DNA of 64,000 nucleotides from a bacterium (GTDB lineage: Bacteria; JAAXHH01), in contig OZ253560.1 in assembly GCA_965262815.1 (NCBI GenBank), positions 2,313,158-2,377,157 of the forward strand, given 5' to 3'. Shown piece after piece: positions 1-64,000 of the stretch. The notes under the pieces are model-generated. The model made no database searches. It was not told the origin of the DNA and saw only the letters and a list, made by a program, of their open reading frames with translations. Numbering within the stretch: the first letter of the stretch is position 1; the number at the start of each line of letters is the position of its first letter. The translations under genes and the position numbers were made by a program.

Positions 1-453
1 GTGTTCTACGAAGTCGCCGAGGAATATCCGGGCATCACCGCCGATTATGCCCACGTGGACGCGACATGCATGTGGATGGTTAAGAATCCCGAGTGGTTCG
101 ACGTCATCGTGACGACGAACATGTTCGGAGATATCATCACCGACCTGGGTGCCATGATCCAGGGCGGCATGGGCGTCGCCGCGGGAGGCAACATCAACCC
201 CGAGGGCACCTCGATGTTCGAACCCATCGGGGGTTCGGCGCCGAAATACACGGACCAGAACGTGATCAATCCCATCGCGGCGATCGCGTCCTGCCAGATG
301 ATGCTGGCGCAGTTGGGCGAAGCGCAGGCCGCCGATGCCGTGGAGCGCGCCATCATCGACGTCGTGAGCACCAAGATGAAGAGCATGGACGCGGGCAGGA
401 TGGGATACGGAACCAGCGAAGTCGGCGACCTCGTGGCCGACGCAGTCAACTGA
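1..453 (+). CDS. C-terminal fragment of an isocitrate/isopropylmalate dehydrogenase-family enzyme (3-isopropylmalate or tartrate dehydrogenase-like); the 5' end lies outside the window
   Basis: Track ORF 1..453. TNMFGDIITDLG...FEPIGGSAPK motifs are typical of beta-decarboxylating dehydrogenases. A hairpin terminator follows. Confidence 0.8.
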   Translation: MFYEVAEEYPGITADYAHVDATCMWMVKNPEWFDVIVTTNMFGDIITDLGAMIQGGMGVAAGGNINPEGTSMFEPIGGSAPKYTDQNVINPIAAIASCQMMLAQLGEAQAADAVERAIIDVVSTKMKSMDAGRMGYGTSEVGDLVADAVN

Positions 454-486
454 GTTACCGGATAGGTTAGATCAAAACTTAGTAGT

Positions 487-517
487 AAAAAACCCTCCAG
501 CAACCGGAGGGTTTTTT
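487..517. terminator. Bidirectional rho-independent terminator between convergent genes
   Basis: A6-CCCTCC-agcaacc-GGAGGG-T6: a perfect stem flanked by an A-run and a T-run, so it works on both strands. It sits between the stops at 453 (+) and 516 (-). Confidence 0.85.
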
Positions 518-1748
518 ACTTTATCACATCCGAATCCCGCCACTGCGCCAAGTCTCCTGATGATGAGCCCAGCAGCGACTGAAGAACCTGGTCCGTGTGT
601 TCGCCCAGGGCGGGCGCATGCCTGGTGATTTCCGGTGGGGTGTCCGATAGTTTGAGCGGAGAGCCGGCCATGCGCAGCGGTCCGGCGATGGGATGCAGGA
701 TCTGCACGATCATATCCCGGGCCAGCACCTGGGGATCTTCCACGACCTGCTGGATGTTCTGTATAGGGCCGCAGGGAATCTCGGCCGAATCCAAAGATTT
801 CAGCCATACCTCTGTAGTTCGTTCCGTGAAGATCTCGCTCAACACCGTGTGAAGTTCGGCATGATGCTCCGTGCGCAGGTTGTTATCCCTGAACCGTTCG
901 TCGACGGCCAGGTCCTCCCGGCCAATGACTTCACACAACCGGCGCCAGAGGACGTTGTTGCCCGCCGCGATCATGATCCAGCCGTCCCGGGTCTCGACGG
1001 CCTGGAAGGGTGTGATGGATGGATGCCTGGCCCCGAGTGGTTCCGGTACGGTGTCCGTCATGTCGAACCTGGCAATGGCGTTTTCCAGCAGGGCGACCTG
1101 GCAGTCCAGCATGCCGATGTCCACCATTTGTCCCGTGCCGGTCTGCGTACGGGTGAACAGCGCTGTAAGAATACCTATACACGAGTATAGTGCCGCGGCG
1201 ATGTCTCCAATGGAGACGCCCACCCGGACGGGAGGGCGGTCCGGTTCGCCTGTTATGCTGACGATGCCGCCCATGCCCTGGATGATCATGTCGTAGGCGC
1301 CGCGCCGGGCGTAGGGTCCGGTCTGCCCGAATCCGGAACAGGCCGCGTAGATCAGTCCCGGGAATTTGGATCGCAGGGTCTCGTAGTCCAATCCGAGCTT
1401 TTTCATCACGCCGGGGCGGAAGTTTTCCACCAGGACGTCCGACTTTTCAATCAACCCAAGCAGGATATCCCGTCCCGTGGGATGCTTCAGGTCGATCGCT
1501 ATGCTCTTCTTCCCCCGGTTGACATTCTCGAAATACCCGCTCACGCCCTCTTTGAAGGGACCGAATCCCCTCGCCTCGTCCCCGCCGAAGGGTTCGACCT
1601 TGATCACTTCGGCTCCCAAGTCTCCCAGGGTCATGGTCGTGAAGGGACCCGCGAGCACCCGGGTCAGGTCGATGACGCGTATGTCCGTGAGTGCGCCCAT
1701 GGAATCGTTACCGGTTATGTTTGGGATCAGTCCGTCAGGACCTGGCAT
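516..1748 (-). CDS. Family III CoA-transferase (CaiB/BaiF-like)
   Basis: 410-aa ORF with the N-terminal DIRVIDLTRVLAGPF...LGDLGAEVIKVE motif typical of this family. An alternative start at 1700 (MGALTD) would remove the 22-nt overlap with thrB. Confidence 0.85.
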   Translation of the reverse strand: MPGPDGLIPNITGNDSMGALTDIRVIDLTRVLAGPFTTMTLGDLGAEVIKVEPFGGDEARGFGPFKEGVSGYFENVNRGKKSIAIDLKHPTGRDILLGLIEKSDVLVENFRPGVMKKLGLDYETLRSKFPGLIYAACSGFGQTGPYARRGAYDMIIQGMGGIVSITGEPDRPPVRVGVSIGDIAAALYSCIGILTALFTRTQTGTGQMVDIGMLDCQVALLENAIARFDMTDTVPEPLGARHPSITPFQAVETRDGWIMIAAGNNVLWRRLCEVIGREDLAVDERFRDNNLRTEHHAELHTVLSEIFTERTTEVWLKSLDSAEIPCGPIQNIQQVVEDPQVLARDMIVQILHPIAGPLRMAGSPLKLSDTPPEITRHAPALGEHTDQVLQSLLGSSSGDLAQWRDSDVIK

Positions 1749-2632
1749 CCACCGTTGTCAATGGAGAGTATCCGGAATTGCCCGGAGACACCGTGCCGGG
1801 CGAAAGCCCCGGTCATGGCCGCACCGATCCGTTCGTGGTTTGCCGTCGCAAGGGCGATGACCGTCGGACCTGCGCCGCTGAGCGCCGCACCGTGGGCGCC
1901 GGCATCTAGGGCCTCCCCGGTGACCTCCGCCAGTCCGGGAACCAGGTGCTGCCGGTAGGGTTGGTGCAGGCGGTCGGCCATGCCATCCCTGAGCAGGGCG
2001 TAGTTTCCCGTCAGCATGCCCCCCACGAGCAGTCCCACGCTGCACAGGTTGTAGACCGCGTCTTCCATGGATACCGCTTCAGGAAGGACGCCGCGGGCTA
2101 CTTTCGTGTCGAGGGTAAATTCCGGAATGGCCACGATGGCCTTAATTGCGGCAGGCACCGGGAAGGTCTGGTACACAATCGTTCCCGAACGCTCGCCGCT
2201 AATGGAGAGTCCGCCGAGTAACGAAGGAACGACATTATCCGGGTGACCTTCCAGGTCGGAGCAGATCCGGAGGAGTTCGGATGTGCCAAGCGGCCGTCCC
2301 GCGAGTTCGTTGGCTGCCACGGCGCCCGCCACGATAGCGACCCCGCTGCTGCCCATGCCGCGCGACACGGGAATGGCGTGGTGCATATGGACACGGAGAC
2401 CGGAGGGCTGCCATTTCGCGGCGTCGAAAACGGCCCGTGCGGAGACGATGCACAGGTTGCCTTCATCTCGGGGTACCGCGTCGGCCCCTTCGCCCTCAAC
2501 GACCACATCCAGACCGGATTCCGTGTCTGAAAACTTCACCGTGTTGTATAGACCGAGGGCCATTCCGGCGCAGTCGTAGCCTGAGCCCAGATTGCCGGTG
2601 GTCGCGGGTACACGCACCCGCACGGAGGACAT
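1727..2632 (-). CDS. thrB: Homoserine kinase
   Basis: 301 aa. N-terminal VPATTGNLGSGYD and the GHMP-kinase loop RGMGSSG. The start overlaps the upstream stop (TAATG). Confidence 0.9.
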   Translation of the reverse strand: MSSVRVRVPATTGNLGSGYDCAGMALGLYNTVKFSDTESGLDVVVEGEGADAVPRDEGNLCIVSARAVFDAAKWQPSGLRVHMHHAIPVSRGMGSSGVAIVAGAVAANELAGRPLGTSELLRICSDLEGHPDNVVPSLLGGLSISGERSGTIVYQTFPVPAAIKAIVAIPEFTLDTKVARGVLPEAVSMEDAVYNLCSVGLLVGGMLTGNYALLRDGMADRLHQPYRQHLVPGLAEVTGEALDAGAHGAALSGAGPTVIALATANHERIGAAMTGAFARHGVSGQFRILSIDNGGCQVLTD

Positions 2633-2931
2633 TAGCCGTTGTCCCGCGGACTGCCTAGACCGCCCGCGATGGCGGGAACGATTGAAACCCGGTCTCCCGC
2701 CTTCACCGTGGTATCGGTACCGTTCAGAAACCGGATATCTTCTTCGTTAATGTAGATGTTTATAAACCGCCGCACTTTCCCGGACTCGTCGCAGATGCGA
2801 TCACGGATTCCGGGATAGGATGCCTCCATGTTCCCGATCAGCGATTCGACGGTCTCGCCGTCGATTTCGACTTCGGACTGGTTGCCGGTCAACTTGCGCA
2901 GCGGTGTTGGAATTCGAACGGTAACGGCCAT
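2632..2931 (-). CDS. MoaD/ThiS/CysO-family sulfur-carrier (ubiquitin-like) protein with 8 residues after the GG motif
   Basis: 99 aa ending ...GDRVSIVPAIAGG-LGSPRDNG. Good SD (GAGGAGG) upstream. Lies directly downstream of the cysteine synthase gene. Confidence 0.8.
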   Translation of the reverse strand: MAVTVRIPTPLRKLTGNQSEVEIDGETVESLIGNMEASYPGIRDRICDESGKVRRFINIYINEEDIRFLNGTDTTVKAGDRVSIVPAIAGGLGSPRDNG

Positions 2932-2947
2932 CTAACGGTTCCTCCTC

Positions 2948-3895
2948 TTAATCACCATGTCCTTCGAAGTATTCTCGGATGCTCAGGTATCTCTCGCCTG
3001 TATCGCACAGGATGGTCACGATCCTGCCTTCTCCCAGGTTCTTTGCCACCTTCAGGCTGGCGCATACGTTGGCGCCTGCCGATATGCCCACCAGAAGCCC
3101 TTCCACCAGGCCCAGGCGGCGAGCCGTCTGGTATGCTTCCTCGTCGTCGATCATCACTACCTCGTCTATAATCGACTTATCCAGGATATCTGGAATGAAC
3201 CCGGCGCCGATCCCTTGAATGGCGTGCACGAGGCTCTCCACGGGTTTGCCCGATATAACTGGCGACAGCGACGGTTCCACCGCAATCACGCGAATGCGTT
3301 CGTCTTTTTCTTTCAGAAACTGACCCACGCCCGTCAGCGTACCGCCGGTGCCTACGGCGGCGACGAAAACGTCGATTCTGCCTTCGGTCGCTTCCCAGAT
3401 CTCTTCGGCCGTGGTCTGCCGGTGGATTTCGACGTTGGCGGGATTCTTGAACTGCTGGGGCATAAAGTAGTCCGGATGCTCGCTAAGTATCTCCTCCGCC
3501 TTCTGAACGGCGCCGGCCATGCCCAGCATGCCCTGCGTCAGGACCAGTTCCGCTCCGTACGAGGTCAGCAGCACACGCCTTTCCATGCTCATGTTATCCG
3601 GCATGACGAGAATGACCTTGTAGCCCTTTACCGCGGCCACCATGCTCAGGCCGAGTCCCGTGTTGCCGCTCGTCGGCTCCACGATCGTACCGCCCGGTTT
3701 GAGTACGCCGCGACGCTCGGCGTCCACGATCATGTTCAGGCCCACGCGGTCCTTGACGCTGCCGCCGGGGTTGTCCGATTCGAGCTTGCCGAGCAGATCG
3801 ACTCCTGAAACTTCGTTTATCCGTCCCAGGCGAACCAATGGCGTATGGCCGACAAGATCGAGCGCGCTGTTGTAGATTCCGTTCCCGGACATCAA
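2948..3895 (-). CDS. Cysteine synthase (CysK/CysM type, PLP fold-type II)
   Basis: 315 aa with NPGGSVKDR (PLP lysine), PTSGNTG and GTGGT motifs. Confidence 0.9.
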   Translation of the reverse strand: MMSGNGIYNSALDLVGHTPLVRLGRINEVSGVDLLGKLESDNPGGSVKDRVGLNMIVDAERRGVLKPGGTIVEPTSGNTGLGLSMVAAVKGYKVILVMPDNMSMERRVLLTSYGAELVLTQGMLGMAGAVQKAEEILSEHPDYFMPQQFKNPANVEIHRQTTAEEIWEATEGRIDVFVAAVGTGGTLTGVGQFLKEKDERIRVIAVEPSLSPVISGKPVESLVHAIQGIGAGFIPDILDKSIIDEVVMIDDEEAYQTARRLGLVEGLLVGISAGANVCASLKVAKNLGEGRIVTILCDTGERYLSIREYFEGHGD

Positions 3896-3905
3896 GGGCT
3901 GCCCT

Positions 3906-4346
3906 TCAAATGTAGTACATGGACAGGCTCTTTTGCGCCTGCTTGGAAATGTCTTCGAAGGTGATGCCGTTCATGATTTCGCCGAGTTTTTCCTGCACGC
4001 CCAGCCAAACGTCCTTCAATACGTGCTGTCCGCTCAGCTGGTCGGTCATTTCCGTGTCGTCGGACAGGCTTTCTATGGATATCAAGGCACCGTCCATCGC
4101 CCGTATGACGTCACCCAGCGAGATCTCGCCCGGAGCCTTGGCGAGTGAGTAACCGCCGGTCGCCCCGCGCTTGCTCCTGACCAGACCGGCGCGTTGTAAC
4201 TGCAGGAGGATCTGTACGAGGTATTTTTCCGGAATGGACTGTCTGACGGCGATGTCGCTGATATGGATGACTTCCGCCTTATCGTGATATCGCGTCAACT
4301 CCAACACCGCCCTGCACGCATACTCCGCTTTGGCTGAAACCCGCAT
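3906..4346 (-). CDS. Rrf2-family transcriptional regulator, CymR-like (no Fe-S cysteine triad)
   Basis: 146 aa. N-terminal winged-helix (SAKAEYACRAVLEL...RGATGGYSLAKAP) with only one Cys. First gene of the cysteine synthase operon. Confidence 0.85.
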   Translation of the reverse strand: MRVSAKAEYACRAVLELTRYHDKAEVIHISDIAVRQSIPEKYLVQILLQLQRAGLVRSKRGATGGYSLAKAPGEISLGDVIRAMDGALISIESLSDDTEMTDQLSGQHVLKDVWLGVQEKLGEIMNGITFEDISKQAQKSLSMYYI

Positions 4347-4369
4347 GCGTCCTCCCTGGCCAATGGGCT

Positions 4370-4387
4370 TTAGTTTACTAACTTAGT
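4370..4387 (-). promoter_or_regulatory. Candidate operator (overlapping inverted repeats TTAGT-tt-ACTAA-c-TTAGT) upstream of the Rrf2 gene
   Basis: Read directly in the 98-nt region upstream of the 4346 start. Assignment to the Rrf2 regulator is an inference. Confidence 0.3.
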
Positions 4388-4444
4388 CAACATGATAGGA
4401 TGAGGGCGGCACGGAGTCAAGCAATTTAGAATCTGGAAGGCGGA

Positions 4445-5350
4445 TCAGGCGAAGAGACGGGTATGGTATTCCAGGTACCGGGTCGGATCCAATGGCTCCA
4501 TGCGCAGGTCTTCAGGATCCGCTCCGCCCACGGCTTCACGAGGGGCGAGTCCGACCAGTTCGCTTTCCATAACCTCGATACCCCGGGCGACGGCGATGCG
4601 TGCTACCGCATGATAGGCCTCGGCCATGTTCGTCTTTCGGTAGTCGGTCAGATTCATGGATACCTGGGCGAGGCGCCTTTCCGGTAGAAACAGTCCGAGG
4701 GCCCGGACACCGGGCAGGCCATTGTTTTTCTCCCGGATTTCGTGGGCGATCGCACGGGCGACGCGCACGTCGTCGGTATCCAGGTTGACGTTGTAGGCGA
4801 CGAGTATTTCGCGGACGCCCACCGCCGTAGCGCCGGCAGAAACGTGGATCGCTCCCGGTCCGGCGTCGGGCACTCGATCAGAGTCCCGTTGTATTTCCCC
4901 TTCCAGTCTCTCGAATCCCCCGCTGCGGATCGCAGGGAGATCACCGCGCCGCGCACTGAGAGCGGCGTGCCCGTAGAAATATACCGGGATCTGGAGGGAC
5001 TGACCGATCTGACGACCGCATTGCCGCGCGAGGGAGACGCAGTCGTCCGTCGTATAGCAGGAGAGGGGAATGAAGGGGACGACATCCGTGGCGCCGATGC
5101 GAGGATGAACGCCTCGGTGCCGTCTGAGATCGATCAGGTTCCGGGCTATTCTGCAGGCTTCGTAAGCTCCCTTTGCCACGTCTTTGGGGGAACCCATGAA
5201 GGTGATCACGGAGCGGTTGTGATCCGCGTCCATTTCCATGCCGGCCAGGTGAACGCCATCGGTGGCGGCGATACCAGCGGCAATGGCCTCCACGATGCCC
5301 GAATCGCGCCCTTCACTGAAATTGGGCACGCACTCGACAAGGGGCTTCAT
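4445..5350 (-). CDS. Glutamate formimidoyltransferase
   Basis: 301 aa with the N-terminal ECVPNFSEGRD hallmark. Confidence 0.85.
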   Translation of the reverse strand: MKPLVECVPNFSEGRDSGIVEAIAAGIAATDGVHLAGMEMDADHNRSVITFMGSPKDVAKGAYEACRIARNLIDLRRHRGVHPRIGATDVVPFIPLSCYTTDDCVSLARQCGRQIGQSLQIPVYFYGHAALSARRGDLPAIRSGGFERLEGEIQRDSDRVPDAGPGAIHVSAGATAVGVREILVAYNVNLDTDDVRVARAIAHEIREKNNGLPGVRALGLFLPERRLAQVSMNLTDYRKTNMAEAYHAVARIAVARGIEVMESELVGLAPREAVGGADPEDLRMEPLDPTRYLEYHTRLFA

Positions 5351-6003
5351 CAGAGGATGCCGTATTTTTGAAAGGCGGCGGTGGCGGACATACCGTTCTT
5401 CAGGGCTTCCCTGACCTCTTTCTCCTCGGCAGCCTTTTCAAACGCCGCTTTCAGCGCCTGGTCTTCGACCGCCCGGGGCACAACCACGACCCCGTCGAAA
5501 TCCCCGAATACCAGATCGCCCGGACACACCTTCACGCCACCACATTCGATGGTAGTATTGTAGGCGATGACATCGCTTCTTCCCTTCGAATCATAGGGTG
5601 CGATGCCGCGGACGAATAGCGGAAACTCCATGGCGGCAATCGCCTGCGAATCCCGGGTAAAACCATCTATCACGGCTCCTTGCGCGCCCCTGACCTCCGC
5701 TGCGGTCGAGAGGAGTTCGCCCCAGAGACTGCTTCGCTTCGTGCCGTTGGTCTGGGCCACCATGACGTCTCCGGGCTTCAGGGCGTCCACGGCTTCCAAT
5801 TCCAACTTGTAGGGTTCGTCGGGAATCTCGTACACGTCCACGGACAACACGGTCAGCGCACGTCCCACCGCGACCGCGTCGGGATACAGGGGCCTGATGT
5901 CGTGTCTCAGGATCTGATCGCGATAGCCGCAGCCATCCAGGGCATCTGCGATCACGGCCGAAAACAGCTTCTGTTTCATCTCTTCGAAGAGTTCACTGCT
6001 CAA
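5350..6003 (-). CDS. RraA-family protein (4-hydroxy-4-methyl-2-oxoglutarate aldolase/RraA-like)
   Basis: 217 aa with GELLSTAAEVRGAQGAVIDGFTRD, typical of the RraA/dimethylmenaquinone methyltransferase fold. Confidence 0.75.
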   Translation of the reverse strand: MSSELFEEMKQKLFSAVIADALDGCGYRDQILRHDIRPLYPDAVAVGRALTVLSVDVYEIPDEPYKLELEAVDALKPGDVMVAQTNGTKRSSLWGELLSTAAEVRGAQGAVIDGFTRDSQAIAAMEFPLFVRGIAPYDSKGRSDVIAYNTTIECGGVKVCPGDLVFGDFDGVVVVPRAVEDQALKAAFEKAAEEKEVREALKNGMSATAAFQKYGIL

Positions 6004-6052
6004 TATCGGGTCTCCTTGCAGAGCGTACTTAGAAACGGCGCGCCCTTGCGTG

Positions 6053-7576
6053 TTACGGGTCTTTATTAAAAGTCAGGACCACGTCAATTCGTCGGTTCTG
6101 ATCCCTGCCCGTACGCGTATTGTTGCTGGCGATGGGCTGGGCACTTCCAAAACCGGAAGCGGTCATACGCTCGTCCGAAATCCCGCCGCTGACTGCAAGA
6201 AACTCCATGACAGCGTCCGCTCGGGACTTCGACAGGGAGATGTTCGTGTCCTCTTTCCCGGTGGCATCGGTATGTCCCTCCACGGCGGCGAGGGTTTGGG
6301 GATACAGCGCGAGGAATGCCCCGAGTTTCGTCAACAGCCCGCTCCCTCCCCCGGGTATATTCGTTTTACCCGCCTGGAAAGAAAGACCAATGAGTCGCAG
6401 GGTAAGCTGATCGGGCTCTCTCACCACGACCACCTCGCGGTCCGAAAACCGCTCCCGGGCCTGGGCGGCAGCATCCAGCTGGGTCTTCTCATAGAGATAG
6501 TCCCGGAGCTCCCGGCGTTCCCGGTCCAGTTCTTCCTTTCTCCGCTGTAGATCACGCTGGTAGTCCTCCACCATGGACGAAAGGCTGATCTGTTGTTGTT
6601 CGATCGCCTGGCTCAGGGAATCGACCGCAGCGCTAAGCGAGGCGGTATTCCCTTCCGCGCGTTGGACCTGGAGGACGAGCGAATCCTGTCTGGCGGTCAG
6701 CGTGCGTAAACTTTCCGTCAGAATCGTCTGTGGATCGTCTGTCAGGAAATCAGCGTAAATCCCTGCCAAGTTGGCGGCCTGCCGGGAGAGATCCTCGCTC
6801 GACAACAGAATGCGTTCCCAGTTGGCTGGATCACGGCGGAGCGAATCGATCCGGGCGGCCATCTGTATGGCACGTCTCGCGGCGTAGTCGGCGTCCTGGG
6901 CCTTATTGCGCAATGCGACGGACAGGGGTTCTCCACGATCAAGGGCGCTGGTCACTTCGTCAATCAACTGTCGTGCCCGGTCAAAGGACGCCGGGGCGAA
7001 CCGGTCCCAGTCCTTCCTCACGGCTTCTGCCAGTCCTATCCTCGCCGGTCCGATGAGCGACATCTCGAGCACCGATGTCCTGGCATCATCGTAGAGCATC
7101 GCCGCCTCCTGCCCCTGGACAAAGGCATCAGAGACCCGGTCGTCCTCCAGCCTGGAGATGGCCCGGTCGAGGCGTTTCTCGGCTTCCTCATACGAATCCG
7201 GAACAATCGCCGGGGCATTTGCCCGCTGGGCCGCCGCCCGTTTCTCGAGCGGAATCATCAGCACCTCGTTCACGCGCTCCAGTCTTTCCCGCGCAAAAAT
7301 CAGGGCAGCGTCGAATTCCGTATAAGCCCTTTGAATCTCCCGTGTCGAATCGCCGTCCCGGATGGCTCGGGTGTATTTTTCGTAAGCCTGCCGGACCTTT
7401 TTATAAGAATCGGGAGTCAAAAATGCTGCATCGAGCTGGTCGAGTTGATTCAACGAGGAGGTGGCAACGGTGATCTGTACGACCGGGGCGCGGTTTCCGG
7501 ATTCCTGGGCCGATAGGGGAAGCGGAGCGGCAAGTAGACACGAAATGCACCAGGAGACCAGGATAATGGCACGCAT
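6053..7576 (-). CDS. OmpA-family protein with signal peptide, long coiled-coil-like region and C-terminal OmpA domain
   Basis: 507 aa. N-terminal hydrophobic leader (LLAAPLPLSAQ). C-terminal VEGHTDATG...SLSKSRADAV...NRRIDVVL. Confidence 0.85.
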   Translation of the reverse strand: MRAIILVSWCISCLLAAPLPLSAQESGNRAPVVQITVATSSLNQLDQLDAAFLTPDSYKKVRQAYEKYTRAIRDGDSTREIQRAYTEFDAALIFARERLERVNEVLMIPLEKRAAAQRANAPAIVPDSYEEAEKRLDRAISRLEDDRVSDAFVQGQEAAMLYDDARTSVLEMSLIGPARIGLAEAVRKDWDRFAPASFDRARQLIDEVTSALDRGEPLSVALRNKAQDADYAARRAIQMAARIDSLRRDPANWERILLSSEDLSRQAANLAGIYADFLTDDPQTILTESLRTLTARQDSLVLQVQRAEGNTASLSAAVDSLSQAIEQQQISLSSMVEDYQRDLQRRKEELDRERRELRDYLYEKTQLDAAAQARERFSDREVVVVREPDQLTLRLIGLSFQAGKTNIPGGGSGLLTKLGAFLALYPQTLAAVEGHTDATGKEDTNISLSKSRADAVMEFLAVSGGISDERMTASGFGSAQPIASNNTRTGRDQNRRIDVVLTFNKDP

Positions 7577-7580
7577 GGGG

Positions 7581-7874
7581 TCAACCTCCGCCTCTCAGAA
7601 ACGCCATGGTCAGCACGGGTTTAATATCCGGCAGATGATCATCAACCACTACTTCGATCGCGGGTATATCACCCAGTCTGGCCAGGGGATGGATCTTTGT
7701 CGTGTGAAAGGCCAGACTGATTTCTCCTGTTTCGGATGATATTTCCACCGTGAAGACCACCCTGTTCTCGTCCTCGCAGATCGACACGACCGGAATGCGC
7801 TCGTCCCGGAGTGCTCGTTTCAATCCCCGGACGGCGTCTTCCAGCTTGAATCCGTAATAGGTGTGGTGAGACAC
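7581..7874 (-). CDS. Hypothetical 97-aa protein ending ...FLRGGG
   Basis: ORF 5 nt downstream of the ThiS-like gene. I recognise no family. Confidence 0.5.
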   Translation of the reverse strand: MSHHTYYGFKLEDAVRGLKRALRDERIPVVSICEDENRVVFTVEISSETGEISLAFHTTKIHPLARLGDIPAIEVVVDDHLPDIKPVLTMAFLRGGG

Positions 7875-7879
7875 CGACC

Positions 7880-8122
7880 TTATGCCCCGCCGGCAATCGG
7901 TGGGAAGAAACTGACCACAGCGCCATCCGAAAGGGGGGAATCTTCCGCCGAGTGTTTCCCGTCGATCAGGATCAGGTGAATGTGTCCGTCGGGGATTCCC
8001 AGCTGCTCGATGATGTCGCTCGACGTGGCCTGATCACCGAGTTCAAGCGTCGCTGTTTTGTTGACCGCGTTTTCGGGCAGGAATTTTCTCAAGGTGGCAA
8101 AGAGCTTTATGGAAACGGTCAT
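7880..8122 (-). CDS. ThiS/MoaD-family ubiquitin-like sulfur carrier with one residue after GG (…PPIAGGA)
   Basis: 80 aa with the typical beta-grasp carrier layout (MTVSIKLFATLRKF...DGAVVSFFPPIAGG-A). SD GAGAGGA upstream. Confidence 0.7.
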   Translation of the reverse strand: MTVSIKLFATLRKFLPENAVNKTATLELGDQATSSDIIEQLGIPDGHIHLILIDGKHSAEDSPLSDGAVVSFFPPIAGGA

Positions 8123-8270
8123 GATGCATCCTCTCTGTTACAGTACAGGTCGCAGCCTTTCACCTAATTGACGCGAACTCGTGCTGGCGGTATCCACCAC
8201 GGCCATCCAATCACGGCCACGACGGAATTCGGGTTGAATCTTCAAGTAAATAGTAATCCAAATGCGTCGT

Positions 8271-8333
8271 AATCGCCCTGTTTCCAGTTGTTCAGGCGAT
8301 TTCCTACTCAATACCGAAAGCGGGAAATCCGCC
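8271..8333 (-). promoter_or_regulatory. Candidate cis-regulatory RNA element (mutually exclusive hairpins) in the 386-nt leader of the ThiS-like gene
   Basis: On the minus strand, GGAAATCGCC can pair either with upstream GGCGGATTTCC or with downstream GGGCGATT. No U-tract follows and I recognise no known riboswitch. Confidence 0.25.
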
Positions 8334-8508
8334 CGTTAACATAACCAGCATTCACGGGTTCAAGTCAAGGAGAAAATGGTAATGAGAGAGAAAACGACTG
8401 TGCGGGAAACGTAGCGCGGAAAAACGCTGCAAACAAGGTCGGGCAGGGGGCCTTGAACGGATTGTCTTTTGTCCCGGATTGCGATCAACGAGCAGTATCC
8501 AGATCGGA

Positions 8509-9462
8509 TCACGCCCACTTGAACACCACCCCCAGCACTTCCCTGGGATGGTCTGCGAGCATATCGTAAACGGATTGGCAATCGGAGGGGCTGACTTCGT
8601 GGGTGACCAGGTCTTCGATCGGTAGTTTTCCTTCTCCCATCAACCTCAGGACGAGGTCTCGGTCCCTGCGCTTGCTCCAGGGATAGTACATTCCATCTTC
8701 ATCAGGTGTTTTGGGCTGGTGCGCACCCAGGATCGTGACTTCACGCAGATGGACTTCCGCGAAAAAGCTCACTTCGACTGAACCACGGGGAGAACCGAGC
8801 GCGAGCAACCGGCCTCCCAGCCTCGGCAGAGTCAGCGCCATGGGATACACGGCAGGGACGCCGGTCGCTTCGATGACCACGTCCGCTCCATCCGTTACGC
8901 AGTGTCGCCGTACTTCACCGGCCACATCGGATACATTTTCAGGGTTGATACATACGTCCACACCGCGGCTCCTGGCTTTTCCCAGCCTGAATTCATCCAA
9001 ATCGACGGCGATAACCGGGACAGCGCCGCTCAACTTAGCGAAAGAAGCCGCCAGTTGACCTACGATACCCATGCCGGTAATTACAACGGCCTCACCCAGT
9101 TCCGGACGAGCCACCCGATGTCCGTGCAACGAGGTCGCGCACATGACCATGAAGGCGGCCGCCCTCGGTGATACATTTCCCGGCACTTTGTTAATCAAAC
9201 CCGAAAGAATGGAATGACTCGCATGACCGCCTTGCCCTGCCACGCAATCACCTGGAACAAGTCCATGCACATCCTTGCCTGTCTCGATGACGATTCCCGT
9301 ATTGCAATAACCTGTAGTCCTTGGGAATTGCACAGTACCGGTTGGTTCGCGCCCGTGTATATAATTGTAGGTCTCGGTACCCACACTGACGGCAGTGTAA
9401 TCATTTTGTACAAGAACACCATCATCCGGTATGGGTGGGAGTTCACACTCCGACAATTTCAT
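8509..9462 (-). CDS. Zinc-type medium-chain dehydrogenase/reductase (MDR)
   Basis: Track ORF 8509..9501 starts at a TTG in AT-rich sequence. ATG 9462 (MKLSECELPPIPDDGVLV...) fits MDR N-termini better. The Rossmann motif GMGIVG is present. Confidence 0.8.
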   Translation of the reverse strand: MKLSECELPPIPDDGVLVQNDYTAVSVGTETYNYIHGREPTGTVQFPRTTGYCNTGIVIETGKDVHGLVPGDCVAGQGGHASHSILSGLINKVPGNVSPRAAAFMVMCATSLHGHRVARPELGEAVVITGMGIVGQLAASFAKLSGAVPVIAVDLDEFRLGKARSRGVDVCINPENVSDVAGEVRRHCVTDGADVVIEATGVPAVYPMALTLPRLGGRLLALGSPRGSVEVSFFAEVHLREVTILGAHQPKTPDEDGMYYPWSKRRDRDLVLRLMGEGKLPIEDLVTHEVSPSDCQSVYDMLADHPREVLGVVFKWA

Positions 9463-9632
9463 TTTACGAAAATCAGTGTTTATTATTCTTTGTATTTTCA
9501 AGATATGTTATTACAACGAGGCTATACGTGAGGAAATATAAATGAAGAATCAGGATGCACTGTTTGTTTTCTAATTCGTTCGTGTGATATATCTCTTACA
9601 CGTCCTAAAGGAAAATCCATGAAGTAGGTGAT

Positions 9633-9864
9633 AATGTACAATTAGGGTTTTGTTTATACAGTTACCGGAGTGTGGCGTACAATTCTCCATTTATTTATAC
9701 GCGGGTCAGCTAGTGGTTGTACAATGAACCATATATTTATATACGTAGCTTATGTACAATACTCATCTCTTTTGTACACCCAATAGTCTCTTTTGTACTA
9801 TTCTATCTTGTTTTGTACAGCCTCTTATATCGTTCGTACAATTCAGTTGGTTATTTGTACATAT
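9633..9864. repeat. Left array: 9 canonical (plus 2-3 degenerate) TTTGTACA(AT) boxes with ~20-21 bp phasing
   Basis: GTAC cores start at 9636, 9677, 9719, 9754, 9774, 9795, 9815, 9836 and 9857. Degenerate in-phase TTTATAC boxes lie at 9656 and 9697. Confidence 0.8.
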
Positions 9865-10134
9865 CTCCAAATCACCCATTTGCCACGATTTTACTAGACC
9901 TGGTCCTCATATCTCTCGTTTACTCCTCCAATACCCTACTTCGCATAATAGATATTATGTAAATCTAATTATGATCTTTCCCGGATCCCTGAGGGTCAGG
10001 GGTGGGTCGAAACTACCCATTAAATCTTGTATTTCGGTCCTAAATTCGTATATCGGAAGCATCTTCTGCCCGGTTTTACCCAGTTCGATCCCCGTTCGCG
10101 GGTCGATAACACCCAATTTCGGCTTAAATGCCCT

Positions 10135-10248
10135 ATTGTACAATTGATATCCTTTTTGTACGATTCGTCCGGGTGATTGTACAATTGTAATATGGTTTGT
10201 ACAATCGTCCGCGTGGGTGTGTACAATTAGTATTATCATTGTACATAG
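10135..10248. repeat. Right array: 6 (A/T)TTGTACAAT boxes with 20-22 bp phasing
   Basis: GTAC cores start at 10138, 10158, 10179, 10199, 10221 and 10241. Confidence 0.8.
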
Positions 10249-10319
10249 GCTCGGCGGCTTGCCGAATGTCAAAGACTGGCAGAATCAGATTACCCGAAGA
10301 TACAACAGTTCAATAAACC

Positions 10320-11768
10320 TCAGCCTTCTTCCAGGGAAGCGTATTTCCAATCATCGAGTCGCGTGAGTCCTGAAGAGTCAAATTCAAAGCCGACTCCGAA
10401 AGGGCTCGTCGTAACGCTTTCTATCTTGATCTGGCCTCGCTGTACATTCATGTATGGAAATCCGTCCCTGTGTATGCTGAACAGATCAGGATGGTTTTCT
10501 GTGACCTTCTTCTGTATTTCATCGGGCCAGACCGTTAAACCTTTGAAATAATGATGGCTGTTTCGTTCGGTGTGGTCAACCCCTAAAGTGGCCAGTACCG
10601 AAAGATCCTGCATCAAGGCGATCGGTGCGATGTTAGAGAGATCCTCGCTCGTTAACACATAACGCCGGTCTGGATGCTGTTGCGACAGGTATTTCAGATA
10701 TGCCATGTTTGAAATACCCTTGAAGACTCCTTTGCAGTTCTTGTAACTGGTACCCGCATATCCGATTTCGACGGCCTTTTGCACGTCTCCAATATCGCCG
10801 TCGGATTCGTCGATGATGAAGGGAGGTCGATCCGGCCACGTTTCGAAATGATGCCTGACTTCCTCTTCCAACGCGATATTGCGGTGCAATGGCTGTTCGA
10901 TACAGATGAGACGTCCCATGAAACCGGCCAGGGTCCGGTCCGCCCGCAAGGCCTCCCAGAACGATCTGAACGCTTCCATGTGGCCGTAGTTTTCATTTCC
11001 GTCCAGGGTAAATGCGTAGTGGTCCAGACGGCCATCTATAATCTCCGCCGTTTGCTTCAGGCGGCTGAAATCCCGTTCCTCATCGCCGAACAGCTTGATC
11101 TTGAAGTAGGATATGCCATAGGTGTCGATGACCTCGTCCAGCGACTGGGGAAGACCGTCGTTGCACAGCTCCTCCGGAGGGATATCCGCCCGCGTCAGGG
11201 GGTCACCGAGTCCCACCGTATGCCGCACGCTTGTTTCCGTCGCCGGCTTTGGAGGTAATACGTCGGCGGGTTTAAGTCCCTTCAGTCGAGTGTTGAAAAC
11301 GTCAAAGCGCAGGCCGAAGGCATTGGAGCGCACGGCCAGGCCGAAATTCGTGCCCTGTAAGCGACAGAAAGCCTCAATCATGGCCCGTTCCACCAAGCTG
11401 GTTCCCAAACCCCAGAGAAGGGACGGAAAATCCTTCTCCGTTCCCCAGGATTTCTGTGCACGGTAGAGTTCCTGCCAGAGCGTGAATAAATCGTGCCCTG
11501 GACCGATGGCCAGCGCTGCCGCACTGGCGTGTCGGACGACCGCGATCATGTCCCCCACTTCTTCCTCGAGGGAGGTTTCGGGATTCTTCGTGAACCACTT
11601 CGGGGGGAGGTGGTCCGCCGAGTAACCCCGGGCTGTCTGCCCGTTCGCTTCCAGTTCCAGGCCGAGCACGAGGTGAGGTACGGCCGTCATCGTGGATATG
11701 CCGAATTTGAACGGCATGCGGGTTCGCATGTTCTGGACCCGAAGGTCGATCTCATTTATTCTGATCAT
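10320..11768 (-). CDS. Enolase-superfamily enzyme (mandelate racemase/muconate lactonising enzyme-like), divergent
   Basis: 482 aa. KIKLFG (KxK), TLDGNENY, CIEQP and IIDESD motifs occur in the order expected for the metal ligands of this superfamily. Confidence 0.55.
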   Translation of the reverse strand: MIRINEIDLRVQNMRTRMPFKFGISTMTAVPHLVLGLELEANGQTARGYSADHLPPKWFTKNPETSLEEEVGDMIAVVRHASAAALAIGPGHDLFTLWQELYRAQKSWGTEKDFPSLLWGLGTSLVERAMIEAFCRLQGTNFGLAVRSNAFGLRFDVFNTRLKGLKPADVLPPKPATETSVRHTVGLGDPLTRADIPPEELCNDGLPQSLDEVIDTYGISYFKIKLFGDEERDFSRLKQTAEIIDGRLDHYAFTLDGNENYGHMEAFRSFWEALRADRTLAGFMGRLICIEQPLHRNIALEEEVRHHFETWPDRPPFIIDESDGDIGDVQKAVEIGYAGTSYKNCKGVFKGISNMAYLKYLSQQHPDRRYVLTSEDLSNIAPIALMQDLSVLATLGVDHTERNSHHYFKGLTVWPDEIQKKVTENHPDLFSIHRDGFPYMNVQRGQIKIESVTTSPFGVGFEFDSSGLTRLDDWKYASLEEG

Positions 11769-11787
11769 GAATCCTGCCTGAGGGACG

Positions 11788-12126
11788 TCAGCTCCTGCTC
11801 TTGACCATCCCGCTGAGTAGGGCTACGACGACCGAAATGATAAAAGATGCGATCAGGGCATCCCAGAAACCGCCCACGTTGAATCCGTTGACCAGCCACG
11901 CGGCCAGGCTCAGCATGCCGGCGTTGATTACAAGAAGAAAGAATCCCAGCGTGAGCATGCTCAGGGGTAACGTCAGGAACACGACGACGGGTCTCACGAT
12001 CGTATTGATCAGGCCCAGGACAACGGCGGCGATGACCGCGGTGGTGATAGAATCGACTTCGATGCCGCTGTACACATTGGTCACCAGAAGTATCGCCAGG
12101 GTCGTGAGGATCAGTCTCAGTATCAT
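11788..12126 (-). CDS. DUF360 / phage-holin-4_2 family small membrane protein (YvlD-like)
   Basis: 112 aa, 3-4 TM segments, with ...NTIVRPVVVFLTLPLSMLTLGFFLLVINA... closely resembling YvlD-type proteins. Confidence 0.75.
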   Translation of the reverse strand: MILRLILTTLAILLVTNVYSGIEVDSITTAVIAAVVLGLINTIVRPVVVFLTLPLSMLTLGFFLLVINAGMLSLAAWLVNGFNVGGFWDALIASFIISVVVALLSGMVKSRS

Positions 12127-12575
12127 CGTCCCGTGTGCCCGTAACCACCCGCGCCGCGCTCCGTTTCGTCGAGGCGGTCGACCTCTTCGAAGACCACGGT
12201 CGGAACGGTACCGATTACCAGTTGGGCGATTCTATCCTGGTCTCGAACCCGGAACGGCCGTTCACCGAAGTTGAAAAGAAGCACCTTGATTTCTCCGCGG
12301 TAGTCCGAGTCGATCGTACCCGGGCTGTTCAGCACGCCGACCTTGTGTTTCAACGCCAGGCCGCTTCGTGGCCGCACCTGGCCTTCGTATCCTTGGGGCA
12401 GTGCGACGGCGTATCCCGTCCCGATCAGTTCGAGTTGTTTCGGGGCGATATCCACCGGTTCATCCACACAGGCGTACAGATCAAGCCCGGTCGAACCGGG
12501 TGTCATCTGCCGCGGCATCGGGTGGGGCTTCTCCGGCCGCGTCGACGTGATGGGTATGACGACTGGCGTGCTCAT
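12123..12575 (-). CDS. dut: dUTP diphosphatase
   Basis: 150 aa with GLDLYA, RSGLALKHKV, GTIDSDYRGEI and ERGAGGYGHTG motifs. Confidence 0.9.
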   Translation of the reverse strand: MSTPVVIPITSTRPEKPHPMPRQMTPGSTGLDLYACVDEPVDIAPKQLELIGTGYAVALPQGYEGQVRPRSGLALKHKVGVLNSPGTIDSDYRGEIKVLLFNFGERPFRVRDQDRIAQLVIGTVPTVVFEEVDRLDETERGAGGYGHTGR

Positions 12576-13864
12576 AGGGCGATATCGTCTTCTGATAAGG
12601 GACCGACCGCCGACAAGTACGTATTGTCCAGCGTGAAAAGTGACTCGGACAGGCCGGTTATGTCGGCCGCGGTCACGCTTTCCAGCTTCCGGACGGTTTC
12701 TTCCACGGTGGAATAGGCGTTGTCGTAGATTTCCGCCCGCGCGAGCCTGTTCATCACGCTGCCGGACTCTTCCAGCGACAGGTACAGGCTACCGGTCAGT
12801 TGGGACCTCGTATCGCGGAGCTCCTCCTCCGGTACGGGTTGCTCGCGTAGTACCCGGCACTCATGCCGAATCATATCGATCGTACGCTGTGCGTCCGAAG
12901 GATCCACACCGACACTGATACAGATCTGGCCGGTATCCTGGTAGAATTCCACGTCCGAATAGATCGAATAGGCCAGCCCGGCCTCCTCGCGTACTTTCTG
13001 GAAAAGTCGCGAGGTCATCCCGCCGCCCAGGATGGCGTTCAACAGGAACAGGGCGTATTTCGATGTATGGGCGTAGGGCAATCCTATGCCGCCCAGGCAG
13101 AGATGTACCTGGGATATGTCTTTACTCAGCACTCGTTTGTTCAGTCGTCTCGAATCGGGCTGGGCATCAGTATCTACATGCTTGCCCGTACCGGGGAAAT
13201 CATACTGGTTGCCGACCAGTTCGACCAGCGCTTCGTGATCCACATGGCCCGCGGCCACGACATATATCCGCTCGTTCCGGTAACGGTCTCTCAAGTACTC
13301 TACGAGGTGGCTTCGTGTGAAGGATGAGACGGACGGCGCGTCGCCCAGGATCGGCCGGCTCAGGGGATGGGGTTGCCAGACCAGGTTGGCGTACAGCTCG
13401 CTGACCAGGTCTTCCGGGTTGTCTTCAAGGCCGTGTATCTCCTCGATGACCACCATCTTTTCCTTTTCGATTTCGTGCGGATCGAATCGGGAAGATTGCA
13501 GCAAATCACCGATCACGTCCACGGCGACCGGCAGGTGGCTGTCCATCACGCGGACGAAGTAACAGTTGAGTTCCCTGCCTGTGAACGCGTTGAGGTATCC
13601 CCCAAGGCTTTCAATGCTCTGGGCGATCTGGTACGCGTTGCGCCTTTCGGTGCCCTTGAACACCGCGTGTTCGAGAAAATGGGCGATTCCGGGCTTTTCC
13701 GGGGGTTCAAACCGCGTTCCAGACCACACCCATACGCCCATCGTCACGGACCGGACGTGAGGCATGTACTCCGATACCACCCGGATGCCGTTGGGAAGCA
13801 CGGTTTTTCGGTAACGTTCGGTCGATTCTGCCAAAGGGGGATCTACAGGAAAGGTCGCCGCCAT
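12572..13864 (-). CDS. M16-family zinc metallopeptidase (insulinase-like)
   Basis: 430 aa with the inverted zinc motif HFLEHAVFKGT. Confidence 0.85.
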   Translation of the reverse strand: MAATFPVDPPLAESTERYRKTVLPNGIRVVSEYMPHVRSVTMGVWVWSGTRFEPPEKPGIAHFLEHAVFKGTERRNAYQIAQSIESLGGYLNAFTGRELNCYFVRVMDSHLPVAVDVIGDLLQSSRFDPHEIEKEKMVVIEEIHGLEDNPEDLVSELYANLVWQPHPLSRPILGDAPSVSSFTRSHLVEYLRDRYRNERIYVVAAGHVDHEALVELVGNQYDFPGTGKHVDTDAQPDSRRLNKRVLSKDISQVHLCLGGIGLPYAHTSKYALFLLNAILGGGMTSRLFQKVREEAGLAYSIYSDVEFYQDTGQICISVGVDPSDAQRTIDMIRHECRVLREQPVPEEELRDTRSQLTGSLYLSLEESGSVMNRLARAEIYDNAYSTVEETVRKLESVTAADITGLSESLFTLDNTYLSAVGPLSEDDIAL

Positions 13865-13917
13865 GGCACCTGATCAGGCGATGCGCATGACGGCGACGGA
13901 CGGATCGATGGCTCCGG

Positions 13918-16002
13918 TCAGTTCGCGGCGAGCACCTGTTTCCGGCTGAGTTTGACTTTGCCCTGATCATCGATATTGATGATCTTCACGGTCACCTCGT
14001 CGCCTTCGTTCGCCACTTCGCGCATGGAGTTCGTCCGGTGGTTTTCCCACTCCGAGATGTGCACCAGACCGTCCTTGCCCGGAATGATCTCGACAAAAGC
14101 GCCGAATTCCACGATTCGTTTCACGGTGCCCTGGTAGACCTTTCCGATCTCGGGTTCTTCTGTCATACCCTCGATGATCTTCTTGGCCCGTTCACCGGCA
14201 GACGCATCGACGGCGGCGATCGTTACCGTACCGTCGTTCTCGATGTTGATCTGCGCACCAGTCTCCTCCTGGATGCCGCGTATCACCTTGCCACCGGGAC
14301 CGATTATGGAACCGATCTGGTCCTGTTTAACCTGGACGGTCAGGATGCGCGGTGCGTATTCGGACATTTCCTTGCGCGGTTCGGCAATGGTCTCCGCCAT
14401 CTTGTCCAGAATGAACAGACGCGCCTTCTTCGCCCGGGCAAAGGATTCGCGTAAAATCTCCTCGTTGACGGCCATGACCTTGACGTCGAGCTGCACCGAA
14501 GTGATGCCTTCCCGCGTGCCGGCGACCTTGAAATCCATACCACCCAGGTGATCCTCCACGCCCTGGATGTCGACCAGGTACTGGGGTTTGGGATCATCGG
14601 GGATCAGGCCGATGTTCACCCCGGCCACGGGGCTCTTTATGGGCACGCCCGCATCCATCAGGGACAGGGTCGCACCGCAAACGGTGGCCATGGACGAAGA
14701 ACTGTTGGATTCCAGGATCTCGGAGACGATGCGGAGCGTATATGGAAACACATCTTCCGAGGGGATCACGGGGGCTATGGCGTGCTCCGCCAGTGAGCCG
14801 TGGCCGATATCGCGCGGCCGGGGTCCCCTGGCCATGCGTACTTCGCCGACGCTGAACGACGGGAAATTGTAATGCAGCATGAAGGATTTCAGCGAATCGC
14901 CTTCAAGATCATCCTGCTTCATCTCGTCGAGTTTGGAACCCAGTGTCGTCACGGTCAGGGACTGCGTTTCGCCACGGGTAAAAAGCGCCGAACCGTGGGT
15001 CCGGGGCAGCACGCCAACTTCCGTCCAGATGGGACGTATGTCGTCCACTCCCCGGCCGTCGACGCGCACGCCTTCATTCTTGATCATGTCATGCATATCG
15101 GCGCTTTGCACGTCGTGCACCAGGTCGCGAATGATGTTCTCGCTGTCCGGAAATTCTTCCGCCAACTGCTCGACGGCCAGGTCCGCGGCCCTGCTGAAAC
15201 AATCACCCCGGGCCTTTTTCTCCCGGGTCCGGTTGCCCTCTTTGACCAGGGGCAGGGCTATTTCCCGTACGCGGCCGACGAGTTCGGGATCCGTCTTCAG
15301 CGAATCGTACGTGCGTCTTTCCGGAGCGCCGACCATCTGCCGCAGTTCCTCGATCTTGCCGATGACCGCCTTGATGTTCTCGTGGCAGAGCATGATCGCG
15401 TCGGTGAGGTCTTCTTCCGTGATTTCGTGGGCGTTACCCTCGAGCGACATAATGTGTTCCGACGTGCCGGTAACGACGAAATCAAGATCGCTTTCGTCCC
15501 GGTCGCTGTACGTCGGATTTATAACGAATTCACCGTCCACCCGTCCCACGCGTATTGCGGCGAGGGGGGCCTTGAAAGGAATGTCCGAGATATGCAGGGC
15601 GGCGGCAGCGCCGATTGCACCCAGCACGTCATGGTCGTTTTCCATGTCCGTGGAAAGAACGAGGATGGAAACCTGCGTTTCGTAAAAGTAGTCCTTGGGG
15701 AAAAGGGGTCGTATGGCGTGATCGACCTGTCGGCCGCTCAGGATCTCCTTCTCCGAAGGCGGTCCTTCTCTCCGAAACCGCGCGCCGGGAATACGTCCCG
15801 CCGCGTACATTCTCTCTCGATAATCCACCATCAGTGGAAGATAATCCCTGCCTTCCACAAACCTGTACTCTGAAACCACATTGGCCAGAATCACAGTCTC
15901 GCCATACTGAACCCAGACCGATGAATCCGCCTGCTTGGCGACCTTACCGGTCTCGAGGGTCAACGTTCTTCCAGCCAGTTCGAGCTCAACACGATGTGCC
16001 AT
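13918..16002 (-). CDS. pnp: Polyribonucleotide nucleotidyltransferase (PNPase)
   Basis: The track ORF extends to 16050, but MAHRVELELAGRTLTLETGK at 16002 matches PNPase N-termini. KH and S1 domains are at the C-terminus. Confidence 0.9.
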   Translation of the reverse strand: MAHRVELELAGRTLTLETGKVAKQADSSVWVQYGETVILANVVSEYRFVEGRDYLPLMVDYRERMYAAGRIPGARFRREGPPSEKEILSGRQVDHAIRPLFPKDYFYETQVSILVLSTDMENDHDVLGAIGAAAALHISDIPFKAPLAAIRVGRVDGEFVINPTYSDRDESDLDFVVTGTSEHIMSLEGNAHEITEEDLTDAIMLCHENIKAVIGKIEELRQMVGAPERRTYDSLKTDPELVGRVREIALPLVKEGNRTREKKARGDCFSRAADLAVEQLAEEFPDSENIIRDLVHDVQSADMHDMIKNEGVRVDGRGVDDIRPIWTEVGVLPRTHGSALFTRGETQSLTVTTLGSKLDEMKQDDLEGDSLKSFMLHYNFPSFSVGEVRMARGPRPRDIGHGSLAEHAIAPVIPSEDVFPYTLRIVSEILESNSSSSMATVCGATLSLMDAGVPIKSPVAGVNIGLIPDDPKPQYLVDIQGVEDHLGGMDFKVAGTREGITSVQLDVKVMAVNEEILRESFARAKKARLFILDKMAETIAEPRKEMSEYAPRILTVQVKQDQIGSIIGPGGKVIRGIQEETGAQINIENDGTVTIAAVDASAGERAKKIIEGMTEEPEIGKVYQGTVKRIVEFGAFVEIIPGKDGLVHISEWENHRTNSMREVANEGDEVTVKIINIDDQGKVKLSRKQVLAAN

Positions 16003-16062
16003 AATACGAAGTCTTCTCCTTGAAACGTCAACGGATGGCCACATAGCCATCTTTCCGTGGGT

Positions 16063-16332
16063 TTAACCGCGGATACCCAGATCTTTGATTAATGTACGAT
16101 ACCGTTCGATGTCGTGCTTTCGCAGGTAGGAGAGCAACCGTCGACGCCGCCCTACTATTTTCAGTAGCCCGCGCAGTGAATGATGGTCCTTCTTATGGAC
16201 CTTGAAATGCTCCGTCAGTTCAGTGACTCGCGCGGTCATGAGGGCGATCTGCGCCTCGGGGGACCCCGTATCCTTTTCGTGACGGCCGTGTTCGACCAGG
16301 ATCTTCTCTTTCTGTTCTTTCTCTATGCTCAC
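16063..16332 (-). CDS. rpsO: 30S ribosomal protein S15
   Basis: 89 aa with [38 protein letters not shown]. Confidence 0.95.
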
Positions 16333-16431
16333 TAAACGATCTCCTTAATTATGAATTGACTGTGATCGGCCGGGCTGCCTGGTCCGGATGGTCTGCCCGG
16401 TTCAACGGGTCCGCTGGTCCGCCTGGTTCGA

Positions 16432-17364
16432 TCACGCTTTCAACATGTTATACGTCGTATACACATCCTTTGAAATCTGGTCTTTAAGCGCCTCGATGGA
16501 CGAGAACCGTTTCTCGTCCCTGATTCGCTCTACGAACTCGACCTGTATGGACTGACTGTACAGATCCCCTTCAAAATCGAGAATATGTACCTCGCAGTGT
16601 TCTCCACCCTGACCGAATGTCGGACGCGTGCCGATGTTCATCACGCCGTTCAGCACCGTTTGGTCCAGGTGTACGCGAACCGCGTAGACACCCCGCTTCG
16701 GGATCAGGGTATGAGGATCGTGCGTTTCCAGATTTGCGGTGGGAAACCGCAACTGGCTGCCCCGTCCATCTCCTCGAACCACGGTGCCCGCGATCACATA
16801 AGGGTGGCCGAGCATACGCTCGGCGGCATTGATTTCTCCCGCGGAAAGGAGGGCTCGAATATTGCTGCTGTTTACGGGACTCCCCTCCACTTGTATCGGT
16901 TGAACCACATGGGTCGCGAAACCGTACCGCATGCTCAACCGTTCCAGTAACAACCGGTCTCCTTTTCCGTGTCTCCCGAAATTGTGGCTATAGCCAACGA
17001 TGATCTCCCGTATATCCAGCGTATCTACATATGTCGATGTTACGAATGTCTCCGCCTCGATTCGCGCAAAATCGGTCGTGAAGGGGATGACGAGTATGGC
17101 ATCGATTTTGAAACCTGACAACAGCTCCAGTTTTCGATCGGTCGGCGTCAGAATCGGCAGTGACGGTTTTCTGCCGATTACCAGTTGCGGATGCGGGTCG
17201 AATGTGACGACCATGCAGTGGGCGCGTAATTCATGCGAACGTTCGATCGCCTGCTCAATGATGGCGCGGTGCCCCCGGTGAACGCCATCGAAGTTTCCGA
17301 CTGCTACTACGGCCCGGGGACGGAGTCTTGCGGCATCTTCCACGGAGCGAAGGACCGTCATCAA
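16432..17364 (-). CDS. ribF: Bifunctional riboflavin kinase / FAD synthetase
   Basis: 310 aa with GNFDGVHRGH N-terminally and the riboflavin kinase motif GxRPT (NIGTRPTF). Confidence 0.9.
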   Translation of the reverse strand: MMTVLRSVEDAARLRPRAVVAVGNFDGVHRGHRAIIEQAIERSHELRAHCMVVTFDPHPQLVIGRKPSLPILTPTDRKLELLSGFKIDAILVIPFTTDFARIEAETFVTSTYVDTLDIREIIVGYSHNFGRHGKGDRLLLERLSMRYGFATHVVQPIQVEGSPVNSSNIRALLSAGEINAAERMLGHPYVIAGTVVRGDGRGSQLRFPTANLETHDPHTLIPKRGVYAVRVHLDQTVLNGVMNIGTRPTFGQGGEHCEVHILDFEGDLYSQSIQVEFVERIRDEKRFSSIEALKDQISKDVYTTYNMLKA

Positions 17365-17765
17365 CCTTCGTCTTCCTCTTTTTCCGCCGAGACCCGGTCC
17401 GCCTGGCGGTCCGATTCGTTTTCTGTGGGTTCTATGCTCCTCATTACGTTCGAAATTCGTTGTGCATAGTCGAAGGATTCGTCGTATCTGAAGAGCAGTT
17501 CCGGAATGTGCCTCAGTGTGATCCTTCGGCCGAGTTGCGTCCTGATATACCCTTTGGCTCTTTCAAGTCCCTCCAGGCTCTCTTCCTGGTCCGCCTTAGA
17601 TCCGAGCACGCTGAAATAGACCCGCGCGTGCCTCAGGTCAATGGACACCTCTACGGAGGTCACCGTCACGAATCCTATACGGGGATCCTTCATTTCGTGC
17701 TGAATGATCTGGCTGACTTCCTGTTTGACAAGGTCAGCCACCCGTGCCGTTCGACGGTGTGCCAT
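17361..17765 (-). CDS. rbfA: Ribosome-binding factor A
   Basis: 134 aa with ...EVSQIIQHEMKDPRIGFVTVTSVEVSIDLRHARVYFS... Confidence 0.9.
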   Translation of the reverse strand: MAHRRTARVADLVKQEVSQIIQHEMKDPRIGFVTVTSVEVSIDLRHARVYFSVLGSKADQEESLEGLERAKGYIRTQLGRRITLRHIPELLFRYDESFDYAQRISNVMRSIEPTENESDRQADRVSAEKEEDEG

Positions 17766-17774
17766 TACCTTCTC

Positions 17775-18056
17775 CTAGTACCACTCGAAGGCGTAATCCA
17801 GGACCCGCAACCTGGGTTCATCGTGTACGAGATTCAATATCTGCTGCAGTGTCCGGTCGATATATCCTTTCTCGTCCGACACCATCACGAGACCCAGGGA
17901 CGCCCGCTGCCAGAGCGATTGATGTTCGACCTCGGCGACGGAAACGTTGAATCGATTTCGGATTCGGTCCTTGAGCCCCTTGATCACCTGCCTTTTGGCT
18001 TTAAGCGAGTGGCTTTCAGGTAGAAAGAGGTCGATGCGGCAAAGCCCTACGATCAT
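17775..18056 (-). CDS. DUF503 family protein (YlxP-like)
   Basis: 93 aa with LPESHSLKAKRQV. Conserved position between infB and rbfA. Confidence 0.8.
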   Translation of the reverse strand: MIVGLCRIDLFLPESHSLKAKRQVIKGLKDRIRNRFNVSVAEVEHQSLWQRASLGLVMVSDEKGYIDRTLQQILNLVHDEPRLRVLDYAFEWY

Positions 18057-18063
18057 GGTTTAC

Positions 18064-20346
18064 TTAACGAGTCTGGAGTTGCCTGGCCACTTCCCGTGTC
18101 TCGTAGACCTCAATAGTATCGTCCTGCTTGATATCCTGGTATCCCTCAACGGTCAGGCCGCATTCAAATCCGGACTGAACCTCGCGTACGTCTTCCTTGA
18201 ACCTGCGCAGAGAGCCCACTGTGCTTTCATAGACGACGACCCCGTCACGAATGAGACGGATGTTCGCATTACGGACCACGTTGCCGGTCTGAACGTAGCA
18301 TCCCGCTATGGTCCCGACGCGGGGCGCCCTGAATATCTCCCTGACTTCCACCACACCCACCACCTGTTCTTCGATATCCGGTTTCAACATGCCTTCCAGG
18401 GCGTCCGTGACATCCTGTATCACACGGTAGATGATATCGTACAGACGGATGTCGACTTTTTCACGCTCGGCCAGTGCCCGAGCCTGGGCGTTCGGCCGTA
18501 CGTGAAATCCAATGATGATGGCATTTGACGCGGTGGCGAGCAGGACGTCGGATTCGTTGATGGCCCCGATGCCCGTATGGATGATCCGGATTTTGACTTC
18601 GTCGTTCTCCAGACGCAGCAACGAATCGCCCAGGGCTTCCACGGAACCGCCCACGTCACCCTTGACGATCACGGGAAGTTCCTGGATCTCGCCCTCCTTG
18701 ATCTGGTCGTATATGTCCTCGAGGGTGATGGGCTTGGCCTGGCGGAACTCATGCTCCCTTCGCATTTGTCGGCGCCTGGAACCGATCTCCCTCGCCACGG
18801 ACTCCGATTCCACGACGGCGAATGCGTCTCCTACCTGGGGCATACCGGAAAAGCCCATGATCTGCACAGGTGTGGACGGACCCGCTTCCGTAATGCGCGT
18901 GCCCCTTTCGTTGAGCAGCGCCCTTACGCGGCCGCTTAACTGTCCCGCCACGAAGGGGTCGCCGACCCGAAGCGTGCCTTGCTGAATGAGCACGGTGGCG
19001 AGCGTCCCTCTACCGCGGTCCAGTTCGGCTTCGACCACCACACCCTGCGCCCGCCGGTTTCGGTTAGCTTTCAAGTCGAGCATCTCGGACTGAATCAACA
19101 CCATTTCCAGGATATTGTCCACACCCTTGCCGGATAGGGCTGAAACTTCACAGGCAATGACTTCACCGCCCCAGTCTTCAACGAGGAGACCGCGATGGCT
19201 CAATTGCTCCCGGATTCGATCGGGACGGGCTGTTTCCAGGTCCATTTTGTTCAGAGCGATGATTATGGGAACTTCGGCGGCCTTGGCGTGATCGATGGCC
19301 TCGATCGTCTGTGGCATGACCTCCTCGTCGGCCGCCACGACCAGGATGACGAGGTCGGTCACCTGCGTTCCCCGGGCGCGCATGGCGGAAAACGCCTCGT
19401 GTCCCGGTGTGTCCAGAAAAGTGATCTGGCCGCCTTCCAGGTCGACTTCATAGGCGCCGATGTGCTGGGTTATTCCGCCGGCCTCGCCGGCGATCACGTT
19501 GCTTTCCCGGATATAATCGAGGAGGGAGGTCTTGCCGTGGTCCACGTGCCCCATGATGGTAACCACGGGGGGACGGGATTCAAGGACGGCATCGTCTTCT
19601 TCTTCGTCTTCTTCGATATACTCGAGACCGTACTCGGACTGTTTCTCGACGTCATAACCGAATTCCGCCGCGACGGTCATCATGGTATCCATGTCCAGCC
19701 GCTGGTTGATCGTGATCATGAGCCCGAGTTGCAGGCATTTCGATACGACCTCCGTCGGGGTTACGGAAATATGCTCAGCCAACTCTCCGGCTGAAATGAA
19801 CTCCGGAACCTGTATGACGTTCAGGGACTCTTCTTCAGCTTCCCCCTCTTCCCGGTCACTGCGGCGGCGGCGGCGGGACTTGCCAGTGTCCATCTGTGCG
19901 ATCGTCCTGCGTACGCTCGCCTCGACTTCCTTCTGATCGACCTTCGCCTTCTTTTTCTTCTTGGATCGACGGCGTTGCGAGCGGGCATCGCTGCTGGCCG
20001 CTTGTACGGAGGGTTTTACCTCCTTCCTGGCCGCAGGCGCTGCTTCAGTCCGCTTCCTGGCCGCAGGCGCGGCTTCCGTGCGCTTCTTGACCGCAGACAG
20101 CTTGTCCTTTTCCGCCTGTTTCTTTTTAGCGATCTCCGACGCGGCCATCTTCTTCTTCCGGTCCTGTTCCTCCCGGGCCGCCAGTTTCTCCTTCTCAAAC
20201 CGCATGTTGACGTCGAGGATCATCTTTTCGTCCATGATGCTCATGTGGCTTTTGACCGTATGGTTCAGATCGCGAAGCATCTGGACGAGCGCGTTGCTGG
20301 AGATATTGTACTGCTTTGCTACTTCGTAGATTCTCTTAGTCGCCAT
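18064..20346 (-). CDS. infB: Translation initiation factor IF-2
   Basis: G-domain motifs [13 protein letters not shown] and NKMD. The track start at 20358 is a GTG; ATG 20346 ([13 protein letters not shown]) matches the IF2 N-domain. Confidence 0.9.
20022..20097. repeat. 30-nt tandem repeat (about 2.5 copies) inside infB encoding [10 protein letters not shown] units
   Basis: cttcctggccgcaggcgc(t/g)gcttc(a/c)gt(c/g)cg is repeated at 20022 and 20052. Confidence 0.8.
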
Positions 20347-20385
20347 TTGCGAAAACACTTCCTCATACGTGCCTGATGACCCGGT

Positions 20386-20718
20386 CTAGGGACTTGTTGG
20401 ACCCGCCGGACCCGCTTTCTTCAACATGCCACTCGCGAAATGCCGGTCCGATATGGACAGCACCACCTTGGGCGCCCTGTTCAGACACGCGCCCAGTTCC
20501 AAGCTGGTATGACATTCGAGCACCGGTACACCGTTGGAACCCGCCAGTCTCCTGAATGAGCGCTTCGTACCCTCGGACGCGTCCATGGCGAGGATGACCA
20601 GCCGGGATTTCCCTCCTCGAATGGACTCTTTCACGGCTTCCGATCCGCCTCTTACCCGGCCTGCGCGCACCGCGAGTCCCAGGAGTCCCGTTACCGAAGG
20701 ATTTTCACTTTTCATCAA
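20386..20718 (-). CDS. L7Ae/L30e-family protein (YlxQ-like)
   Basis: 110 aa with LGLAVRAGRV..G.EAV..I..GK..LVILA.DASE. Conserved position between nusA and infB. Confidence 0.75.
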   Translation of the reverse strand: MMKSENPSVTGLLGLAVRAGRVRGGSEAVKESIRGGKSRLVILAMDASEGTKRSFRRLAGSNGVPVLECHTSLELGACLNRAPKVVLSISDRHFASGMLKKAGPAGPTSP

Positions 20719-20737
20719 AACAGAAAGTCCTTTATCC

Positions 20738-21997
20738 CTACTGCACCGCGGTCATGATCTTCTCTGCGGTTACCCCGCCGATCCCTGAAATAGCCTGAAG
20801 ATCATCCGAGGTGGCCTGCTGCAAGGCATCCACCGTCGTATAGCCGGCGTCTTCCAGCTTCTGCCGCAGTTTCTCCGATATGCCATCGATTTCTGCCAGG
20901 GATCCGGCTTCATCCGCATCGAATTCATCCGTACCGAATGTTTCTGATATGAGCTGTTTCTCGAGATCCGACCTCTTGATCAGATCGATATTCCACCCGG
21001 TGAGCTTGACTGCGAGTCGGGCGTTCTGGCCGGCCTTTCCAATAGCCAGTGAAAGCTGATCGTCCTCAACGACCACGCGCATGTCCTTCTTCTCGATGTC
21101 CAAGATCTGGACCTGGGCTACCTCTGCGGGCCGCAACGCCTGCGTCACGAAGGTGGACGGATCATTACTCCAGGGCACGATGTCGATGCGTTCGTTGTTG
21201 AGTTCTCGCACAACGGCCTGAACCCTGGTACCCTTCATGCCCACGCAAGCGCCCACGGCGTCGACGCGGTCATCATGGGAGAGGACGGCGATCTTGGAAC
21301 GATCCCCCGGCTCTCTTGCGGACGCCTTGATTTCGACGATGCCTTCATGGATCTCCGGGACTTCCATCCGAAACAGAAGTTCCAAGAAGGCCTCGCACGT
21401 CCTCGAAAGAATGACCTGGGGACCCTTGATGGAGTTCTGCACGTCGAGTATGAAGGCACGGATGGTTTCACCCTGCCGGTATCGTTCTCTTCGGATCTGC
21501 TCGCGCCAGGGCAGCAACGCTTCGGTGCGCTCGATCTTGACGATGATATTGCCCCGGTCCACCTGCTGTACGCTGCCAATCACGATTTCGTTGACGCGGT
21601 CCTTGTACAATTCAAAGACGTTTTCCCGCTCCGCCTCCCGAACGCGCTGTACGACGACCTGCTTCACCGCCTGAATCGCGTTGCGCCCGAACTCTTCGAA
21701 GGCGAGCGACTGTTCGACCCGGCCGCCGACCTCCGCCTCCGGGCTGATGTCCAAAGCCGTTTCAAGGTTGATCTGCGTTTCGGGGTCCTCGACTTCGTCA
21801 ACCACGTCCCAGACCGCCGCCATTTCAATGGTGCCCAGCTTTTCGTCGATCCGTACCTCGACGTTGTCGTCGCCCGTGCCGAACCGCTTCTTCGCGGCAG
21901 TGATCAGGCCGGTCTTTACCGTGTCCCAGACCACGTCCCGTTCCACGTTCTTCTCGCGTATGATCTGTCCCAGTGCTTCTATGACCTCGTAATTCAT
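20738..21997 (-). CDS. nusA: Transcription termination/antitermination factor NusA
   Basis: 419 aa with S1 and two KH domains (LAIGKAGQNARLA) and a C-terminal HhH-type region. Confidence 0.95.
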   Translation of the reverse strand: MNYEVIEALGQIIREKNVERDVVWDTVKTGLITAAKKRFGTGDDNVEVRIDEKLGTIEMAAVWDVVDEVEDPETQINLETALDISPEAEVGGRVEQSLAFEEFGRNAIQAVKQVVVQRVREAERENVFELYKDRVNEIVIGSVQQVDRGNIIVKIERTEALLPWREQIRRERYRQGETIRAFILDVQNSIKGPQVILSRTCEAFLELLFRMEVPEIHEGIVEIKASAREPGDRSKIAVLSHDDRVDAVGACVGMKGTRVQAVVRELNNERIDIVPWSNDPSTFVTQALRPAEVAQVQILDIEKKDMRVVVEDDQLSLAIGKAGQNARLAVKLTGWNIDLIKRSDLEKQLISETFGTDEFDADEAGSLAEIDGISEKLRQKLEDAGYTTVDALQQATSDDLQAISGIGGVTAEKIMTAVQ

Positions 21998-22015
21998 TAC
22001 CAGGGGCTCCCTCTC

Positions 22016-22498
22016 CTAATCTCTATCCCAGCTTTGATCCAATTCCCGGTTGGCTTTCCTGATGCTTTCAACGGGAATGCGGTGTCTTTCCTCGCCACAG
22101 ACGATTTCGACCGCTCCGTTCTCGATGCCCTCGAGGCAGCCAACGTGGGTGACCGATTCGCCGTCGACGTCATCGGAAACGATCTTCACCCATTTGCCGA
22201 GAGCCCGCTGATAGTCCCTGGTCGTCTTGAACGGCCGGTCCAGCCCTGGCGATGAGACTTCTAGTGTATATCGGGACGGAATGGGATCTTCCATATCGAG
22301 CAGGCAGGACAATTCGCGGTTTATTTCCACACAGTCGTTGATCGTAACGCCACCCGGCTTTTCGATCAGTATTCGCAGGATGTAACTGCCCTGTCTCCCC
22401 GCCAGTTCCATGTCCACCAATTCGAACCCGGCTTCGTCTATCAGCGGCTTGACGAGCGACGACACACTCAGGACTATCGAATCGCGGTCAATTTCCAT
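22016..22498 (-). CDS. rimP: Ribosome maturation factor RimP
   Basis: The track ORF extends to 22606 across a terminator hairpin. MEIDRDSIVLSVSSLVKPLIDEAGFELVDMEL at 22498 fits RimP N-termini. Confidence 0.8.
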   Translation of the reverse strand: MEIDRDSIVLSVSSLVKPLIDEAGFELVDMELAGRQGSYILRILIEKPGGVTINDCVEINRELSCLLDMEDPIPSRYTLEVSSPGLDRPFKTTRDYQRALGKWVKIVSDDVDGESVTHVGCLEGIENGAVEIVCGEERHRIPVESIRKANRELDQSWDRD

Positions 22499-22532
22499 CA
22501 CGTAACTTAGGTATTCAGCCTGTAAATCGCAC

Positions 22533-22560
22533 AAAAAAAAGCGGGCACTACTACGCCCAC
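22533..22560 (-). terminator. Rho-independent terminator (minus strand) upstream of rimP
   Basis: The minus strand reads GTGGGC-gtagtagt-GCCCGC followed by T8. Confidence 0.7.
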
Positions 22561-22635
22561 TTCTGCAGCACCGTTCTAATATATGCGGCCAATTTAAATC
22601 AAGCAAGCAAAAAGTTTTACGTCAATCCCAGGACC

Positions 22636-23496
22636 ATTCCCGGGCGGGATCCAAAAAGTACTTGGATCGCGAAAGAACTCAAAATATGTTTAGTCCTGTA
22701 CAGTGTTTAAAAATTGCGCGGGGCAGGAGGCGTCAGATGAACAAGGCAGTATGCTACATCAGGGTCGGTCCAATGGAGACCCGAAAGCATCCTTTTCGAC
22801 GGGCGGACCAGGAGAAACGGCTCCGGATTTACTGTGCGGATAACGGCCTCGATATCATGTTGGTTATTCTCGACGTTCGCGTAGAGGCGTTCATTCCTCT
22901 CGAAGAAAGGCTGGGCGGCCGCGACCTGGTCAACATGGTTGAATCCAAGGGCATCCAGCATGTGGTGATCTGGCGGCTTGACCGGATGTTCAGATCGGCG
23001 TCCGAAATGTCCGGTTGCCTTCGGGGCTGGTCTGCCGAGGGCGTCGTGTGCCACGTGCTCGACCTTGATGGCCTGTCGATCCGAACCGACCAGGATACCG
23101 GGAAGGTGGTCCTGAGCACGCTCACGGTGCTGGCCGGCATGGCCCGCGACCTGCCCGCCGAACGAACGAAGAACTCGATACGGCTGAAGAAGACCAACCG
23201 GTTCGTATACGGCGCAACACCCTATGGTTACGACCTTTCCGGTAACCAGTTGATACCCAACTCCAGGGAACAGGAGATCATCAAACAAGTCAAAAACTGG
23301 CGTGCCGAGGGCAGGAGCCTGCGCAAGATCGCGAATGAACTCAATGAAATGGGCGTCCCCACCAAGCGCGCCGCGGTGGTTTCCAGGGAAACCCAGTGGT
23401 ACGCATCCACGGTCAGTTATCTACTGAAAAATGAACTCTACCTGGCCGAGGACGATGAGGACCAGGTCAAGGGGCAGGGGTAACCCGCCGGGGAAT
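22636..23496 (+). mobile_element. Putative minimal serine-recombinase element (or remnant) bounded by a 15-bp imperfect inverted repeat, abutting the 3' end of tRNA-Arg
   Basis: ATTCCCGGGCGGGAT (22636-22650) matches the reverse complement of 23482-23496 (ATTCCCCGGCGGGTT) at 13/15 positions. The recombinase is the only gene inside. Confidence 0.4.
22737..23483 (+). CDS. Serine-recombinase-like protein (resolvase domain plus 'recombinase' domain), truncated, with the nucleophilic Ser replaced by Gly
   Basis: MNKAVCYIRVG... where the family has YxRVS. LDRMFRS (D67/R68/R71 equivalents) is retained and YGATPYGY...WYASTVSYLLKN is the recombinase domain. No zinc-ribbon or coiled-coil tail. SD GGAGG lies before ATG 22737. 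Confidence 0.75.
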   Translation: MNKAVCYIRVGPMETRKHPFRRADQEKRLRIYCADNGLDIMLVILDVRVEAFIPLEERLGGRDLVNMVESKGIQHVVIWRLDRMFRSASEMSGCLRGWSAEGVVCHVLDLDGLSIRTDQDTGKVVLSTLTVLAGMARDLPAERTKNSIRLKKTNRFVYGATPYGYDLSGNQLIPNSREQEIIKQVKNWRAEGRSLRKIANELNEMGVPTKRAAVVSRETQWYASTVSYLLKNELYLAEDDEDQVKGQG

Positions 23497-23569
23497 ACGC
23501 CAGAGAGGATTCGAACCTCTGACCTACGGCTCCGGAGGCCGTCGCTCTATCCAGCTGAGCTACTGGCGC
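23496..23569 (-). tRNA. tRNA-Arg (anticodon CCG), 74 nt, CCA not encoded
   Basis: Manual cloverleaf: acceptor GCGCCAG/CTGGCGT (G1-U72), D-arm GCTC/GAGC, anticodon stem ACGGC/GCCGT with loop CTCCGGA, T-arm AGAGG-TTCGAAT-CCTCT, discriminator A. Confidence 0.9.
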
Positions 23570-23586
23570 GCGATATTTCCGACCGC

Positions 23587-23616
23587 AATATAACGAGCTA
23601 TTACGGCCCGTGTCAA
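23587..23616 (-). promoter_or_regulatory. Sigma70-type promoter for tRNA-Arg
   Basis: The minus strand reads TTGACA-N18-TATATT, about 17 nt upstream of the mature tRNA 5' end. Confidence 0.6.
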
Positions 23617-23621
23617 TCCAT

Positions 23622-24980
23622 TTACCGGGTCGCGGCAGGTGGTAGCCTGAGCCGGCCGGTGGCGCCTTCGGCGTCCGTCGAGATCACCTCCAGGTCGACA
23701 AAGGTATTTACCTGATCCACCACTCCGTCGAACCACAGCCTGAGCCCGTGATCCGTCCTCCCCGTCATTCCCCGATCACTTGATTCTTCCTCGACCAGCA
23801 CCGGCAGGGTCAGGCCCCTGAAACGACGGTTATAGGCAGCAGACTTCCGTTCGCTCAGCAAACGCAGCAGCCGGCTTCGGTCTCGGGCAACCGAATGGGG
23901 AACCTGGTCCGGCATCCGGGCGGCCCGGGTGTGATCTCGCTTCGAGTAGGTAAACACGTGGAAATAAGCGAAGGGCAGACAGTCCAGCCAGTCGTACATG
24001 CGCTGAAAACAGGCGTCCGTTTCTCCGGGGAATCCGACCATGATATCGGCCCCTATACAGATATCCGGTACTGCTTCAACAAGCCGGGCAATGACTTCTC
24101 CAGCTTGATCGGCCGAATAGGTCCTGCGCATGGCTTTCAGCAGATCGTCATCGCCGTGCTGTACGGCCAGGTGCAGGTAGCGGCATAGCCTGGGAGCATG
24201 CGTTTTCAACAGGTCGATCAGGTCCTGGTCCACCGCGGTGGGCCAGATGGAACTCAACCTCAGCCGGGGCAGCGAGGTTTGCTCCAGGAGTTTTCGGACG
24301 GCCGAGGTCAGTGGGAAGGGCGTCGGAAGGTCCGAACCGTACTCGCCGAGGTGGACCCCGGTCAGGACGATCTCGGCGTACCCGCTTTCTATCAGGGAGA
24401 GGGCCTGGCGAAGCATCGCTTCCGGCGGCAGGCTGCGGTGCCGTCCGCGGGCCCAGGGGATAATGCAGAAGGAACAAAACTGGTCGCATCCGTCCTGGAT
24501 CTTCAACATGGCCCGGGTGCGGTTTTCGAAGGTGGAGACATCAAGTCGCTCGTCGAAACGCGTCATCTCCGCTCTTCGCGTCACCCTGGACACAGGATGA
24601 ACGCTCTCGCGTTCCCGCAATACGTGTTCGACGAGATCGCCTTTTTCCACGTTGCCCAGGACGAGGTCCACCCCTTCTATATCCAGGAGGTGGTCGGGAT
24701 GGGTCTGGGCGTAACAGCCCGTGGCTACGACGGTGGCACCTGGGCGCCGCCGCACGGCCTGGCGGAGAGTCTGCCGGGCACGCGCATCGGCCTGGTTCGT
24801 CACCGTGCAGGTGTTGACGACATAGACATCCGCGGGCTCGGTGAAGGGGACGACCCGGAAGCCCCGGGAAACGAACTGCTCCCGGATGGCCTCGGTCTCG
24901 TATTGATTCAAACGGCAGCCCAGCGTATGCAGAGCTACCGTGGGAGATTCGGCTGCGCAGGCTATGGCCGGATCGGTCAC
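23622..24980 (-). CDS. mtaB: Radical-SAM tRNA methylthiotransferase, MtaB-type
   Basis: 452 aa with the N-terminal HTLGCRLNQYETEAI, radical-SAM CDQFCSFCIIP and a C-terminal TRAM-like region. Confidence 0.8.
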   Translation of the reverse strand: MTDPAIACAAESPTVALHTLGCRLNQYETEAIREQFVSRGFRVVPFTEPADVYVVNTCTVTNQADARARQTLRQAVRRRPGATVVATGCYAQTHPDHLLDIEGVDLVLGNVEKGDLVEHVLRERESVHPVSRVTRRAEMTRFDERLDVSTFENRTRAMLKIQDGCDQFCSFCIIPWARGRHRSLPPEAMLRQALSLIESGYAEIVLTGVHLGEYGSDLPTPFPLTSAVRKLLEQTSLPRLRLSSIWPTAVDQDLIDLLKTHAPRLCRYLHLAVQHGDDDLLKAMRRTYSADQAGEVIARLVEAVPDICIGADIMVGFPGETDACFQRMYDWLDCLPFAYFHVFTYSKRDHTRAARMPDQVPHSVARDRSRLLRLLSERKSAAYNRRFRGLTLPVLVEEESSDRGMTGRTDHGLRLWFDGVVDQVNTFVDLEVISTDAEGATGRLRLPPAATR

Positions 24981-25016
24981 GTTAAAACCTCTGTCCTTCC
25001 GGCCATGCGCCGGTGA

Positions 25017-27281
25017 TCAACCGTCCTTTTCCTCTTCCGTAACCGCTTCCTCTACCGTGGCAGCTTCCACTTCCGTGGCAGTTTCCTCTGCGGTGGCAGT
25101 TTCCTCTGCGGTGGCAGTTTCCTCTACCGCGGCAGTTTCCTCTACCGTGGCAGTTTCCTCCTTCGTGGCAGTTTCTTCTACCTTGGCAGTTTCTTCTACC
25201 TTGGCAGTTTCCTCTTCCACGGACACGACATCGCCGATCACGGTACTCGCCACCGGGTGTTTATGCAGGTACTCGTCGATTTCCGCTCTTTCCCTGTCTC
25301 GGAAATAGGCCTTCACGCTGAGTACGACCCGCCGGTTCTTGCCATCGAATTCGATGACCTTAAGCGGGATCTCCTCGCCTTCCTTGAAGGCGTCGCCCGG
25401 CCGTTTGATTTCAGGATGGTTGAGCTGGGAAATGGGTACGAATCCCTCCACTTCATGCGCCAGTTCAACGACCACGCCCCGTTCGAGCAGACGTATGATG
25501 ACCCCCGTCGTCTCGGAGTTGACCGGGTAGACCTCGGCGAGAGAAAGCCACGGATCTTCAGATACCTGCTTGATGCCCAGGGATACCCGCCGCGCCTCGG
25601 GGTCGATGTTGAGGATCATGATGTTGATCTCTTCACCCTTCTTGACGACTTCGCTCGGGTGCTTGATACGCCGTGTCCAGGACATGTCGGAAATATGGAC
25701 CAGTCCGTCGATGCCCTCTTCGATCTCCACGAAGGCTCCGAAAGCGGTGATATTTCGCACGCGACCCTGCACCATGGTACCCACGGTGTACCGCTCGTTC
25801 AGCGACAGCCACGGATCGGGCTGAGTCTGCTTCATACCGAGCGATATCTTCTCGTTCTGCTGGTCCACCTTGAGCACGGCCGCATCCACGTTCTCGTTGA
25901 CCGTGACCATCTTCGACGGATGGGTCACGTGCTTCGTCCAGGACATTTCGGAGATGTGAATCAGACCTTCGACACCACGCTCCAGTTCGACGAACGCCCC
26001 GTAATCGGTGATGCTGACGACCCGGCCCGTGATCCGTGAACCTACAGGGTACTTCTCCTCGACGTTCGCCCACGGGTAGGGCTCGAGTTGCTTGAGGCCA
26101 AGGGAAATCCGTTCCCGTTCACGGTCGAACTCCAGGATAGCCACGGTAATTTCGCTGCCGATGGTCACCAGTTCCGACGGATGTCCGATGCGTCCCCACG
26201 ATATATCCGTGATGTGCAGCAAACCGTCGATACCACCCAGGTCCACGAACGCGCCGAAATCGGTGATGTTCTTGACCACGCCCTTGCGGACCTGGCCCCT
26301 ATCCAGTTCGGCGATGATGGCCTGCTTCTGGATTTCTTTCTCCACTTCGAGCACCACGCGGCGCGATACCACGATATTGCGGCGGCTCTTGTTCAACTTG
26401 ATGATCTTGAACGGAAGCTTTTCTCCAATGAACTGGTCCAGGTTGGGCGTTTGTTTCAAAGCCACCTGGGAACCGGGCAGAAAGGCGTCCACACCGAACA
26501 GGTCGACCACCAGGCCGCCCTTGATTCGACGTAATATCTGGCCTTCCACCACGGCACCCTCTTCATGGGCGTCCTTGATCTTGTCCCAGACCTTCATGAA
26601 ATCGGCTTTTTGCTTCGACAGAACGAGCTGCCCTTCCTGGGCTTCGATATCTTCCAGGAAGACCTCGATGTCCTGGCCGACTTCGAGCTCGTCGGGGTCG
26701 GTGAACTCGGAAAGGGGTATCGCTCCTTCCGACTTGAACCCGACATCGATGACGACCTCTCCGTTTTCAACCGCGATAACAATACCGGAAACAATCTCGC
26801 CTTCCACGATATCCTTCAAGGTCTCGTCGTACATCTGGAACATCTGCTCGTATTCTTCGAGTTCCTGCTGATTCAGATCCTGTTCATCCACCCACTTGGG
26901 GAGCCTGTACGGGCGCTTTGGCGGAACGTTTTCAGGCTCGACAGCAGTCTCCGTTGCGACAGCAGTCTCCGTTTCCTCGGCAGTTTCCGTTTCTACGGCG
27001 GGTTCCACTTCGACAACAGTCTCCGTTGCGACGGCAGTATCCGCTTCCACGTCGGTTTCCGCTGCGGCAGTCTCCCCTTCCACGTCGGTTTCCGCTACGG
27101 CAGTAGTTTCCGCATCCGCTACAACTTCCGCTTCCGCAGCAGGTTCCGTTTCAACTGCTGTTTCCGTGTCCTGTACGGGTGGTTCCGCGGTTACCTCTTT
27201 AGCCGCCTCCGCGGTGCTGGCGGGTGAAGAAGATGCCTCGGTCTCCTCGACCTCGGTAATCTTCGGGGTGTCCTCTGACAT
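25017..27281 (-). CDS. rpsA: 30S ribosomal protein S1 with acidic Glu/Thr/Ala-rich repeat extensions at both termini
   Basis: Six S1 domains (repeated G.V....FGAFV..G..GL.HIS). ATG 27281 is preceded by AAGGAGGAG; the track start at 27323 is less likely. Confidence 0.9.
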   Translation of the reverse strand: MSEDTPKITEVEETEASSSPASTAEAAKEVTAEPPVQDTETAVETEPAAEAEVVADAETTAVAETDVEGETAAAETDVEADTAVATETVVEVEPAVETETAEETETAVATETAVEPENVPPKRPYRLPKWVDEQDLNQQELEEYEQMFQMYDETLKDIVEGEIVSGIVIAVENGEVVIDVGFKSEGAIPLSEFTDPDELEVGQDIEVFLEDIEAQEGQLVLSKQKADFMKVWDKIKDAHEEGAVVEGQILRRIKGGLVVDLFGVDAFLPGSQVALKQTPNLDQFIGEKLPFKIIKLNKSRRNIVVSRRVVLEVEKEIQKQAIIAELDRGQVRKGVVKNITDFGAFVDLGGIDGLLHITDISWGRIGHPSELVTIGSEITVAILEFDRERERISLGLKQLEPYPWANVEEKYPVGSRITGRVVSITDYGAFVELERGVEGLIHISEMSWTKHVTHPSKMVTVNENVDAAVLKVDQQNEKISLGMKQTQPDPWLSLNERYTVGTMVQGRVRNITAFGAFVEIEEGIDGLVHISDMSWTRRIKHPSEVVKKGEEINIMILNIDPEARRVSLGIKQVSEDPWLSLAEVYPVNSETTGVIIRLLERGVVVELAHEVEGFVPISQLNHPEIKRPGDAFKEGEEIPLKVIEFDGKNRRVVLSVKAYFRDRERAEIDEYLHKHPVASTVIGDVVSVEEETAKVEETAKVEETATKEETATVEETAAVEETATAEETATAEETATEVEAATVEEAVTEEEKDG
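25057..25218. repeat. 18-nt tandem repeat, 9 units (gtggcagtttcctct-nnn), encoding the C-terminal (E-E-T-A-x-x)n tail of S1
   Basis: Units read directly at 25057, 25075, 25093, 25111, 25129, 25147, 25165, 25183 and 25201. Confidence 0.85.
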
Positions 27282-27357
27282 GTTACTCCTCCTTGGTGAA
27301 TGAAAAACACGGACTGGCGCCACACCGGCGGCAGTCCGCCCTGACCAAAACAGTCTT

Positions 27358-28080
27358 CTAACCGGATCGCAGTTCTACCGGTTCAAGTTCCGCAATCTCT
27401 CCATGGGTGAGTGCGCGCCACTTGCCGGGGGGAAGGGCCTGATCCGCAAGACCCCCCAGGCGCACTCGTACCAGTCGAAGCACCGGATGACCTACACGGT
27501 CGCACATCCTCCGAATCTGGCGTTTGCGTCCCTCGTGGATCACTATCGAAAGCCAGGCGCCGGTTTTTGTGCTGCGAAGCACTTCCACGCTCGCGGTCGC
27601 CGTGGTTCTGCCCTCGATGGAGACGCCTTCTCTCAGTCGACGCAACACGCCTTCCCGCGGCACGCCACTGATTTGTACGTGGTATTCCTTTTCGACGCCG
27701 AACCTGGGATGGGTCAGTTTGTAGCCCAGTGAACCGTCATTGGTAAAGAGCAAAAGGCCTTCCGAATCCCGGTCCAGCCTTCCTACCGGAAAAACCCGTT
27801 CGGGTATACCCTGGATCAACGAGGCGACCGTAGGTCTCTTAAAGGGGTCGTACAGCGTGGTCAGGTACCCGGCCGGTTTGTTCAGCAGGTAGCACCTCCG
27901 GGGCGCCGACGCGTTCAACGGACTGTCATCGACGGTAACCACATCGGAATCGGGCTGTACCTGGGTTGCCAGGGATACGACCGTCTCCCCATTCAGTTTC
28001 ACCCGGCCGGAGACGATCATCGATTCGCTGTGCCTTCGGGAGGCTACACCCGCCTGGGCCATGAACTTATTCAGTCTCAT
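27358..28080 (-). CDS. Pseudouridine synthase, RsuA/RluB family
   Basis: N-terminal S4 domain MRLNKFMAQAGVASRR and catalytic GRLDRDSEGLLL. The track start is 28101. Confidence 0.85.
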   Translation of the reverse strand: MRLNKFMAQAGVASRRHSESMIVSGRVKLNGETVVSLATQVQPDSDVVTVDDSPLNASAPRRCYLLNKPAGYLTTLYDPFKRPTVASLIQGIPERVFPVGRLDRDSEGLLLFTNDGSLGYKLTHPRFGVEKEYHVQISGVPREGVLRRLREGVSIEGRTTATASVEVLRSTKTGAWLSIVIHEGRKRQIRRMCDRVGHPVLRLVRVRLGGLADQALPPGKWRALTHGEIAELEPVELRSG

Positions 28081-28753
28081 CTGTCGATACGACCGTATCA
28101 TCGGTTTCGGGGACCGTTCGCCCCGGGCTCGGGAACAACGCCTGGTCGGGCACCTCCTCTTCTTCCGTCAACACGATATCCTGGTCCTTCAGCAATTCGT
28201 TCAATTCGTCCAGCTTCGGCAGGTCCAAGAGCTGATTCAGCCCGAAATACTTGAGAAAATCACCTGTTGTCGCATAGAGTATCGGCCGGCCGACTCCTTC
28301 ACCTCTTCCGGCGATGCGGATGAGGTTACGGTCCAGCAACGTCCTCAGCACGCCGTCCACGTTCACCCCCCTGATCGCTTCCACTTCGGTACGGCTGATG
28401 GGCTGTTTGTAAGCGACGATCGACAGGCATTCCAGGGCAGCCTGGGTCAGGCGCGAAGGAATCCTCCCTCGATACAGGCGGCGTATCCATTTCGCGTAAG
28501 CCGTCCTGCTGCTGAACTGGTAACCACTCGCCACGAGCCGGATCTCGAAACCGTGAGCGCCTTTTTCATACCTTTCGTTCAACTCGTCTATGCAACGACC
28601 GATCAGTTCCTCGCCGACATCGTCCATGATGCGGCTGAGTTCCTTCAGGCTCAACGGCGTGTCGCTGGCGAACAGCACCGCCTCGGTGATCGCCCGGTAT
28701 TCATCCAGTTGCGCTTCGTCCATGATCAGTTTCTTTTGCATCCAGCCTGCCAC
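28067..28753 (-). CDS. scpB: Segregation and condensation protein B
   Basis: 228 aa with ...EAVLFAS..PLS...L........YEIRLVASGYQFSS... in a ScpB layout, downstream of scpA. Confidence 0.85.
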   Translation of the reverse strand: MAGWMQKKLIMDEAQLDEYRAITEAVLFASDTPLSLKELSRIMDDVGEELIGRCIDELNERYEKGAHGFEIRLVASGYQFSSRTAYAKWIRRLYRGRIPSRLTQAALECLSIVAYKQPISRTEVEAIRGVNVDGVLRTLLDRNLIRIAGRGEGVGRPILYATTGDFLKYFGLNQLLDLPKLDELNELLKDQDIVLTEEEEVPDQALFPSPGRTVPETDDTVVSTDETE

Positions 28754-28754
28754 C

Positions 28755-29519
28755 TCACGACGAAGGATTCACCGAATCTGACAGGGTCAGCCAGATCTCT
28801 CCCAGGGAATCGGTCTGCTCGAACACCACCCGGTTCTGCCGGATCAGTTCCAGTAGAGCAAGGAACGTAATGATCAAAAAGGACCTGGAGAGGTCTTCCT
28901 GGAACAACGAACTGAAGAACAGATTCTTGCGTTTCTTCAGATTGCCGAGGATATCGTCCATACGGTCCTCGATCGAAATCGACTCGCGCTCCACGGTCCG
29001 GTCGAAATCGTCCGCGGCCCGGTCCAGCGTGAACTTGAAAGCCTGGAGCAGGTCCCAGAGATTCAGATTGCCCGCCAGGCGGGTGTCGAGCGTTTCCACG
29101 CCGTTCATTTCCTCGTCCCAGTTCTCGGCGATGGGATGGTAGAAGACATCCGCGTTGCGGTCCTGGTGCTCATTCAACACGCCCGCCGCTTCTTTGAACT
29201 GACGGTATTCCAGCAATCGCTGTACGAGTTCTTCCCGAGGATCGGCGGCCTCTTCTTCGTCCCCCTCGGGCCTGCGGGGAAGGAGCATCTTCGACTTGAT
29301 GCGCAGCAGTGTGGCGGCCATGAGCAGGTACTCGCTGCCCACCTCGAGATCCAGTAGCTTTAACAGTTCGAGGTACTGCAGGTACTGCTGCGTGACCAGC
29401 GAAATGGGAATATCATAGATATCCACCTCGTGTTCCTTGATGAGGTACAGGAGGAGGTCCAGCGGTCCTTCGAAGTTTTCAAGCTTTACCTGGTAGGTCA
29501 TGGCGAATCGTCCGGTCAT
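28755..29519 (-). CDS. scpA: Segregation and condensation protein A
   Basis: 254 aa with FEGPLDLLLYLIKEHEVDIYDIPI. Confidence 0.9.
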   Translation of the reverse strand: MTGRFAMTYQVKLENFEGPLDLLLYLIKEHEVDIYDIPISLVTQQYLQYLELLKLLDLEVGSEYLLMAATLLRIKSKMLLPRRPEGDEEEAADPREELVQRLLEYRQFKEAAGVLNEHQDRNADVFYHPIAENWDEEMNGVETLDTRLAGNLNLWDLLQAFKFTLDRAADDFDRTVERESISIEDRMDDILGNLKKRKNLFFSSLFQEDLSRSFLIITFLALLELIRQNRVVFEQTDSLGEIWLTLSDSVNPSS

Positions 29520-30034
29520 CAGTTCCTGAGAAAAAGATAGGGGCGCCAGGATTGGTGGTGGATGCCAATAAAATCACGAATGAAGTGTATCCTGGTGGGC
29601 GCCTTGGGTTTGCGATTGAGCGCCATGTTCACTTCTTCCGGCAGCCGATCCCCTTTTTTGTTGTTACACCGTTGACAGGCGCACACCATGTTTTCCCAGC
29701 TGTCCGATCCTCCCAGATACCTGGGCAGGACATGATCCACGGTCAACGGCCCCCGCGTTGTGCTGCAATACTGGCACTGGTGGCCGTCCCGCTTCAGGAT
29801 GTTCTTGCGCGACAGCATGATCCCTTTGTTTGGTATGCGTACGAAGTTCACCAGCCTTACGATGCTGGGCCGGTCGAACAAGTTGTACACACTGCGCACC
29901 GGTTCCGGATACTTGTCAATGATCTCCGCCTTGCGCAGAAAGACGAGTATCACCGCGCGTCTTGCCGTGCATACACTCAAAGGCTCGTAGTTCTGGTTCA
30001 GAACGAGGACATGCTCGCTAACCATGCCTTGCAC
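29519..30034 (-). CDS. HNH endonuclease-domain protein
   Basis: 171 aa with RDGHQCQYC...VDHVLPRYLGGSDSWENMVCACQRCNNKK. Its stop overlaps the scpA start. Confidence 0.85.
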   Translation of the reverse strand: MQGMVSEHVLVLNQNYEPLSVCTARRAVILVFLRKAEIIDKYPEPVRSVYNLFDRPSIVRLVNFVRIPNKGIMLSRKNILKRDGHQCQYCSTTRGPLTVDHVLPRYLGGSDSWENMVCACQRCNNKKGDRLPEEVNMALNRKPKAPTRIHFIRDFIGIHHQSWRPYLFLRN

Positions 30035-30342
30035 GCCTTTCTATACCTGTGTCCTCCCCTGCGAAATGATCCATATCCGAATACGGGAACAATTCCCGGG
30101 AGACCAGCACAATGTAGGATTCTCAAGGACTTACGTCAACAGTTTTCTTGCCAGTGCCAACGGGCGTAAAGGTGCGCAGTAAAAGTGAATTAGACGGATT
30201 TACCTACGGAATTAGACCTTGCTTGCCGAACGTGTCGATTTATTGTAGATTAAGCCGCCGCTGAAGCACAGGCGATAACGTCAGCTCCCACGCAGAACAA
30301 AGTTTTGAACGCCGTACTAAAAACGGTTACCGGAGATCGGGA

Positions 30343-31134
30343 ATGTCACCCTTCGAAGAACTCGTATCCATCATGACCCGGCTCAGGTCGCCGACGGGTT
30401 GTCCCTGGGACAGGGAACAGACGCATCAGACCTTGCGGCCCTACCTGATCGAGGAAGCCTACGAGGTGCTGGACGCGCTGGACAACCGCGACGACGGAGA
30501 CTTCCGGGATGAACTGGGCGATTTGCTCCTCCAGGTCGTATTCCATGCGCAGATCGCCACCGAAGAGCAGCGCTTCGACATAGATGACGTGGCTCGCGCC
30601 ATCAACGACAAGCTCGTCCGGCGGCATCCCCATGTTTTCGGGAATACCCGGGCGGACACGGCCGACGAAGTACTGACCAACTGGGAGAAGATCAAGCGGG
30701 AAGAGAAAGGGGGCAAAGACCGGAAGTCGGTGCTCGATGGCCTCCCGGCCAGTATGCCTGCTCTGCTCCACGCCTACCGCATACAGGAGAAAGTCGCCCG
30801 GGTCAACTTCGACTGGGACGACGTGAAAGCGGTGCTGCTCAAGGTCAGCGAGGAAATAGACGAGGTGAGCAAGGCCCTGGAGCAAGGGGACAAGAAGAAA
30901 ATCGAGGAGGAGATGGGTGACCTGCTGTTCTCCATGGTGAACCTGTCACGGCACCTCAATGTGCCGCCGGAAGACGCCCTGCGCAGGAGCAATGACAAGT
31001 TCATGCGACGGTTCCGGTACATTGAAGCCGCCCTCGAACTCAGGGGAGAAAACCTGGAACGGGCCACCTTCGAGGAATTGGACGCGCTGTGGGAAGAGGC
31101 GAAGCAAAGGGAGTTGGATGGCAACGCCGACTGA
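30343..31134 (+). CDS. mazG: Nucleoside triphosphate pyrophosphohydrolase MazG
   Basis: 263 aa with CPWDREQTH...EEAYE and tandem MazG domains. Confidence 0.9.
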   Translation: MSPFEELVSIMTRLRSPTGCPWDREQTHQTLRPYLIEEAYEVLDALDNRDDGDFRDELGDLLLQVVFHAQIATEEQRFDIDDVARAINDKLVRRHPHVFGNTRADTADEVLTNWEKIKREEKGGKDRKSVLDGLPASMPALLHAYRIQEKVARVNFDWDDVKAVLLKVSEEIDEVSKALEQGDKKKIEEEMGDLLFSMVNLSRHLNVPPEDALRRSNDKFMRRFRYIEAALELRGENLERATFEELDALWEEAKQRELDGNAD

Positions 31135-32242
31135 ATCCGTACTCCAGTTCGGAAGCGGACGGTTCCTCCGCGCCTTCGCCGATCTCTTCATCCATGAGGC
31201 CAGGCAGTCCGGCCAGTCCATAGGCCGGGTCGTCATCGTGCAATCCACGGGCAACGAGCGGGTCCGCCTGTTCAACAAGCAGGACGGCCGATACCGGGTC
31301 CGCGTACGGGGGATACGCAGTGGAAGGCGGGTAGACGAATCCATCGAGGTGGAAAGCGTCTCGAGGGCCCTGAGCGCCCAGGACGATTGGGAAGCCGTAT
31401 TGGCCGTGGGGCGCAATCCTTCCACGGAGATCATCCTCTCCAATGCCTCGGAGATTGGTTACGATGTACCGGAAACGGAGCGTTTGGACGGTTCCCCGCC
31501 GGACTCTTACCCCGGAAAGCTGCTTCGGGTGCTCCTGGACCGCTATGAAAACGGCGGCGCTCCGGTGACCATCATCCCCTGCGAACTGATCGACGGAAAC
31601 GCCGGTGTCTTACGGTGCCTGGTCCGCAAACTGGGCCGTTACCGACGACTCGACGACAGTTTCTTCGAATGGATGGAAGAAGGGGTGACCTGGCTCCATA
31701 CGCTTGTGGACCGGATTACCATCGAACCGCCCCCTGAATTTCCCAATCCCCATGGTGACGGGCTCCTGGCGCTGACCGAGCCCTTTGCCTTCTGGGCTCT
31801 TGAAGACCGGCCGGGCTGCCACGCGTTTATCGAACATCCGGCCCTGGTACGGACGAAGGATGTGCGCCCCTACGCGCTGCGCAAGGTGAGGGTGCTCAAC
31901 GGCGCCCACACGGCGCTGGTGTGCCGGGCCATGCCCATGGGCATAGGTACCGTCCGGGAAGCGGTGGAACACCCGGAAACGGGACCCTGGCTGCGCGACC
32001 TGATGTTGGAAGAAATCGTACCGGCGCTGCCTGGCGAGGTAGAAGACTCCAGGTCCTTCGCGGAAGACTGCATAGAACGGTTCCGGAACCCTTTCCTGGA
32101 CCACCGGCTCGATTCGATCGCGATAGAGCACGAAACCAAGGTGAAGCTGCGTCTTTTGCCGTCCTTCGAAGCGTATTTAGACAAGTTCCATCAAAAACCT
32201 CCCCTGTTGTCCAGCATTCTCCCTGATAAAAAGGGGTTATAA
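31118..32242 (+). CDS. Mannitol dehydrogenase-family oxidoreductase (tagaturonate/altronate reductase-like)
   Basis: The track ORF starts at 30959 inside mazG. ATG 31118 gives MATPTESVLQFGSGRFLRAF, the typical N-terminal Rossmann motif of this family. Confidence 0.7.
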   Translation: MATPTESVLQFGSGRFLRAFADLFIHEARQSGQSIGRVVIVQSTGNERVRLFNKQDGRYRVRVRGIRSGRRVDESIEVESVSRALSAQDDWEAVLAVGRNPSTEIILSNASEIGYDVPETERLDGSPPDSYPGKLLRVLLDRYENGGAPVTIIPCELIDGNAGVLRCLVRKLGRYRRLDDSFFEWMEEGVTWLHTLVDRITIEPPPEFPNPHGDGLLALTEPFAFWALEDRPGCHAFIEHPALVRTKDVRPYALRKVRVLNGAHTALVCRAMPMGIGTVREAVEHPETGPWLRDLMLEEIVPALPGEVEDSRSFAEDCIERFRNPFLDHRLDSIAIEHETKVKLRLLPSFEAYLDKFHQKPPLLSSILPDKKGL

Positions 32243-32246
32243 CCGT

Positions 32247-33266
32247 ATGCCGACCATCGTACTCGAAAAACCCGGTCGTTTTGTGCTTGAAAAAACACCC
32301 GATCCAGCTCCACCCGGTCCCGGGGAGGCGCTGGTGCGCATTCGTCGGGTCGGGATCTGCGGCACGGACCTCCACGCCTTCGAGGGAACGCAGCCGTTTT
32401 TCGACTATCCACGCATCCTGGGGCACGAACTGGGCGTGGATGTCGTCGCGACGGGGCGGGACGTGGCCCATGTTCACCCCGGCGACCAGTGCGCCGTCGT
32501 GCCCTACATGGACTGCGGGGACTGTATACCTTGCCGGATGGGCAAGACGAACTGTTGCGTGAACCTCGACGTCCTGGGCGTTCATGTCGATGGCGGCATG
32601 CGGGACGTCCTGTTGCTGCCCGCGCGGAAACTCCTTCGTTCCGATGTCCTATCGCTCGAGCAGCTTGCCCTGGTGGAGACGCTGGGTATCGGCGCCCACG
32701 CCGTGGACCGCGCCGAACTCAAGAAGGATGAGACAGTCCTACTGATCGGCGCCGGCCCGATCGGCCTGTCCGTGCTGACCTTTGCAACTCTTGCCGGCGT
32801 GCGCGTGATTCTGCTGGAGATCAGCGAAAAGCGGATCGATTTCTGCAAACGGCGATTCGATCTCTTCGAGGTGATATCCGATACCACCGACGTGCCGTCG
32901 AAGCTTCACCAGTTGCTGAACGGCGATCTACCCACCGCCGTCTTCGATGCCACCGGACACCATGAGTCCATGATGCGCGCCCACGAATACGTTTCCAACG
33001 GAGGACGCCTGGTCTACGTCGGTATCACCGGATCGCGACTCTCCTTTGACGGACCCGGTTTCCACCGAAGAGAGATGACCCTGCTTAGCAGCCGGAACTC
33101 CCGCACGGACGACTTGCAAGGGGTCATCGAACACATCGAGTCCGGTCGAATCGACACCTCGCCGTGGATTACCCACACGGCCGGTCCCGAACGCATGATC
33201 GACGATTTTCCCACCTGGCTGGACCCCGGCAGCGGCGTGGTCAAGGCCATCCTAGAAATGGCGTGA
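32247..33266 (+). CDS. Zinc-binding medium-chain dehydrogenase (threonine/sorbitol dehydrogenase-like)
   Basis: 339 aa with GICGTDLH, GHE, the structural-zinc Cys cluster CGDCIPCRMGKTNCC, and GAGPIG. Confidence 0.85.
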   Translation: MPTIVLEKPGRFVLEKTPDPAPPGPGEALVRIRRVGICGTDLHAFEGTQPFFDYPRILGHELGVDVVATGRDVAHVHPGDQCAVVPYMDCGDCIPCRMGKTNCCVNLDVLGVHVDGGMRDVLLLPARKLLRSDVLSLEQLALVETLGIGAHAVDRAELKKDETVLLIGAGPIGLSVLTFATLAGVRVILLEISEKRIDFCKRRFDLFEVISDTTDVPSKLHQLLNGDLPTAVFDATGHHESMMRAHEYVSNGGRLVYVGITGSRLSFDGPGFHRREMTLLSSRNSRTDDLQGVIEHIESGRIDTSPWITHTAGPERMIDDFPTWLDPGSGVVKAILEMA

Positions 33267-33418
33267 GCACGGTCTGCGATAGCGGCATCCCTCCTCGAAC
33301 CCCTTGCATGGACGAAAACTATCGCTTTGTGCAGGTTCGCGGGAATCAGTACCTTGAATATGAGCGCAAGATACCGTATAAACGATTGTCAAAGAGGAGC
33401 AAGCAAAGGAGTAGAACC

Positions 33419-33843
33419 ATGGACAGGCAGACCTTGATAGACAACCTGAATGAAGACTTGGCGGCGGAACTGGGTGCGATCATACAGTTTACCATTTACG
33501 CGGCCAAGGCCAGCGGTCCCTATCGCCCCGAACTGGCAAGGTTCTTCCTCGACGAGGTCCCGGATGAGCAACTGCACGCGCAGTATCTCGCCAACAAGAT
33601 CGTGGTGCTGGGCGGCGAACCCACGACTGTTCCCGGTCCATCAAGGTAAGCGACTCGAATCGGGCCAACCTGGAGACCATGCTGGAGGACGAACGCACGA
33701 TCGTCAAGCGGTACGTTCAGCGCCGCTCCGAGGCGGAGGAGTTCGGCGATTACGGGCTCATGGTCCAGCTGGAAGACATGATACGCGACGAAAGCGGCCA
33801 CGCCGAAGAAGTCGAGCGTATACTCAGGGACTGGTCCCTTTAA
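33419..33843 (+). pseudogene. Bacterioferritin/ferritin-like four-helix-bundle gene interrupted by a frameshift near 33640
   Basis: Part 1 (33419-33649) has E...DEQLH. Part 2 is in another frame (33640-33843: IKVSDS...EDERT...DESGHAEEVERIL). Both ExxH di-iron motifs are kept. SD AAAGGAG lies before 33419. Confidence 0.7.
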
Positions 33844-33870
33844 CACCAACCGCTGCTACCAGGCTACCGT

Positions 33871-34815
33871 ATGATCAGATTTATCTGGAAATGGCTGGTT
33901 CGGTTCGCGGTCGCCGGAGTGGCAGTCCTTGTCGCGGTCCTGGTTTACGCCGCGGTGATCACACGGCCCATGCCTGTGCATTCATTCACGGAAACGGACA
34001 ATCACCTGGTCATCGCACACCGCGGGGGTGCCGGACTGTGGCCGGAAAACACCCTTTACGCCTTCAGGAACGCGGTTGAAATCGGCGCGGACGCCCTGGA
34101 ATTCGACGTGCACGCCACTGGCGACGGTGAACTGGTGGTCCTGCATGACTCCACGGTCGACCGCACCACCAACGGTTCAGGACGCGTCGACGAGATGACG
34201 TGGGAAGCATTACGGGAACTGGACGCGGGCTACCACTGGACCGCGGACGGCGGCGCGAGCTATCCGTACCGGGGGATGGGGTTGAAAGTGCCTTCGCTCG
34301 ACGAGGTGATGTCCGCGCTTCCCGATAGCCGGATGATCATCGAGCTGAAGGGCGTGTCCGAAACCGACAGAGCCCGGTTTTCGAGGGCAATCGAGGCAAG
34401 CCCGCTTCCGGAACGAAAGGTCATCGCTTCGTTTCGGTCCGAAAGTGTCAAGTACATCCGGGCCAACAACCCGGGGATCGCCACGTCGTCCACGGCCGGC
34501 GAAGTGCTTTTATTCTGGGTGCTGAACTCCGCGGGCCTCGGATTCTCTTATGTCCCAAAGGGGGAAACCATGCAGGTACCGCCGAGATTCCAGGGCCTGC
34601 CCCTGGTTACCTCCAGGTTCGTCTCGGGCGCCCACCGCCACAACGTGGACGTGTACGTCTGGACCATCAACAGGGAAGAGGACATGAAACGCCACATCGA
34701 TCACGGCGCCGACGGGATCATTACGGACTTTCCGGATCGTCTCCTGAAGGTGCTGGGAAGAAGTACAGAACTGCCGGACCAGGACCTGCCGCGAGAGGAG
34801 CCGCCATCTCCATGA
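33871..34815 (+). CDS. Glycerophosphodiester phosphodiesterase with N-terminal TM anchor
   Basis: 314 aa with VIAHRGGAG.WPENT...EFDVH.T.DG..VV.HD. Confidence 0.85.
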   Translation: MIRFIWKWLVRFAVAGVAVLVAVLVYAAVITRPMPVHSFTETDNHLVIAHRGGAGLWPENTLYAFRNAVEIGADALEFDVHATGDGELVVLHDSTVDRTTNGSGRVDEMTWEALRELDAGYHWTADGGASYPYRGMGLKVPSLDEVMSALPDSRMIIELKGVSETDRARFSRAIEASPLPERKVIASFRSESVKYIRANNPGIATSSTAGEVLLFWVLNSAGLGFSYVPKGETMQVPPRFQGLPLVTSRFVSGAHRHNVDVYVWTINREEDMKRHIDHGADGIITDFPDRLLKVLGRSTELPDQDLPREEPPSP

Positions 34816-35549
34816 GCGAACAACCGATCCTGGTGGTCCGAGACCTGTCCAAGACTTATGCGAGCGGGGGCGGGACGCTTAACGTGCTTCGTGATATAGA
34901 CTTCGACGTATTACCGGGCGACTCCCTGGCGATCATCGGCCCATCCGGCAGCGGGAAAACGACCCTGCTCGGTCTCTGCGCGGGCCTGGACCGCGCGACC
35001 ACGGGCTCAGTATCGCTGAAGGGCATCGTCCTGGACGATCTCGACGAAGACCAAAGGGCCCGGGTGCGTAACCGCCACGTCGGCTTCGTCTTCCAGAATT
35101 TCCAGCTGATTCCGACCCTCACGACCCTCGAGAATGTCATGGTCCCGGTGGAACTGCGCGGCGAAAAAGGCGTATACGACCTGGGTATGGAATTGCTGGA
35201 GCGTGTGGGGCTGTCCGACCGATCCACGCATTACCCTGTCCAGTTGTCCGGAGGTGAACAACAGCGCGTTGCCCTGGCGAGAGCGTTTATCAACCGGCCT
35301 TCCCTGCTTTTCGTGGACGAGCCCACCGGCAATCTCGACGCCGACACGAGCGCCATGGTGGAAAGCCTGCTCTTCGCATTGAACGAAGAGTCGGGTACGA
35401 CCCTGGTTACGGTGACCCACAACCTCGACCTGGCGCGGAGAACGCAGCGCATCATACGGTTGAGCGGGGGCCGTATCGTCGAGGACTACCAACCGGAAGA
35501 CGCCGGCATCCCTGACATCCACCCCGTATCCCTCTCCTCCGACGGCTAG
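34812..35549 (+). CDS. ABC transporter ATP-binding protein (LolD/YbbA-like)
   Basis: Walker A GPSGSGKT, signature LSGGEQQR and Walker B LLFVDEPT. Confidence 0.9.
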   Translation: MSEQPILVVRDLSKTYASGGGTLNVLRDIDFDVLPGDSLAIIGPSGSGKTTLLGLCAGLDRATTGSVSLKGIVLDDLDEDQRARVRNRHVGFVFQNFQLIPTLTTLENVMVPVELRGEKGVYDLGMELLERVGLSDRSTHYPVQLSGGEQQRVALARAFINRPSLLFVDEPTGNLDADTSAMVESLLFALNEESGTTLVTVTHNLDLARRTQRIIRLSGGRIVEDYQPEDAGIPDIHPVSLSSDG

Positions 35550-35551
35550 AC

Positions 35552-38119
35552 ATGGGTGCTCCCATTCAACCTGATCTCACGCGGGTTCGAGCAGGCTGGC
35601 TGTTCAAGATGGCCTGGCGGGACAGCCGTACCTACCGACGGCGCCTGCTCCTTTACATGTCGTCCATTATACTGGGCACCGCCGCGCTCGTATCGATCCG
35701 CACCCTGGGCGATAGCATGCGGACCGCGATCGATCTGGAATCCAAGGCGCTGCTTGGCGCCGACCTGGATATAAACACCCGCAGGGCCTTTTCAGATTCG
35801 GCCAACGTCTTCCTGAGGAACCTGGGCGGTGAGCAGTCCCGCCAGGTCAGTTTCGCGTCCATGGTCGCCTTTCCGCGGTCGGAGTCGTCTCGCCTCGTTT
35901 CGGTCCGGGCTCTCGAGGGCGGCTTTCCCTACTATGGTGAACTGGAAACGGTCCCTTCCGGCGCCGCGCAGGCGTTCAGAACCCAGGGAACGGCCATCGT
36001 GGACGACAACCTGCTGATTCAGCACGGCGCGGAGGTCGGCGATTCGATACGAATAGGACTGAGGACGTTCGAGGTTTCCGGCCGGCTGATCAGCATACCG
36101 GGCGAAACCGCAGCCATGAGCGCCATAGGACCCCGCGTCTATATTCCCATGGCCGAGCTTGAGTCCACGGCGCTGATTCAACCCGGAAGCAGGGTGACCT
36201 ACCGCGCGCTTTTCAGGTTCGACGACGATGTCGACGTTCAGGAACTGGTGGATACCTTCGGCACGGACACGGCGGCCCGGTTCAACTGGGACTGGGACAC
36301 CGTTGAAGACCGTCAAGCCGGCCTTGAAAGATCCCTCGGCAATCTCTATCGGTTTCTCAATCTCAGCGGTTTTATTGCCCTGATCCTCGGCAGCGTGGGC
36401 GTTGCCAGCGCCATACATACCTACGTCAGGCGGAAACGAGGTACCATAGCCATATTGCGCTGCCTCGGCGCGGAAGGCCGCCACACTTTCTCCATTTACA
36501 TCATCCAGGCCGTATCCATCGGCGTAATCGGCTCCGCCATAGGTGCGGCCGCCGGATACCTCGTGCTCGGCATTCTACCGGCGCTGGTCCAGGATTTCGT
36601 TCCTTTCGACCTGGAAGTAAGGTTTACCTATATCCCCGTCCTGCAAGGCATGGGCCTTGGGCTGCTTATGGCGTTGCTCTTCGCCCTCCTTCCCCTTATG
36701 GCGATTAAAGACATCTCTCCACTGCTCACGTTGCGCTCGTCGGTCGAAACTTCCTCGCGGGGCAACAGGGATCCGTGGCGCCTTGCACTGATCGCCCTGC
36801 TGGTCACCGGGATCGTGTTATTTGCAGTCAGCCAGACCCGCGTATGGCACCAGGGCGTTGGATTCGCGGGCGGGCTGATCGGCGCCTTTCTCCTGTTGAG
36901 CCTCGTTGCCCGAAGTCTCATATCGCTGGCTCGGCGCATGTTGCCGGCGACCTGGCCCTATGTCTGGCGCCAGGGACTGGCCAATCTGTTCCGGCCGGAC
37001 AACCAGACCGTCACTATGGTTGTAGCCCTCGGACTGGGAGCCTTCCTGATCACGACACTGTACCTGTTGCAGTTTTCCCTGGTCGGACACATTACTCAGG
37101 TCGGTGGGGACAGGCAGTCCAACCTGGTCCTGTTCGACATCCAGCCCGACCAGCGGGGTGAAATCCTCGAATCGCTCCACCGTTACGAACTTCCTGTCAT
37201 GCAACAGACGGCCGTCGTAAGCATGCGACTGGCGGGATTGAAGGGACGGACCATAGCTGAAGTCATTCAGGATTCTACGGTACGGACTCAACGATGGGCG
37301 CTGCGGCGGGAATACCGTTCGACCTACCGGAGCCATCTTGAAGATGCGGAAACCCTCCTGGAAGGATCGTTGCAGTCCCGCGTTACGGACGGAAAGGACT
37401 CCGTGTATGTCTCCGTGGAGCAAGGCATAGCCAACCGGCTCGGCGTGGGTATCGGGGACGAAATCGTGTTCGACGTGCATGGCGTCCCGGTCAAGACCAC
37501 CGTGGGCAGCGTGAGAGCCGTCGACTGGCAGCGGGTGCAGCCCAACTTTTTCATGGTCTTTCCAGATGGTGTCCTCGAAGAAGCACCCCAGTTTCACGTG
37601 GTCGTGACCCGGATCGATGATCCGCAGACATCGGCGCGTTTTCAGCAGGAAACGGTGAGCCGGTTTCCCAACGTGTCCATGATCGACCTCAGCCTCATAC
37701 TGGGTACGCTGAACACCATCCTCGGGAAGGTATCCCTCATCGTCCGTTTCATGGCGCTTTTCAGCGTGTTCACAGGCGTAATCGTCCTGGTGGGTGTCGT
37801 GACGAACAGCCGGTACCAGCGGATGCAGGAAAGCGTGCTGCTGAAAACGCTCGGCGGTTCCAGGAAACAGATATTGAAGATCATGACGATCGAATACCTG
37901 CTCCTGGGCGCCATAGGCGCAATCACGGGCGTTGTATTGGCCTTTGCCGCCACATGGATACTGACCGTGTTCGTCTTCAATATCTCGTACGTACCGGTAT
38001 TTATCCCCGTTGCAGCCGTGATCGGCGGTATTTGTCTGATCACGATCCTGGTGGGCATGCTGGCCAGCGCCGGCATTTACCGCCAATCCCCGCTGGAAAT
38101 CCTTCGTGCGGAGATCTAG
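35552..38119 (+). CDS. FtsX-family ABC permease, duplicated (YbbP-like)
   Basis: 855 aa with two FtsX-type 4-TM modules, directly downstream of the ATPase. Confidence 0.85.
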   Translation: MGAPIQPDLTRVRAGWLFKMAWRDSRTYRRRLLLYMSSIILGTAALVSIRTLGDSMRTAIDLESKALLGADLDINTRRAFSDSANVFLRNLGGEQSRQVSFASMVAFPRSESSRLVSVRALEGGFPYYGELETVPSGAAQAFRTQGTAIVDDNLLIQHGAEVGDSIRIGLRTFEVSGRLISIPGETAAMSAIGPRVYIPMAELESTALIQPGSRVTYRALFRFDDDVDVQELVDTFGTDTAARFNWDWDTVEDRQAGLERSLGNLYRFLNLSGFIALILGSVGVASAIHTYVRRKRGTIAILRCLGAEGRHTFSIYIIQAVSIGVIGSAIGAAAGYLVLGILPALVQDFVPFDLEVRFTYIPVLQGMGLGLLMALLFALLPLMAIKDISPLLTLRSSVETSSRGNRDPWRLALIALLVTGIVLFAVSQTRVWHQGVGFAGGLIGAFLLLSLVARSLISLARRMLPATWPYVWRQGLANLFRPDNQTVTMVVALGLGAFLITTLYLLQFSLVGHITQVGGDRQSNLVLFDIQPDQRGEILESLHRYELPVMQQTAVVSMRLAGLKGRTIAEVIQDSTVRTQRWALRREYRSTYRSHLEDAETLLEGSLQSRVTDGKDSVYVSVEQGIANRLGVGIGDEIVFDVHGVPVKTTVGSVRAVDWQRVQPNFFMVFPDGVLEEAPQFHVVVTRIDDPQTSARFQQETVSRFPNVSMIDLSLILGTLNTILGKVSLIVRFMALFSVFTGVIVLVGVVTNSRYQRMQESVLLKTLGGSRKQILKIMTIEYLLLGAIGAITGVVLAFAATWILTVFVFNISYVPVFIPVAAVIGGICLITILVGMLASAGIYRQSPLEILRAEI

Positions 38120-38123
38120 CGTC

Positions 38124-38765
38124 CTACGGCCGCAGGTCCGCAAGGACTGGCTGAAGGATCTGCCATACGGTTTCCGCCATGATCGCGTGACCTTCCGCCG
38201 TCGGATGAATCCCGTCGGGCAGGTTCAAATCGGCTATGCCACCGACGCCTTCAAGTAAGAAGGGGATCAGCAGGGTGTTCTCCGACTCCGCCAGTTCCGG
38301 GTAGATCTCTTTAAAGGCCGTGGTGAAAACCGGCCCCAGATTCGGGGGAGCCTGCATGCCCGCGAGTATGATCTTAGTTACTGGATACCTCTCGCGCACA
38401 CGGCGGATCATAGCCCTCAGATTCCGCCGGGTGACGCGGGGATCGACACCACGCAGCCCGTCATTCCCGCCGAGTTCGAGGACAAAGACGTCCATCCTGT
38501 TCTGCAGCACCCAGTCTATGCGGCTCAACCCGCCTGCCGATGTCTCGCCGCCCACCCCTCCGTTGATCACCCTGAACGGCCAGTCGAGCTGGTCGATCTT
38601 CTCCTGGATCAGCCGGGGATAGGCCTTGTCGAGACCGATCCCGAAACCCGTCGTAAGGCTGTTGCCGTAGAAAATAACGGTCATAACAGTCCTGTCGTCG
38701 GTCGGGTTCTGCGGGATGTCCGGCGCCGTAATGGGAAGAAGCCAGATCAGCAGGGGAATAAGCAT
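38124..38765 (-). CDS. SGNH/GDSL-family esterase (TesA-like arylesterase)
   Basis: 213 aa with a signal-like N-terminus, block I FYGNSLT, GGND, and C-terminal DGIHP. Confidence 0.8.
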   Translation of the reverse strand: MLIPLLIWLLPITAPDIPQNPTDDRTVMTVIFYGNSLTTGFGIGLDKAYPRLIQEKIDQLDWPFRVINGGVGGETSAGGLSRIDWVLQNRMDVFVLELGGNDGLRGVDPRVTRRNLRAMIRRVRERYPVTKIILAGMQAPPNLGPVFTTAFKEIYPELAESENTLLIPFLLEGVGGIADLNLPDGIHPTAEGHAIMAETVWQILQPVLADLRP

Positions 38766-38903
38766 AGGCGTTTCACTCCAATGTCTGCCTTGACGATTAC
38801 GTTGATACGGGCGATTTCAAGTACAAACAAAATGTTCCCGTGTGCACAATCCAAACTTTAAAAAAATACCCGGGAAATCGCACAATATTACCGGTATAAT
38901 CGC

Positions 38904-38932
38904 TTGACGATTCACCACTCGCCATGTAGTAT
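38904..38932 (+). promoter_or_regulatory. Candidate sigma70 promoter for the SanA-like gene
   Basis: TTGACG-N17-TAGTAT in the AT-rich divergent region; TATGAT and TATAAT hexamers follow. Confidence 0.4.
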
Positions 38933-38994
38933 GATAGTATAATCCCAGACCTTCTTCTCTGAAAGACTCAATTCCCAAATTTCAGCCTGTTCCA

Positions 38995-39657
38995 ATGCGA
39001 AGCATACCTGCTTTTCGATACTTGCTGGTATTGACTAAAATCCTCACGGCCTTCGTCGTGATCGGAGTCTTCGCAACCGTAGTAAACGATCTCGCCATAA
39101 CGCGCAACGCTTCCTCCCGCCTGTACCACCTCGTCGACGAAACACCGGAGTGCCAGGTGGCTCTCGTGCTGGGTACATCGAAGTTCGCCAGTGGAAACGT
39201 CAACCGCTACTACAGGGCGCGCATCGAGGCCGCTTCGGAACTGTACCACGCCGGCCGCATCCGTGCCATACTGGTGAGTGGAGACGCTTCCACGCGCTAC
39301 TACGACGAGACGACGGCGATGCAGCGCGACCTGATCGACCTGGGTGTTCCAGAAGATTACATCATGCTCGACTACGCCGGTGTACGGACCCTGGATTCCG
39401 TTTTCCGGGCGAAGAAGGTTTTCGGCCTGGAACGGGTAATTGTCGTTTCACAACAGTTTCACTGTGAACGGGCTCTCTACCTCGCGGATGCAGTCGGTCT
39501 CGCCGCAACGGGATTCTGTGCTGAAGACACCCCGTTCTCCCGATCCCTGGCTGTCCGCGGCCGTGAATCGCTGGCCCGGGTAATGGCCTTCATCGACCTG
39601 TACATATTCGACACCCAGCCGCGCTCCCTGGATCAGGGTGAAAGAGCCAGCCGATGA
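38995..39657 (+). CDS. SanA/YdcF (DUF218) family protein
   Basis: 220 aa with an N-terminal TM segment and ...VALVLGTSK...RIEAA.ELY..G....ILVSGD...YDE...M...L...GVP. Confidence 0.8.
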   Translation: MRSIPAFRYLLVLTKILTAFVVIGVFATVVNDLAITRNASSRLYHLVDETPECQVALVLGTSKFASGNVNRYYRARIEAASELYHAGRIRAILVSGDASTRYYDETTAMQRDLIDLGVPEDYIMLDYAGVRTLDSVFRAKKVFGLERVIVVSQQFHCERALYLADAVGLAATGFCAEDTPFSRSLAVRGRESLARVMAFIDLYIFDTQPRSLDQGERASR

Positions 39658-39788
39658 TGCTCGTGGACGCTTCACGAGCTTGACTTTCCTCTTGTCCTGC
39701 CCTCCCCCTCCGTATACATTCCGGTTTTCATGTTTGCCGTCCATGCAACTCGTATTCTTGCCACTGCCCGAAATGAAGAGGTAAGGGT

Positions 39789-41057
39789 TTGCATTTCGAC
39801 ACTTCGCTCGAACGGGCGCGGAACCTGGACCGAAACGATGACCTGAGTGGGTACCGGGATCGCTTTCTGATCGACGAACCCAAGCTTATTTACCTGGACG
39901 GCAATTCCCTCGGACGGGTACCGAAGGACTCCATCGCCTTGATGGATCGGATCGTCAAGCACCAGTGGGGCAACCGCTTGATCCGGGCCTGGAATGACGA
40001 GTGGATGGGACTTTCCAGGCGTATCGGGGCCAAGGTGGCGAGTCTTATCGGCGCCCTCCCTGACGAAGTTATCATCGCGGATTCGACTTCCGTAAACCTG
40101 TTCAAGTTGATTGCCGGTGCGCTGAAAGAGCGTCCGGGACGTCGAAAAATAGTAACCGACAGCATCAATTTCCCTTCCGACATCTATATCCTGAAAGCCG
40201 TCGCCGACATGATCGATCCGGCGTACGAGATGGTCGTGCTACCCGTCGATAATGGCTTCGCCGTGTCCGAGGAGGCCCTGGAGCGGACCATAAACGATGA
40301 TACGGCCCTGGTACTTCTGTCGCACGTCATGTACAAGTCCAGTTACAAGTACGACATGGAGCGGATCACGGAAATCGCCCACCGTCGCGACGCGATGATC
40401 CTGTGGGACCTGAGCCATTCGGCCGGGGTCGTACCGATGACGTGCCACGACCTGGGAGTCGACCTGGCTGTGGGTTCCACGTACAAGTACTTGAACGGCG
40501 GACCGGGCGCCCCGGCGTTTCTTTACGTCCGGGATGACCTGCAATCCCGGTTGATCAACCCCATTTCAGGATGGTTCGGTCACAAGAAACAGTTCTTTTT
40601 CGATACCGAATTCGAACCGGCCGCGGGCATAGACCGTTATCTCACGGGCACGCCGTCCATCCTGTCCCTGGCCATGATCGAACCCGGCGTGGACCTCACC
40701 CTCGAAGCCGGCATGGGTCCCATACGCGCCAAGTCGCAAAAGCAGTCCGAGTACCTGGTTTCCCTCTGGGAGAAAGAACTGGCTTCGCTGGGATTTACGC
40801 TGAATTCTCCACTAAACGGCGCCCGCCGAGGATCGCATGTCTCCTTCGGTCATACCGAGGGATATCGCATCGACCAGGCGATCCGGGAGGAGCAACAGGT
40901 TATTTCCGATTTCCGCATGCCTGACAACATACGCCTGGGCATCGCTCCGCTGTACACCACTTACGAGGAGCTGCACACCGCCGTACGTGCTCTCCGGGAG
41001 GTCGTGCATTCCGGATCCTACCAGCAGTACAGCGATGTCATCCGCGGAGTGACCTGA
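39789..41057 (+). CDS. kynU: Kynureninase (class V aminotransferase fold)
   Basis: 422 aa with YLDGNSLG, WDLSHSAG and GSTYKYLNGGPGAP. TTG start with SD GAGGT. Confidence 0.8.
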   Translation: MHFDTSLERARNLDRNDDLSGYRDRFLIDEPKLIYLDGNSLGRVPKDSIALMDRIVKHQWGNRLIRAWNDEWMGLSRRIGAKVASLIGALPDEVIIADSTSVNLFKLIAGALKERPGRRKIVTDSINFPSDIYILKAVADMIDPAYEMVVLPVDNGFAVSEEALERTINDDTALVLLSHVMYKSSYKYDMERITEIAHRRDAMILWDLSHSAGVVPMTCHDLGVDLAVGSTYKYLNGGPGAPAFLYVRDDLQSRLINPISGWFGHKKQFFFDTEFEPAAGIDRYLTGTPSILSLAMIEPGVDLTLEAGMGPIRAKSQKQSEYLVSLWEKELASLGFTLNSPLNGARRGSHVSFGHTEGYRIDQAIREEQQVISDFRMPDNIRLGIAPLYTTYEELHTAVRALREVVHSGSYQQYSDVIRGVT

Positions 41058-41059
41058 CG

Positions 41060-42223
41060 ATGGCCCGACCCGTTCAGATCAATATCCCTTCCATCATCAT
41101 CACGGGCGCGGGCGCATTCGACGAAGCGGGCCGCCAGGCCGCGCACACCGGAATGAAAAGGGTGCTGATCGTCTCGGATTCCTACCTGGTGGAACAGGGC
41201 CTGCCGGGCAGCATCGCGGACCAATGCGGGCAGGCGGATATCGAAACTTGTGTCTACGGCGGCGTGACACCGGATCCCACGGATTTGAACGTGGAGGAAG
41301 GACTTGCGATACTGCATGAAAACGACTGCGACGGTGTCATCGCGGTCGGCGGCGGAAGCAGCATCGACGCCGGAAAGGGCATCGCGGTCATGGCCACCAA
41401 TGACGGCCCATTGTCCGAGTATGCCGGTTACCACCGGATACCCAGGGCCGGCCTACCGTTGTTCGCCATTCCCACGACAGCCGGCACGGGCAGCGAAATG
41501 TCCCGCGTTACCGTCCTAACGGACACCCGTCGAAATGTGAAGATGATGATGCTGGACGCACACCTTCTGCCCACGGCAGCCTTCGTCGACTATACACTGA
41601 CCCTGTCCATGCCCCGGCCACTGACGGCCAACGTGGGCGTGGACACCCTGACACACGGGATCGAAGCTTACGTTTCACGCAAGGCGGGCACGATTACGGA
41701 CGCGCTCGCCCTTTCCTGCGTCGAACTTGTCGGCAAGCACCTGGTGCAGGCCTGGAAATCCCCAGACGACCACGGAGCCCGCAAGGGCATGATGGATGCG
41801 GCGTCCCTGGGCGGCATGGCCTTCGCCAACAGCTCCGTTTGCCTGGTGCACGGCATGAGCAGGCCCCTCGGCGCGGTCTTCCATCTACCCCATGGCCTGA
41901 GCAACTCGGTCCTGCTGCCGGCCGTCACCCGTTTCAGCGTTACGGCGGCGCCCGAACGGTACGCCGTCCTTGCCCGGAAACTCGAGTGGGCCGGAGAGGG
42001 GGACGATGCGTCAAAGGCCTGTGAGAAGCTCATTGATGGTCTGCAGAAACTGAATGATACCGTCGAAATACCCGGACTGCGGGACTGCGGCATATCGAAA
42101 ACGGCATTAACCGACGCACTGGACAAAATGGCCTCGGACGCGCTCGATTCGGGCAGTCCACAGAACAATCCCCGCATTCCCACGGCGGAAGAAATCAAAT
42201 CGCTGTACCTGGAAGCATACTGA
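41060..42223 (+). CDS. Iron-containing (group III) alcohol dehydrogenase
   Basis: 387 aa with GGGSSIDAGK and the His-rich metal site (THGIEAY, VHGMSRPLGAVFHLPHG). Confidence 0.85.
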   Translation: MARPVQINIPSIIITGAGAFDEAGRQAAHTGMKRVLIVSDSYLVEQGLPGSIADQCGQADIETCVYGGVTPDPTDLNVEEGLAILHENDCDGVIAVGGGSSIDAGKGIAVMATNDGPLSEYAGYHRIPRAGLPLFAIPTTAGTGSEMSRVTVLTDTRRNVKMMMLDAHLLPTAAFVDYTLTLSMPRPLTANVGVDTLTHGIEAYVSRKAGTITDALALSCVELVGKHLVQAWKSPDDHGARKGMMDAASLGGMAFANSSVCLVHGMSRPLGAVFHLPHGLSNSVLLPAVTRFSVTAAPERYAVLARKLEWAGEGDDASKACEKLIDGLQKLNDTVEIPGLRDCGISKTALTDALDKMASDALDSGSPQNNPRIPTAEEIKSLYLEAY

Positions 42224-42232
42224 GGTAGCGTC

Positions 42233-43027
42233 ATGGAATACAATACGCTGCTTATCGGCGGCAGGGGAACGATTGGGTCCGGGCTACGGCTATATCTGCC
42301 GGAGATGGACGCCAGGTACAGGTTCTGTTCCATCGACCTGCCCGGAGCACCCGACAGGGCCGGAGGCCGCGGCGATGCTGGCGAGTTCATTGATTTGAAC
42401 ATCGTAGAAGAACCTGAAAGATTCAAGGAACTGTTGCCCGGTTTCGATCTAATCGTCTACCTGGCCAGGCATTCCGACTACGCCGCAATGGAAAAGATGA
42501 CGGACCTGGTGTTCGAATCGATCCTGGCGCTGGAACGCAGGCCGATGATCGTGGGCTCTAGTTCGGTACACGCGGTCGACAGCGCCTATCGCTTTTTCGA
42601 GACGGGTACGTACGCCCTGATCGCGGAACGCGATTTCGAGGCGATTGAGTGCTGGCCTTCACCGATCTCCGCGCAAATGCCCGCTTGCCCGATCAACGAC
42701 TACGGCCGTGAAAAGGCTTATGTCGAGGTGTGGGTGGAACGGGCGGCGCGACAGGGCTGCGGCGCGCTGGCTACCCGCTGGGGTGGCGTGAACCCGGAAA
42801 ACACGCCCATTGTGGAAGAACGCGGATATTTCGCCGTCTGGTGCCATCAGCAGGACGCGGCGGCCATGGTCCAAGCCGCATACACGGCATATCGGGAAGA
42901 CCGCCTGCCGCTCGCGCGGCACTACTTCGTCATTTCAGACAACACCTACAACATTTTCGATATACAGACACCGAAGGATGAGATAGGATACCTTCCCCGG
43001 CACAATGCCGAGACATTCTACCGTTGA
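42233..43027 (+). CDS. NAD(P)-binding Rossmann-fold protein (epimerase/dehydratase-like), divergent
   Basis: 264 aa with an N-terminal LLIGGRGTIGSGL glycine-rich loop. Confidence 0.5.
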   Translation: MEYNTLLIGGRGTIGSGLRLYLPEMDARYRFCSIDLPGAPDRAGGRGDAGEFIDLNIVEEPERFKELLPGFDLIVYLARHSDYAAMEKMTDLVFESILALERRPMIVGSSSVHAVDSAYRFFETGTYALIAERDFEAIECWPSPISAQMPACPINDYGREKAYVEVWVERAARQGCGALATRWGGVNPENTPIVEERGYFAVWCHQQDAAAMVQAAYTAYREDRLPLARHYFVISDNTYNIFDIQTPKDEIGYLPRHNAETFYR

Positions 43028-43058
43028 TCATCAACTGAGCGGAGTGGAAACGAAGACC

Positions 43059-44702
43059 ATGCGATACGATCCCTATGAATACCGCGGCTCGCGGCGCTCG
43101 GTCGTCATGGCGCCCAGGGGCATGGTGGCCACGAGTCAGCCGCTTGCCGCCCAGGCTGGCATCGATATCCTGAAAAGGGGCGGCAACGCCATCGACGCGG
43201 CCATTGCCGTCAACGCGGCTCTAGGCGTGGTGGAACCCATGTCCTGTGGTATCGGCGGCGACCTGTTCGCCATCGTGTGGAAGGCGGACAGCAGTGCGCT
43301 GACCGGCCTCAATGCCAGCGGCAGAGCACCTTACGCGGCGACCATCGAGCACTATACCGGGCTGGGCCATGACTACGTACCCGACACCGGACCGCTGAAC
43401 TGGTCCGTGCCAGGATGCGTCGACGGATGGGCATGCCTGCTCGAACGCTTCGGAACGATGTCGCTGGAACAGGTACTGGAACCGGCCATCGCATACGCGG
43501 AAGGCGGGTTTCCCGTTTCGGACATCATAGCGCGGGACTGGGCGGGCTCCGTGCGACTGCTGAGTCCGTGGCCCGAGTCCGTCCGGGTCTACCTGCCCGG
43601 CGGACAGGCTCCGAAACCCGGCGCTGTGTTCAGGAATCCGGACCTGGCCCGTTCCTATCGTATCCTGGCCGATGGCGGCCGGGACGCGTTCTACCGCGGT
43701 GAAATCGCCGAAGCCATTGTTTCCTGTTCACGGGAAATCGGCGGGTTGTTCAGCCAGGAAGACTTCCGGGATCATATTTCGACCTGGGACGATCCCGTGT
43801 GCGCCGACTACCGGGGTCATACGGTCTGGGAACTGCCGCCGAGCGGACAGGGTATCGCCGCCCTTCAGATGCTGAACATCCTGGAAGGCTACGACCTCGC
43901 CGAATCGGGCTGCCAGTCAGCGGAAACACTGCACCTGCAGATCGAAGCGAAGAAACTCGCCTACGCCGACCGCGCCGTGTTCTACGCCGACCCCGCCTTC
44001 GCGGACGTGCCCGTTGAATCCCTGCTGTCCAAGGAATACGCCGAGCGGCAGCGCGGCCGGATAGATCCGGATCGCGCGGCTATCGACGTCCCAGCCGGCG
44101 ATCCCATCCTTCTGCACGGGGATACGGCCTACATGACAGTCGTCGACGAAGAGCGCAACGCCGTTTCGTTCATCCAGAGCATCTTCCGGGGATTCGGCTC
44201 GGGTATCGTCCCAGACCGCACGGGGTTTCCGATCCAGAACAGGGGACAGCTCTTTGCCCTGAATCCCGCCCACCGAAACGCCCTCGCTCCCCATAAGAGG
44301 CCCTTCCATACCATCATCCCGGCCATGGTGACCAGGAACGGGCAGCCCTGGCTCACCTTCGGCCTGATGGGCGGCGCCATGCAGCCGCAGGGACATGCCC
44401 AGGTCCTATGCAACATGATCGACTTCGGCATGGACGTGCAGGAGGCGGGCGACTCCCCGCGATTCCAGCACTTCGGTTCGGCCGAACCCACGGGCACGCC
44501 CATGGATGCTGGCGGAGGCCGGGTCACCGTGGAAGACGGCATCGGCGAAGATACCTTCAGGCGTCTCGCAGAAAAAGGCCACCGTTTGACCCGCTCCTCC
44601 CACGGATACGGCGGTTACCAGGCGATCCGCATAGACCCGGAAACGGGCATGCTGCACGGCGCGTCGGAACCTCGCAAGGACGGATGCGCAATCGGGTACT
44701 GA
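43059..44702 (+). CDS. ggt: Gamma-glutamyltransferase family protein (no obvious signal peptide)
   Basis: The track ORF starts at 43005; ATG 43059 has SD GGAG. The Ntn-hydrolase Thr motif GDTAYMTVVD and FGSG are present. Confidence 0.85.
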   Translation: MRYDPYEYRGSRRSVVMAPRGMVATSQPLAAQAGIDILKRGGNAIDAAIAVNAALGVVEPMSCGIGGDLFAIVWKADSSALTGLNASGRAPYAATIEHYTGLGHDYVPDTGPLNWSVPGCVDGWACLLERFGTMSLEQVLEPAIAYAEGGFPVSDIIARDWAGSVRLLSPWPESVRVYLPGGQAPKPGAVFRNPDLARSYRILADGGRDAFYRGEIAEAIVSCSREIGGLFSQEDFRDHISTWDDPVCADYRGHTVWELPPSGQGIAALQMLNILEGYDLAESGCQSAETLHLQIEAKKLAYADRAVFYADPAFADVPVESLLSKEYAERQRGRIDPDRAAIDVPAGDPILLHGDTAYMTVVDEERNAVSFIQSIFRGFGSGIVPDRTGFPIQNRGQLFALNPAHRNALAPHKRPFHTIIPAMVTRNGQPWLTFGLMGGAMQPQGHAQVLCNMIDFGMDVQEAGDSPRFQHFGSAEPTGTPMDAGGGRVTVEDGIGEDTFRRLAEKGHRLTRSSHGYGGYQAIRIDPETGMLHGASEPRKDGCAIGY

Positions 44703-44802
44703 AGGAAAGTTTCTGCAGGAAGTATTAAGTCCGTGCATCCCGCCAGGCATCCTGCCGCCTGCCAACCCATCCAAGTAACTGTACTTGATCCACCCGCTGA
44801 AC

Positions 44803-46116
44803 CTAGCGCAGGCTTGGCAGCCACGTTGTGAGGTGCGGCACGTAGACCAGCAGTCCCAGGCAGATAAGCTGGATCACGATAAAGGGCAGAATACCCCGGT
44901 AGATATGCCGGGTCTGCACTTCGGGCGGGGCCACGCCTTTCAGATAGAACAGGGAGAAGCCGAAGGGCGGCGTAAGGAAGGAAGTCTGCAGGTTTACGGC
45001 GATCAGGATGCCGACCCACAGAAGATCGACCCCGAATGCGATGAAGATGGGCGCAACGACCGGCACGATGATGTAGGTGATCTGGATGAAATCGATGAAG
45101 AAACCGGCGATGAAAATCATGACCAGGACCAGGGCCATGAAGGCATAGGTACTCAGGTTCGCGTCCATGATCAGCCGAGTCATGTACGTGTCGCCCTTCA
45201 TCCCCCGAAACACCAGTCCAAAGGCTTCGGCGCCTACCAGCACGAAGAAGACCATGCACGTGATAAACGTGCATTCCTTCATGACCGCCTTCAGCGTTTT
45301 ATAGGTAAACTTACCCTGGCAGGCAGTAAGCAGCGTCGCGCCCAGCGCGCCAACGGCCGCCGCTTCCGTCGGCGAGGTGACGCCAGCGAAGATGGATCCC
45401 AGCACGACGGTCATCAGGCCCAGGGGAAGCAGGAAGGCCTTGAAGATCTTCCCGTACATCCCGCGGCCACGGAACGCGGCAAGTTCATCGGCCGGCATGG
45501 CCGGGGCTTCATTCGGTCTGAAAAGCGCGACGATGGCGATCCACACCAGGTACAAGCCCACGAGGATTGCTCCGGGTATGACGGCGCCGATGAACATGTC
45601 GCCGACCGACACGTTGAGGATACTCCCGAGCAGCACCAGTACCACGCTGGGCGGGATGATCTGTCCGAGGGTACCGGACGCGGCGATCGTCCCCGTGGCC
45701 ATGGGAGGACTGTACCCCCGCCTCAGCATCGTCGGCAGGCTGAGCAGACCCATGGTCACGACCGTCGCCCCCACTATACCCGTAGACGCGCCGAGCAGGG
45801 CGCCCACGATAACGACCGAAACCGCGAGCCCACCCCGCAGGCGGCCGAATAGGAGGGCCATGGTCTCCAGCATGTCCTCGGCCAACCCGGATTTTTCCAG
45901 CATGACGCCCATGTAGACAAACAGGGGCACTGCCAGCAGGACGTAATTCGTCATGACGCCCCAGATACGCAGGGGAAGCAGGTTGAAGAAATCGGCGCCG
46001 AAGGTCATCAGCCCCAGCAGTACGGACACGCCGCCGAGCGTGAAGGCGACCGGGTATCCCATCAATAGCAGCAGGAACAGGACCAGGAACAGGATGAGGG
46101 GCATGGCTTCAATCAA
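44803..46116 (-). CDS. dctM: TRAP transporter large permease
   Basis: 437 aa, polytopic, with the typical DctM N-terminus ...LLLMGYPVAFTLG... Confidence 0.85.
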   Translation of the reverse strand: MIEAMPLILFLVLFLLLLMGYPVAFTLGGVSVLLGLMTFGADFFNLLPLRIWGVMTNYVLLAVPLFVYMGVMLEKSGLAEDMLETMALLFGRLRGGLAVSVVIVGALLGASTGIVGATVVTMGLLSLPTMLRRGYSPPMATGTIAASGTLGQIIPPSVVLVLLGSILNVSVGDMFIGAVIPGAILVGLYLVWIAIVALFRPNEAPAMPADELAAFRGRGMYGKIFKAFLLPLGLMTVVLGSIFAGVTSPTEAAAVGALGATLLTACQGKFTYKTLKAVMKECTFITCMVFFVLVGAEAFGLVFRGMKGDTYMTRLIMDANLSTYAFMALVLVMIFIAGFFIDFIQITYIIVPVVAPIFIAFGVDLLWVGILIAVNLQTSFLTPPFGFSLFYLKGVAPPEVQTRHIYRGILPFIVIQLICLGLLVYVPHLTTWLPSLR

Positions 46117-46703
46117 ACCGAGTCCTCCCTGGCCGATTCCGATTCACCTGGGGGGATCTCTTCAACATCGCCCATGGTATCTTTGCCGTCGTGCATAAAC
46201 TGGTCGAAGGAGCGAACCGCCATGGCCAGTCCCTGCAGTAGTATGAGCGAGAATCCGATGGGAATCATGGACTTCAAGATGAAGCGGGCGGGCAGTCCGC
46301 CGGGGTCTGGCGATACCTCGCCTATCCTGAAGGAGTTCAGGACGAAATTCTGGGAACTCCAGATCGTGATCACAGCGAAGGGAAGCAGGAACAGCAAGCT
46401 GCCGATCAAATTTGCGAGAGCCTGGTTCTTTGGCGAGAAATTCATGTACAACACATCCACGCGGACGTGCTTGTTGTGCTTTAGCGCCCACGCCGAAGCG
46501 AGCAGGAAGATGACAGCGAAGAAATGCCACTCCAGTTCCTGAACCGCTACGCTGCTGCTGCGCAGGAAATACCGTGTGAATACGTCGAGGCAGACGGTCA
46601 ACACGAGCAGGGTCGTGAACCAGGAAACCACCGTGCCGATACGCTCGTTCAGCGCGTCCACGAACCGTACGAATTTCTTAAGAACGTTCAATTCGGCGTT
46701 CAC
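46113..46703 (-). CDS. dctQ: TRAP transporter small permease
   Basis: 196 aa, 4 TM segments, overlapping the dctM start by 4 nt. Confidence 0.75.
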   Translation of the reverse strand: MNAELNVLKKFVRFVDALNERIGTVVSWFTTLLVLTVCLDVFTRYFLRSSSVAVQELEWHFFAVIFLLASAWALKHNKHVRVDVLYMNFSPKNQALANLIGSLLFLLPFAVITIWSSQNFVLNSFRIGEVSPDPGGLPARFILKSMIPIGFSLILLQGLAMAVRSFDQFMHDGKDTMGDVEEIPPGESESAREDSV

Positions 46704-46986
46704 TTTCCTGGTAGCCGTGGTGCTCGGCCAGGGCGGTCATACATCCGCGGGCGCCCCGCGTTTCCGATGGTATTTCGGATCCCCCGATAGGGAATCACTG
46801 GACAAAGGGGTGTTCAATATGACACATCAAGAGGAAATATACAACCCTAATTGCCCCCGTCTTTCAATTTTGGTCGCCGATGGCAGTTTCGAAGGCATGT
46901 GAGACCGGTGTTTACCCTTGTGATCGCGTCCTCCGTTTATATATTGCATCAATATCCGTAAACCGTATCACCTCGGAGGCCATGAC

Positions 46987-48204
46987 ATGTCGGAAAAACG
47001 ATATACCGTTCGCGCGGCGGCCTGCGACCATCGGACAGATTACAAAGGCGTCTACGAGACGCTAAAGCGCATTACCGCACCGCTTACGGAGTCATGGACA
47101 CGCATCGAGAAAGCCCGGAAGATCGTGATCAAGTTCAACATGATGAAACCCGCGGACAACATCGTCCGGTTCAAGGGGCGGCGACAGGAACTGGTGGACG
47201 ACGCGGTCTGCCGGGCCGTGTTGCAACTGCTCCGAGAGCACACCGACGCGGACATCTACGCAACGGACACCAATCCCTACGCCCGGGACAAACTTACGCC
47301 GGACGAGTTCAACTACGCGCACCATCTTCGTGAATTCGACGTCAGGTACGATGATTCCAACCGGCCACCGTGGGCGGTGTACGAGGTGCCCGGAGGCGGA
47401 AACATGTTCGACCGGTATATCCTGAGCGGCGTATTCGAGGACGCGGACGAAGTGATCTCCGTGGCGAAGATGAAGAATCACCTCTTCATGGGCATCACCC
47501 TTTGCATGAAAAACCTCTTCGGCCTTCCTCCCATCATTCCCCCAGGGGGTCGTGTCCGTACCTATTTCCATCACGCGATCCGGCTGTCGTACGTCCTTCC
47601 CGATCTCGCCATGATCACGAACCCCTGTTTGAATATCATCGATGGGCTCGTGGGTCAGAAGGGAAGGGAATGGGGTGGTGAAGGCCGGGTGGGGGACGTG
47701 CTTGTCGCCGGTGACCAGATTACGGCTACCGACGCCTGCGGCGCTTACCTGATGGGACACGATCCCGCATCCGACTGGCCCACGCCACCATTTCGACGCG
47801 ACCGGAATCACCTCCTGGTGGCCGCGCAGCGGGGTTTCGGCACGGTTGATCTCGATGAAATCGACTTCGTAAGCGATGTCCACCACCCGGTGGCCCACTT
47901 CGACTCAGATATGGACGAAGAGCCCGGATTGATCCACACCCTTCGGCGTACGGCCTGTGAACAGGGTCTTTACTACCGGGATCACCGGAATGACATCGTG
48001 GACCGGTACAGAGGCGAGTTCATCTACATGCAGGAAGGGGAGGTCGCCTGGCACGGGGAGGATCCCTCCATGATCGCAAGCCACCGGTCTTACAGCTCTG
48101 CCAGGCCCGGAAGCGCCCTTTGGCTTAAGCTGGTGGACCCGGAGGAAACCGAGGGGGAGCGATTCGAGGTGTACGACCGGTGCCTGTCCGCCCTGTCGGC
48201 CTGA
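46987..48204 (+). CDS. DUF362 domain-containing protein
   Basis: 405 aa with ...VIKFN......VISVAKMKNH...GITLCMKNLFG... in a DUF362 layout. Confidence 0.65.
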   Translation: MSEKRYTVRAAACDHRTDYKGVYETLKRITAPLTESWTRIEKARKIVIKFNMMKPADNIVRFKGRRQELVDDAVCRAVLQLLREHTDADIYATDTNPYARDKLTPDEFNYAHHLREFDVRYDDSNRPPWAVYEVPGGGNMFDRYILSGVFEDADEVISVAKMKNHLFMGITLCMKNLFGLPPIIPPGGRVRTYFHHAIRLSYVLPDLAMITNPCLNIIDGLVGQKGREWGGEGRVGDVLVAGDQITATDACGAYLMGHDPASDWPTPPFRRDRNHLLVAAQRGFGTVDLDEIDFVSDVHHPVAHFDSDMDEEPGLIHTLRRTACEQGLYYRDHRNDIVDRYRGEFIYMQEGEVAWHGEDPSMIASHRSYSSARPGSALWLKLVDPEETEGERFEVYDRCLSALSA

Positions 48205-48231
48205 AACGAACCCAGTATAGGAGTCGATTAC

Positions 48232-49245
48232 ATGAAAATCGCCGTGCTGTACGGCCCTAGAGATCTACGTATCGAAGACCATCCCCTGGACACGGACAAC
48301 CTGGGCCCTCACGATCTCTGGGTCGAGACGATCATCTCCGCACTCAAGATCGGTACGGACCGGGGGAATTACGAGGGCGCCGAGCAGGTACCCGGGGCGC
48401 CTGATTTTCCGCGCTGGGTCGGTGACAGCAATCTCGGCGTCATCCGGGGTGTGGGAGAGGCGGTCACGGATTTCACCGTGGGCGACCGGGTCATCTCACG
48501 GTACCCGCACCAGTCCGAATTCATTGCACGGGACGACGAGGTGATCGTGAAGGTCCCTGACGGCGTGGAGGACGAAGACGCGGTATACGGGCACCTGTAC
48601 ACCTTGAGCGCCATGTGCTACTACAAGTCGCAGTTTCAACCCGGTGAGAACGTGGCCGTCGTAGGACTGGGCGTCCTTGGCCTCGGCGCCGTCGGCCTCG
48701 GACCGTGCCTCGGCGCCCGTGTGATCGGGATCGCGAACAGCCCGGTACGTATGGAAATGGCCGAACGCATGGGTGCCCACGGAACCTTCATGTACAATGA
48801 TCCGGACCTGGATGCGAAACTGGACGACTTCACCCGGGGCGAAGGTATCGACCTGGTCATTCTCACGGCCAATCCATGGCCCGCGCTTCGTACCTCGTGC
48901 CAGATCGTGCGCAACAACGGACGGGTCGGTATCGTAGCACTGCCCGGCAGGGGAGAACAGCCCCTCGACTTCAACCCGCTGGACATGGAATGGTTCTATT
49001 TCAAAGGCATTTCTCTGATCGCCATTAACGGGATGACCGGTTCCCTGTTTCCCTCAGACCGGGGGGACCGCAGGGACTGGCCATCCATGTGCCGATTCAC
49101 GCTCGACCTTATGCGCGATGGGAAACTGGAACCCAAACGCCTGGTGACCCACCGGATGCACTATACCCGGATCAACGAAGCCTACGAGATGATTTATAGA
49201 CGTGAAAAGAACATGATGGGTGTTGTGTTCAACTGGAAGGACTGA
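48232..49245 (+). CDS. Medium-chain dehydrogenase/reductase (MDR) family oxidoreductase
   Basis: 337 aa with the Rossmann motif VVGLGVLG. Confidence 0.75.
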   Translation: MKIAVLYGPRDLRIEDHPLDTDNLGPHDLWVETIISALKIGTDRGNYEGAEQVPGAPDFPRWVGDSNLGVIRGVGEAVTDFTVGDRVISRYPHQSEFIARDDEVIVKVPDGVEDEDAVYGHLYTLSAMCYYKSQFQPGENVAVVGLGVLGLGAVGLGPCLGARVIGIANSPVRMEMAERMGAHGTFMYNDPDLDAKLDDFTRGEGIDLVILTANPWPALRTSCQIVRNNGRVGIVALPGRGEQPLDFNPLDMEWFYFKGISLIAINGMTGSLFPSDRGDRRDWPSMCRFTLDLMRDGKLEPKRLVTHRMHYTRINEAYEMIYRREKNMMGVVFNWKD

Positions 49246-49248
49246 CCG

Positions 49249-50031
49249 ATGACCACAAGGACCTTGCTGTCCAAGAAGCAGGCAGCCGCATTTGAAATTG
49301 ACGGCTACTTCATCGTGGAGGGATTTCTCACCACCGATGAAGTCGAGTCCATTCGTAGCGAGATCACCTCGATCGTGGACCGGTATCCGGACGTGCCGGA
49401 GGAACTCGTGCAGATCGAGCCCGCCGTGCGGCGTGGAACGATCAAACCCGATAACATTGAACTGGGCGTCCGCAAGCTTTTCAGGATGACTCTGCACAAC
49501 GAGCTGTTCCGGTCCCTGGCGCACCATCCTGAAATGGTTGGAATCGCCGTTGAACTGCTTGGACCGGATGTCACCTTGTTTCAAAGCATGCTGCTGATGA
49601 AGCCACCCCGGTTCGGCGGTCAAAAGGTCTGGCACCAGGACAACGCCTACTTCCGCCTGGAGCCTAACGACGTTTTCGGGTACTGGATTGCGCTCGACGA
49701 TGCGACCGTAGAGAACGGGTGCATGCACGTCATCCCGGGATCGCACCTCGCTGGTATTGGAAAGCACGGCGGCGTAGCCGATGACTACGGGTTGGCTTCA
49801 GCCCCTTCCGGTGAAGACGCGGTGGCCTGTGTCATGAATACTGGGGACGCCCTGGTGTTTCATGGCGAGACCTACCACTACACGCCGCCGAATACGACCG
49901 ACCGGCGCCGCAGAGCCTTGCAGTACCACTACGCTTCCACGCACTGCCGACCTTCGAAAGACAGCCCGTTCAAGTCCCTAAAGGCCGAGATTATCGTGGC
50001 GGGGGAGGGGGCCGAGTCCCTGGACGGATAG
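49249..50031 (+). CDS. Phytanoyl-CoA dioxygenase (PhyH) family Fe(II)/2-oxoglutarate oxygenase
   Basis: 260 aa with WHQDNAYF ... HVIPGSH, the HxD...H facial triad. Confidence 0.8.
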   Translation: MTTRTLLSKKQAAAFEIDGYFIVEGFLTTDEVESIRSEITSIVDRYPDVPEELVQIEPAVRRGTIKPDNIELGVRKLFRMTLHNELFRSLAHHPEMVGIAVELLGPDVTLFQSMLLMKPPRFGGQKVWHQDNAYFRLEPNDVFGYWIALDDATVENGCMHVIPGSHLAGIGKHGGVADDYGLASAPSGEDAVACVMNTGDALVFHGETYHYTPPNTTDRRRRALQYHYASTHCRPSKDSPFKSLKAEIIVAGEGAESLDG

Positions 50032-50052
50032 GATAGCCTGAATGAGCAGGCT

Positions 50053-51816
50053 TCAGTCCATGTCAGCGGTATTCGAATCCGGGGCTTCCACGCGCAGGAT
50101 GATGATATCCGTATCATGATACTGCTGGTGGTGGACCGACGAGGCAAAGTGACGCAACAGCCGCAGCGATACTTCCAGTTCCTCAGGTGTCTCCACGGCT
50201 CTTTCGTTGCCGAGCAGTTCAATCCTGTCCTGCAGGTTTCCCTCTCCCGTGGCTGCCACCAGTTCGACTATAGCACTGCCTTCTACCCGGTGCGCGACCA
50301 GGAGCAGGCGATTTCTTTCGTAGGTTTCATTATCCTGCTGGACAAGTGTCAGCAGGGTCTCTTCGCTTGCGGCCACCAGGCGGTCAGCCATCGCGGCGTC
50401 CCAGCGATTGCGTGAGGCGAAATCCTCCAGGAAAGCCCTGATCTTCGGCAGGGCCGACAGGTTGAAGTCGGATTCCATCCGGTAACGACGAGGAGAGGTG
50501 ATCTCCATGAACAGCGTCATCAGCATCGCCGTCAGGCCGCCTGCCGTCATACCGTTTTGCAACAATCCTCCAGCAAAACCCGCAACCAGTTCGGGGAATA
50601 TGGCATCGTTCTGAAAACCCACTCCGATCCAGAAACTCACGCCGACGATTACGCCCTTCCGGTAGTCGATCCCATCCTGTATAACCAGCTTCATGCCAAT
50701 AACGAAGAGCAAGGAAAGCAATACGATCAGGAACCCTCCCGCGACGGGGTTCGGTATGGCCAGCACCACGGCGAGGAACTTGGGAAGGAACGCGACCGCG
50801 ATGAAGGCCGCGCCGACGACCATCCCCACCGTTCGCGCTGCCACTCCGGTCATCTCGGTCACGGCGATGCTCGTGGAATAGGTTGTATTCGGCACCGTGC
50901 CCAGGAGACCGGATAACAGGTTTCCCATGCCATCCGCCGCCACCGCGCCCTGGACCGCACGGAAATCCACCGCCCGGGGCCGACGCCATGATACGCGCTG
51001 TATGGCGATGGAATCTCCGATTGTCTCCACGGCGCCAACGAGTGTCACGAACATGAAAGCAGGAAGCAGTCCCCAGAATGCCGGCCCGAATGCAAGGTCT
51101 ATCCCGGGCCACCCACCTTCGGGGTAACCCACCCACGGCGCGGCCGCCACCCGGGCTGTATCGTAAAATCCAAAGTAAGCACTGACGATGGATCCGGCCG
51201 CGATTCCGAGCAAGGGTGCCCAGAGGCGCAGCGAAGACGTCGCCTTCAACGCGATGCCGATGGTGACCAGCATGGTGACGGCCGCGGTGATCAGAGCCAT
51301 CGACACCGGTCCACCGTCCGGCGCATCCCCAAGCATGTCGAATGCGATGGGCATCACAGTGACCGATATCAACATGATGACCGTGCCGGATACTACCGGA
51401 GTCAGAATCCTGCGAAGGAGCGAAAGTCGCGTCGAAAGCAGGAATTGAAACAGCGAGGAAATGATGATGAGGGTGGCCATCAGTTGAGGACCACCTTCAG
51501 CCAGGGCCGTGATACATACCGCGATGAAGCTGCCTGAGGTGCCCATCATCAGTACATAGCCCGCACCGATCCTGCCGACCCGGACAGCCTGGAGAATTGT
51601 GGTAATGCCGCTGATCGCCGCTGCGGCGAAAACACCCCACGTAAGGTAGGACTCGCTTGCGCCTCCCGCCCGGCTTACGATAGCGACGGTCAGGACAACC
51701 CCGCCCACCGTAAGCAGCGCAATCTGAAGTCCGAGTCCGATGGTCAGGGGTATTGGCGGCTTTTCGTCGGCTTCGTAACGTACGCCCGAAGAGGCAATTT
51801 GCTTTCCCGCATTCAT
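50053..51816 (-). CDS. NCS2 (nucleobase:cation symporter-2 / xanthine-uracil permease) family transporter with a soluble C-terminal extension
   Basis: 587 aa whose layout parallels UraA (EKPPIPLTIGLGLQ..., VPNTTYSTSIAVTEMTGV). The last ~140 aa are non-membrane. Confidence 0.7.
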   Translation of the reverse strand: MNAGKQIASSGVRYEADEKPPIPLTIGLGLQIALLTVGGVVLTVAIVSRAGGASESYLTWGVFAAAAISGITTILQAVRVGRIGAGYVLMMGTSGSFIAVCITALAEGGPQLMATLIIISSLFQFLLSTRLSLLRRILTPVVSGTVIMLISVTVMPIAFDMLGDAPDGGPVSMALITAAVTMLVTIGIALKATSSLRLWAPLLGIAAGSIVSAYFGFYDTARVAAAPWVGYPEGGWPGIDLAFGPAFWGLLPAFMFVTLVGAVETIGDSIAIQRVSWRRPRAVDFRAVQGAVAADGMGNLLSGLLGTVPNTTYSTSIAVTEMTGVAARTVGMVVGAAFIAVAFLPKFLAVVLAIPNPVAGGFLIVLLSLLFVIGMKLVIQDGIDYRKGVIVGVSFWIGVGFQNDAIFPELVAGFAGGLLQNGMTAGGLTAMLMTLFMEITSPRRYRMESDFNLSALPKIRAFLEDFASRNRWDAAMADRLVAASEETLLTLVQQDNETYERNRLLLVAHRVEGSAIVELVAATGEGNLQDRIELLGNERAVETPEELEVSLRLLRHFASSVHHQQYHDTDIIILRVEAPDSNTADMD

Positions 51817-52002
51817 GCTTGCGCTATGCTCCTGTTATGCTTAATGGACGTTGTTGATACATGACTTTGAGGCAACTTCTGACACAGCATAGTACACAAG
51901 TAAACAACACGGTCAAGTATATCCCAATTAGCTATAGGCTCTATAGACGCAGAAAGGGTTACCCGCTTGAGACTATCAATTGCGTAAGACTTTGAAATCA
52001 CC

Positions 52003-53907
52003 TTATGATTGCAGTCCGTATCGTTCTTGTAGCACACAAAGAGAGGTCAATGCCATGATTAAAGGATCGAGGGTGCTTCGTTCGCTTTCTTCCATCCCAG
52101 GCAGACTATCGAGCAACGCGGCCACCTGGCCGTGATCGAAGAAAGGTGACTCTCGCATACCGGGGCCGCGCAGCGTATCCTGGCACATCTCGTACAGCCT
52201 GTTACCCGGATTAAGCGTCGCCGGCGGCGCGAGGAACGGCTTCTTTGAGCCTGTGTATACCTCCTCGGTCAAAAAGGGACGTGCCGCCTCCCGGAGCGGA
52301 TATTTGGGTCGTCCATCCCATGCCAGTAGCCTGGATGGAATCCGGCTTCCGAATTCGAAAAACCGGTGGTCAAGGTAAGGCAGACGCACTTCTACTCCGT
52401 GGGCCATGTCAACCCGCTCGGCCGCCAGGTTGTAACCTGCGAAGAGGGACTTCAGCCAAAGATAGAGTACCTTTTTCACGGGTTCGCGGCCGGCAAGCTG
52501 CTTGCGGTAGTCAAACTGGTTGAAGAAAACCCTGTAGGGGTCACGACCGGCGATGCGTTCCCGGAAATCCCGCGCCAGCAGGCCACGCAGAGTGCCCAAC
52601 TTTCCGCCAAGGGCTTCCATGACCTCGTTGGAAAGTCCAAGGATGCGGCTAATACGTACCAGCCAGGGCGAGACCAGGGCTACCTGGCGTTCCGCGGGGC
52701 TATGCGCGCCAAGCAGCGCCAGGCCGATACGTAACCAGTCGAGTACAGGCCGGCGAGGGCCGCGGAGCAACGCGGGCCGGCAGAATTCATAACCGGCGAA
52801 CAGTTCGTCCGCCCCTTCACCCGCCAGGACGGTCTTGTAACCCGCCCGCCGGATCTCGCCGCTAAGTATGTAACGCGCCACACCGTGCGCGTTGGCCTGT
52901 ATGGCCTCCGCGTGCCATACCGCGTCGGCAAAACGGTCTGCGCAGTCTCCCTGTGAAACTGAAACTGCCTCGTACCCGGTCCGGAGGTGGCGTGCGGTTC
53001 TTCGTGCCACGGGTTCCTCGTCATAGTTCGCATGGTCGAAGGAAATGGTAAAGGCTCTGGGTCGCACAGATCCTCGGCTGGCCATGCCCAGTAGCGCCGA
53101 CGAATCCAATCCCCCGCTGAGCAGACACCCCACCGGTACGTCGGCGCGCATGCGGAGGCGAATCGACTCCTCCAGGCGATGACGGACCTGGTCGACGCAA
53201 CTGGTTGGGTCCCAATCGGTTCCGGACGATTCGATTGGATATTCCACGTCCCAGTAGCGTTCCAGGCGCAGTGCTCCTTCCCGTGCCACCAGACCATACC
53301 CCGGAGGTACCTGCTTCACCCCCGAGAAGAGCGTTCTTTCCGTGTCAAAGCATGCGAATATCTGCTGGCCCACCGTCTCCTCGTCCCAGGCCGGGGGCAC
53401 CCCGGCAGCCAGGAGCGCTTTCACTTCGGAAGCCAGGTAAAGCACCCCTCCTGTTTCCGCGTAGTACAGGGGTTTGATACCGAACCGGTCACGGACCGCC
53501 CACAGCATCTGCAGGTTATCATCCCACAGGACGAACGCAAACTCGCCGCGGAGAGATTCGACGCAGGCACGGCCCTGTTCCTCGTAGAGATGGAGGGCGA
53601 TCTCGCTGTCGGAACCCGTAGCAAAAACATGGCCCCGTTTTACCAGGTCGCTCCTTAACGACTCGAAATCGTAGAACTCGCCGTTTGCGGTGAGGTGCAG
53701 CCGGCCGTCTTCGCTGGCGATGGGCTGGGCGCCGTTTTCCAGGCCGATCACACTCAACCTGGTGTGCCCCAGCCCGATCCTACCGCCCGGACCCACCCAC
53801 GTTCCCCTGCCGTCCGGACCGCGATGGTTGAGCGTATTCGTAGCACGTTCGAGGGCCTCATGCGACCAGGCGCCTCCCCGTGACATTATGGCAGTCAGGC
53901 CACACAT
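52003..53907 (-). CDS. asnB: Asparagine synthase (glutamine-hydrolysing), AsnB family
   Basis: 634 aa with the N-terminal MCGL nucleophile and PP-loop LSGGLDSS. Confidence 0.85.
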   Translation of the reverse strand: MCGLTAIMSRGGAWSHEALERATNTLNHRGPDGRGTWVGPGGRIGLGHTRLSVIGLENGAQPIASEDGRLHLTANGEFYDFESLRSDLVKRGHVFATGSDSEIALHLYEEQGRACVESLRGEFAFVLWDDNLQMLWAVRDRFGIKPLYYAETGGVLYLASEVKALLAAGVPPAWDEETVGQQIFACFDTERTLFSGVKQVPPGYGLVAREGALRLERYWDVEYPIESSGTDWDPTSCVDQVRHRLEESIRLRMRADVPVGCLLSGGLDSSALLGMASRGSVRPRAFTISFDHANYDEEPVARRTARHLRTGYEAVSVSQGDCADRFADAVWHAEAIQANAHGVARYILSGEIRRAGYKTVLAGEGADELFAGYEFCRPALLRGPRRPVLDWLRIGLALLGAHSPAERQVALVSPWLVRISRILGLSNEVMEALGGKLGTLRGLLARDFRERIAGRDPYRVFFNQFDYRKQLAGREPVKKVLYLWLKSLFAGYNLAAERVDMAHGVEVRLPYLDHRFFEFGSRIPSRLLAWDGRPKYPLREAARPFLTEEVYTGSKKPFLAPPATLNPGNRLYEMCQDTLRGPGMRESPFFDHGQVAALLDSLPGMEESERSTLDPLIMALTSLCVLQERYGLQS

Positions 53908-55439
53908 TACCAGGCCTCCCGAAGCTGCGCCCCGCCTGCCTGGCAGGTGAATCTCATCAAGGGTCGGTAGACTTCTCCATTTAATCGTGATGCGCCTGTG
54001 GCTACACGTGTGATCCGTACTTCCACATACACCGACAGGGCTTCCTGCGGCCGCCCTCTGCAGTACCGAGCCGCGTAGCGCTGTCTCAGTCCCTCACGCA
54101 ATTCGGCCGCCCTGGCGAGAGGAAACTTGCGCCAGACAACGCCATGCAGGTAGGACTGCAGCAGGATACTCCGCATGGAATAGGGAAAGAGTCGTTCAGG
54201 ATCTACTTCAGCCCACAGCCCATCCGGCGTTCGTTCCCTGACCTTGTAGTCGAGATCGTAATTCCGACTGTCGACCCAGTCGAGCAGGCGATAGCTCTGT
54301 GCCAGTCCACCGGCCCACAGGACGCCGTAAACACCACGGTGAAGACCTTCAACCCAACCCTGCACAACTGAGACGGGTCGGCCTACCGTCCAGTCGTCGT
54401 AACGCCACTGCGGCTTGGCAAAATCCAATATGGCTTGAAGACCCAGCACGCACGTGACGACCGCGGCCGCCACGCCCCGCCCGGTGATACCACCCTTACC
54501 CACCGGCGTGTTTCGAGTTCCTGACAACGCCATGATTTCGTGGCGGCACCATAGCACTACGCCCGCCAGGCACGCCAAATTGGCGTAAGGGATCTTCAGT
54601 GTTGCGATGATACCGCCGTGAAACAAGATCAACAGTGCGATGACCATCCACTTAACCGGCCGTCCCGGCTGCAGGACCAGCAACAGGACGAACAGGGGCT
54701 CCGCCGCCAAAGCCACGTAACTGGCAACCTTCAACCAGGGTAGAGAACCCGCGCCCCAGAGATCCGGCATCCATGCAATAGGGAGTTTGAGTATGACATA
54801 CAGGGCCGTACCTTCAAGCCACATGGGGCTGGTCAACTTCCACAGGCCGGATGCCGCGTAGACCAAAGCCAGGTTGACCAGGAAACACCGTACGGCCAGC
54901 CCCGGTACCGTGCGGCTTTTCCATCGGTCCACCACCGCCCTGCCCTCACGCCGCCACTCCTTCCACGTCAGGGTATGTCCCACGGGCAAAAGGATCATCC
55001 ATAGCAGGGTCCAGTGGAACACGGCGTCATCGACGTAAAGCACCAGGAAATTCAACCGGTAGGTGGACACGGCCAGCACATAGAGTACCACCGCGCAAAG
55101 GGTCGGCCTGTAGCCTGCCGTGAGGATACCGGATATGAGGACGGCTCCAAGAAAGACGGTCTTCAGGAGAACGGCGGATACTTCGCCCTGGAGCAGGCTC
55201 CACTTCGTGTAGGGGAACAACTCAAGTGAAAGGGTGTGGTCGACCAGGCCATATGGACCGCTTATGTCATTTACTTCAAGGAAGGCAGCCGTAAAATAGG
55301 CACAACTCAGCAACCCTGCCAGGATCCTGAACAGATCGACCGGCAGGGCATACACCGGACTACACATTCGGTCCAAAGCGGTTCGTGGAAACGACTGGGC
55401 AGTCCGGTCTGCGATCACGGAATCCCCCGTTGGCAACAT
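53907..55439 (-). CDS. Polytopic membrane protein, HTTM-like (vitamin-K-dependent gamma-carboxylase / SdpB-like) N-terminal domain plus ~200-aa C-terminal domain
   Basis: 510 aa with N-terminal ...VDLFRILAGLLSCAYF... and multiple TM segments resembling HTTM domains. Its stop overlaps the asnB start (TAATG). Confidence 0.5.
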   Translation of the reverse strand: MLPTGDSVIADRTAQSFPRTALDRMCSPVYALPVDLFRILAGLLSCAYFTAAFLEVNDISGPYGLVDHTLSLELFPYTKWSLLQGEVSAVLLKTVFLGAVLISGILTAGYRPTLCAVVLYVLAVSTYRLNFLVLYVDDAVFHWTLLWMILLPVGHTLTWKEWRREGRAVVDRWKSRTVPGLAVRCFLVNLALVYAASGLWKLTSPMWLEGTALYVILKLPIAWMPDLWGAGSLPWLKVASYVALAAEPLFVLLLVLQPGRPVKWMVIALLILFHGGIIATLKIPYANLACLAGVVLWCRHEIMALSGTRNTPVGKGGITGRGVAAAVVTCVLGLQAILDFAKPQWRYDDWTVGRPVSVVQGWVEGLHRGVYGVLWAGGLAQSYRLLDWVDSRNYDLDYKVRERTPDGLWAEVDPERLFPYSMRSILLQSYLHGVVWRKFPLARAAELREGLRQRYAARYCRGRPQEALSVYVEVRITRVATGASRLNGEVYRPLMRFTCQAGGAQLREAW

Positions 55440-55715
55440 AAATTTAATGCCCTGAATCTGACTGGCCTGAAGGTAGACCTGATGTTTCGTATCAGGCCCA
55501 TGACTAGGTTCACACCCCGTATAATCAACAGTGTTAAAACTACGTAACCTGTTATTTAATGGTCACATATATCATTTAACATAAAGTGATTCTTTAGAAG
55601 AATCTTACAAAGGGATTATGTCGGGAGTTGTGTGCCCGTTCCTGTTCGTGGCGGATCCTGACCACTCGCGCGGAATGAACCGGTCGACCTGTTGAAGAAC
55701 TGTAGTGTGAAATTA

Positions 55716-55739
55716 TGTAAGTGTCTGGCGGCACTTACA
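55716..55739 (-). terminator. Hairpin terminator candidate after the DsbA-like gene
   Basis: The minus strand reads TGTAAGTG-ccgccaga-CACTTACA (8-bp perfect stem) followed by TAATTTC. The U-tract is weak. Confidence 0.4.
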
Positions 55740-55748
55740 CACCGGGTA

Positions 55749-56783
55749 CTAGGGGCTTTCCGTTGCATCCAGCGCCAGTTCGACCATCTGCACGAATCGC
55801 TCGTAAGACACCGCGCCATTTATCAACAGGCCGTTGACAAAGAACGATGGCGCCGCGTTTACACCGACCGCTATCGCGTCGTCCATGTCGTCCTGCACTT
55901 CCTGATAGTATTTGCCGGAGTCCAGGCAGGCGTTAAATGGACCGTCGTCCAGCCCCAGTTCCACGGCGTATCGCTTGAGGTGTTCGGTCCCCAGATCCGT
56001 CGTTGTAAACAGGCGGTCGTGGTAGGGCCAGAACGCCCCCTGCTCATTGGCGCACTGGGCCGCTTCAGCGGCCTTCTGGGCCTCCGGATGAATCCGTCGC
56101 AGTGGGAAATCGCGATAGACTAGTTTCAGTTTACCTTCGTAGGTGGACATGAGCCGATTCAATACGGACTGCACGCGGCGGCAGTATGGACACTGAAAGT
56201 CAGAGAACTCGATCAACGTAACGGGGGCGTTGACGGAACCCTTGTAAGGGTCGTCGTCGGCACTGACTTCGACACGGGGCGGTTTCAAGTAGATACGGAC
56301 GTCGTAGCGCTCGCGCAACTCGCGTGCAAACGCTTCGCGTCGATTACGTTCCGCCTGCTGCGTCAACAGCGCGGTAAGCCGTCCTTCCATTACCTCGAAG
56401 GACTGCGACATTCGATCCCTGTTCTTGTCATAGAAACTTCGGACCTTATCCGGTCCCACAGACTCCAGCTTCTCCATGATTTCTACACGTTCCAATTCTA
56501 CCCTGCTCAATCCCCGCGAAACTGCTTCCAGGTCGTACAGACGGCTGGTAACCATGGCATCCAGCTGGATCCTCATGGCCTCGTACCGTTCTAAATCCAA
56601 CTGAAGAAGCTGGCCACGCATGGCGGTTTGGAGTGTTTCGGCTGTTATGGGCTGACCTTGCACCGTCGCGACTACATCGGTCTGAGCCGTGACCGTGGTT
56701 GGATAGCATAACAACTGGAGAGTCAAGGCGCAGGACACCAGCGTCAGCCAACTGGAAGCGTATGTAGATCTAGGTAACTTCAT
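55749..56783 (-). CDS. DsbA-family thiol:disulfide oxidoreductase with signal peptide and long N-terminal helical region
   Basis: The track ORF extends to 56993. ATG 56783 gives a signal peptide MKLPRSTYASSWLTLVSCALTLQ.... Thioredoxin motif FSDFQCPYCRR. Confidence 0.8.
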   Translation of the reverse strand: MKLPRSTYASSWLTLVSCALTLQLLCYPTTVTAQTDVVATVQGQPITAETLQTAMRGQLLQLDLERYEAMRIQLDAMVTSRLYDLEAVSRGLSRVELERVEIMEKLESVGPDKVRSFYDKNRDRMSQSFEVMEGRLTALLTQQAERNRREAFARELRERYDVRIYLKPPRVEVSADDDPYKGSVNAPVTLIEFSDFQCPYCRRVQSVLNRLMSTYEGKLKLVYRDFPLRRIHPEAQKAAEAAQCANEQGAFWPYHDRLFTTTDLGTEHLKRYAVELGLDDGPFNACLDSGKYYQEVQDDMDDAIAVGVNAAPSFFVNGLLINGAVSYERFVQMVELALDATESP

Positions 56784-56971
56784 GGCGGGTATAACCTTAC
56801 ACCAATGTGTATGGAATGTCAAGGCGATTCGGGCTCCCAGGCCGACGCTTCTTATTGGCCATTGTTCGATATCGGGAAAACCAGGGTTTGGCAGCACATC
56901 CGCAGGCGCCATTGGGATACTATGAAACATACGATTACTCACCTTCCGATTAGTACTAAACAAAAAAATAC

Positions 56972-57000
56972 TTGACGAGTGTATACGCATCAATTATGTA
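56972..57000 (+). promoter_or_regulatory. Candidate sigma70 promoter for the giant surface-protein gene
   Basis: An A-tract is followed by TTGACG-N17-TATGTA, about 100 nt upstream of ATG 57097. Confidence 0.4.
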
Positions 57001-57096
57001 GTAAACAGACAATGCGTAAGTTGTCAAAGAAAGTCGAGGGTTACGAGAGCTTTGAGGACATACTGGAAAGTCTAAATATCCTACTTGAGGTGCGCT

Positions 57097-60000
57097 ATGA
57101 ATCTGGACTGGCGAAGTATGAGAAGTGCCGCCCAAGTCGTCGTTTTCGGATTCCTGAATTCCGTACTCGGTACGGCCAGGCGCTGTTGGCTTGGGGCGGA
57201 GACTGTATTGCCGTCATTACGGGTGAAACTGATCCCACTTTTCCTGCTGAGCAGTTTTCTCGTAGCACTTCTGCTTCAGGCCTACATTCCATCTTCCGCC
57301 CAGAATGATCCTGGTCAGGCCGGAAATACCAATTTATCGTCTACACTCTCGCGCGCGTTCCTTTACGGCGATAACGACTCACCCCTTGTCGAGTCCGCCA
57401 GTAACAGGATATTCACGCCGGAGAACTCGATTAAGACTGATCGATCATGGCTCGATGTATGTGAACGCACGGCGCAGGTTCGCGACGTCATCGTCGGCAG
57501 CGTAGAAGGAATCGACGACTGTTCCGGCCTGACCGTGGCTCATCTCTCCAAAATCACTTCCATTGACTTGTCGGGACAGGGGATTAAGAGTTTCAAGGCC
57601 GGAGATTTTTCCGGTTTAAGCGCGTTGAAGTTGCTTAAACTTGGGGATAACCAGCTGACCGGTATCCCTGAAGGCCTGTTCGACGACCTTCCCGCACTGC
57701 AATACCTCTATTTAAACAAGAACGGACTGACTGAACTGCATGGTGACCTGTTCAAAGGCCTCTCCAGACTGGAGATACTATACCTATATGATAATTCCCT
57801 TGCAGCATTGCCTCCGGACCTCTTTGAAGATCTGACATCACTCAAGCAGTTGAACCTGACCGACAACAACCTGGAAACTTTACCGGATGACGTGTTCAAT
57901 CCCTTGGTCAAGCTGGAGATCCTTCGTCTCGGCTGGAACGAATTAACCATCCTACCCGATCAACTGTTCGAGCGTCTCACCAATCTGAAATACTTGAACG
58001 TAATCGGCAATCCGGGTTTAGGTGGATCCAACAAGATGGAGTATGCCGGCAGTGACCGATCCTCGGCCCCAGGGGAGAAAGTCGCCGACCGTGAATCAGG
58101 CAGCAAACCAGCACAGGAAACCAGTGTATCTTTCGCATTGGCCGAGATGGACGCTTTCGAAACACCAGGCTCGCCATTCGAATTTACACCTGCCGCTACA
58201 CCTGCCGAAACCGATATCGACAGGATGATGGTCGACGACGTAGCTGCGGATCAGACCAACGACGTAGCTGCGGATCAGACTGACGCCAACCTTACTGCCC
58301 TATCCCTGAGCTATGGCGGCACCCGTATTCCATTCATCAGACCGTTCACGTCAGAAAGAACATCCTACAGGGCCTGGGTACCTTCTACTGTGGACATCGT
58401 GACCTTGGAAGCCGAACCAAGTGATTCCAGTGCGGCGCTTCTGTACATCCCGTCCGATGTGGACGCCAATCCGGATAACGGGCACCAGGTTATGCTCGGA
58501 GAAAAAGACGTCACGATCATCTCGGTGACGGTCACGGCAGCAGACGGTAAAACCCTGCGCACGTACATGGCAGCCGCGCTCCGTCAAGGACCGATGATCT
58601 GCTGGCCCATATACGGCTCTTCAGCGGCGGTCGCGGTAGCTGCGGCCAGTGCATTCCTGGGTGACGATGAGACCACCAACATCGATCCGAGATTTGGTTC
58701 CGCCACAATATCTCGTTCACTTGCCGAAAACGTGGGAGACGCGACGACAGCCGTGGCAGAGCACATCGGTAATCCATACACGGCGATGGATACTGATGGC
58801 GATGATCTGACTTACAGTCTTGCAGGGTCGGCCGCTGCCATGTTCGACGTTGAATCGGGTACTGGTCAGATTATGTCGATAGCGGGAGTCAACTACGATC
58901 ACGAAACGCAGCCCAGCCATTCGGTAACCGTGACAGCCAGCGATGGCAAGGGCGGTAGCGACACCATCGGTGTTATAATCCATGTAGCGGATGTGAATGA
59001 ACCACCCTTGGCGCCAGGGCAAGCTGTTGTGTCCTCCGTACCGGGAAGCATCACCAGCTTGTCTGTGAGCTGGTCGGCGCCGTCCAATACCGGCCGGCCG
59101 GACATCCAGAGCTACAACCTCCAGTACAGGGAAGGCAACAATGGAGACTGGTCCAACGGTCCGCGGAACGTCACTGGTACGAGCACGACCATTTCCGGTC
59201 TCAGTGAAGACACTTCCTACCAGGCGCAGGTGATGGCCACCAACGCCGAGGGAGATGGTCCCTGGTCGTCCCCGGGCACCGGGCGGACCAATAGGAACAG
59301 CCCACCCGAGTTCGCCGACGCCACCACGACCCGCAGCCTAACGGAAAATATCGGCGACGCAATTACGACTTCCGCGGAGAACCTGGGCGCCGCCATTTCT
59401 GCGACCGATGATGACAACGACACACTGACTTACAGCATAGAAGGTTCGGACGCCGCCTCATTCACCATCGGTGCCAGTTCCGGGCAGCTCAAGACAAAGG
59501 TGGGGGTAAACTACAGTCACGAGGTCACGCCCACCCTGTCGGCAATGGTGAGGGTCAGCGACGGTCGCGGTGCCACTGACACTATCGATGTAACCATCAC
59601 CGTGAACGATGTGAACGAACCACCCCTGGCACCCGGACAACCGGTTGTGTCAGCCGTTTCAGGAAGTAAAACCAGCTTGTCGGTGAACTGGGCGCCGCCG
59701 TCCAACACCGGCCGGCCAACCATCCAGAGCTACAATCTCCAGTACAGGGAAGGCAATAGTGGAGACTGGTCCAACGGCCCACAGAACGTCACCGGTACGG
59801 TCTCGACCATTTCTGGTCTCAGCGAAGACACTTTATACCAGGTGCAAGTGATGGCCTCCAACGCAGAGGGAGATGGGCCCTGGTCGTCCCCGGGCATCGG
59901 GCGGACCAATAGGAACAGCTCGCCGGAGTTCGCCGACACCACCGCAACGCGCAACCTGACGGAAAACACCGGCGACGCTACTACTACCACCGCGGAGAAC

Positions 60001-63000
60001 CTGGGCAGCGCTATCATAGCGACAGATGCTGATGATGACATGCTGCAGTACAGTTTAGATGGTGGGGATGTATCTCTCATTGACATCAATACCGGTTCAG
60101 GGCAACTCATGTCCAAGGTCGGAGTCAACTACAGCCACGAGACCACACCCACCCTGTCGGTGATCGTGAGGGCCAGCGACGGCAATGGCGGAAGCGATAC
60201 CATACCGGTTACTATAAACGTCATAGACATAGACGAGCCGCCGCTGGCGCCGACTGCACCCGCGATCACCCCGATGCACGATAGCATGACAAGCCTTTCG
60301 GTGACATGGTCGCCGCCATACAATATGGGCCGGCCGGTCATTGAAAGTTACGACTTGCGGTACCGAAACGGTGTTGATACGGATTGGTCCGATGGACCAC
60401 AGGACCAGGACGGCACGAGTACAGTCCTCTACAGCCTGTCGTCGGATTCCGACTACATGGTACAGGTAAGAGCAACCAATGATGAAGGCGACGGTGAATG
60501 GTCCGAGTTGAACAAGGGTAGGACCAACAACATTCCGCAGAACACCAACACCCCGGTGAAAAACAACAATGCCCCTGAGTTCGCAGCTACCACCGCGTCA
60601 CGCAGTCTGACCGAAAACGTGGGAAGCGCCACCACAACTACCGCAGAGAATCTGGGTGCCGCTTTCGAGGCTACCGACGAGGACAGTACAGACACGCTGG
60701 CCTACAGCATTGAGGGACCTAACGCTTCGTCGTTCAGCATAGATTCCGGTTCAGGACAACTCAAGACCAAGGTTGGGGTAAACTACAGTCACGAAGCCAC
60801 ACCTACCCTGTCGGTGACCGTACGGGCCAGGGACAGTCGCGGCGGCAACGACACCATTGCAGTGACTGTTACCGTCAACGACGTCGACGAACCGCCCCTG
60901 GCGCCGGCTGCGCCGACGGTCTCCGCCGTCTCCGGAAGTACCACCGACCTCTCTGTCAGTTGGAACCCACCTGCAAATTCAGGTAGGCCATCTATCGATA
61001 GCTACGACCTGCAGTACCGGCCGGGCACGAGTGGTATCTGGTTAGACGGTACCCAGAACGTCAACGGCACCAGTTCCACTATCGCAAGCCTTGAGCCCGA
61101 TTCGCTATACCAAGTAACGGTCCGGGCGACAAATGCCGAGGGCGACAGTCCGTATTCTTCACCCGGCAGCGGCCGGACCAATGCGGAGAGCGTTAATAAC
61201 CTGCTGAACAACGAACCGGAATTCGACGCTACTTCAGCCTCTCGCGACGTAGATGAAAACGAGGGTGACGCCACCACGAGTTCGTCCGTTAACCTTGGCA
61301 ATCCATTCACGGCCACAGATGAGGACAGTACGGACACGATGTCCTACAGTATCGAGGGGACGAATGCTTCTTCGTTCGACATCGATTCAGACTCCGGTCA
61401 ACTCAAGACCAAGGTAGGGGTCAATTACGATCACGAGGCGACACCCACCCTGTCGGTGACCGTGAGGGCCAGTGACGATAATGGTGGCAGCGACACCATC
61501 GTCGTGACTGTCACCGTCGAAGATGTCAACGAACCGCCCCTCGCACCGGGACAACCGGTAGTGTCCGCCGTATCGGGAAGCATCACCAGCCTGTCGGTGA
61601 GCTGGTCGGCGCCGTCAAATACCGGCCGACCGGCCATCCAGAGCTACGATCTTCAATACCTGGAAGACGACAGTGAAGACTGGTCAAACGGTCCGCAGAA
61701 CGTCCCAGGTACCAGTACGAGCACGACCATTTCCAGCCTCAAAGCCGACACGCCCTACCAGGTGCAGGTTTTGGCCACAAACGCCGAGGGCTCTGGGCCC
61801 TATTCGTCGCCTGGCAGTGGACAAACCAATGCGCCGAGCAACAGCGGGCCGGAGTTTGCAGGCGCCACCGCGACGCGCAGCCTTGACGAGAACATCGGCA
61901 GCGCCACCACTGCTTCAGCGGAGAACCTGGGCGCTGCTTTCACGGCAACCAATACGGATGGTGATACCCTGTCTTTCAGCCTTGAAGGCCCGGATGCGTC
62001 CTCGTTCGACATCGATCCAGATTCAGGTCAACTCAAGACCAGGGTAGGGGTCAACTATGATCACGAGACTACGCCCACCCTGTCCGTGACCGTGAAGGTC
62101 AGCGACGGAAACGACGGCAGCGATACCATCGACGTGACCGTCACCGTGAACGATGTTGATGAAAAACCCCTGGCGCCCACGGTGAGTTCGGTCACAGTCA
62201 CCGAAACAAGCCTGTTTGTGGAATGGACCGCGCCGTCCAATACAGGACGCCCCGCAATCCTGAGCTACGACCTGCAATACCGGGAGGGCACCAGTGGGCC
62301 CTGGATAAACGGTCCGCAGGATAGGACCGGCATGAGTGCGCCTGTCACAGGACTATCCCCCAGCACTTCCTACCAGGTGCACGTACGGGCTTCGAACGAC
62401 GAAGGCGATGGGCTGTATTCGAACCCGCCAAGCAGTGGACAGACCCGAAATCCGCCACCGCCTAATTGTTTGGCAGGGGACGAGGGTGAATTCCGTCTCG
62501 TGAATGGCAGTACACCCAACGAAGGCCGATTGGAAGTCTGCCACGATCTTAAGTGGGGCACGATCTGCGACGACTACTGGACCACCGACGATGCGACTGT
62601 CGTATGTCGCGAGCACCTCGGCTATCCAGCAGGTGCGATGTCGGGTGGTGGGAAATTCCTCGGCGCGAGAAATGGACCTTATTTTGGAGCGGCCGCCAGC
62701 GATGTCCCGATCTGGCTGGACGACCTTTTATGTGATGGCAACGAGGATAGCCTGCTTGACTGCGAAGTAGCTAGAGGCGGGCTCGCCAGTGAAAACTGGG
62801 GCCTGCACAACTGCAAGCATTCCGAGGACGTGGGCTTACGCTGTCTCACCGAAAGTGGGCGGGTGACGGTACAGGATGAATCGTTGACTCCGGCACTGAG
62901 CGTAGAGGACGCACAGGCGACCGAGGGTGGAAGTCTATCCTTCCGCGTGTCGCTAACGCCGACGTCGGACGAAGAAGTAACAGTGAGTTACGCCACATCG

Positions 63001-64000
63001 GATGTCACGGCTAGCGCGGATCAGGACTACACCCCGGTCAGTCACTCGCTTTCCTTCATGCCGGGGGATACCGCGAAGATAGTCGAGGTGGCCGTACTTG
63101 AAGACGCAATAGACGAAGGAAAGGAAACACTCACCCTCAGGCTTTCGAATGCGGAAGGCGCACACCTCGAGGATGAAGTAGCAACCGGCACCATCGAGAA
63201 CAACAACGCCATGGCGCTGGCCTGGACCACGCGCTTCGGCCGCACGGTTGCAAGCCAGGTGGTGGAAGCGGCGAGCGCACGGATGGATGTGAGCGGAGAT
63301 CCCTATTTGACCGTTGGGAATATGCAGTTGGGCGGAATGGGATCGATAGGTAAGTCGAACCCGTCCTCCCTGCCATGGATCGCAAGTGAAAGGAATGCGA
63401 AGCACAGGGGCGGCCCCGATGCCTTGCACTCGCAACAAGTTCTATCAGGAAGTGGCTTCTACTTTTCATCCGAGGGAACCAGAACCGGGTTGCCCGGTTT
63501 CGCCGCATGGGGCCGTGTGTCAACCGGCGGTTTCGAAGCCGAGATCGACAATGCCCTGATGGACGGGAGGACAACGACCGGGATGATGGGACTGGATGCT
63601 TCCTGGAACCGTTTGACAGCCGGTGTGCTTGTTTCACGAAGCTATGGAAAGGGATCTTACTCGCTGAACCGGGACTCCAACGAAGATGACAACGAAGTGG
63701 AAAGTACCCTGACGGGCTTCTACCCATCCGCCTGGCTGAAGTTGAACCAACGCGTGTCGCTGTGGGGACTGGTTGGGGTCGGAATCGGCGACATGACGCT
63801 CCGGCAACAGGGCGAAACCCAGGTAGAGACCGATCTGGACATGCGCATGGGCGCATTCGGAATCAAGGGCAGGTTAATCGGTGGTGGAATATCGAGTGGA
63901 CTGGCCCTGGCCGTGAAATCTGACGCCATGTGGGTGCGCACGACAGCCGAAGCCACAGCCGCACTGGCTGAAGTCCAGGGAGATGTCACCCGGGTACGCC
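57097..64000 (+). CDS. Giant secreted adhesin-like protein, autotransporter (type Va)-like, 3' end beyond the window. Architecture: LRR, cadherin-like beta-sandwich, 6x(cadherin+FN3), SRCR, Calx-beta, beta-barrel start.
   Basis: Not in the supplied track. The + frame containing 57097 has its last stop at 57073-57075 and is open to the window edge; I checked it codon by codon over most of its length. ATG 57097 follows GAGGTG. Alternative starts are ATG 57118 and GTG 57223. Confidence 0.9.
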   Translation, partial: MNLDWRSMRSAAQVVVFGFLNSVLGTARRCWLGAETVLPSLRVKLIPLFLLSSFLVALLLQAYIPSSAQNDPGQAGNTNLSSTLSRAFLYGDNDSPLVESASNRIFTPENSIKTDRSWLDVCERTAQVRDVIVGSVEGIDDCSGLTVAHLSKITSIDLSGQGIKSFKAGDFSGLSALKLLKLGDNQLTGIPEGLFDDLPALQYLYLNKNGLTELHGDLFKGLSRLEILYLYDNSLAALPPDLFEDLTSLKQLNLTDNNLETLPDDVFNPLVKLEILRLGWNELTILPDQLFERLTNLKYLNVIGNPGLGGSNKMEYAGSDRSSAPGEKVADRESGSKPAQETSVSFALAEMDAFETPGSPFEFTPAATPAETDIDRMMVDDVAADQTNDVAADQTDANLTALSLSYGGTRIPFIRPFTSERTSYRAWVPSTVDIVTLEAEPSDSSAALLYIPSDVDANPDNGHQVMLGEKDVTIISVTVTAADGKTLRTYMAAALRQGPMICWPIYGSSAAVAVAAASAFLGDDETTNIDPRFGSATISRSLAENVGDATTAVAEHIGNPYTAMDTDGDDLTYSLAGSAAAMFDVESGTGQIMSIAGVNYDHETQPSHSVTVTASDGKGGSDTIGVIIHVADVNEPPLAPGQAVVSSVPGSITSLSVSWSAPSNTGRPDIQSYNLQYREGNNGDWSNGPRNVTGTSTTISGLSEDTSYQAQVMATNAEGDGPWSSPGTGRTNRNSPPEFADATTTRSLTENIGDAITTSAENLGAAISATDDDNDTLTYSIEGSDAASFTIGASSGQLKTKVGVNYSHEVTPTLSAMVRVSDGRGATDTIDVTITVNDVNEPPLAPGQPVVSAVSGSKTSLSVNWAPPSNTGRPTIQSYNLQYREGNSGDWSNGPQNVTGTVSTISGLSEDTLYQVQVMASNAEGDGPWSSPGIGRTNRNSSPEFADTTATRNLTENTGDATTTTAENLGSAIIATDADDDMLQYSLDGGDVSLIDINTGSGQLMSKVGVNYSHETTPTLSVIVRASDGNGGSDTIPVTINVIDIDEPPLAPTAPAITPMHDSMTSLSVTWSPPYNMGRPVIESYDLRYRNGVDTDWSDGPQDQDGTSTVLYSLSSDSDYMVQVRATNDEGDGEWSELNKGRTNNIPQNTNTPVKNNNAPEFAATTASRSLTENVGSATTTTAENLGAAFEATDEDSTDTLAYSIEGPNASSFSIDSGSGQLKTKVGVNYSHEATPTLSVTVRARDSRGGNDTIAVTVTVNDVDEPPLAPAAPTVSAVSGSTTDLSVSWNPPANSGRPSIDSYDLQYRPGTSGIWLDGTQNVNGTSSTIASLEPDSLYQVTVRATNAEGDSPYSSPGSGRTNAESVNNLLNNEPEFDATSASRDVDENEGDATTSSSVNLGNPFTATDEDSTDTMSYSIEGTNASSFDIDSDSGQLKTKVGVNYDHEATPTLSVTVRASDDNGGSDTIVVTVTVEDVNEPPLAPGQPVVSAVSGSITSLSVSWSAPSNTGRPAIQSYDLQYLEDDSEDWSNGPQNVPGTSTSTTISSLKADTPYQVQVLATNAEGSGPYSSPGSGQTNAPSNSGPEFAGATATRSLDENIGSATTASAENLGAAFTATNTDGDTLSFSLEGPDASSFDIDPDSGQLKTRVGVNYDHETTPTLSVTVKVSDGNDGSDTIDVTVTVNDVDEKPLAPTVSSVTVTETSLFVEWTAPSNTGRPAILSYDLQYREGTSGPWINGPQDRTGMSAPVTGLSPSTSYQVHVRASNDEGDGLYSNPPSSGQTRNPPPPNCLAGDEGEFRLVNGSTPNEGRLEVCHDLKWGTICDDYWTTDDATVVCREHLGYPAGAMSGGGKFLGARNGPYFGAAASDVPIWLDDLLCDGNEDSLLDCEVARGGLASENWGLHNCKHSEDVGLRCLTESGRVTVQDESLTPALSVEDAQATEGGSLSFRVSLTPTSDEEVTVSYATSDVTASADQDYTPVSHSLSFMPGDTAKIVEVAVLEDAIDEGKETLTLRLSNAEGAHLEDEVATGTIENNNAMALAWTTRFGRTVASQVVEAASARMDVSGDPYLTVGNMQLGGMGSIGKSNPSSLPWIASERNAKHRGGPDALHSQQVLSGSGFYFSSEGTRTGLPGFAAWGRVSTGGFEAEIDNALMDGRTTTGMMGLDASWNRLTAGVLVSRSYGKGSYSLNRDSNEDDNEVESTLTGFYPSAWLKLNQRVSLWGLVGVGIGDMTLRQQGETQVETDLDMRMGAFGIKGRLIGGGISSGLALAVKSDAMWVRTTAEATAALAEVQGDVTRVR
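57541..58017 (+). other. Leucine-rich repeat region (about six 24-aa repeats) of the giant protein
   Basis: LSALKLLKLGDNQLTGIPEGLFDD / LPALQYLYLNKNGLTELHGDLFKG / LSRLEILYLYDNSLAALPPDLFED / LTSLKQLNLTDNNLETLPDDVFNP / LVKLEILRLGWNELTILPDQLFER. Confidence 0.85.
58288..58580 (+). other. Cadherin-like beta-sandwich-type domain of the giant protein
   Basis: NLTALSLSYGGTRIPFIRPFTSERTSYRAWVPSTVDIVTLEAEPSD...VTIISVTVTAADGKTLRTY. Confidence 0.6.
58687..62450 (+). repeat. Six tandem 618-651-nt coding modules, each a cadherin-like domain plus a fibronectin-III-like domain
   Basis: P-E/R-F module starts at 58687, 59305, 59923, 60574, 61216 and 61849. Each has ...D.D.D.L.YS...F.ID..SGQL...VNYDHE....L.V.V.D..GG.D...V.V.V.DV.EPP, then LAP....SLSVSW..P.N.GRP.I.SY.LQYR....W......T...I..L....Y.V.V.A.N.EG. 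Confidence 0.85.
62491..62844 (+). other. Scavenger receptor cysteine-rich (SRCR) domain of the giant protein
   Basis: FRLVNGSTPNEGRLEVCHDLKWGTICDDYWTTDDATVVCREHLGY...IWLDDLLCDGNEDSLLDC...WGLHNCKHSEDVGLRC follows the SRCR consensus almost position by position. Confidence 0.8.
62896..63204 (+). other. Calx-beta domain of the giant protein
   Basis: LSVEDAQATEGGSLSFRVSLTPTSDEEVTVSYATSDVTASADQDYTPVSHSLSFMPGDTAKIVEVAVLEDAIDEGKETLTLRLSN. Confidence 0.75.
63205..64000 (+). other. Start of an autotransporter-type outer-membrane beta-barrel (translocator) domain, truncated by the window
   Basis: AWTTRFGRTVASQVVEAASARM (linker helix type), then alternating-hydrophobic strands GFAAWGRVSTGGFEAE, TTGMMGLDASWNRLTAGVLVS, TLTGFYPSAWL, LWGLVGVGIGDMTL, LALAVKSDAMWVRT. 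Confidence 0.7.

Follow-up and report, generated by a model that had tools for sequence, protein, structure and literature searches.

A giant bacterial protein assembled from LRR, cadherin, FN3, SRCR and Calx-beta modules carries a predicted autotransporter-like barrel and is a probable self-displayed surface adhesin

At the downstream edge of the window, the 64,000-nucleotide stretch of DNA that we analysed, a plus-strand reading frame runs on without a stop codon through a series of eukaryote-typical adhesion domains, which raises the question of whether it is a real bacterial gene and, if so, how its product would reach the cell surface and what it might bind there. Translation of positions 57001-64000 shows that the frame is open from the ATG at 57097 to base 63999 (2,301 codons; preceding stop 57073-57075), the very start, stop and length given by the sequence-only reading. 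The frame is absent from the ORF list because it runs off the window, and over 57.3-64.0 kb the list holds nothing but short antisense or out-of-frame ORFs. A chance origin is ruled out by the 2,301 stop-free codons at ~58% GC together with significant domain matches filling the frame. A database protein, P0206 (2,502 aa), starts at the same ATG, reproduces all 2,301 residues of the window frame at 100% identity and continues for another 201 residues, ending in ...AILLRATFRF. Of the gene's 2,502 codons, 1-2301 thus fall inside the window (at 57097..64000, + strand) and the final 201, with the stop, lie outside it; the barrel end that the sequence-only reading lacked is now in hand, with the gene intact to a stop just past the window. 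The sequence GAGG lies 6 nt upstream of the ATG. This is a real, intact gene for a 2,502-residue, putative bacterial surface protein and, by analogy with known secretion systems, the product is probably a self-exported, self-displayed adhesin of a diderm bacterium, dependent on Sec and BAM and stiffened by Ca2+.

The signal sequence proposed for this protein is present in Sec-like form, as judged by inspection and hydropathy, behind a 42-residue extension (57097..57222, +). The segment at 57223..57300 (+), (V)KLIPLFLLSSFLVALLLQAYIPSSA followed by QN, combines a basic n-region with a hydrophobic core of 16 residues and, directly ahead of the Q, an SSA cleavage motif; the hydropathy maximum (2.73) falls at aa 48, and the segment is conserved in two orthologues, L060 and L001. 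The GTG at 57223 is an alternative start codon. The ATG and first codons (MNLD) of the extension are conserved in L060; its length varies between orthologues (42, ~100 and ~240 aa) and each of the three keeps the reading frame. The possibility of an ESPR-type extended signal peptide was rejected on the grounds that Pfam gave no ESPR match and that the extension is not conserved across orthologues.

Downstream of the signal peptide, Pfam bears out the proposed LRRs, cadherin-like segment, six cadherin+FN3 modules, SRCR domain and Calx-beta domain, in that order. The LRR domain (57448..58056, +) opens with a Cys-capped N-flank (C122, C142), continues with about seven 24-residue repeats and contains five exact LxxLxxLxLxxNxL cores spaced 24 aa apart; LRR_8 matches aa ~148-317 (E 1.9e-31), LRR_4 and LRR_9 also match, and the domain may form a distal ligand-binding tip. 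The short DVAADQT duplication noticed earlier is a 24-nt tandem repeat (58235..58280, +; TRF, period 24, 1.9 copies, 100% match) that encodes the motif twice, and the next domain is a cadherin-like beta-sandwich (PF12733; 58291..58569, +; aa 399-491) with an E value of 5.6e-8 in the whole protein and 4.7e-10 in a sub-fragment. The six tandem cadherin+FN3 modules of 206-218 aa each (58675..62448, +; aa 527-1784) occupy 58675-59292, 59293-59910, 59911-60528, 60529-61182, 61183-61830 and 61831-62448. In the translation, fn3 matches six stretches (E 6.7e-79) and Cadherin (PF00028) four (E 7.5e-32); the modules share 53-69% identity in protein and 60-73% in DNA, and they carry DxNEPP and DxDxD acidic motifs. 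The passenger as a whole is strongly acidic (D+E 327 vs K+R 147), Cys-poor outside the SRCR domain and endowed with acidic Ca2+-type motifs of the cadherin and Calx kind, and the cadherin+FN3 array may constitute a Ca2+-stiffened stalk. A search for a beta-helical passenger or autochaperone returned no pertactin, pectin-lyase or autochaperone-type match, and known modules account for the whole passenger.

The SRCR domain (62500..62844, +; aa 1802-1916) matches PF00530 with E 1.1e-21 and 77.5 bits against a cutoff of 26.1. The region aa 1791-1916 holds eight of the 11 cysteines of the mature protein, and a model score above threshold combined with a conserved cysteine framework places the domain in the SRCR superfamily. 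It is conserved in L060. Its closest relatives are metazoan-type, at 31-58% local identity and at most 48% among matches covering at least 80% of the query; a recent capture from the host was rejected because the best of these (48%) is low and the matches are scattered over fish, birds, molluscs and a sponge. The Calx-beta domain that comes next (62926..63201, +; aa 1944-2035; PF03160, E 3.6e-17) yields profile matches to NCX1 CBD structures and runs straight into a linker helix.

The gene sits in a bacterial chromosome of uniform GC alongside pnp, infB, nusA, rpsA and an OmpA-family gene. The PNPase is 90-92% identical to that of MAGs labelled Latescibacterota or Gemmatimonadota; the source is likely a Latescibacterota-like symbiont, and the bin names of related MAGs suggest a sponge or coral associate. 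Eukaryote-typical adhesion domains of this sort also occur in sponge-symbiont attachment proteins. A surface adhesin need not be aimed at an animal, and the protein could instead serve bacterium-bacterium aggregation or biofilm formation, or bind polysaccharide through carbohydrate-binding cadherin modules. Work cited in PMC10947273 and PMC8163846 shows carbohydrate binding by bacterial cadherin domains and ties bacterial FN3 to carbohydrate binding and biofilm formation. The gene is also dispensable, given its deletion in the closest genome (OZ252103.1). Against such a target stand the LRR head and the SRCR domain, which are protein-recognition modules typical of animal receptors, the recurrence of SRCR in 4 of 47 members of the barrel family described below, and the names of the MAGs from which the relatives come, which hint at sponge or coral holobionts. 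On balance, we regard a target other than the host as unlikely, albeit the best placed of the alternatives to a host-directed adhesin.

How such an adhesin would be displayed hinges on the C-terminus. A conserved linker helix, AWTTRFGRTVASQVVEAASARM (63220..63288, +), is predicted with a pLDDT of ~87 in a family model, and its motif W..RFGRTV.SQVVDA is conserved in the profiles A1, A2 and A3. Strand mapping of model mc90a6416b2d8 onto P0206 places barrel strands 1-7 and the start of the eighth at 63496..64000 (+), with the remaining predicted strands beyond the window and ~70 residues separating the linker helix from strand 1 in the model. The C-terminal aromatic beta-signal that characterizes type Va proteins is present in P0206 (...LLRATFRF), as is, by inspection, their N-terminal Sec signal. 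Sequence models for this class nevertheless miss the domain when it is scanned directly: neither the window piece nor, even at E<=10, the complete 461-aa domain matches PF03797 or TIGR01414 (Pfam, NCBIfam), the orthologue L060 matches neither, and the only Pfam match of the C-terminal domain is a weak one to the generic OMP_b-brl. Searches of PDB sequences (phmmer; profiles A1, A2 and A3) recovered Calx-beta structures only and no barrel, and comparison of the family profiles with the E. coli Ag43 beta-domain (hhalign, phmmer, hmmsearch) gave nothing significant. The family scan suggested by the sequence-only reading therefore fails for the translocator when applied directly, since none of the Pfam, NCBIfam and PDB sequence searches detects this protein's barrel.

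The link to autotransporters emerges from the relatives. The ~460-aa C-terminal domain defines a family of 8,829 clusters at 50% identity (E<=1e-3), 4,692 of them at E<=1e-30. Of 148 retrieved members, 135 combine a length of at least 470 aa with a terminal F, W or Y, and the genomic relatives end in W or F. In a first test, TIGR01414 matched three of seven members (P0012, 24.6 bits; P0011, 25.0; P0002, 16.1; cutoff 16); in a set of 47 it matched 13 and PF03797 matched four (best E 4.7e-12), and there were no precomputed PF03797 matches among the best 120 close relatives. Calx-beta is found in 35 of the 47, with seven of the 12 members lacking it too short to hold one, and in 10 of 11 genomic relatives; the junction of Calx-beta and helix is a conserved module across the family. 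MAGs of Gammaproteobacteria (including Ca. Poriferihabitaceae), Binatia, Rhodobacterales, Rhodospirillales, Bdellovibrionales and Longimicrobiales contain loci of the family, which has so far been met only in uncultured bacteria that appear to live with sponges or corals.

We obtained two AlphaFold models of family member P0012, which is 50% identical to the domain of the giant protein. Both predict a helix followed by a beta-barrel, and the second (pLDDT 70.7, pTM 0.65) has a helix at 2-21 and long antiparallel strands. Foldseek searches of the PDB with both models returned BrkA, EspP (including pre-cleavage forms), Hbp and NalP at the top, followed by AIDA-I, EstA and AaaA, at E 4e-6 to 1e-3 and with target-normalised TM scores of 0.48-0.66, a moderate similarity measured on chains that comprise the beta-domain only; FhaC and BamA matched much more weakly. 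By these matches the modelled barrel is type Va-like in fold. DSSP on the better model delineates 12 confident strands (pLDDT 80-94), a low-confidence insert and four further strands (pLDDT 61-75), 16 in all; the insert of ~60 residues is conserved in about 52 of 60 family members, and an alternating-hydrophobicity (amphipathicity) test did not decide between 12 and 16 strands. The earlier designation of an autotransporter-type barrel accordingly stands as far as the PF03797 and TIGR01414 matches of relatives and the predicted fold are concerned, and falls short at the level of a direct model match. Indirect evidence thus supports a very divergent, unannotated, autotransporter-like outer-membrane barrel.

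The same evidence bears on whether this domain is a mere outer-membrane anchor or porin-like barrel, with the N-terminal part exported by another route or left in the periplasm. Such a role would accommodate the silence of every autotransporter model on the giant protein's barrel, the generic nature of its one weak Pfam match, and the ~16 predicted strands and long post-helix spacer, which are unlike solved type Va barrels. However, essentially all of the best 150 representatives of the family carry the domain at the C-terminus, behind large N-terminal regions of which many bear Sec signals, part of the family is recognized by PF03797 and TIGR01414, and in structure the models come closest to autotransporter beta-domains, not to porins or OmpA; the periplasm would, moreover, be an odd place for ~2,000 residues of Ca2+-type adhesion modules. 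We therefore consider a simple anchor quite improbable and retain the self-displayed adhesin.

Relatives of the locus differ in presence and in module number. The orthologue L060, encoded intact in a closed MAG chromosome, has 3,169 aa and nine cadherin+FN3 modules, the L001 orthologue is split into four ORFs, and in OZ252103.1 the giant gene is deleted together with its DsbA-like neighbour. An artefact or dead gene, whether a pseudogene, a repeat array put together wrongly in assembly or a fusion with eukaryotic DNA of the host, might be suspected from the highly repetitive architecture, from the four-ORF L001 orthologue (on a contig whose name is tagged '5x', read as low coverage) and from the deletion in OZ252103.1, but this is very improbable and already largely refuted, since the modules share no exact repeat of at least 25 nt at their 60-73% DNA identity (for which reason repeat mis-assembly was rejected), a 3.76-Mb contig (NCBI and ENA) encodes the same product in full length and without a difference, L060 lies intact between the same flanks, the gene is contiguous with housekeeping genes at uniform GC, and the frame is unbroken from the signal peptide to the C-terminal beta-signal.

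Divergent from the giant gene lies a gene for a DsbA-like thioredoxin-fold protein (55749..56993, -; Thioredoxin_4 1.3e-29, DSBA 1.8e-21), found at the same position in L001 and L060, and its product is a possible partner in forming the SRCR disulfides. With a DsbA-like gene adjoining, the SRCR domain and its up to four disulfides speak against the proposed export, as the domain, if oxidised in the periplasm, should pass a narrow 12-strand pore with difficulty, given the limits of autotransporter secretion. Between the two genes, an intergenic stretch (56921..57011, +) keeps near 100% identity across the window, L060 and L001, compared with 77-86% for the flanking coding DNA; it is unique within the window and found elsewhere only at the orthologous loci. 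It is likely a regulatory region shared with the divergent dsbA-like gene and contains a promoter-like pair, TTGACG-N17-TATGTA, although a consensus promoter/terminator scan called nothing there, this pair included. An Rfam search of the stretch gave no match, and a known RNA family was accordingly rejected. A neighbouring gene for a 510-aa protein (53907-55439, -) has no Pfam or PDB-sequence match.

We infer a route of export and a topology by analogy with type Va autotransporters. The precursor would enter the periplasm through its Sec-type signal peptide, with the variable N-terminal extension in front, and the ~460-residue C-terminal domain would be inserted into the outer membrane by BAM via the terminal ...RF beta-signal. 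The linker helix and the adjoining Calx-beta domain would be the first parts of the passenger at the surface, followed in C- to N-terminal order by the SRCR domain, the six cadherin+FN3 modules, the cadherin-like domain and finally the LRR tip. In seawater, the high Ca2+ concentration may fold and stiffen the very acidic beta-sandwich modules as they emerge, such that Ca2+-driven vectorial folding would do the work of the beta-helix and autochaperone in classical passengers. A stalk reaching tens of nanometres would result, displaying the LRR head and the SRCR domain, and these two could attach to the extracellular matrix or adhesion molecules of the host or mimic them.

Should the barrel function in this way, type V secretion would be extended by thousands of 50%-identity clusters, a very large clade left unannotated by standard models, with passengers of tandem beta-sandwich and LRR modules instead of beta-helices, a conserved junction at Calx-beta and perhaps a barrel of greater size. 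The family bears on how passenger folding powers export and on the limits that passenger size and oxidation set. A bolder and tentative possibility, to which we give rather less than even weight, is that the ~460-residue domain and an obligatory Calx-beta neighbour form a previously unrecognised subclass of type V secretion. In such a subclass, an enlarged barrel of ~16 strands with the conserved insert might pass bulky beta-sandwich modules, even a disulfide-rich SRCR domain, Ca2+-binding Calx-beta might take over the role of the autochaperone, and lateral spread among sponge and coral symbionts of several phyla and classes might have made the whole a general-purpose platform on which eukaryote-like modules are displayed. 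The route that eukaryote-like proteins take to the host interface, so far missing, would then be accounted for.

Compared with the type Va autotransporters BrkA, EspP, Hbp, NalP and AIDA-I, the giant protein has in common a Sec signal, a large passenger, a predicted helix, a C-terminal barrel and an aromatic end. Their barrels, in contrast, are known to PF03797 and TIGR01414, which miss this one, and span ~280 aa rather than the ~460 aa found here, where 16 strands are predicted along with the conserved insert and the ~70-residue spacer after the helix. Its passenger of LRR, cadherin, FN3, SRCR and Calx-beta modules also departs from theirs in having neither beta-helix nor autochaperone, which are typical of type Va and not obligatory. 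Type Va passengers are beta-helical or, exceptionally, alpha-helical globular, and EstA shows that a type Va barrel can export a non-beta-helical passenger without an autochaperone (PMC5767081). EstA, which appears with AaaA among the Foldseek matches, is thus a precedent for a passenger without a beta-helix; it is, however, a single globular alpha/beta enzyme, whereas the array here comprises ~2,000 residues of tandem beta-sandwich and LRR modules. The unusual architecture ascribed to the protein by the sequence-only reading holds against characterised autotransporters and not within the barrel family, in which beta-sandwich passengers are the norm.

The type Ve proteins intimin and invasin likewise present a rod of tandem Ig-like beta-sandwich domains with a binding domain at the tip. 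Sequential domain folding is thought to drive their export, as we infer for the giant protein, but their barrel is N-terminal and their passenger C-terminal, whereas here the barrel is at the extreme C-terminus, and the Pfam scan of the giant protein matched no inverse-autotransporter domain family. POTRA and Omp85 domains (type Vb/Vd) had no Pfam match in the giant protein and are not among the 25 commonest families of the 47 members. RTX adhesins exported by type I systems, such as LapA and MpIBP-like proteins, share very long, acidic, Ca2+-dependent beta-sandwich stalks with distal ligand-binding modules, and LapA contains a Calx-beta domain (PMC7616799). They differ at both ends, with a retention module at the N-terminus and an RTX/T1SS signal at the C-terminus where the giant protein has a Sec signal and a barrel, respectively.

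For sponge symbionts, enrichment and lateral transfer between MAGs are reported for genes with cadherin, FN3 and LRR domains, few lineages are noted to encode recognisable secretion systems (PMC8163846), and FN3 and LRR have been reported in sponge Latescibacterota (PMC12993501). The giant protein shares the LRR, cadherin and FN3 domain classes of these eukaryotic-like proteins, but the surveys provide domain counts without a route of export or display, and the literature we found neither links such modules to a type V-like barrel nor reports a bacterial SRCR domain. A self-contained display cassette that current HMMs miss makes the question of symbiont export testable. On the host side, the sponge aggregation factor is rich in Calx-beta (PMC11670116), and PMC10855680 and PMC4772301 describe expanded SRCR receptor families in sponge hosts. 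The giant protein matches this adhesion and recognition toolkit in its Calx-beta, FN3 and SRCR domain types; it differs in lacking close sequence kinship, its SRCR domain being at most 48% identical to any animal protein, including that of Geodia. Carried by a surface adhesin, a bacterial SRCR domain is a candidate mimic of host receptors, and Calx-beta is likewise a candidate in hosts whose adhesion and recognition systems are rich in both domains, so that the protein might mimic or bind the sponge's own toolkit.

On the forward strand, the frame that follows an in-frame stop at 57073-57075 starts at ATG 57097 and, in our translation of 57001-64000, stays open through base 63999, giving the 2,301 codons claimed by the sequence-only reading. 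That reading was also right that the ORF track omits this frame, since the listing skips ORFs running off the window, and that it shows across the gene nothing but short ORFs that are antisense or out of frame. A GAGG lies 6 nt 5' of the ATG, and the GC content of the gene (0.52-0.59) is near the value for the remainder of the window. The missing end, whose recovery the same reading had called for, was supplied by an exhaustive profile search using the C-terminal domain, which found P0206, a 2,502-aa database protein encoded on a 3.76-Mb contig (NCBI, ENA). P0206 has the same ATG, matches all 2,301 residues of the window ORF with 100% identity, and runs on for 201 residues, ending ...AILLRATFRF. 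The giant gene is therefore intact and merely cut by the window edge.

Pfam bears out all the passenger modules that had been read from the sequence, in the order claimed. Where about six 24-aa leucine-rich repeats had been described, LRR_8, LRR_4 and LRR_9 match aa ~148-317 (1.9e-31), with five exact LxxLxxLxLxxNxL cores at 24-residue spacing, weaker repeats on either side and a two-cysteine N-cap ahead of them. The DVAADQT duplication corresponds to a 24-nt tandem repeat at 58235-58280. A Cadherin-like domain (PF12733; aa 399-491, 5.6e-8, and 4.7e-10 for a sub-fragment) is followed by six cadherin+FN3 modules of 206-218 residues each (aa 527-1784), matched by fn3 in six stretches (6.7e-79) and by Cadherin (PF00028) in four (7.5e-32), and then by an SRCR domain (aa 1802-1916; 1.1e-21) and a Calx-beta domain (aa 1944-2035; 3.6e-17). 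The six modules share 53-69% protein and 60-73% DNA identity among themselves, with no exact DNA repeat of at least 25 nt, and judged by this sequence divergence they are old duplications. The same divergence and lack of exact repeats make an assembly artefact unlikely as the origin of the array, the mis-assembly that the sequence-only reading had named as its possible undoing. The mature protein is highly acidic (D+E 327 vs K+R 147), contains DxNEPP and DxDxD motifs, and has 11 cysteines, eight of them within the SRCR domain.

The expected signal sequence is present as a canonical Sec-type peptide (KLIPLFLLSSFLVALLLQAYIPSSA followed by QN) at aa 44-68, preceded by 42 residues counted from the conserved ATG (57097-57222); the candidate translation starts are ATG 57097 and GTG 57223. 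The same signal peptide occurs in the orthologues at two related loci, L060 (in OZ245326.1) and L001 (CBDEKM01 contig_14), behind extensions of ~100 codons (L060 1883-~2190) and ~240 codons (L001 ~1188-1900), the latter carrying an internal repeat. These extensions are in frame in all three orthologues although their sequences are unrelated; either they are translated, or the start codons are called too far upstream. Pfam finds no ESPR match in the giant protein. Many other members of the family that shares its C-terminal domain have Arg-rich extensions of 20-100 residues ahead of the hydrophobic core.

The nature of the C-terminal domain is less direct. An hmmscan, as proposed by the sequence-only reading, recovers LRR, cadherin, fn3, SRCR and Calx-beta and no autotransporter model: neither PF03797 nor TIGR01414 matches the window fragment or the full 461-residue C-terminal domain. 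PDB sequence and profile searches with this domain retrieved no barrel, comparisons of family profiles with the Ag43 beta-domain remained below significance, and none of the 120 closest relatives has a precomputed PF03797 match. Within the family, TIGR01414 scored above cutoff in three of seven members in a first test and matches 13 of 47, PF03797 matching four of the 47 (best E 4.7e-12). For structure prediction, which had also been called for, AlphaFold was applied to P0012, a family member 50% identical to the C-terminal domain of the giant protein. Both P0012 models (first, pLDDT 58; second, pLDDT 70.7 and pTM 0.65) begin with a helix at the N-terminus (pLDDT ~87), after which come long antiparallel strands, and for both the top Foldseek PDB matches are the type Va beta-domains of BrkA, EspP (including pre-cleavage forms), Hbp and NalP, followed by AIDA-I, EstA and AaaA (E 4e-6 to 1e-3; target-normalised TM-scores 0.48-0.66 for beta-domain-only chains). 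From remote homology and modelled fold we conclude that the domain is probably an autotransporter-type barrel, as had been proposed, its support coming from model matches in relatives and from the P0012 fold.

It is not thereby established as a classical barrel, since the P0012 model could describe either 12 strands plus a sub-domain or a barrel of 16 strands. DSSP assigns 12 confident strands, a low-confidence insert of ~60 residues and four more strands, 16 in total, with a spacing of ~70 residues from the helix to strand 1. The insert (P0012 342-402) corresponds to P0206 ~2383-2443, past the window edge. It is present in ~52 of 60 aligned family members, and is therefore a conserved family feature rather than a lineage-specific insertion.

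The family comprises 8,829 clusters (50% identity) at E<=1e-3, or 4,692 when the threshold is tightened to E<=1e-30. The domain is C-terminal in virtually all of the best 150 members, which are 400-4,110 residues long, and 135 of 148 retrieved members have at least 470 aa and a final F, W or Y. Calx-beta leads straight into the linker helix (consensus ...ATGTIxNxDPMPxAWxxRFGRTVxSQVVDA...); it occurs in 35 of 47 family members, seven of the other 12 being too short to hold one, and in 10 of 11 genomic relatives. The passengers upstream vary (FN3, cadherin, cadherin-like, Big_9/Big_12, SWM repeats, LRR, SRCR), much of their sequence has no Pfam match, and no beta-helix family is among the passenger matches listed for family members. 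Barrel relatives are found in MAGs of Gammaproteobacteria (including Ca. Poriferihabitaceae), Binatia, Rhodobacterales, Rhodospirillales, Bdellovibrionales, Longimicrobiales, Pseudomonadales and Azotimanducaceae, often in multiple copies within one genome. OZ245021.1 (loci L002, L005, L013, L016), OZ241969.1 (L010, L011, L012, L015) and CATQHQ01 (L021, L023, L024, L026) each carry at least four paralogous copies of the Calx-beta-barrel cassette that differ in their passengers, which suggests that the display proteins form a multigene family in each symbiont. Some paralogue frames are 2,800-3,800 codons long or extend past the end of the locus.

The window itself consists of ordinary chromosomal sequence and carries pnp, infB, nusA, rpsA, a tRNA-Arg gene and an OmpA-family gene. 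Its PNPase is 98% identical to that of OZ252103.1 and 96% to that of OZ245326.1, both unclassified closed MAGs, and ~90-92% to those of MAGs labelled Candidatus Latescibacterota or Gemmatimonadota, for several of which the bin names alone suggest sponge or coral sources. At 8001-10300, the GC content falls to 0.49, with a ThiS/MoaD-like small ORF, a zinc-dehydrogenase-like ORF and ~800 AT-rich nt without a convincing ORF.

L060 has the same flanks and an intact 3,169-aa orthologue of unchanged domain order, with nine FN3 domains vs six in the giant protein. At the same locus in L001 (1188-11023), the orthologue is broken up into four ORFs (988, 1,671, 250 and 340 aa); these breaks could be assembly errors or mark a pseudogene, given the contig tag '5x', read as low coverage. 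The closest genome, OZ252103.1 (locus L063), carries a deletion of >11 kb (L063 9923-10708 vs window 53035 onward), in which the equivalent of window 43060-53035 runs straight into the final ~230 barrel codons, so that the middle of an asparagine-synthase-like gene abuts the barrel end. Lost are the 5' part of that gene, a 510-aa ORF (53907-55439, minus strand) with no Pfam or PDB sequence match, a DsbA-like gene and nearly the whole giant gene. With the giant gene intact in one of these genomes, split in another and deleted in the third, the locus is accessory, both variable and dispensable.

The co-deleted DsbA-like gene (55749-56993, minus strand; 414 aa, Thioredoxin_4/DSBA domain at aa 246-405, no family match for the N-terminal ~245 residues) forms a divergent pair with the giant gene in each of the three genomes retaining the locus (window, L001, L060). 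Between the two lies a stretch of ~90 nt (window 56921-57011; L060 ~1705-1795; L001 ~1001-1090) that is near-perfectly conserved in the three genomes, the flanking coding DNA being only 77-86% identical. Because the called TTG of the DsbA-like gene overlaps this stretch, its real start is probably further downstream. The stretch contains TTGACG-N17-TATGTA and has no Rfam match; the leader downstream of it has only a modest folding advantage over shuffled versions (z = -2.1).

The nearest relatives of the SRCR domain are metazoan-type SRCRs (31-58% local identity), including fish group-B SRCR proteins, DMBT1, mollusc neurotrypsin-like proteins and a Geodia sponge protein (38%). Recent capture from a host finds no sign here, the best identity being <=48% among matches covering >=80% of the query. 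The domain is kept in the L060 orthologue and occurs in four of 47 family members. Oxidised loops restrict secretion via 12-strand barrels, and for this reason the SRCR disulfides pose the chief difficulty for an export mechanism; the DsbA-like neighbour, the conserved intergenic stretch and the possibly larger barrel bear on this difficulty without explaining it.

As the most likely export route, the precursor would enter the periplasm via the Sec system, and the C-terminal barrel would be inserted into the outer membrane via BAM. The passenger would then emerge from C-terminus to N-terminus, helix and Calx-beta first. Outside the cell, its acidic beta-sandwich modules would fold in a Ca2+-dependent manner, driving and rectifying translocation, to give a long stiff stalk topped by an LRR head. 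Host adhesion or mimicry agrees with the kinds of module present and with published work: sponge MAGs show enrichment and lateral transfer of cadherin and FN3 genes (PMC8163846), the sponge aggregation factor is Calx-beta-rich (PMC11670116), and expanded SRCR families are reported for sponges (PMC10855680, PMC4772301). Alternatively, the protein may bind other bacteria or polysaccharide (PMC10947273).

In the literature searched, no type V-like barrel was tied to eukaryote-like modules in sponge symbionts and no Calx-beta-autotransporter cassette was described; secretion systems are encoded by few sponge-MAG lineages, and traditional secretion routes were considered unlikely for eukaryote-like proteins (PMC8163846). 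Type Va passengers are beta-helical as a rule and, as an exception, alpha-helical and globular (PMC5767081; PMC3419190), whereas the passenger of the giant protein consists of LRR, cadherin, FN3, SRCR and Calx-beta modules. Export driven in a similar way by passenger folding has been proposed for inverse autotransporters, whose passengers are Ig-like. The individual parts and the underlying principle are already known, but their combination is not, nor are so divergent a barrel and an unannotated family of this size.
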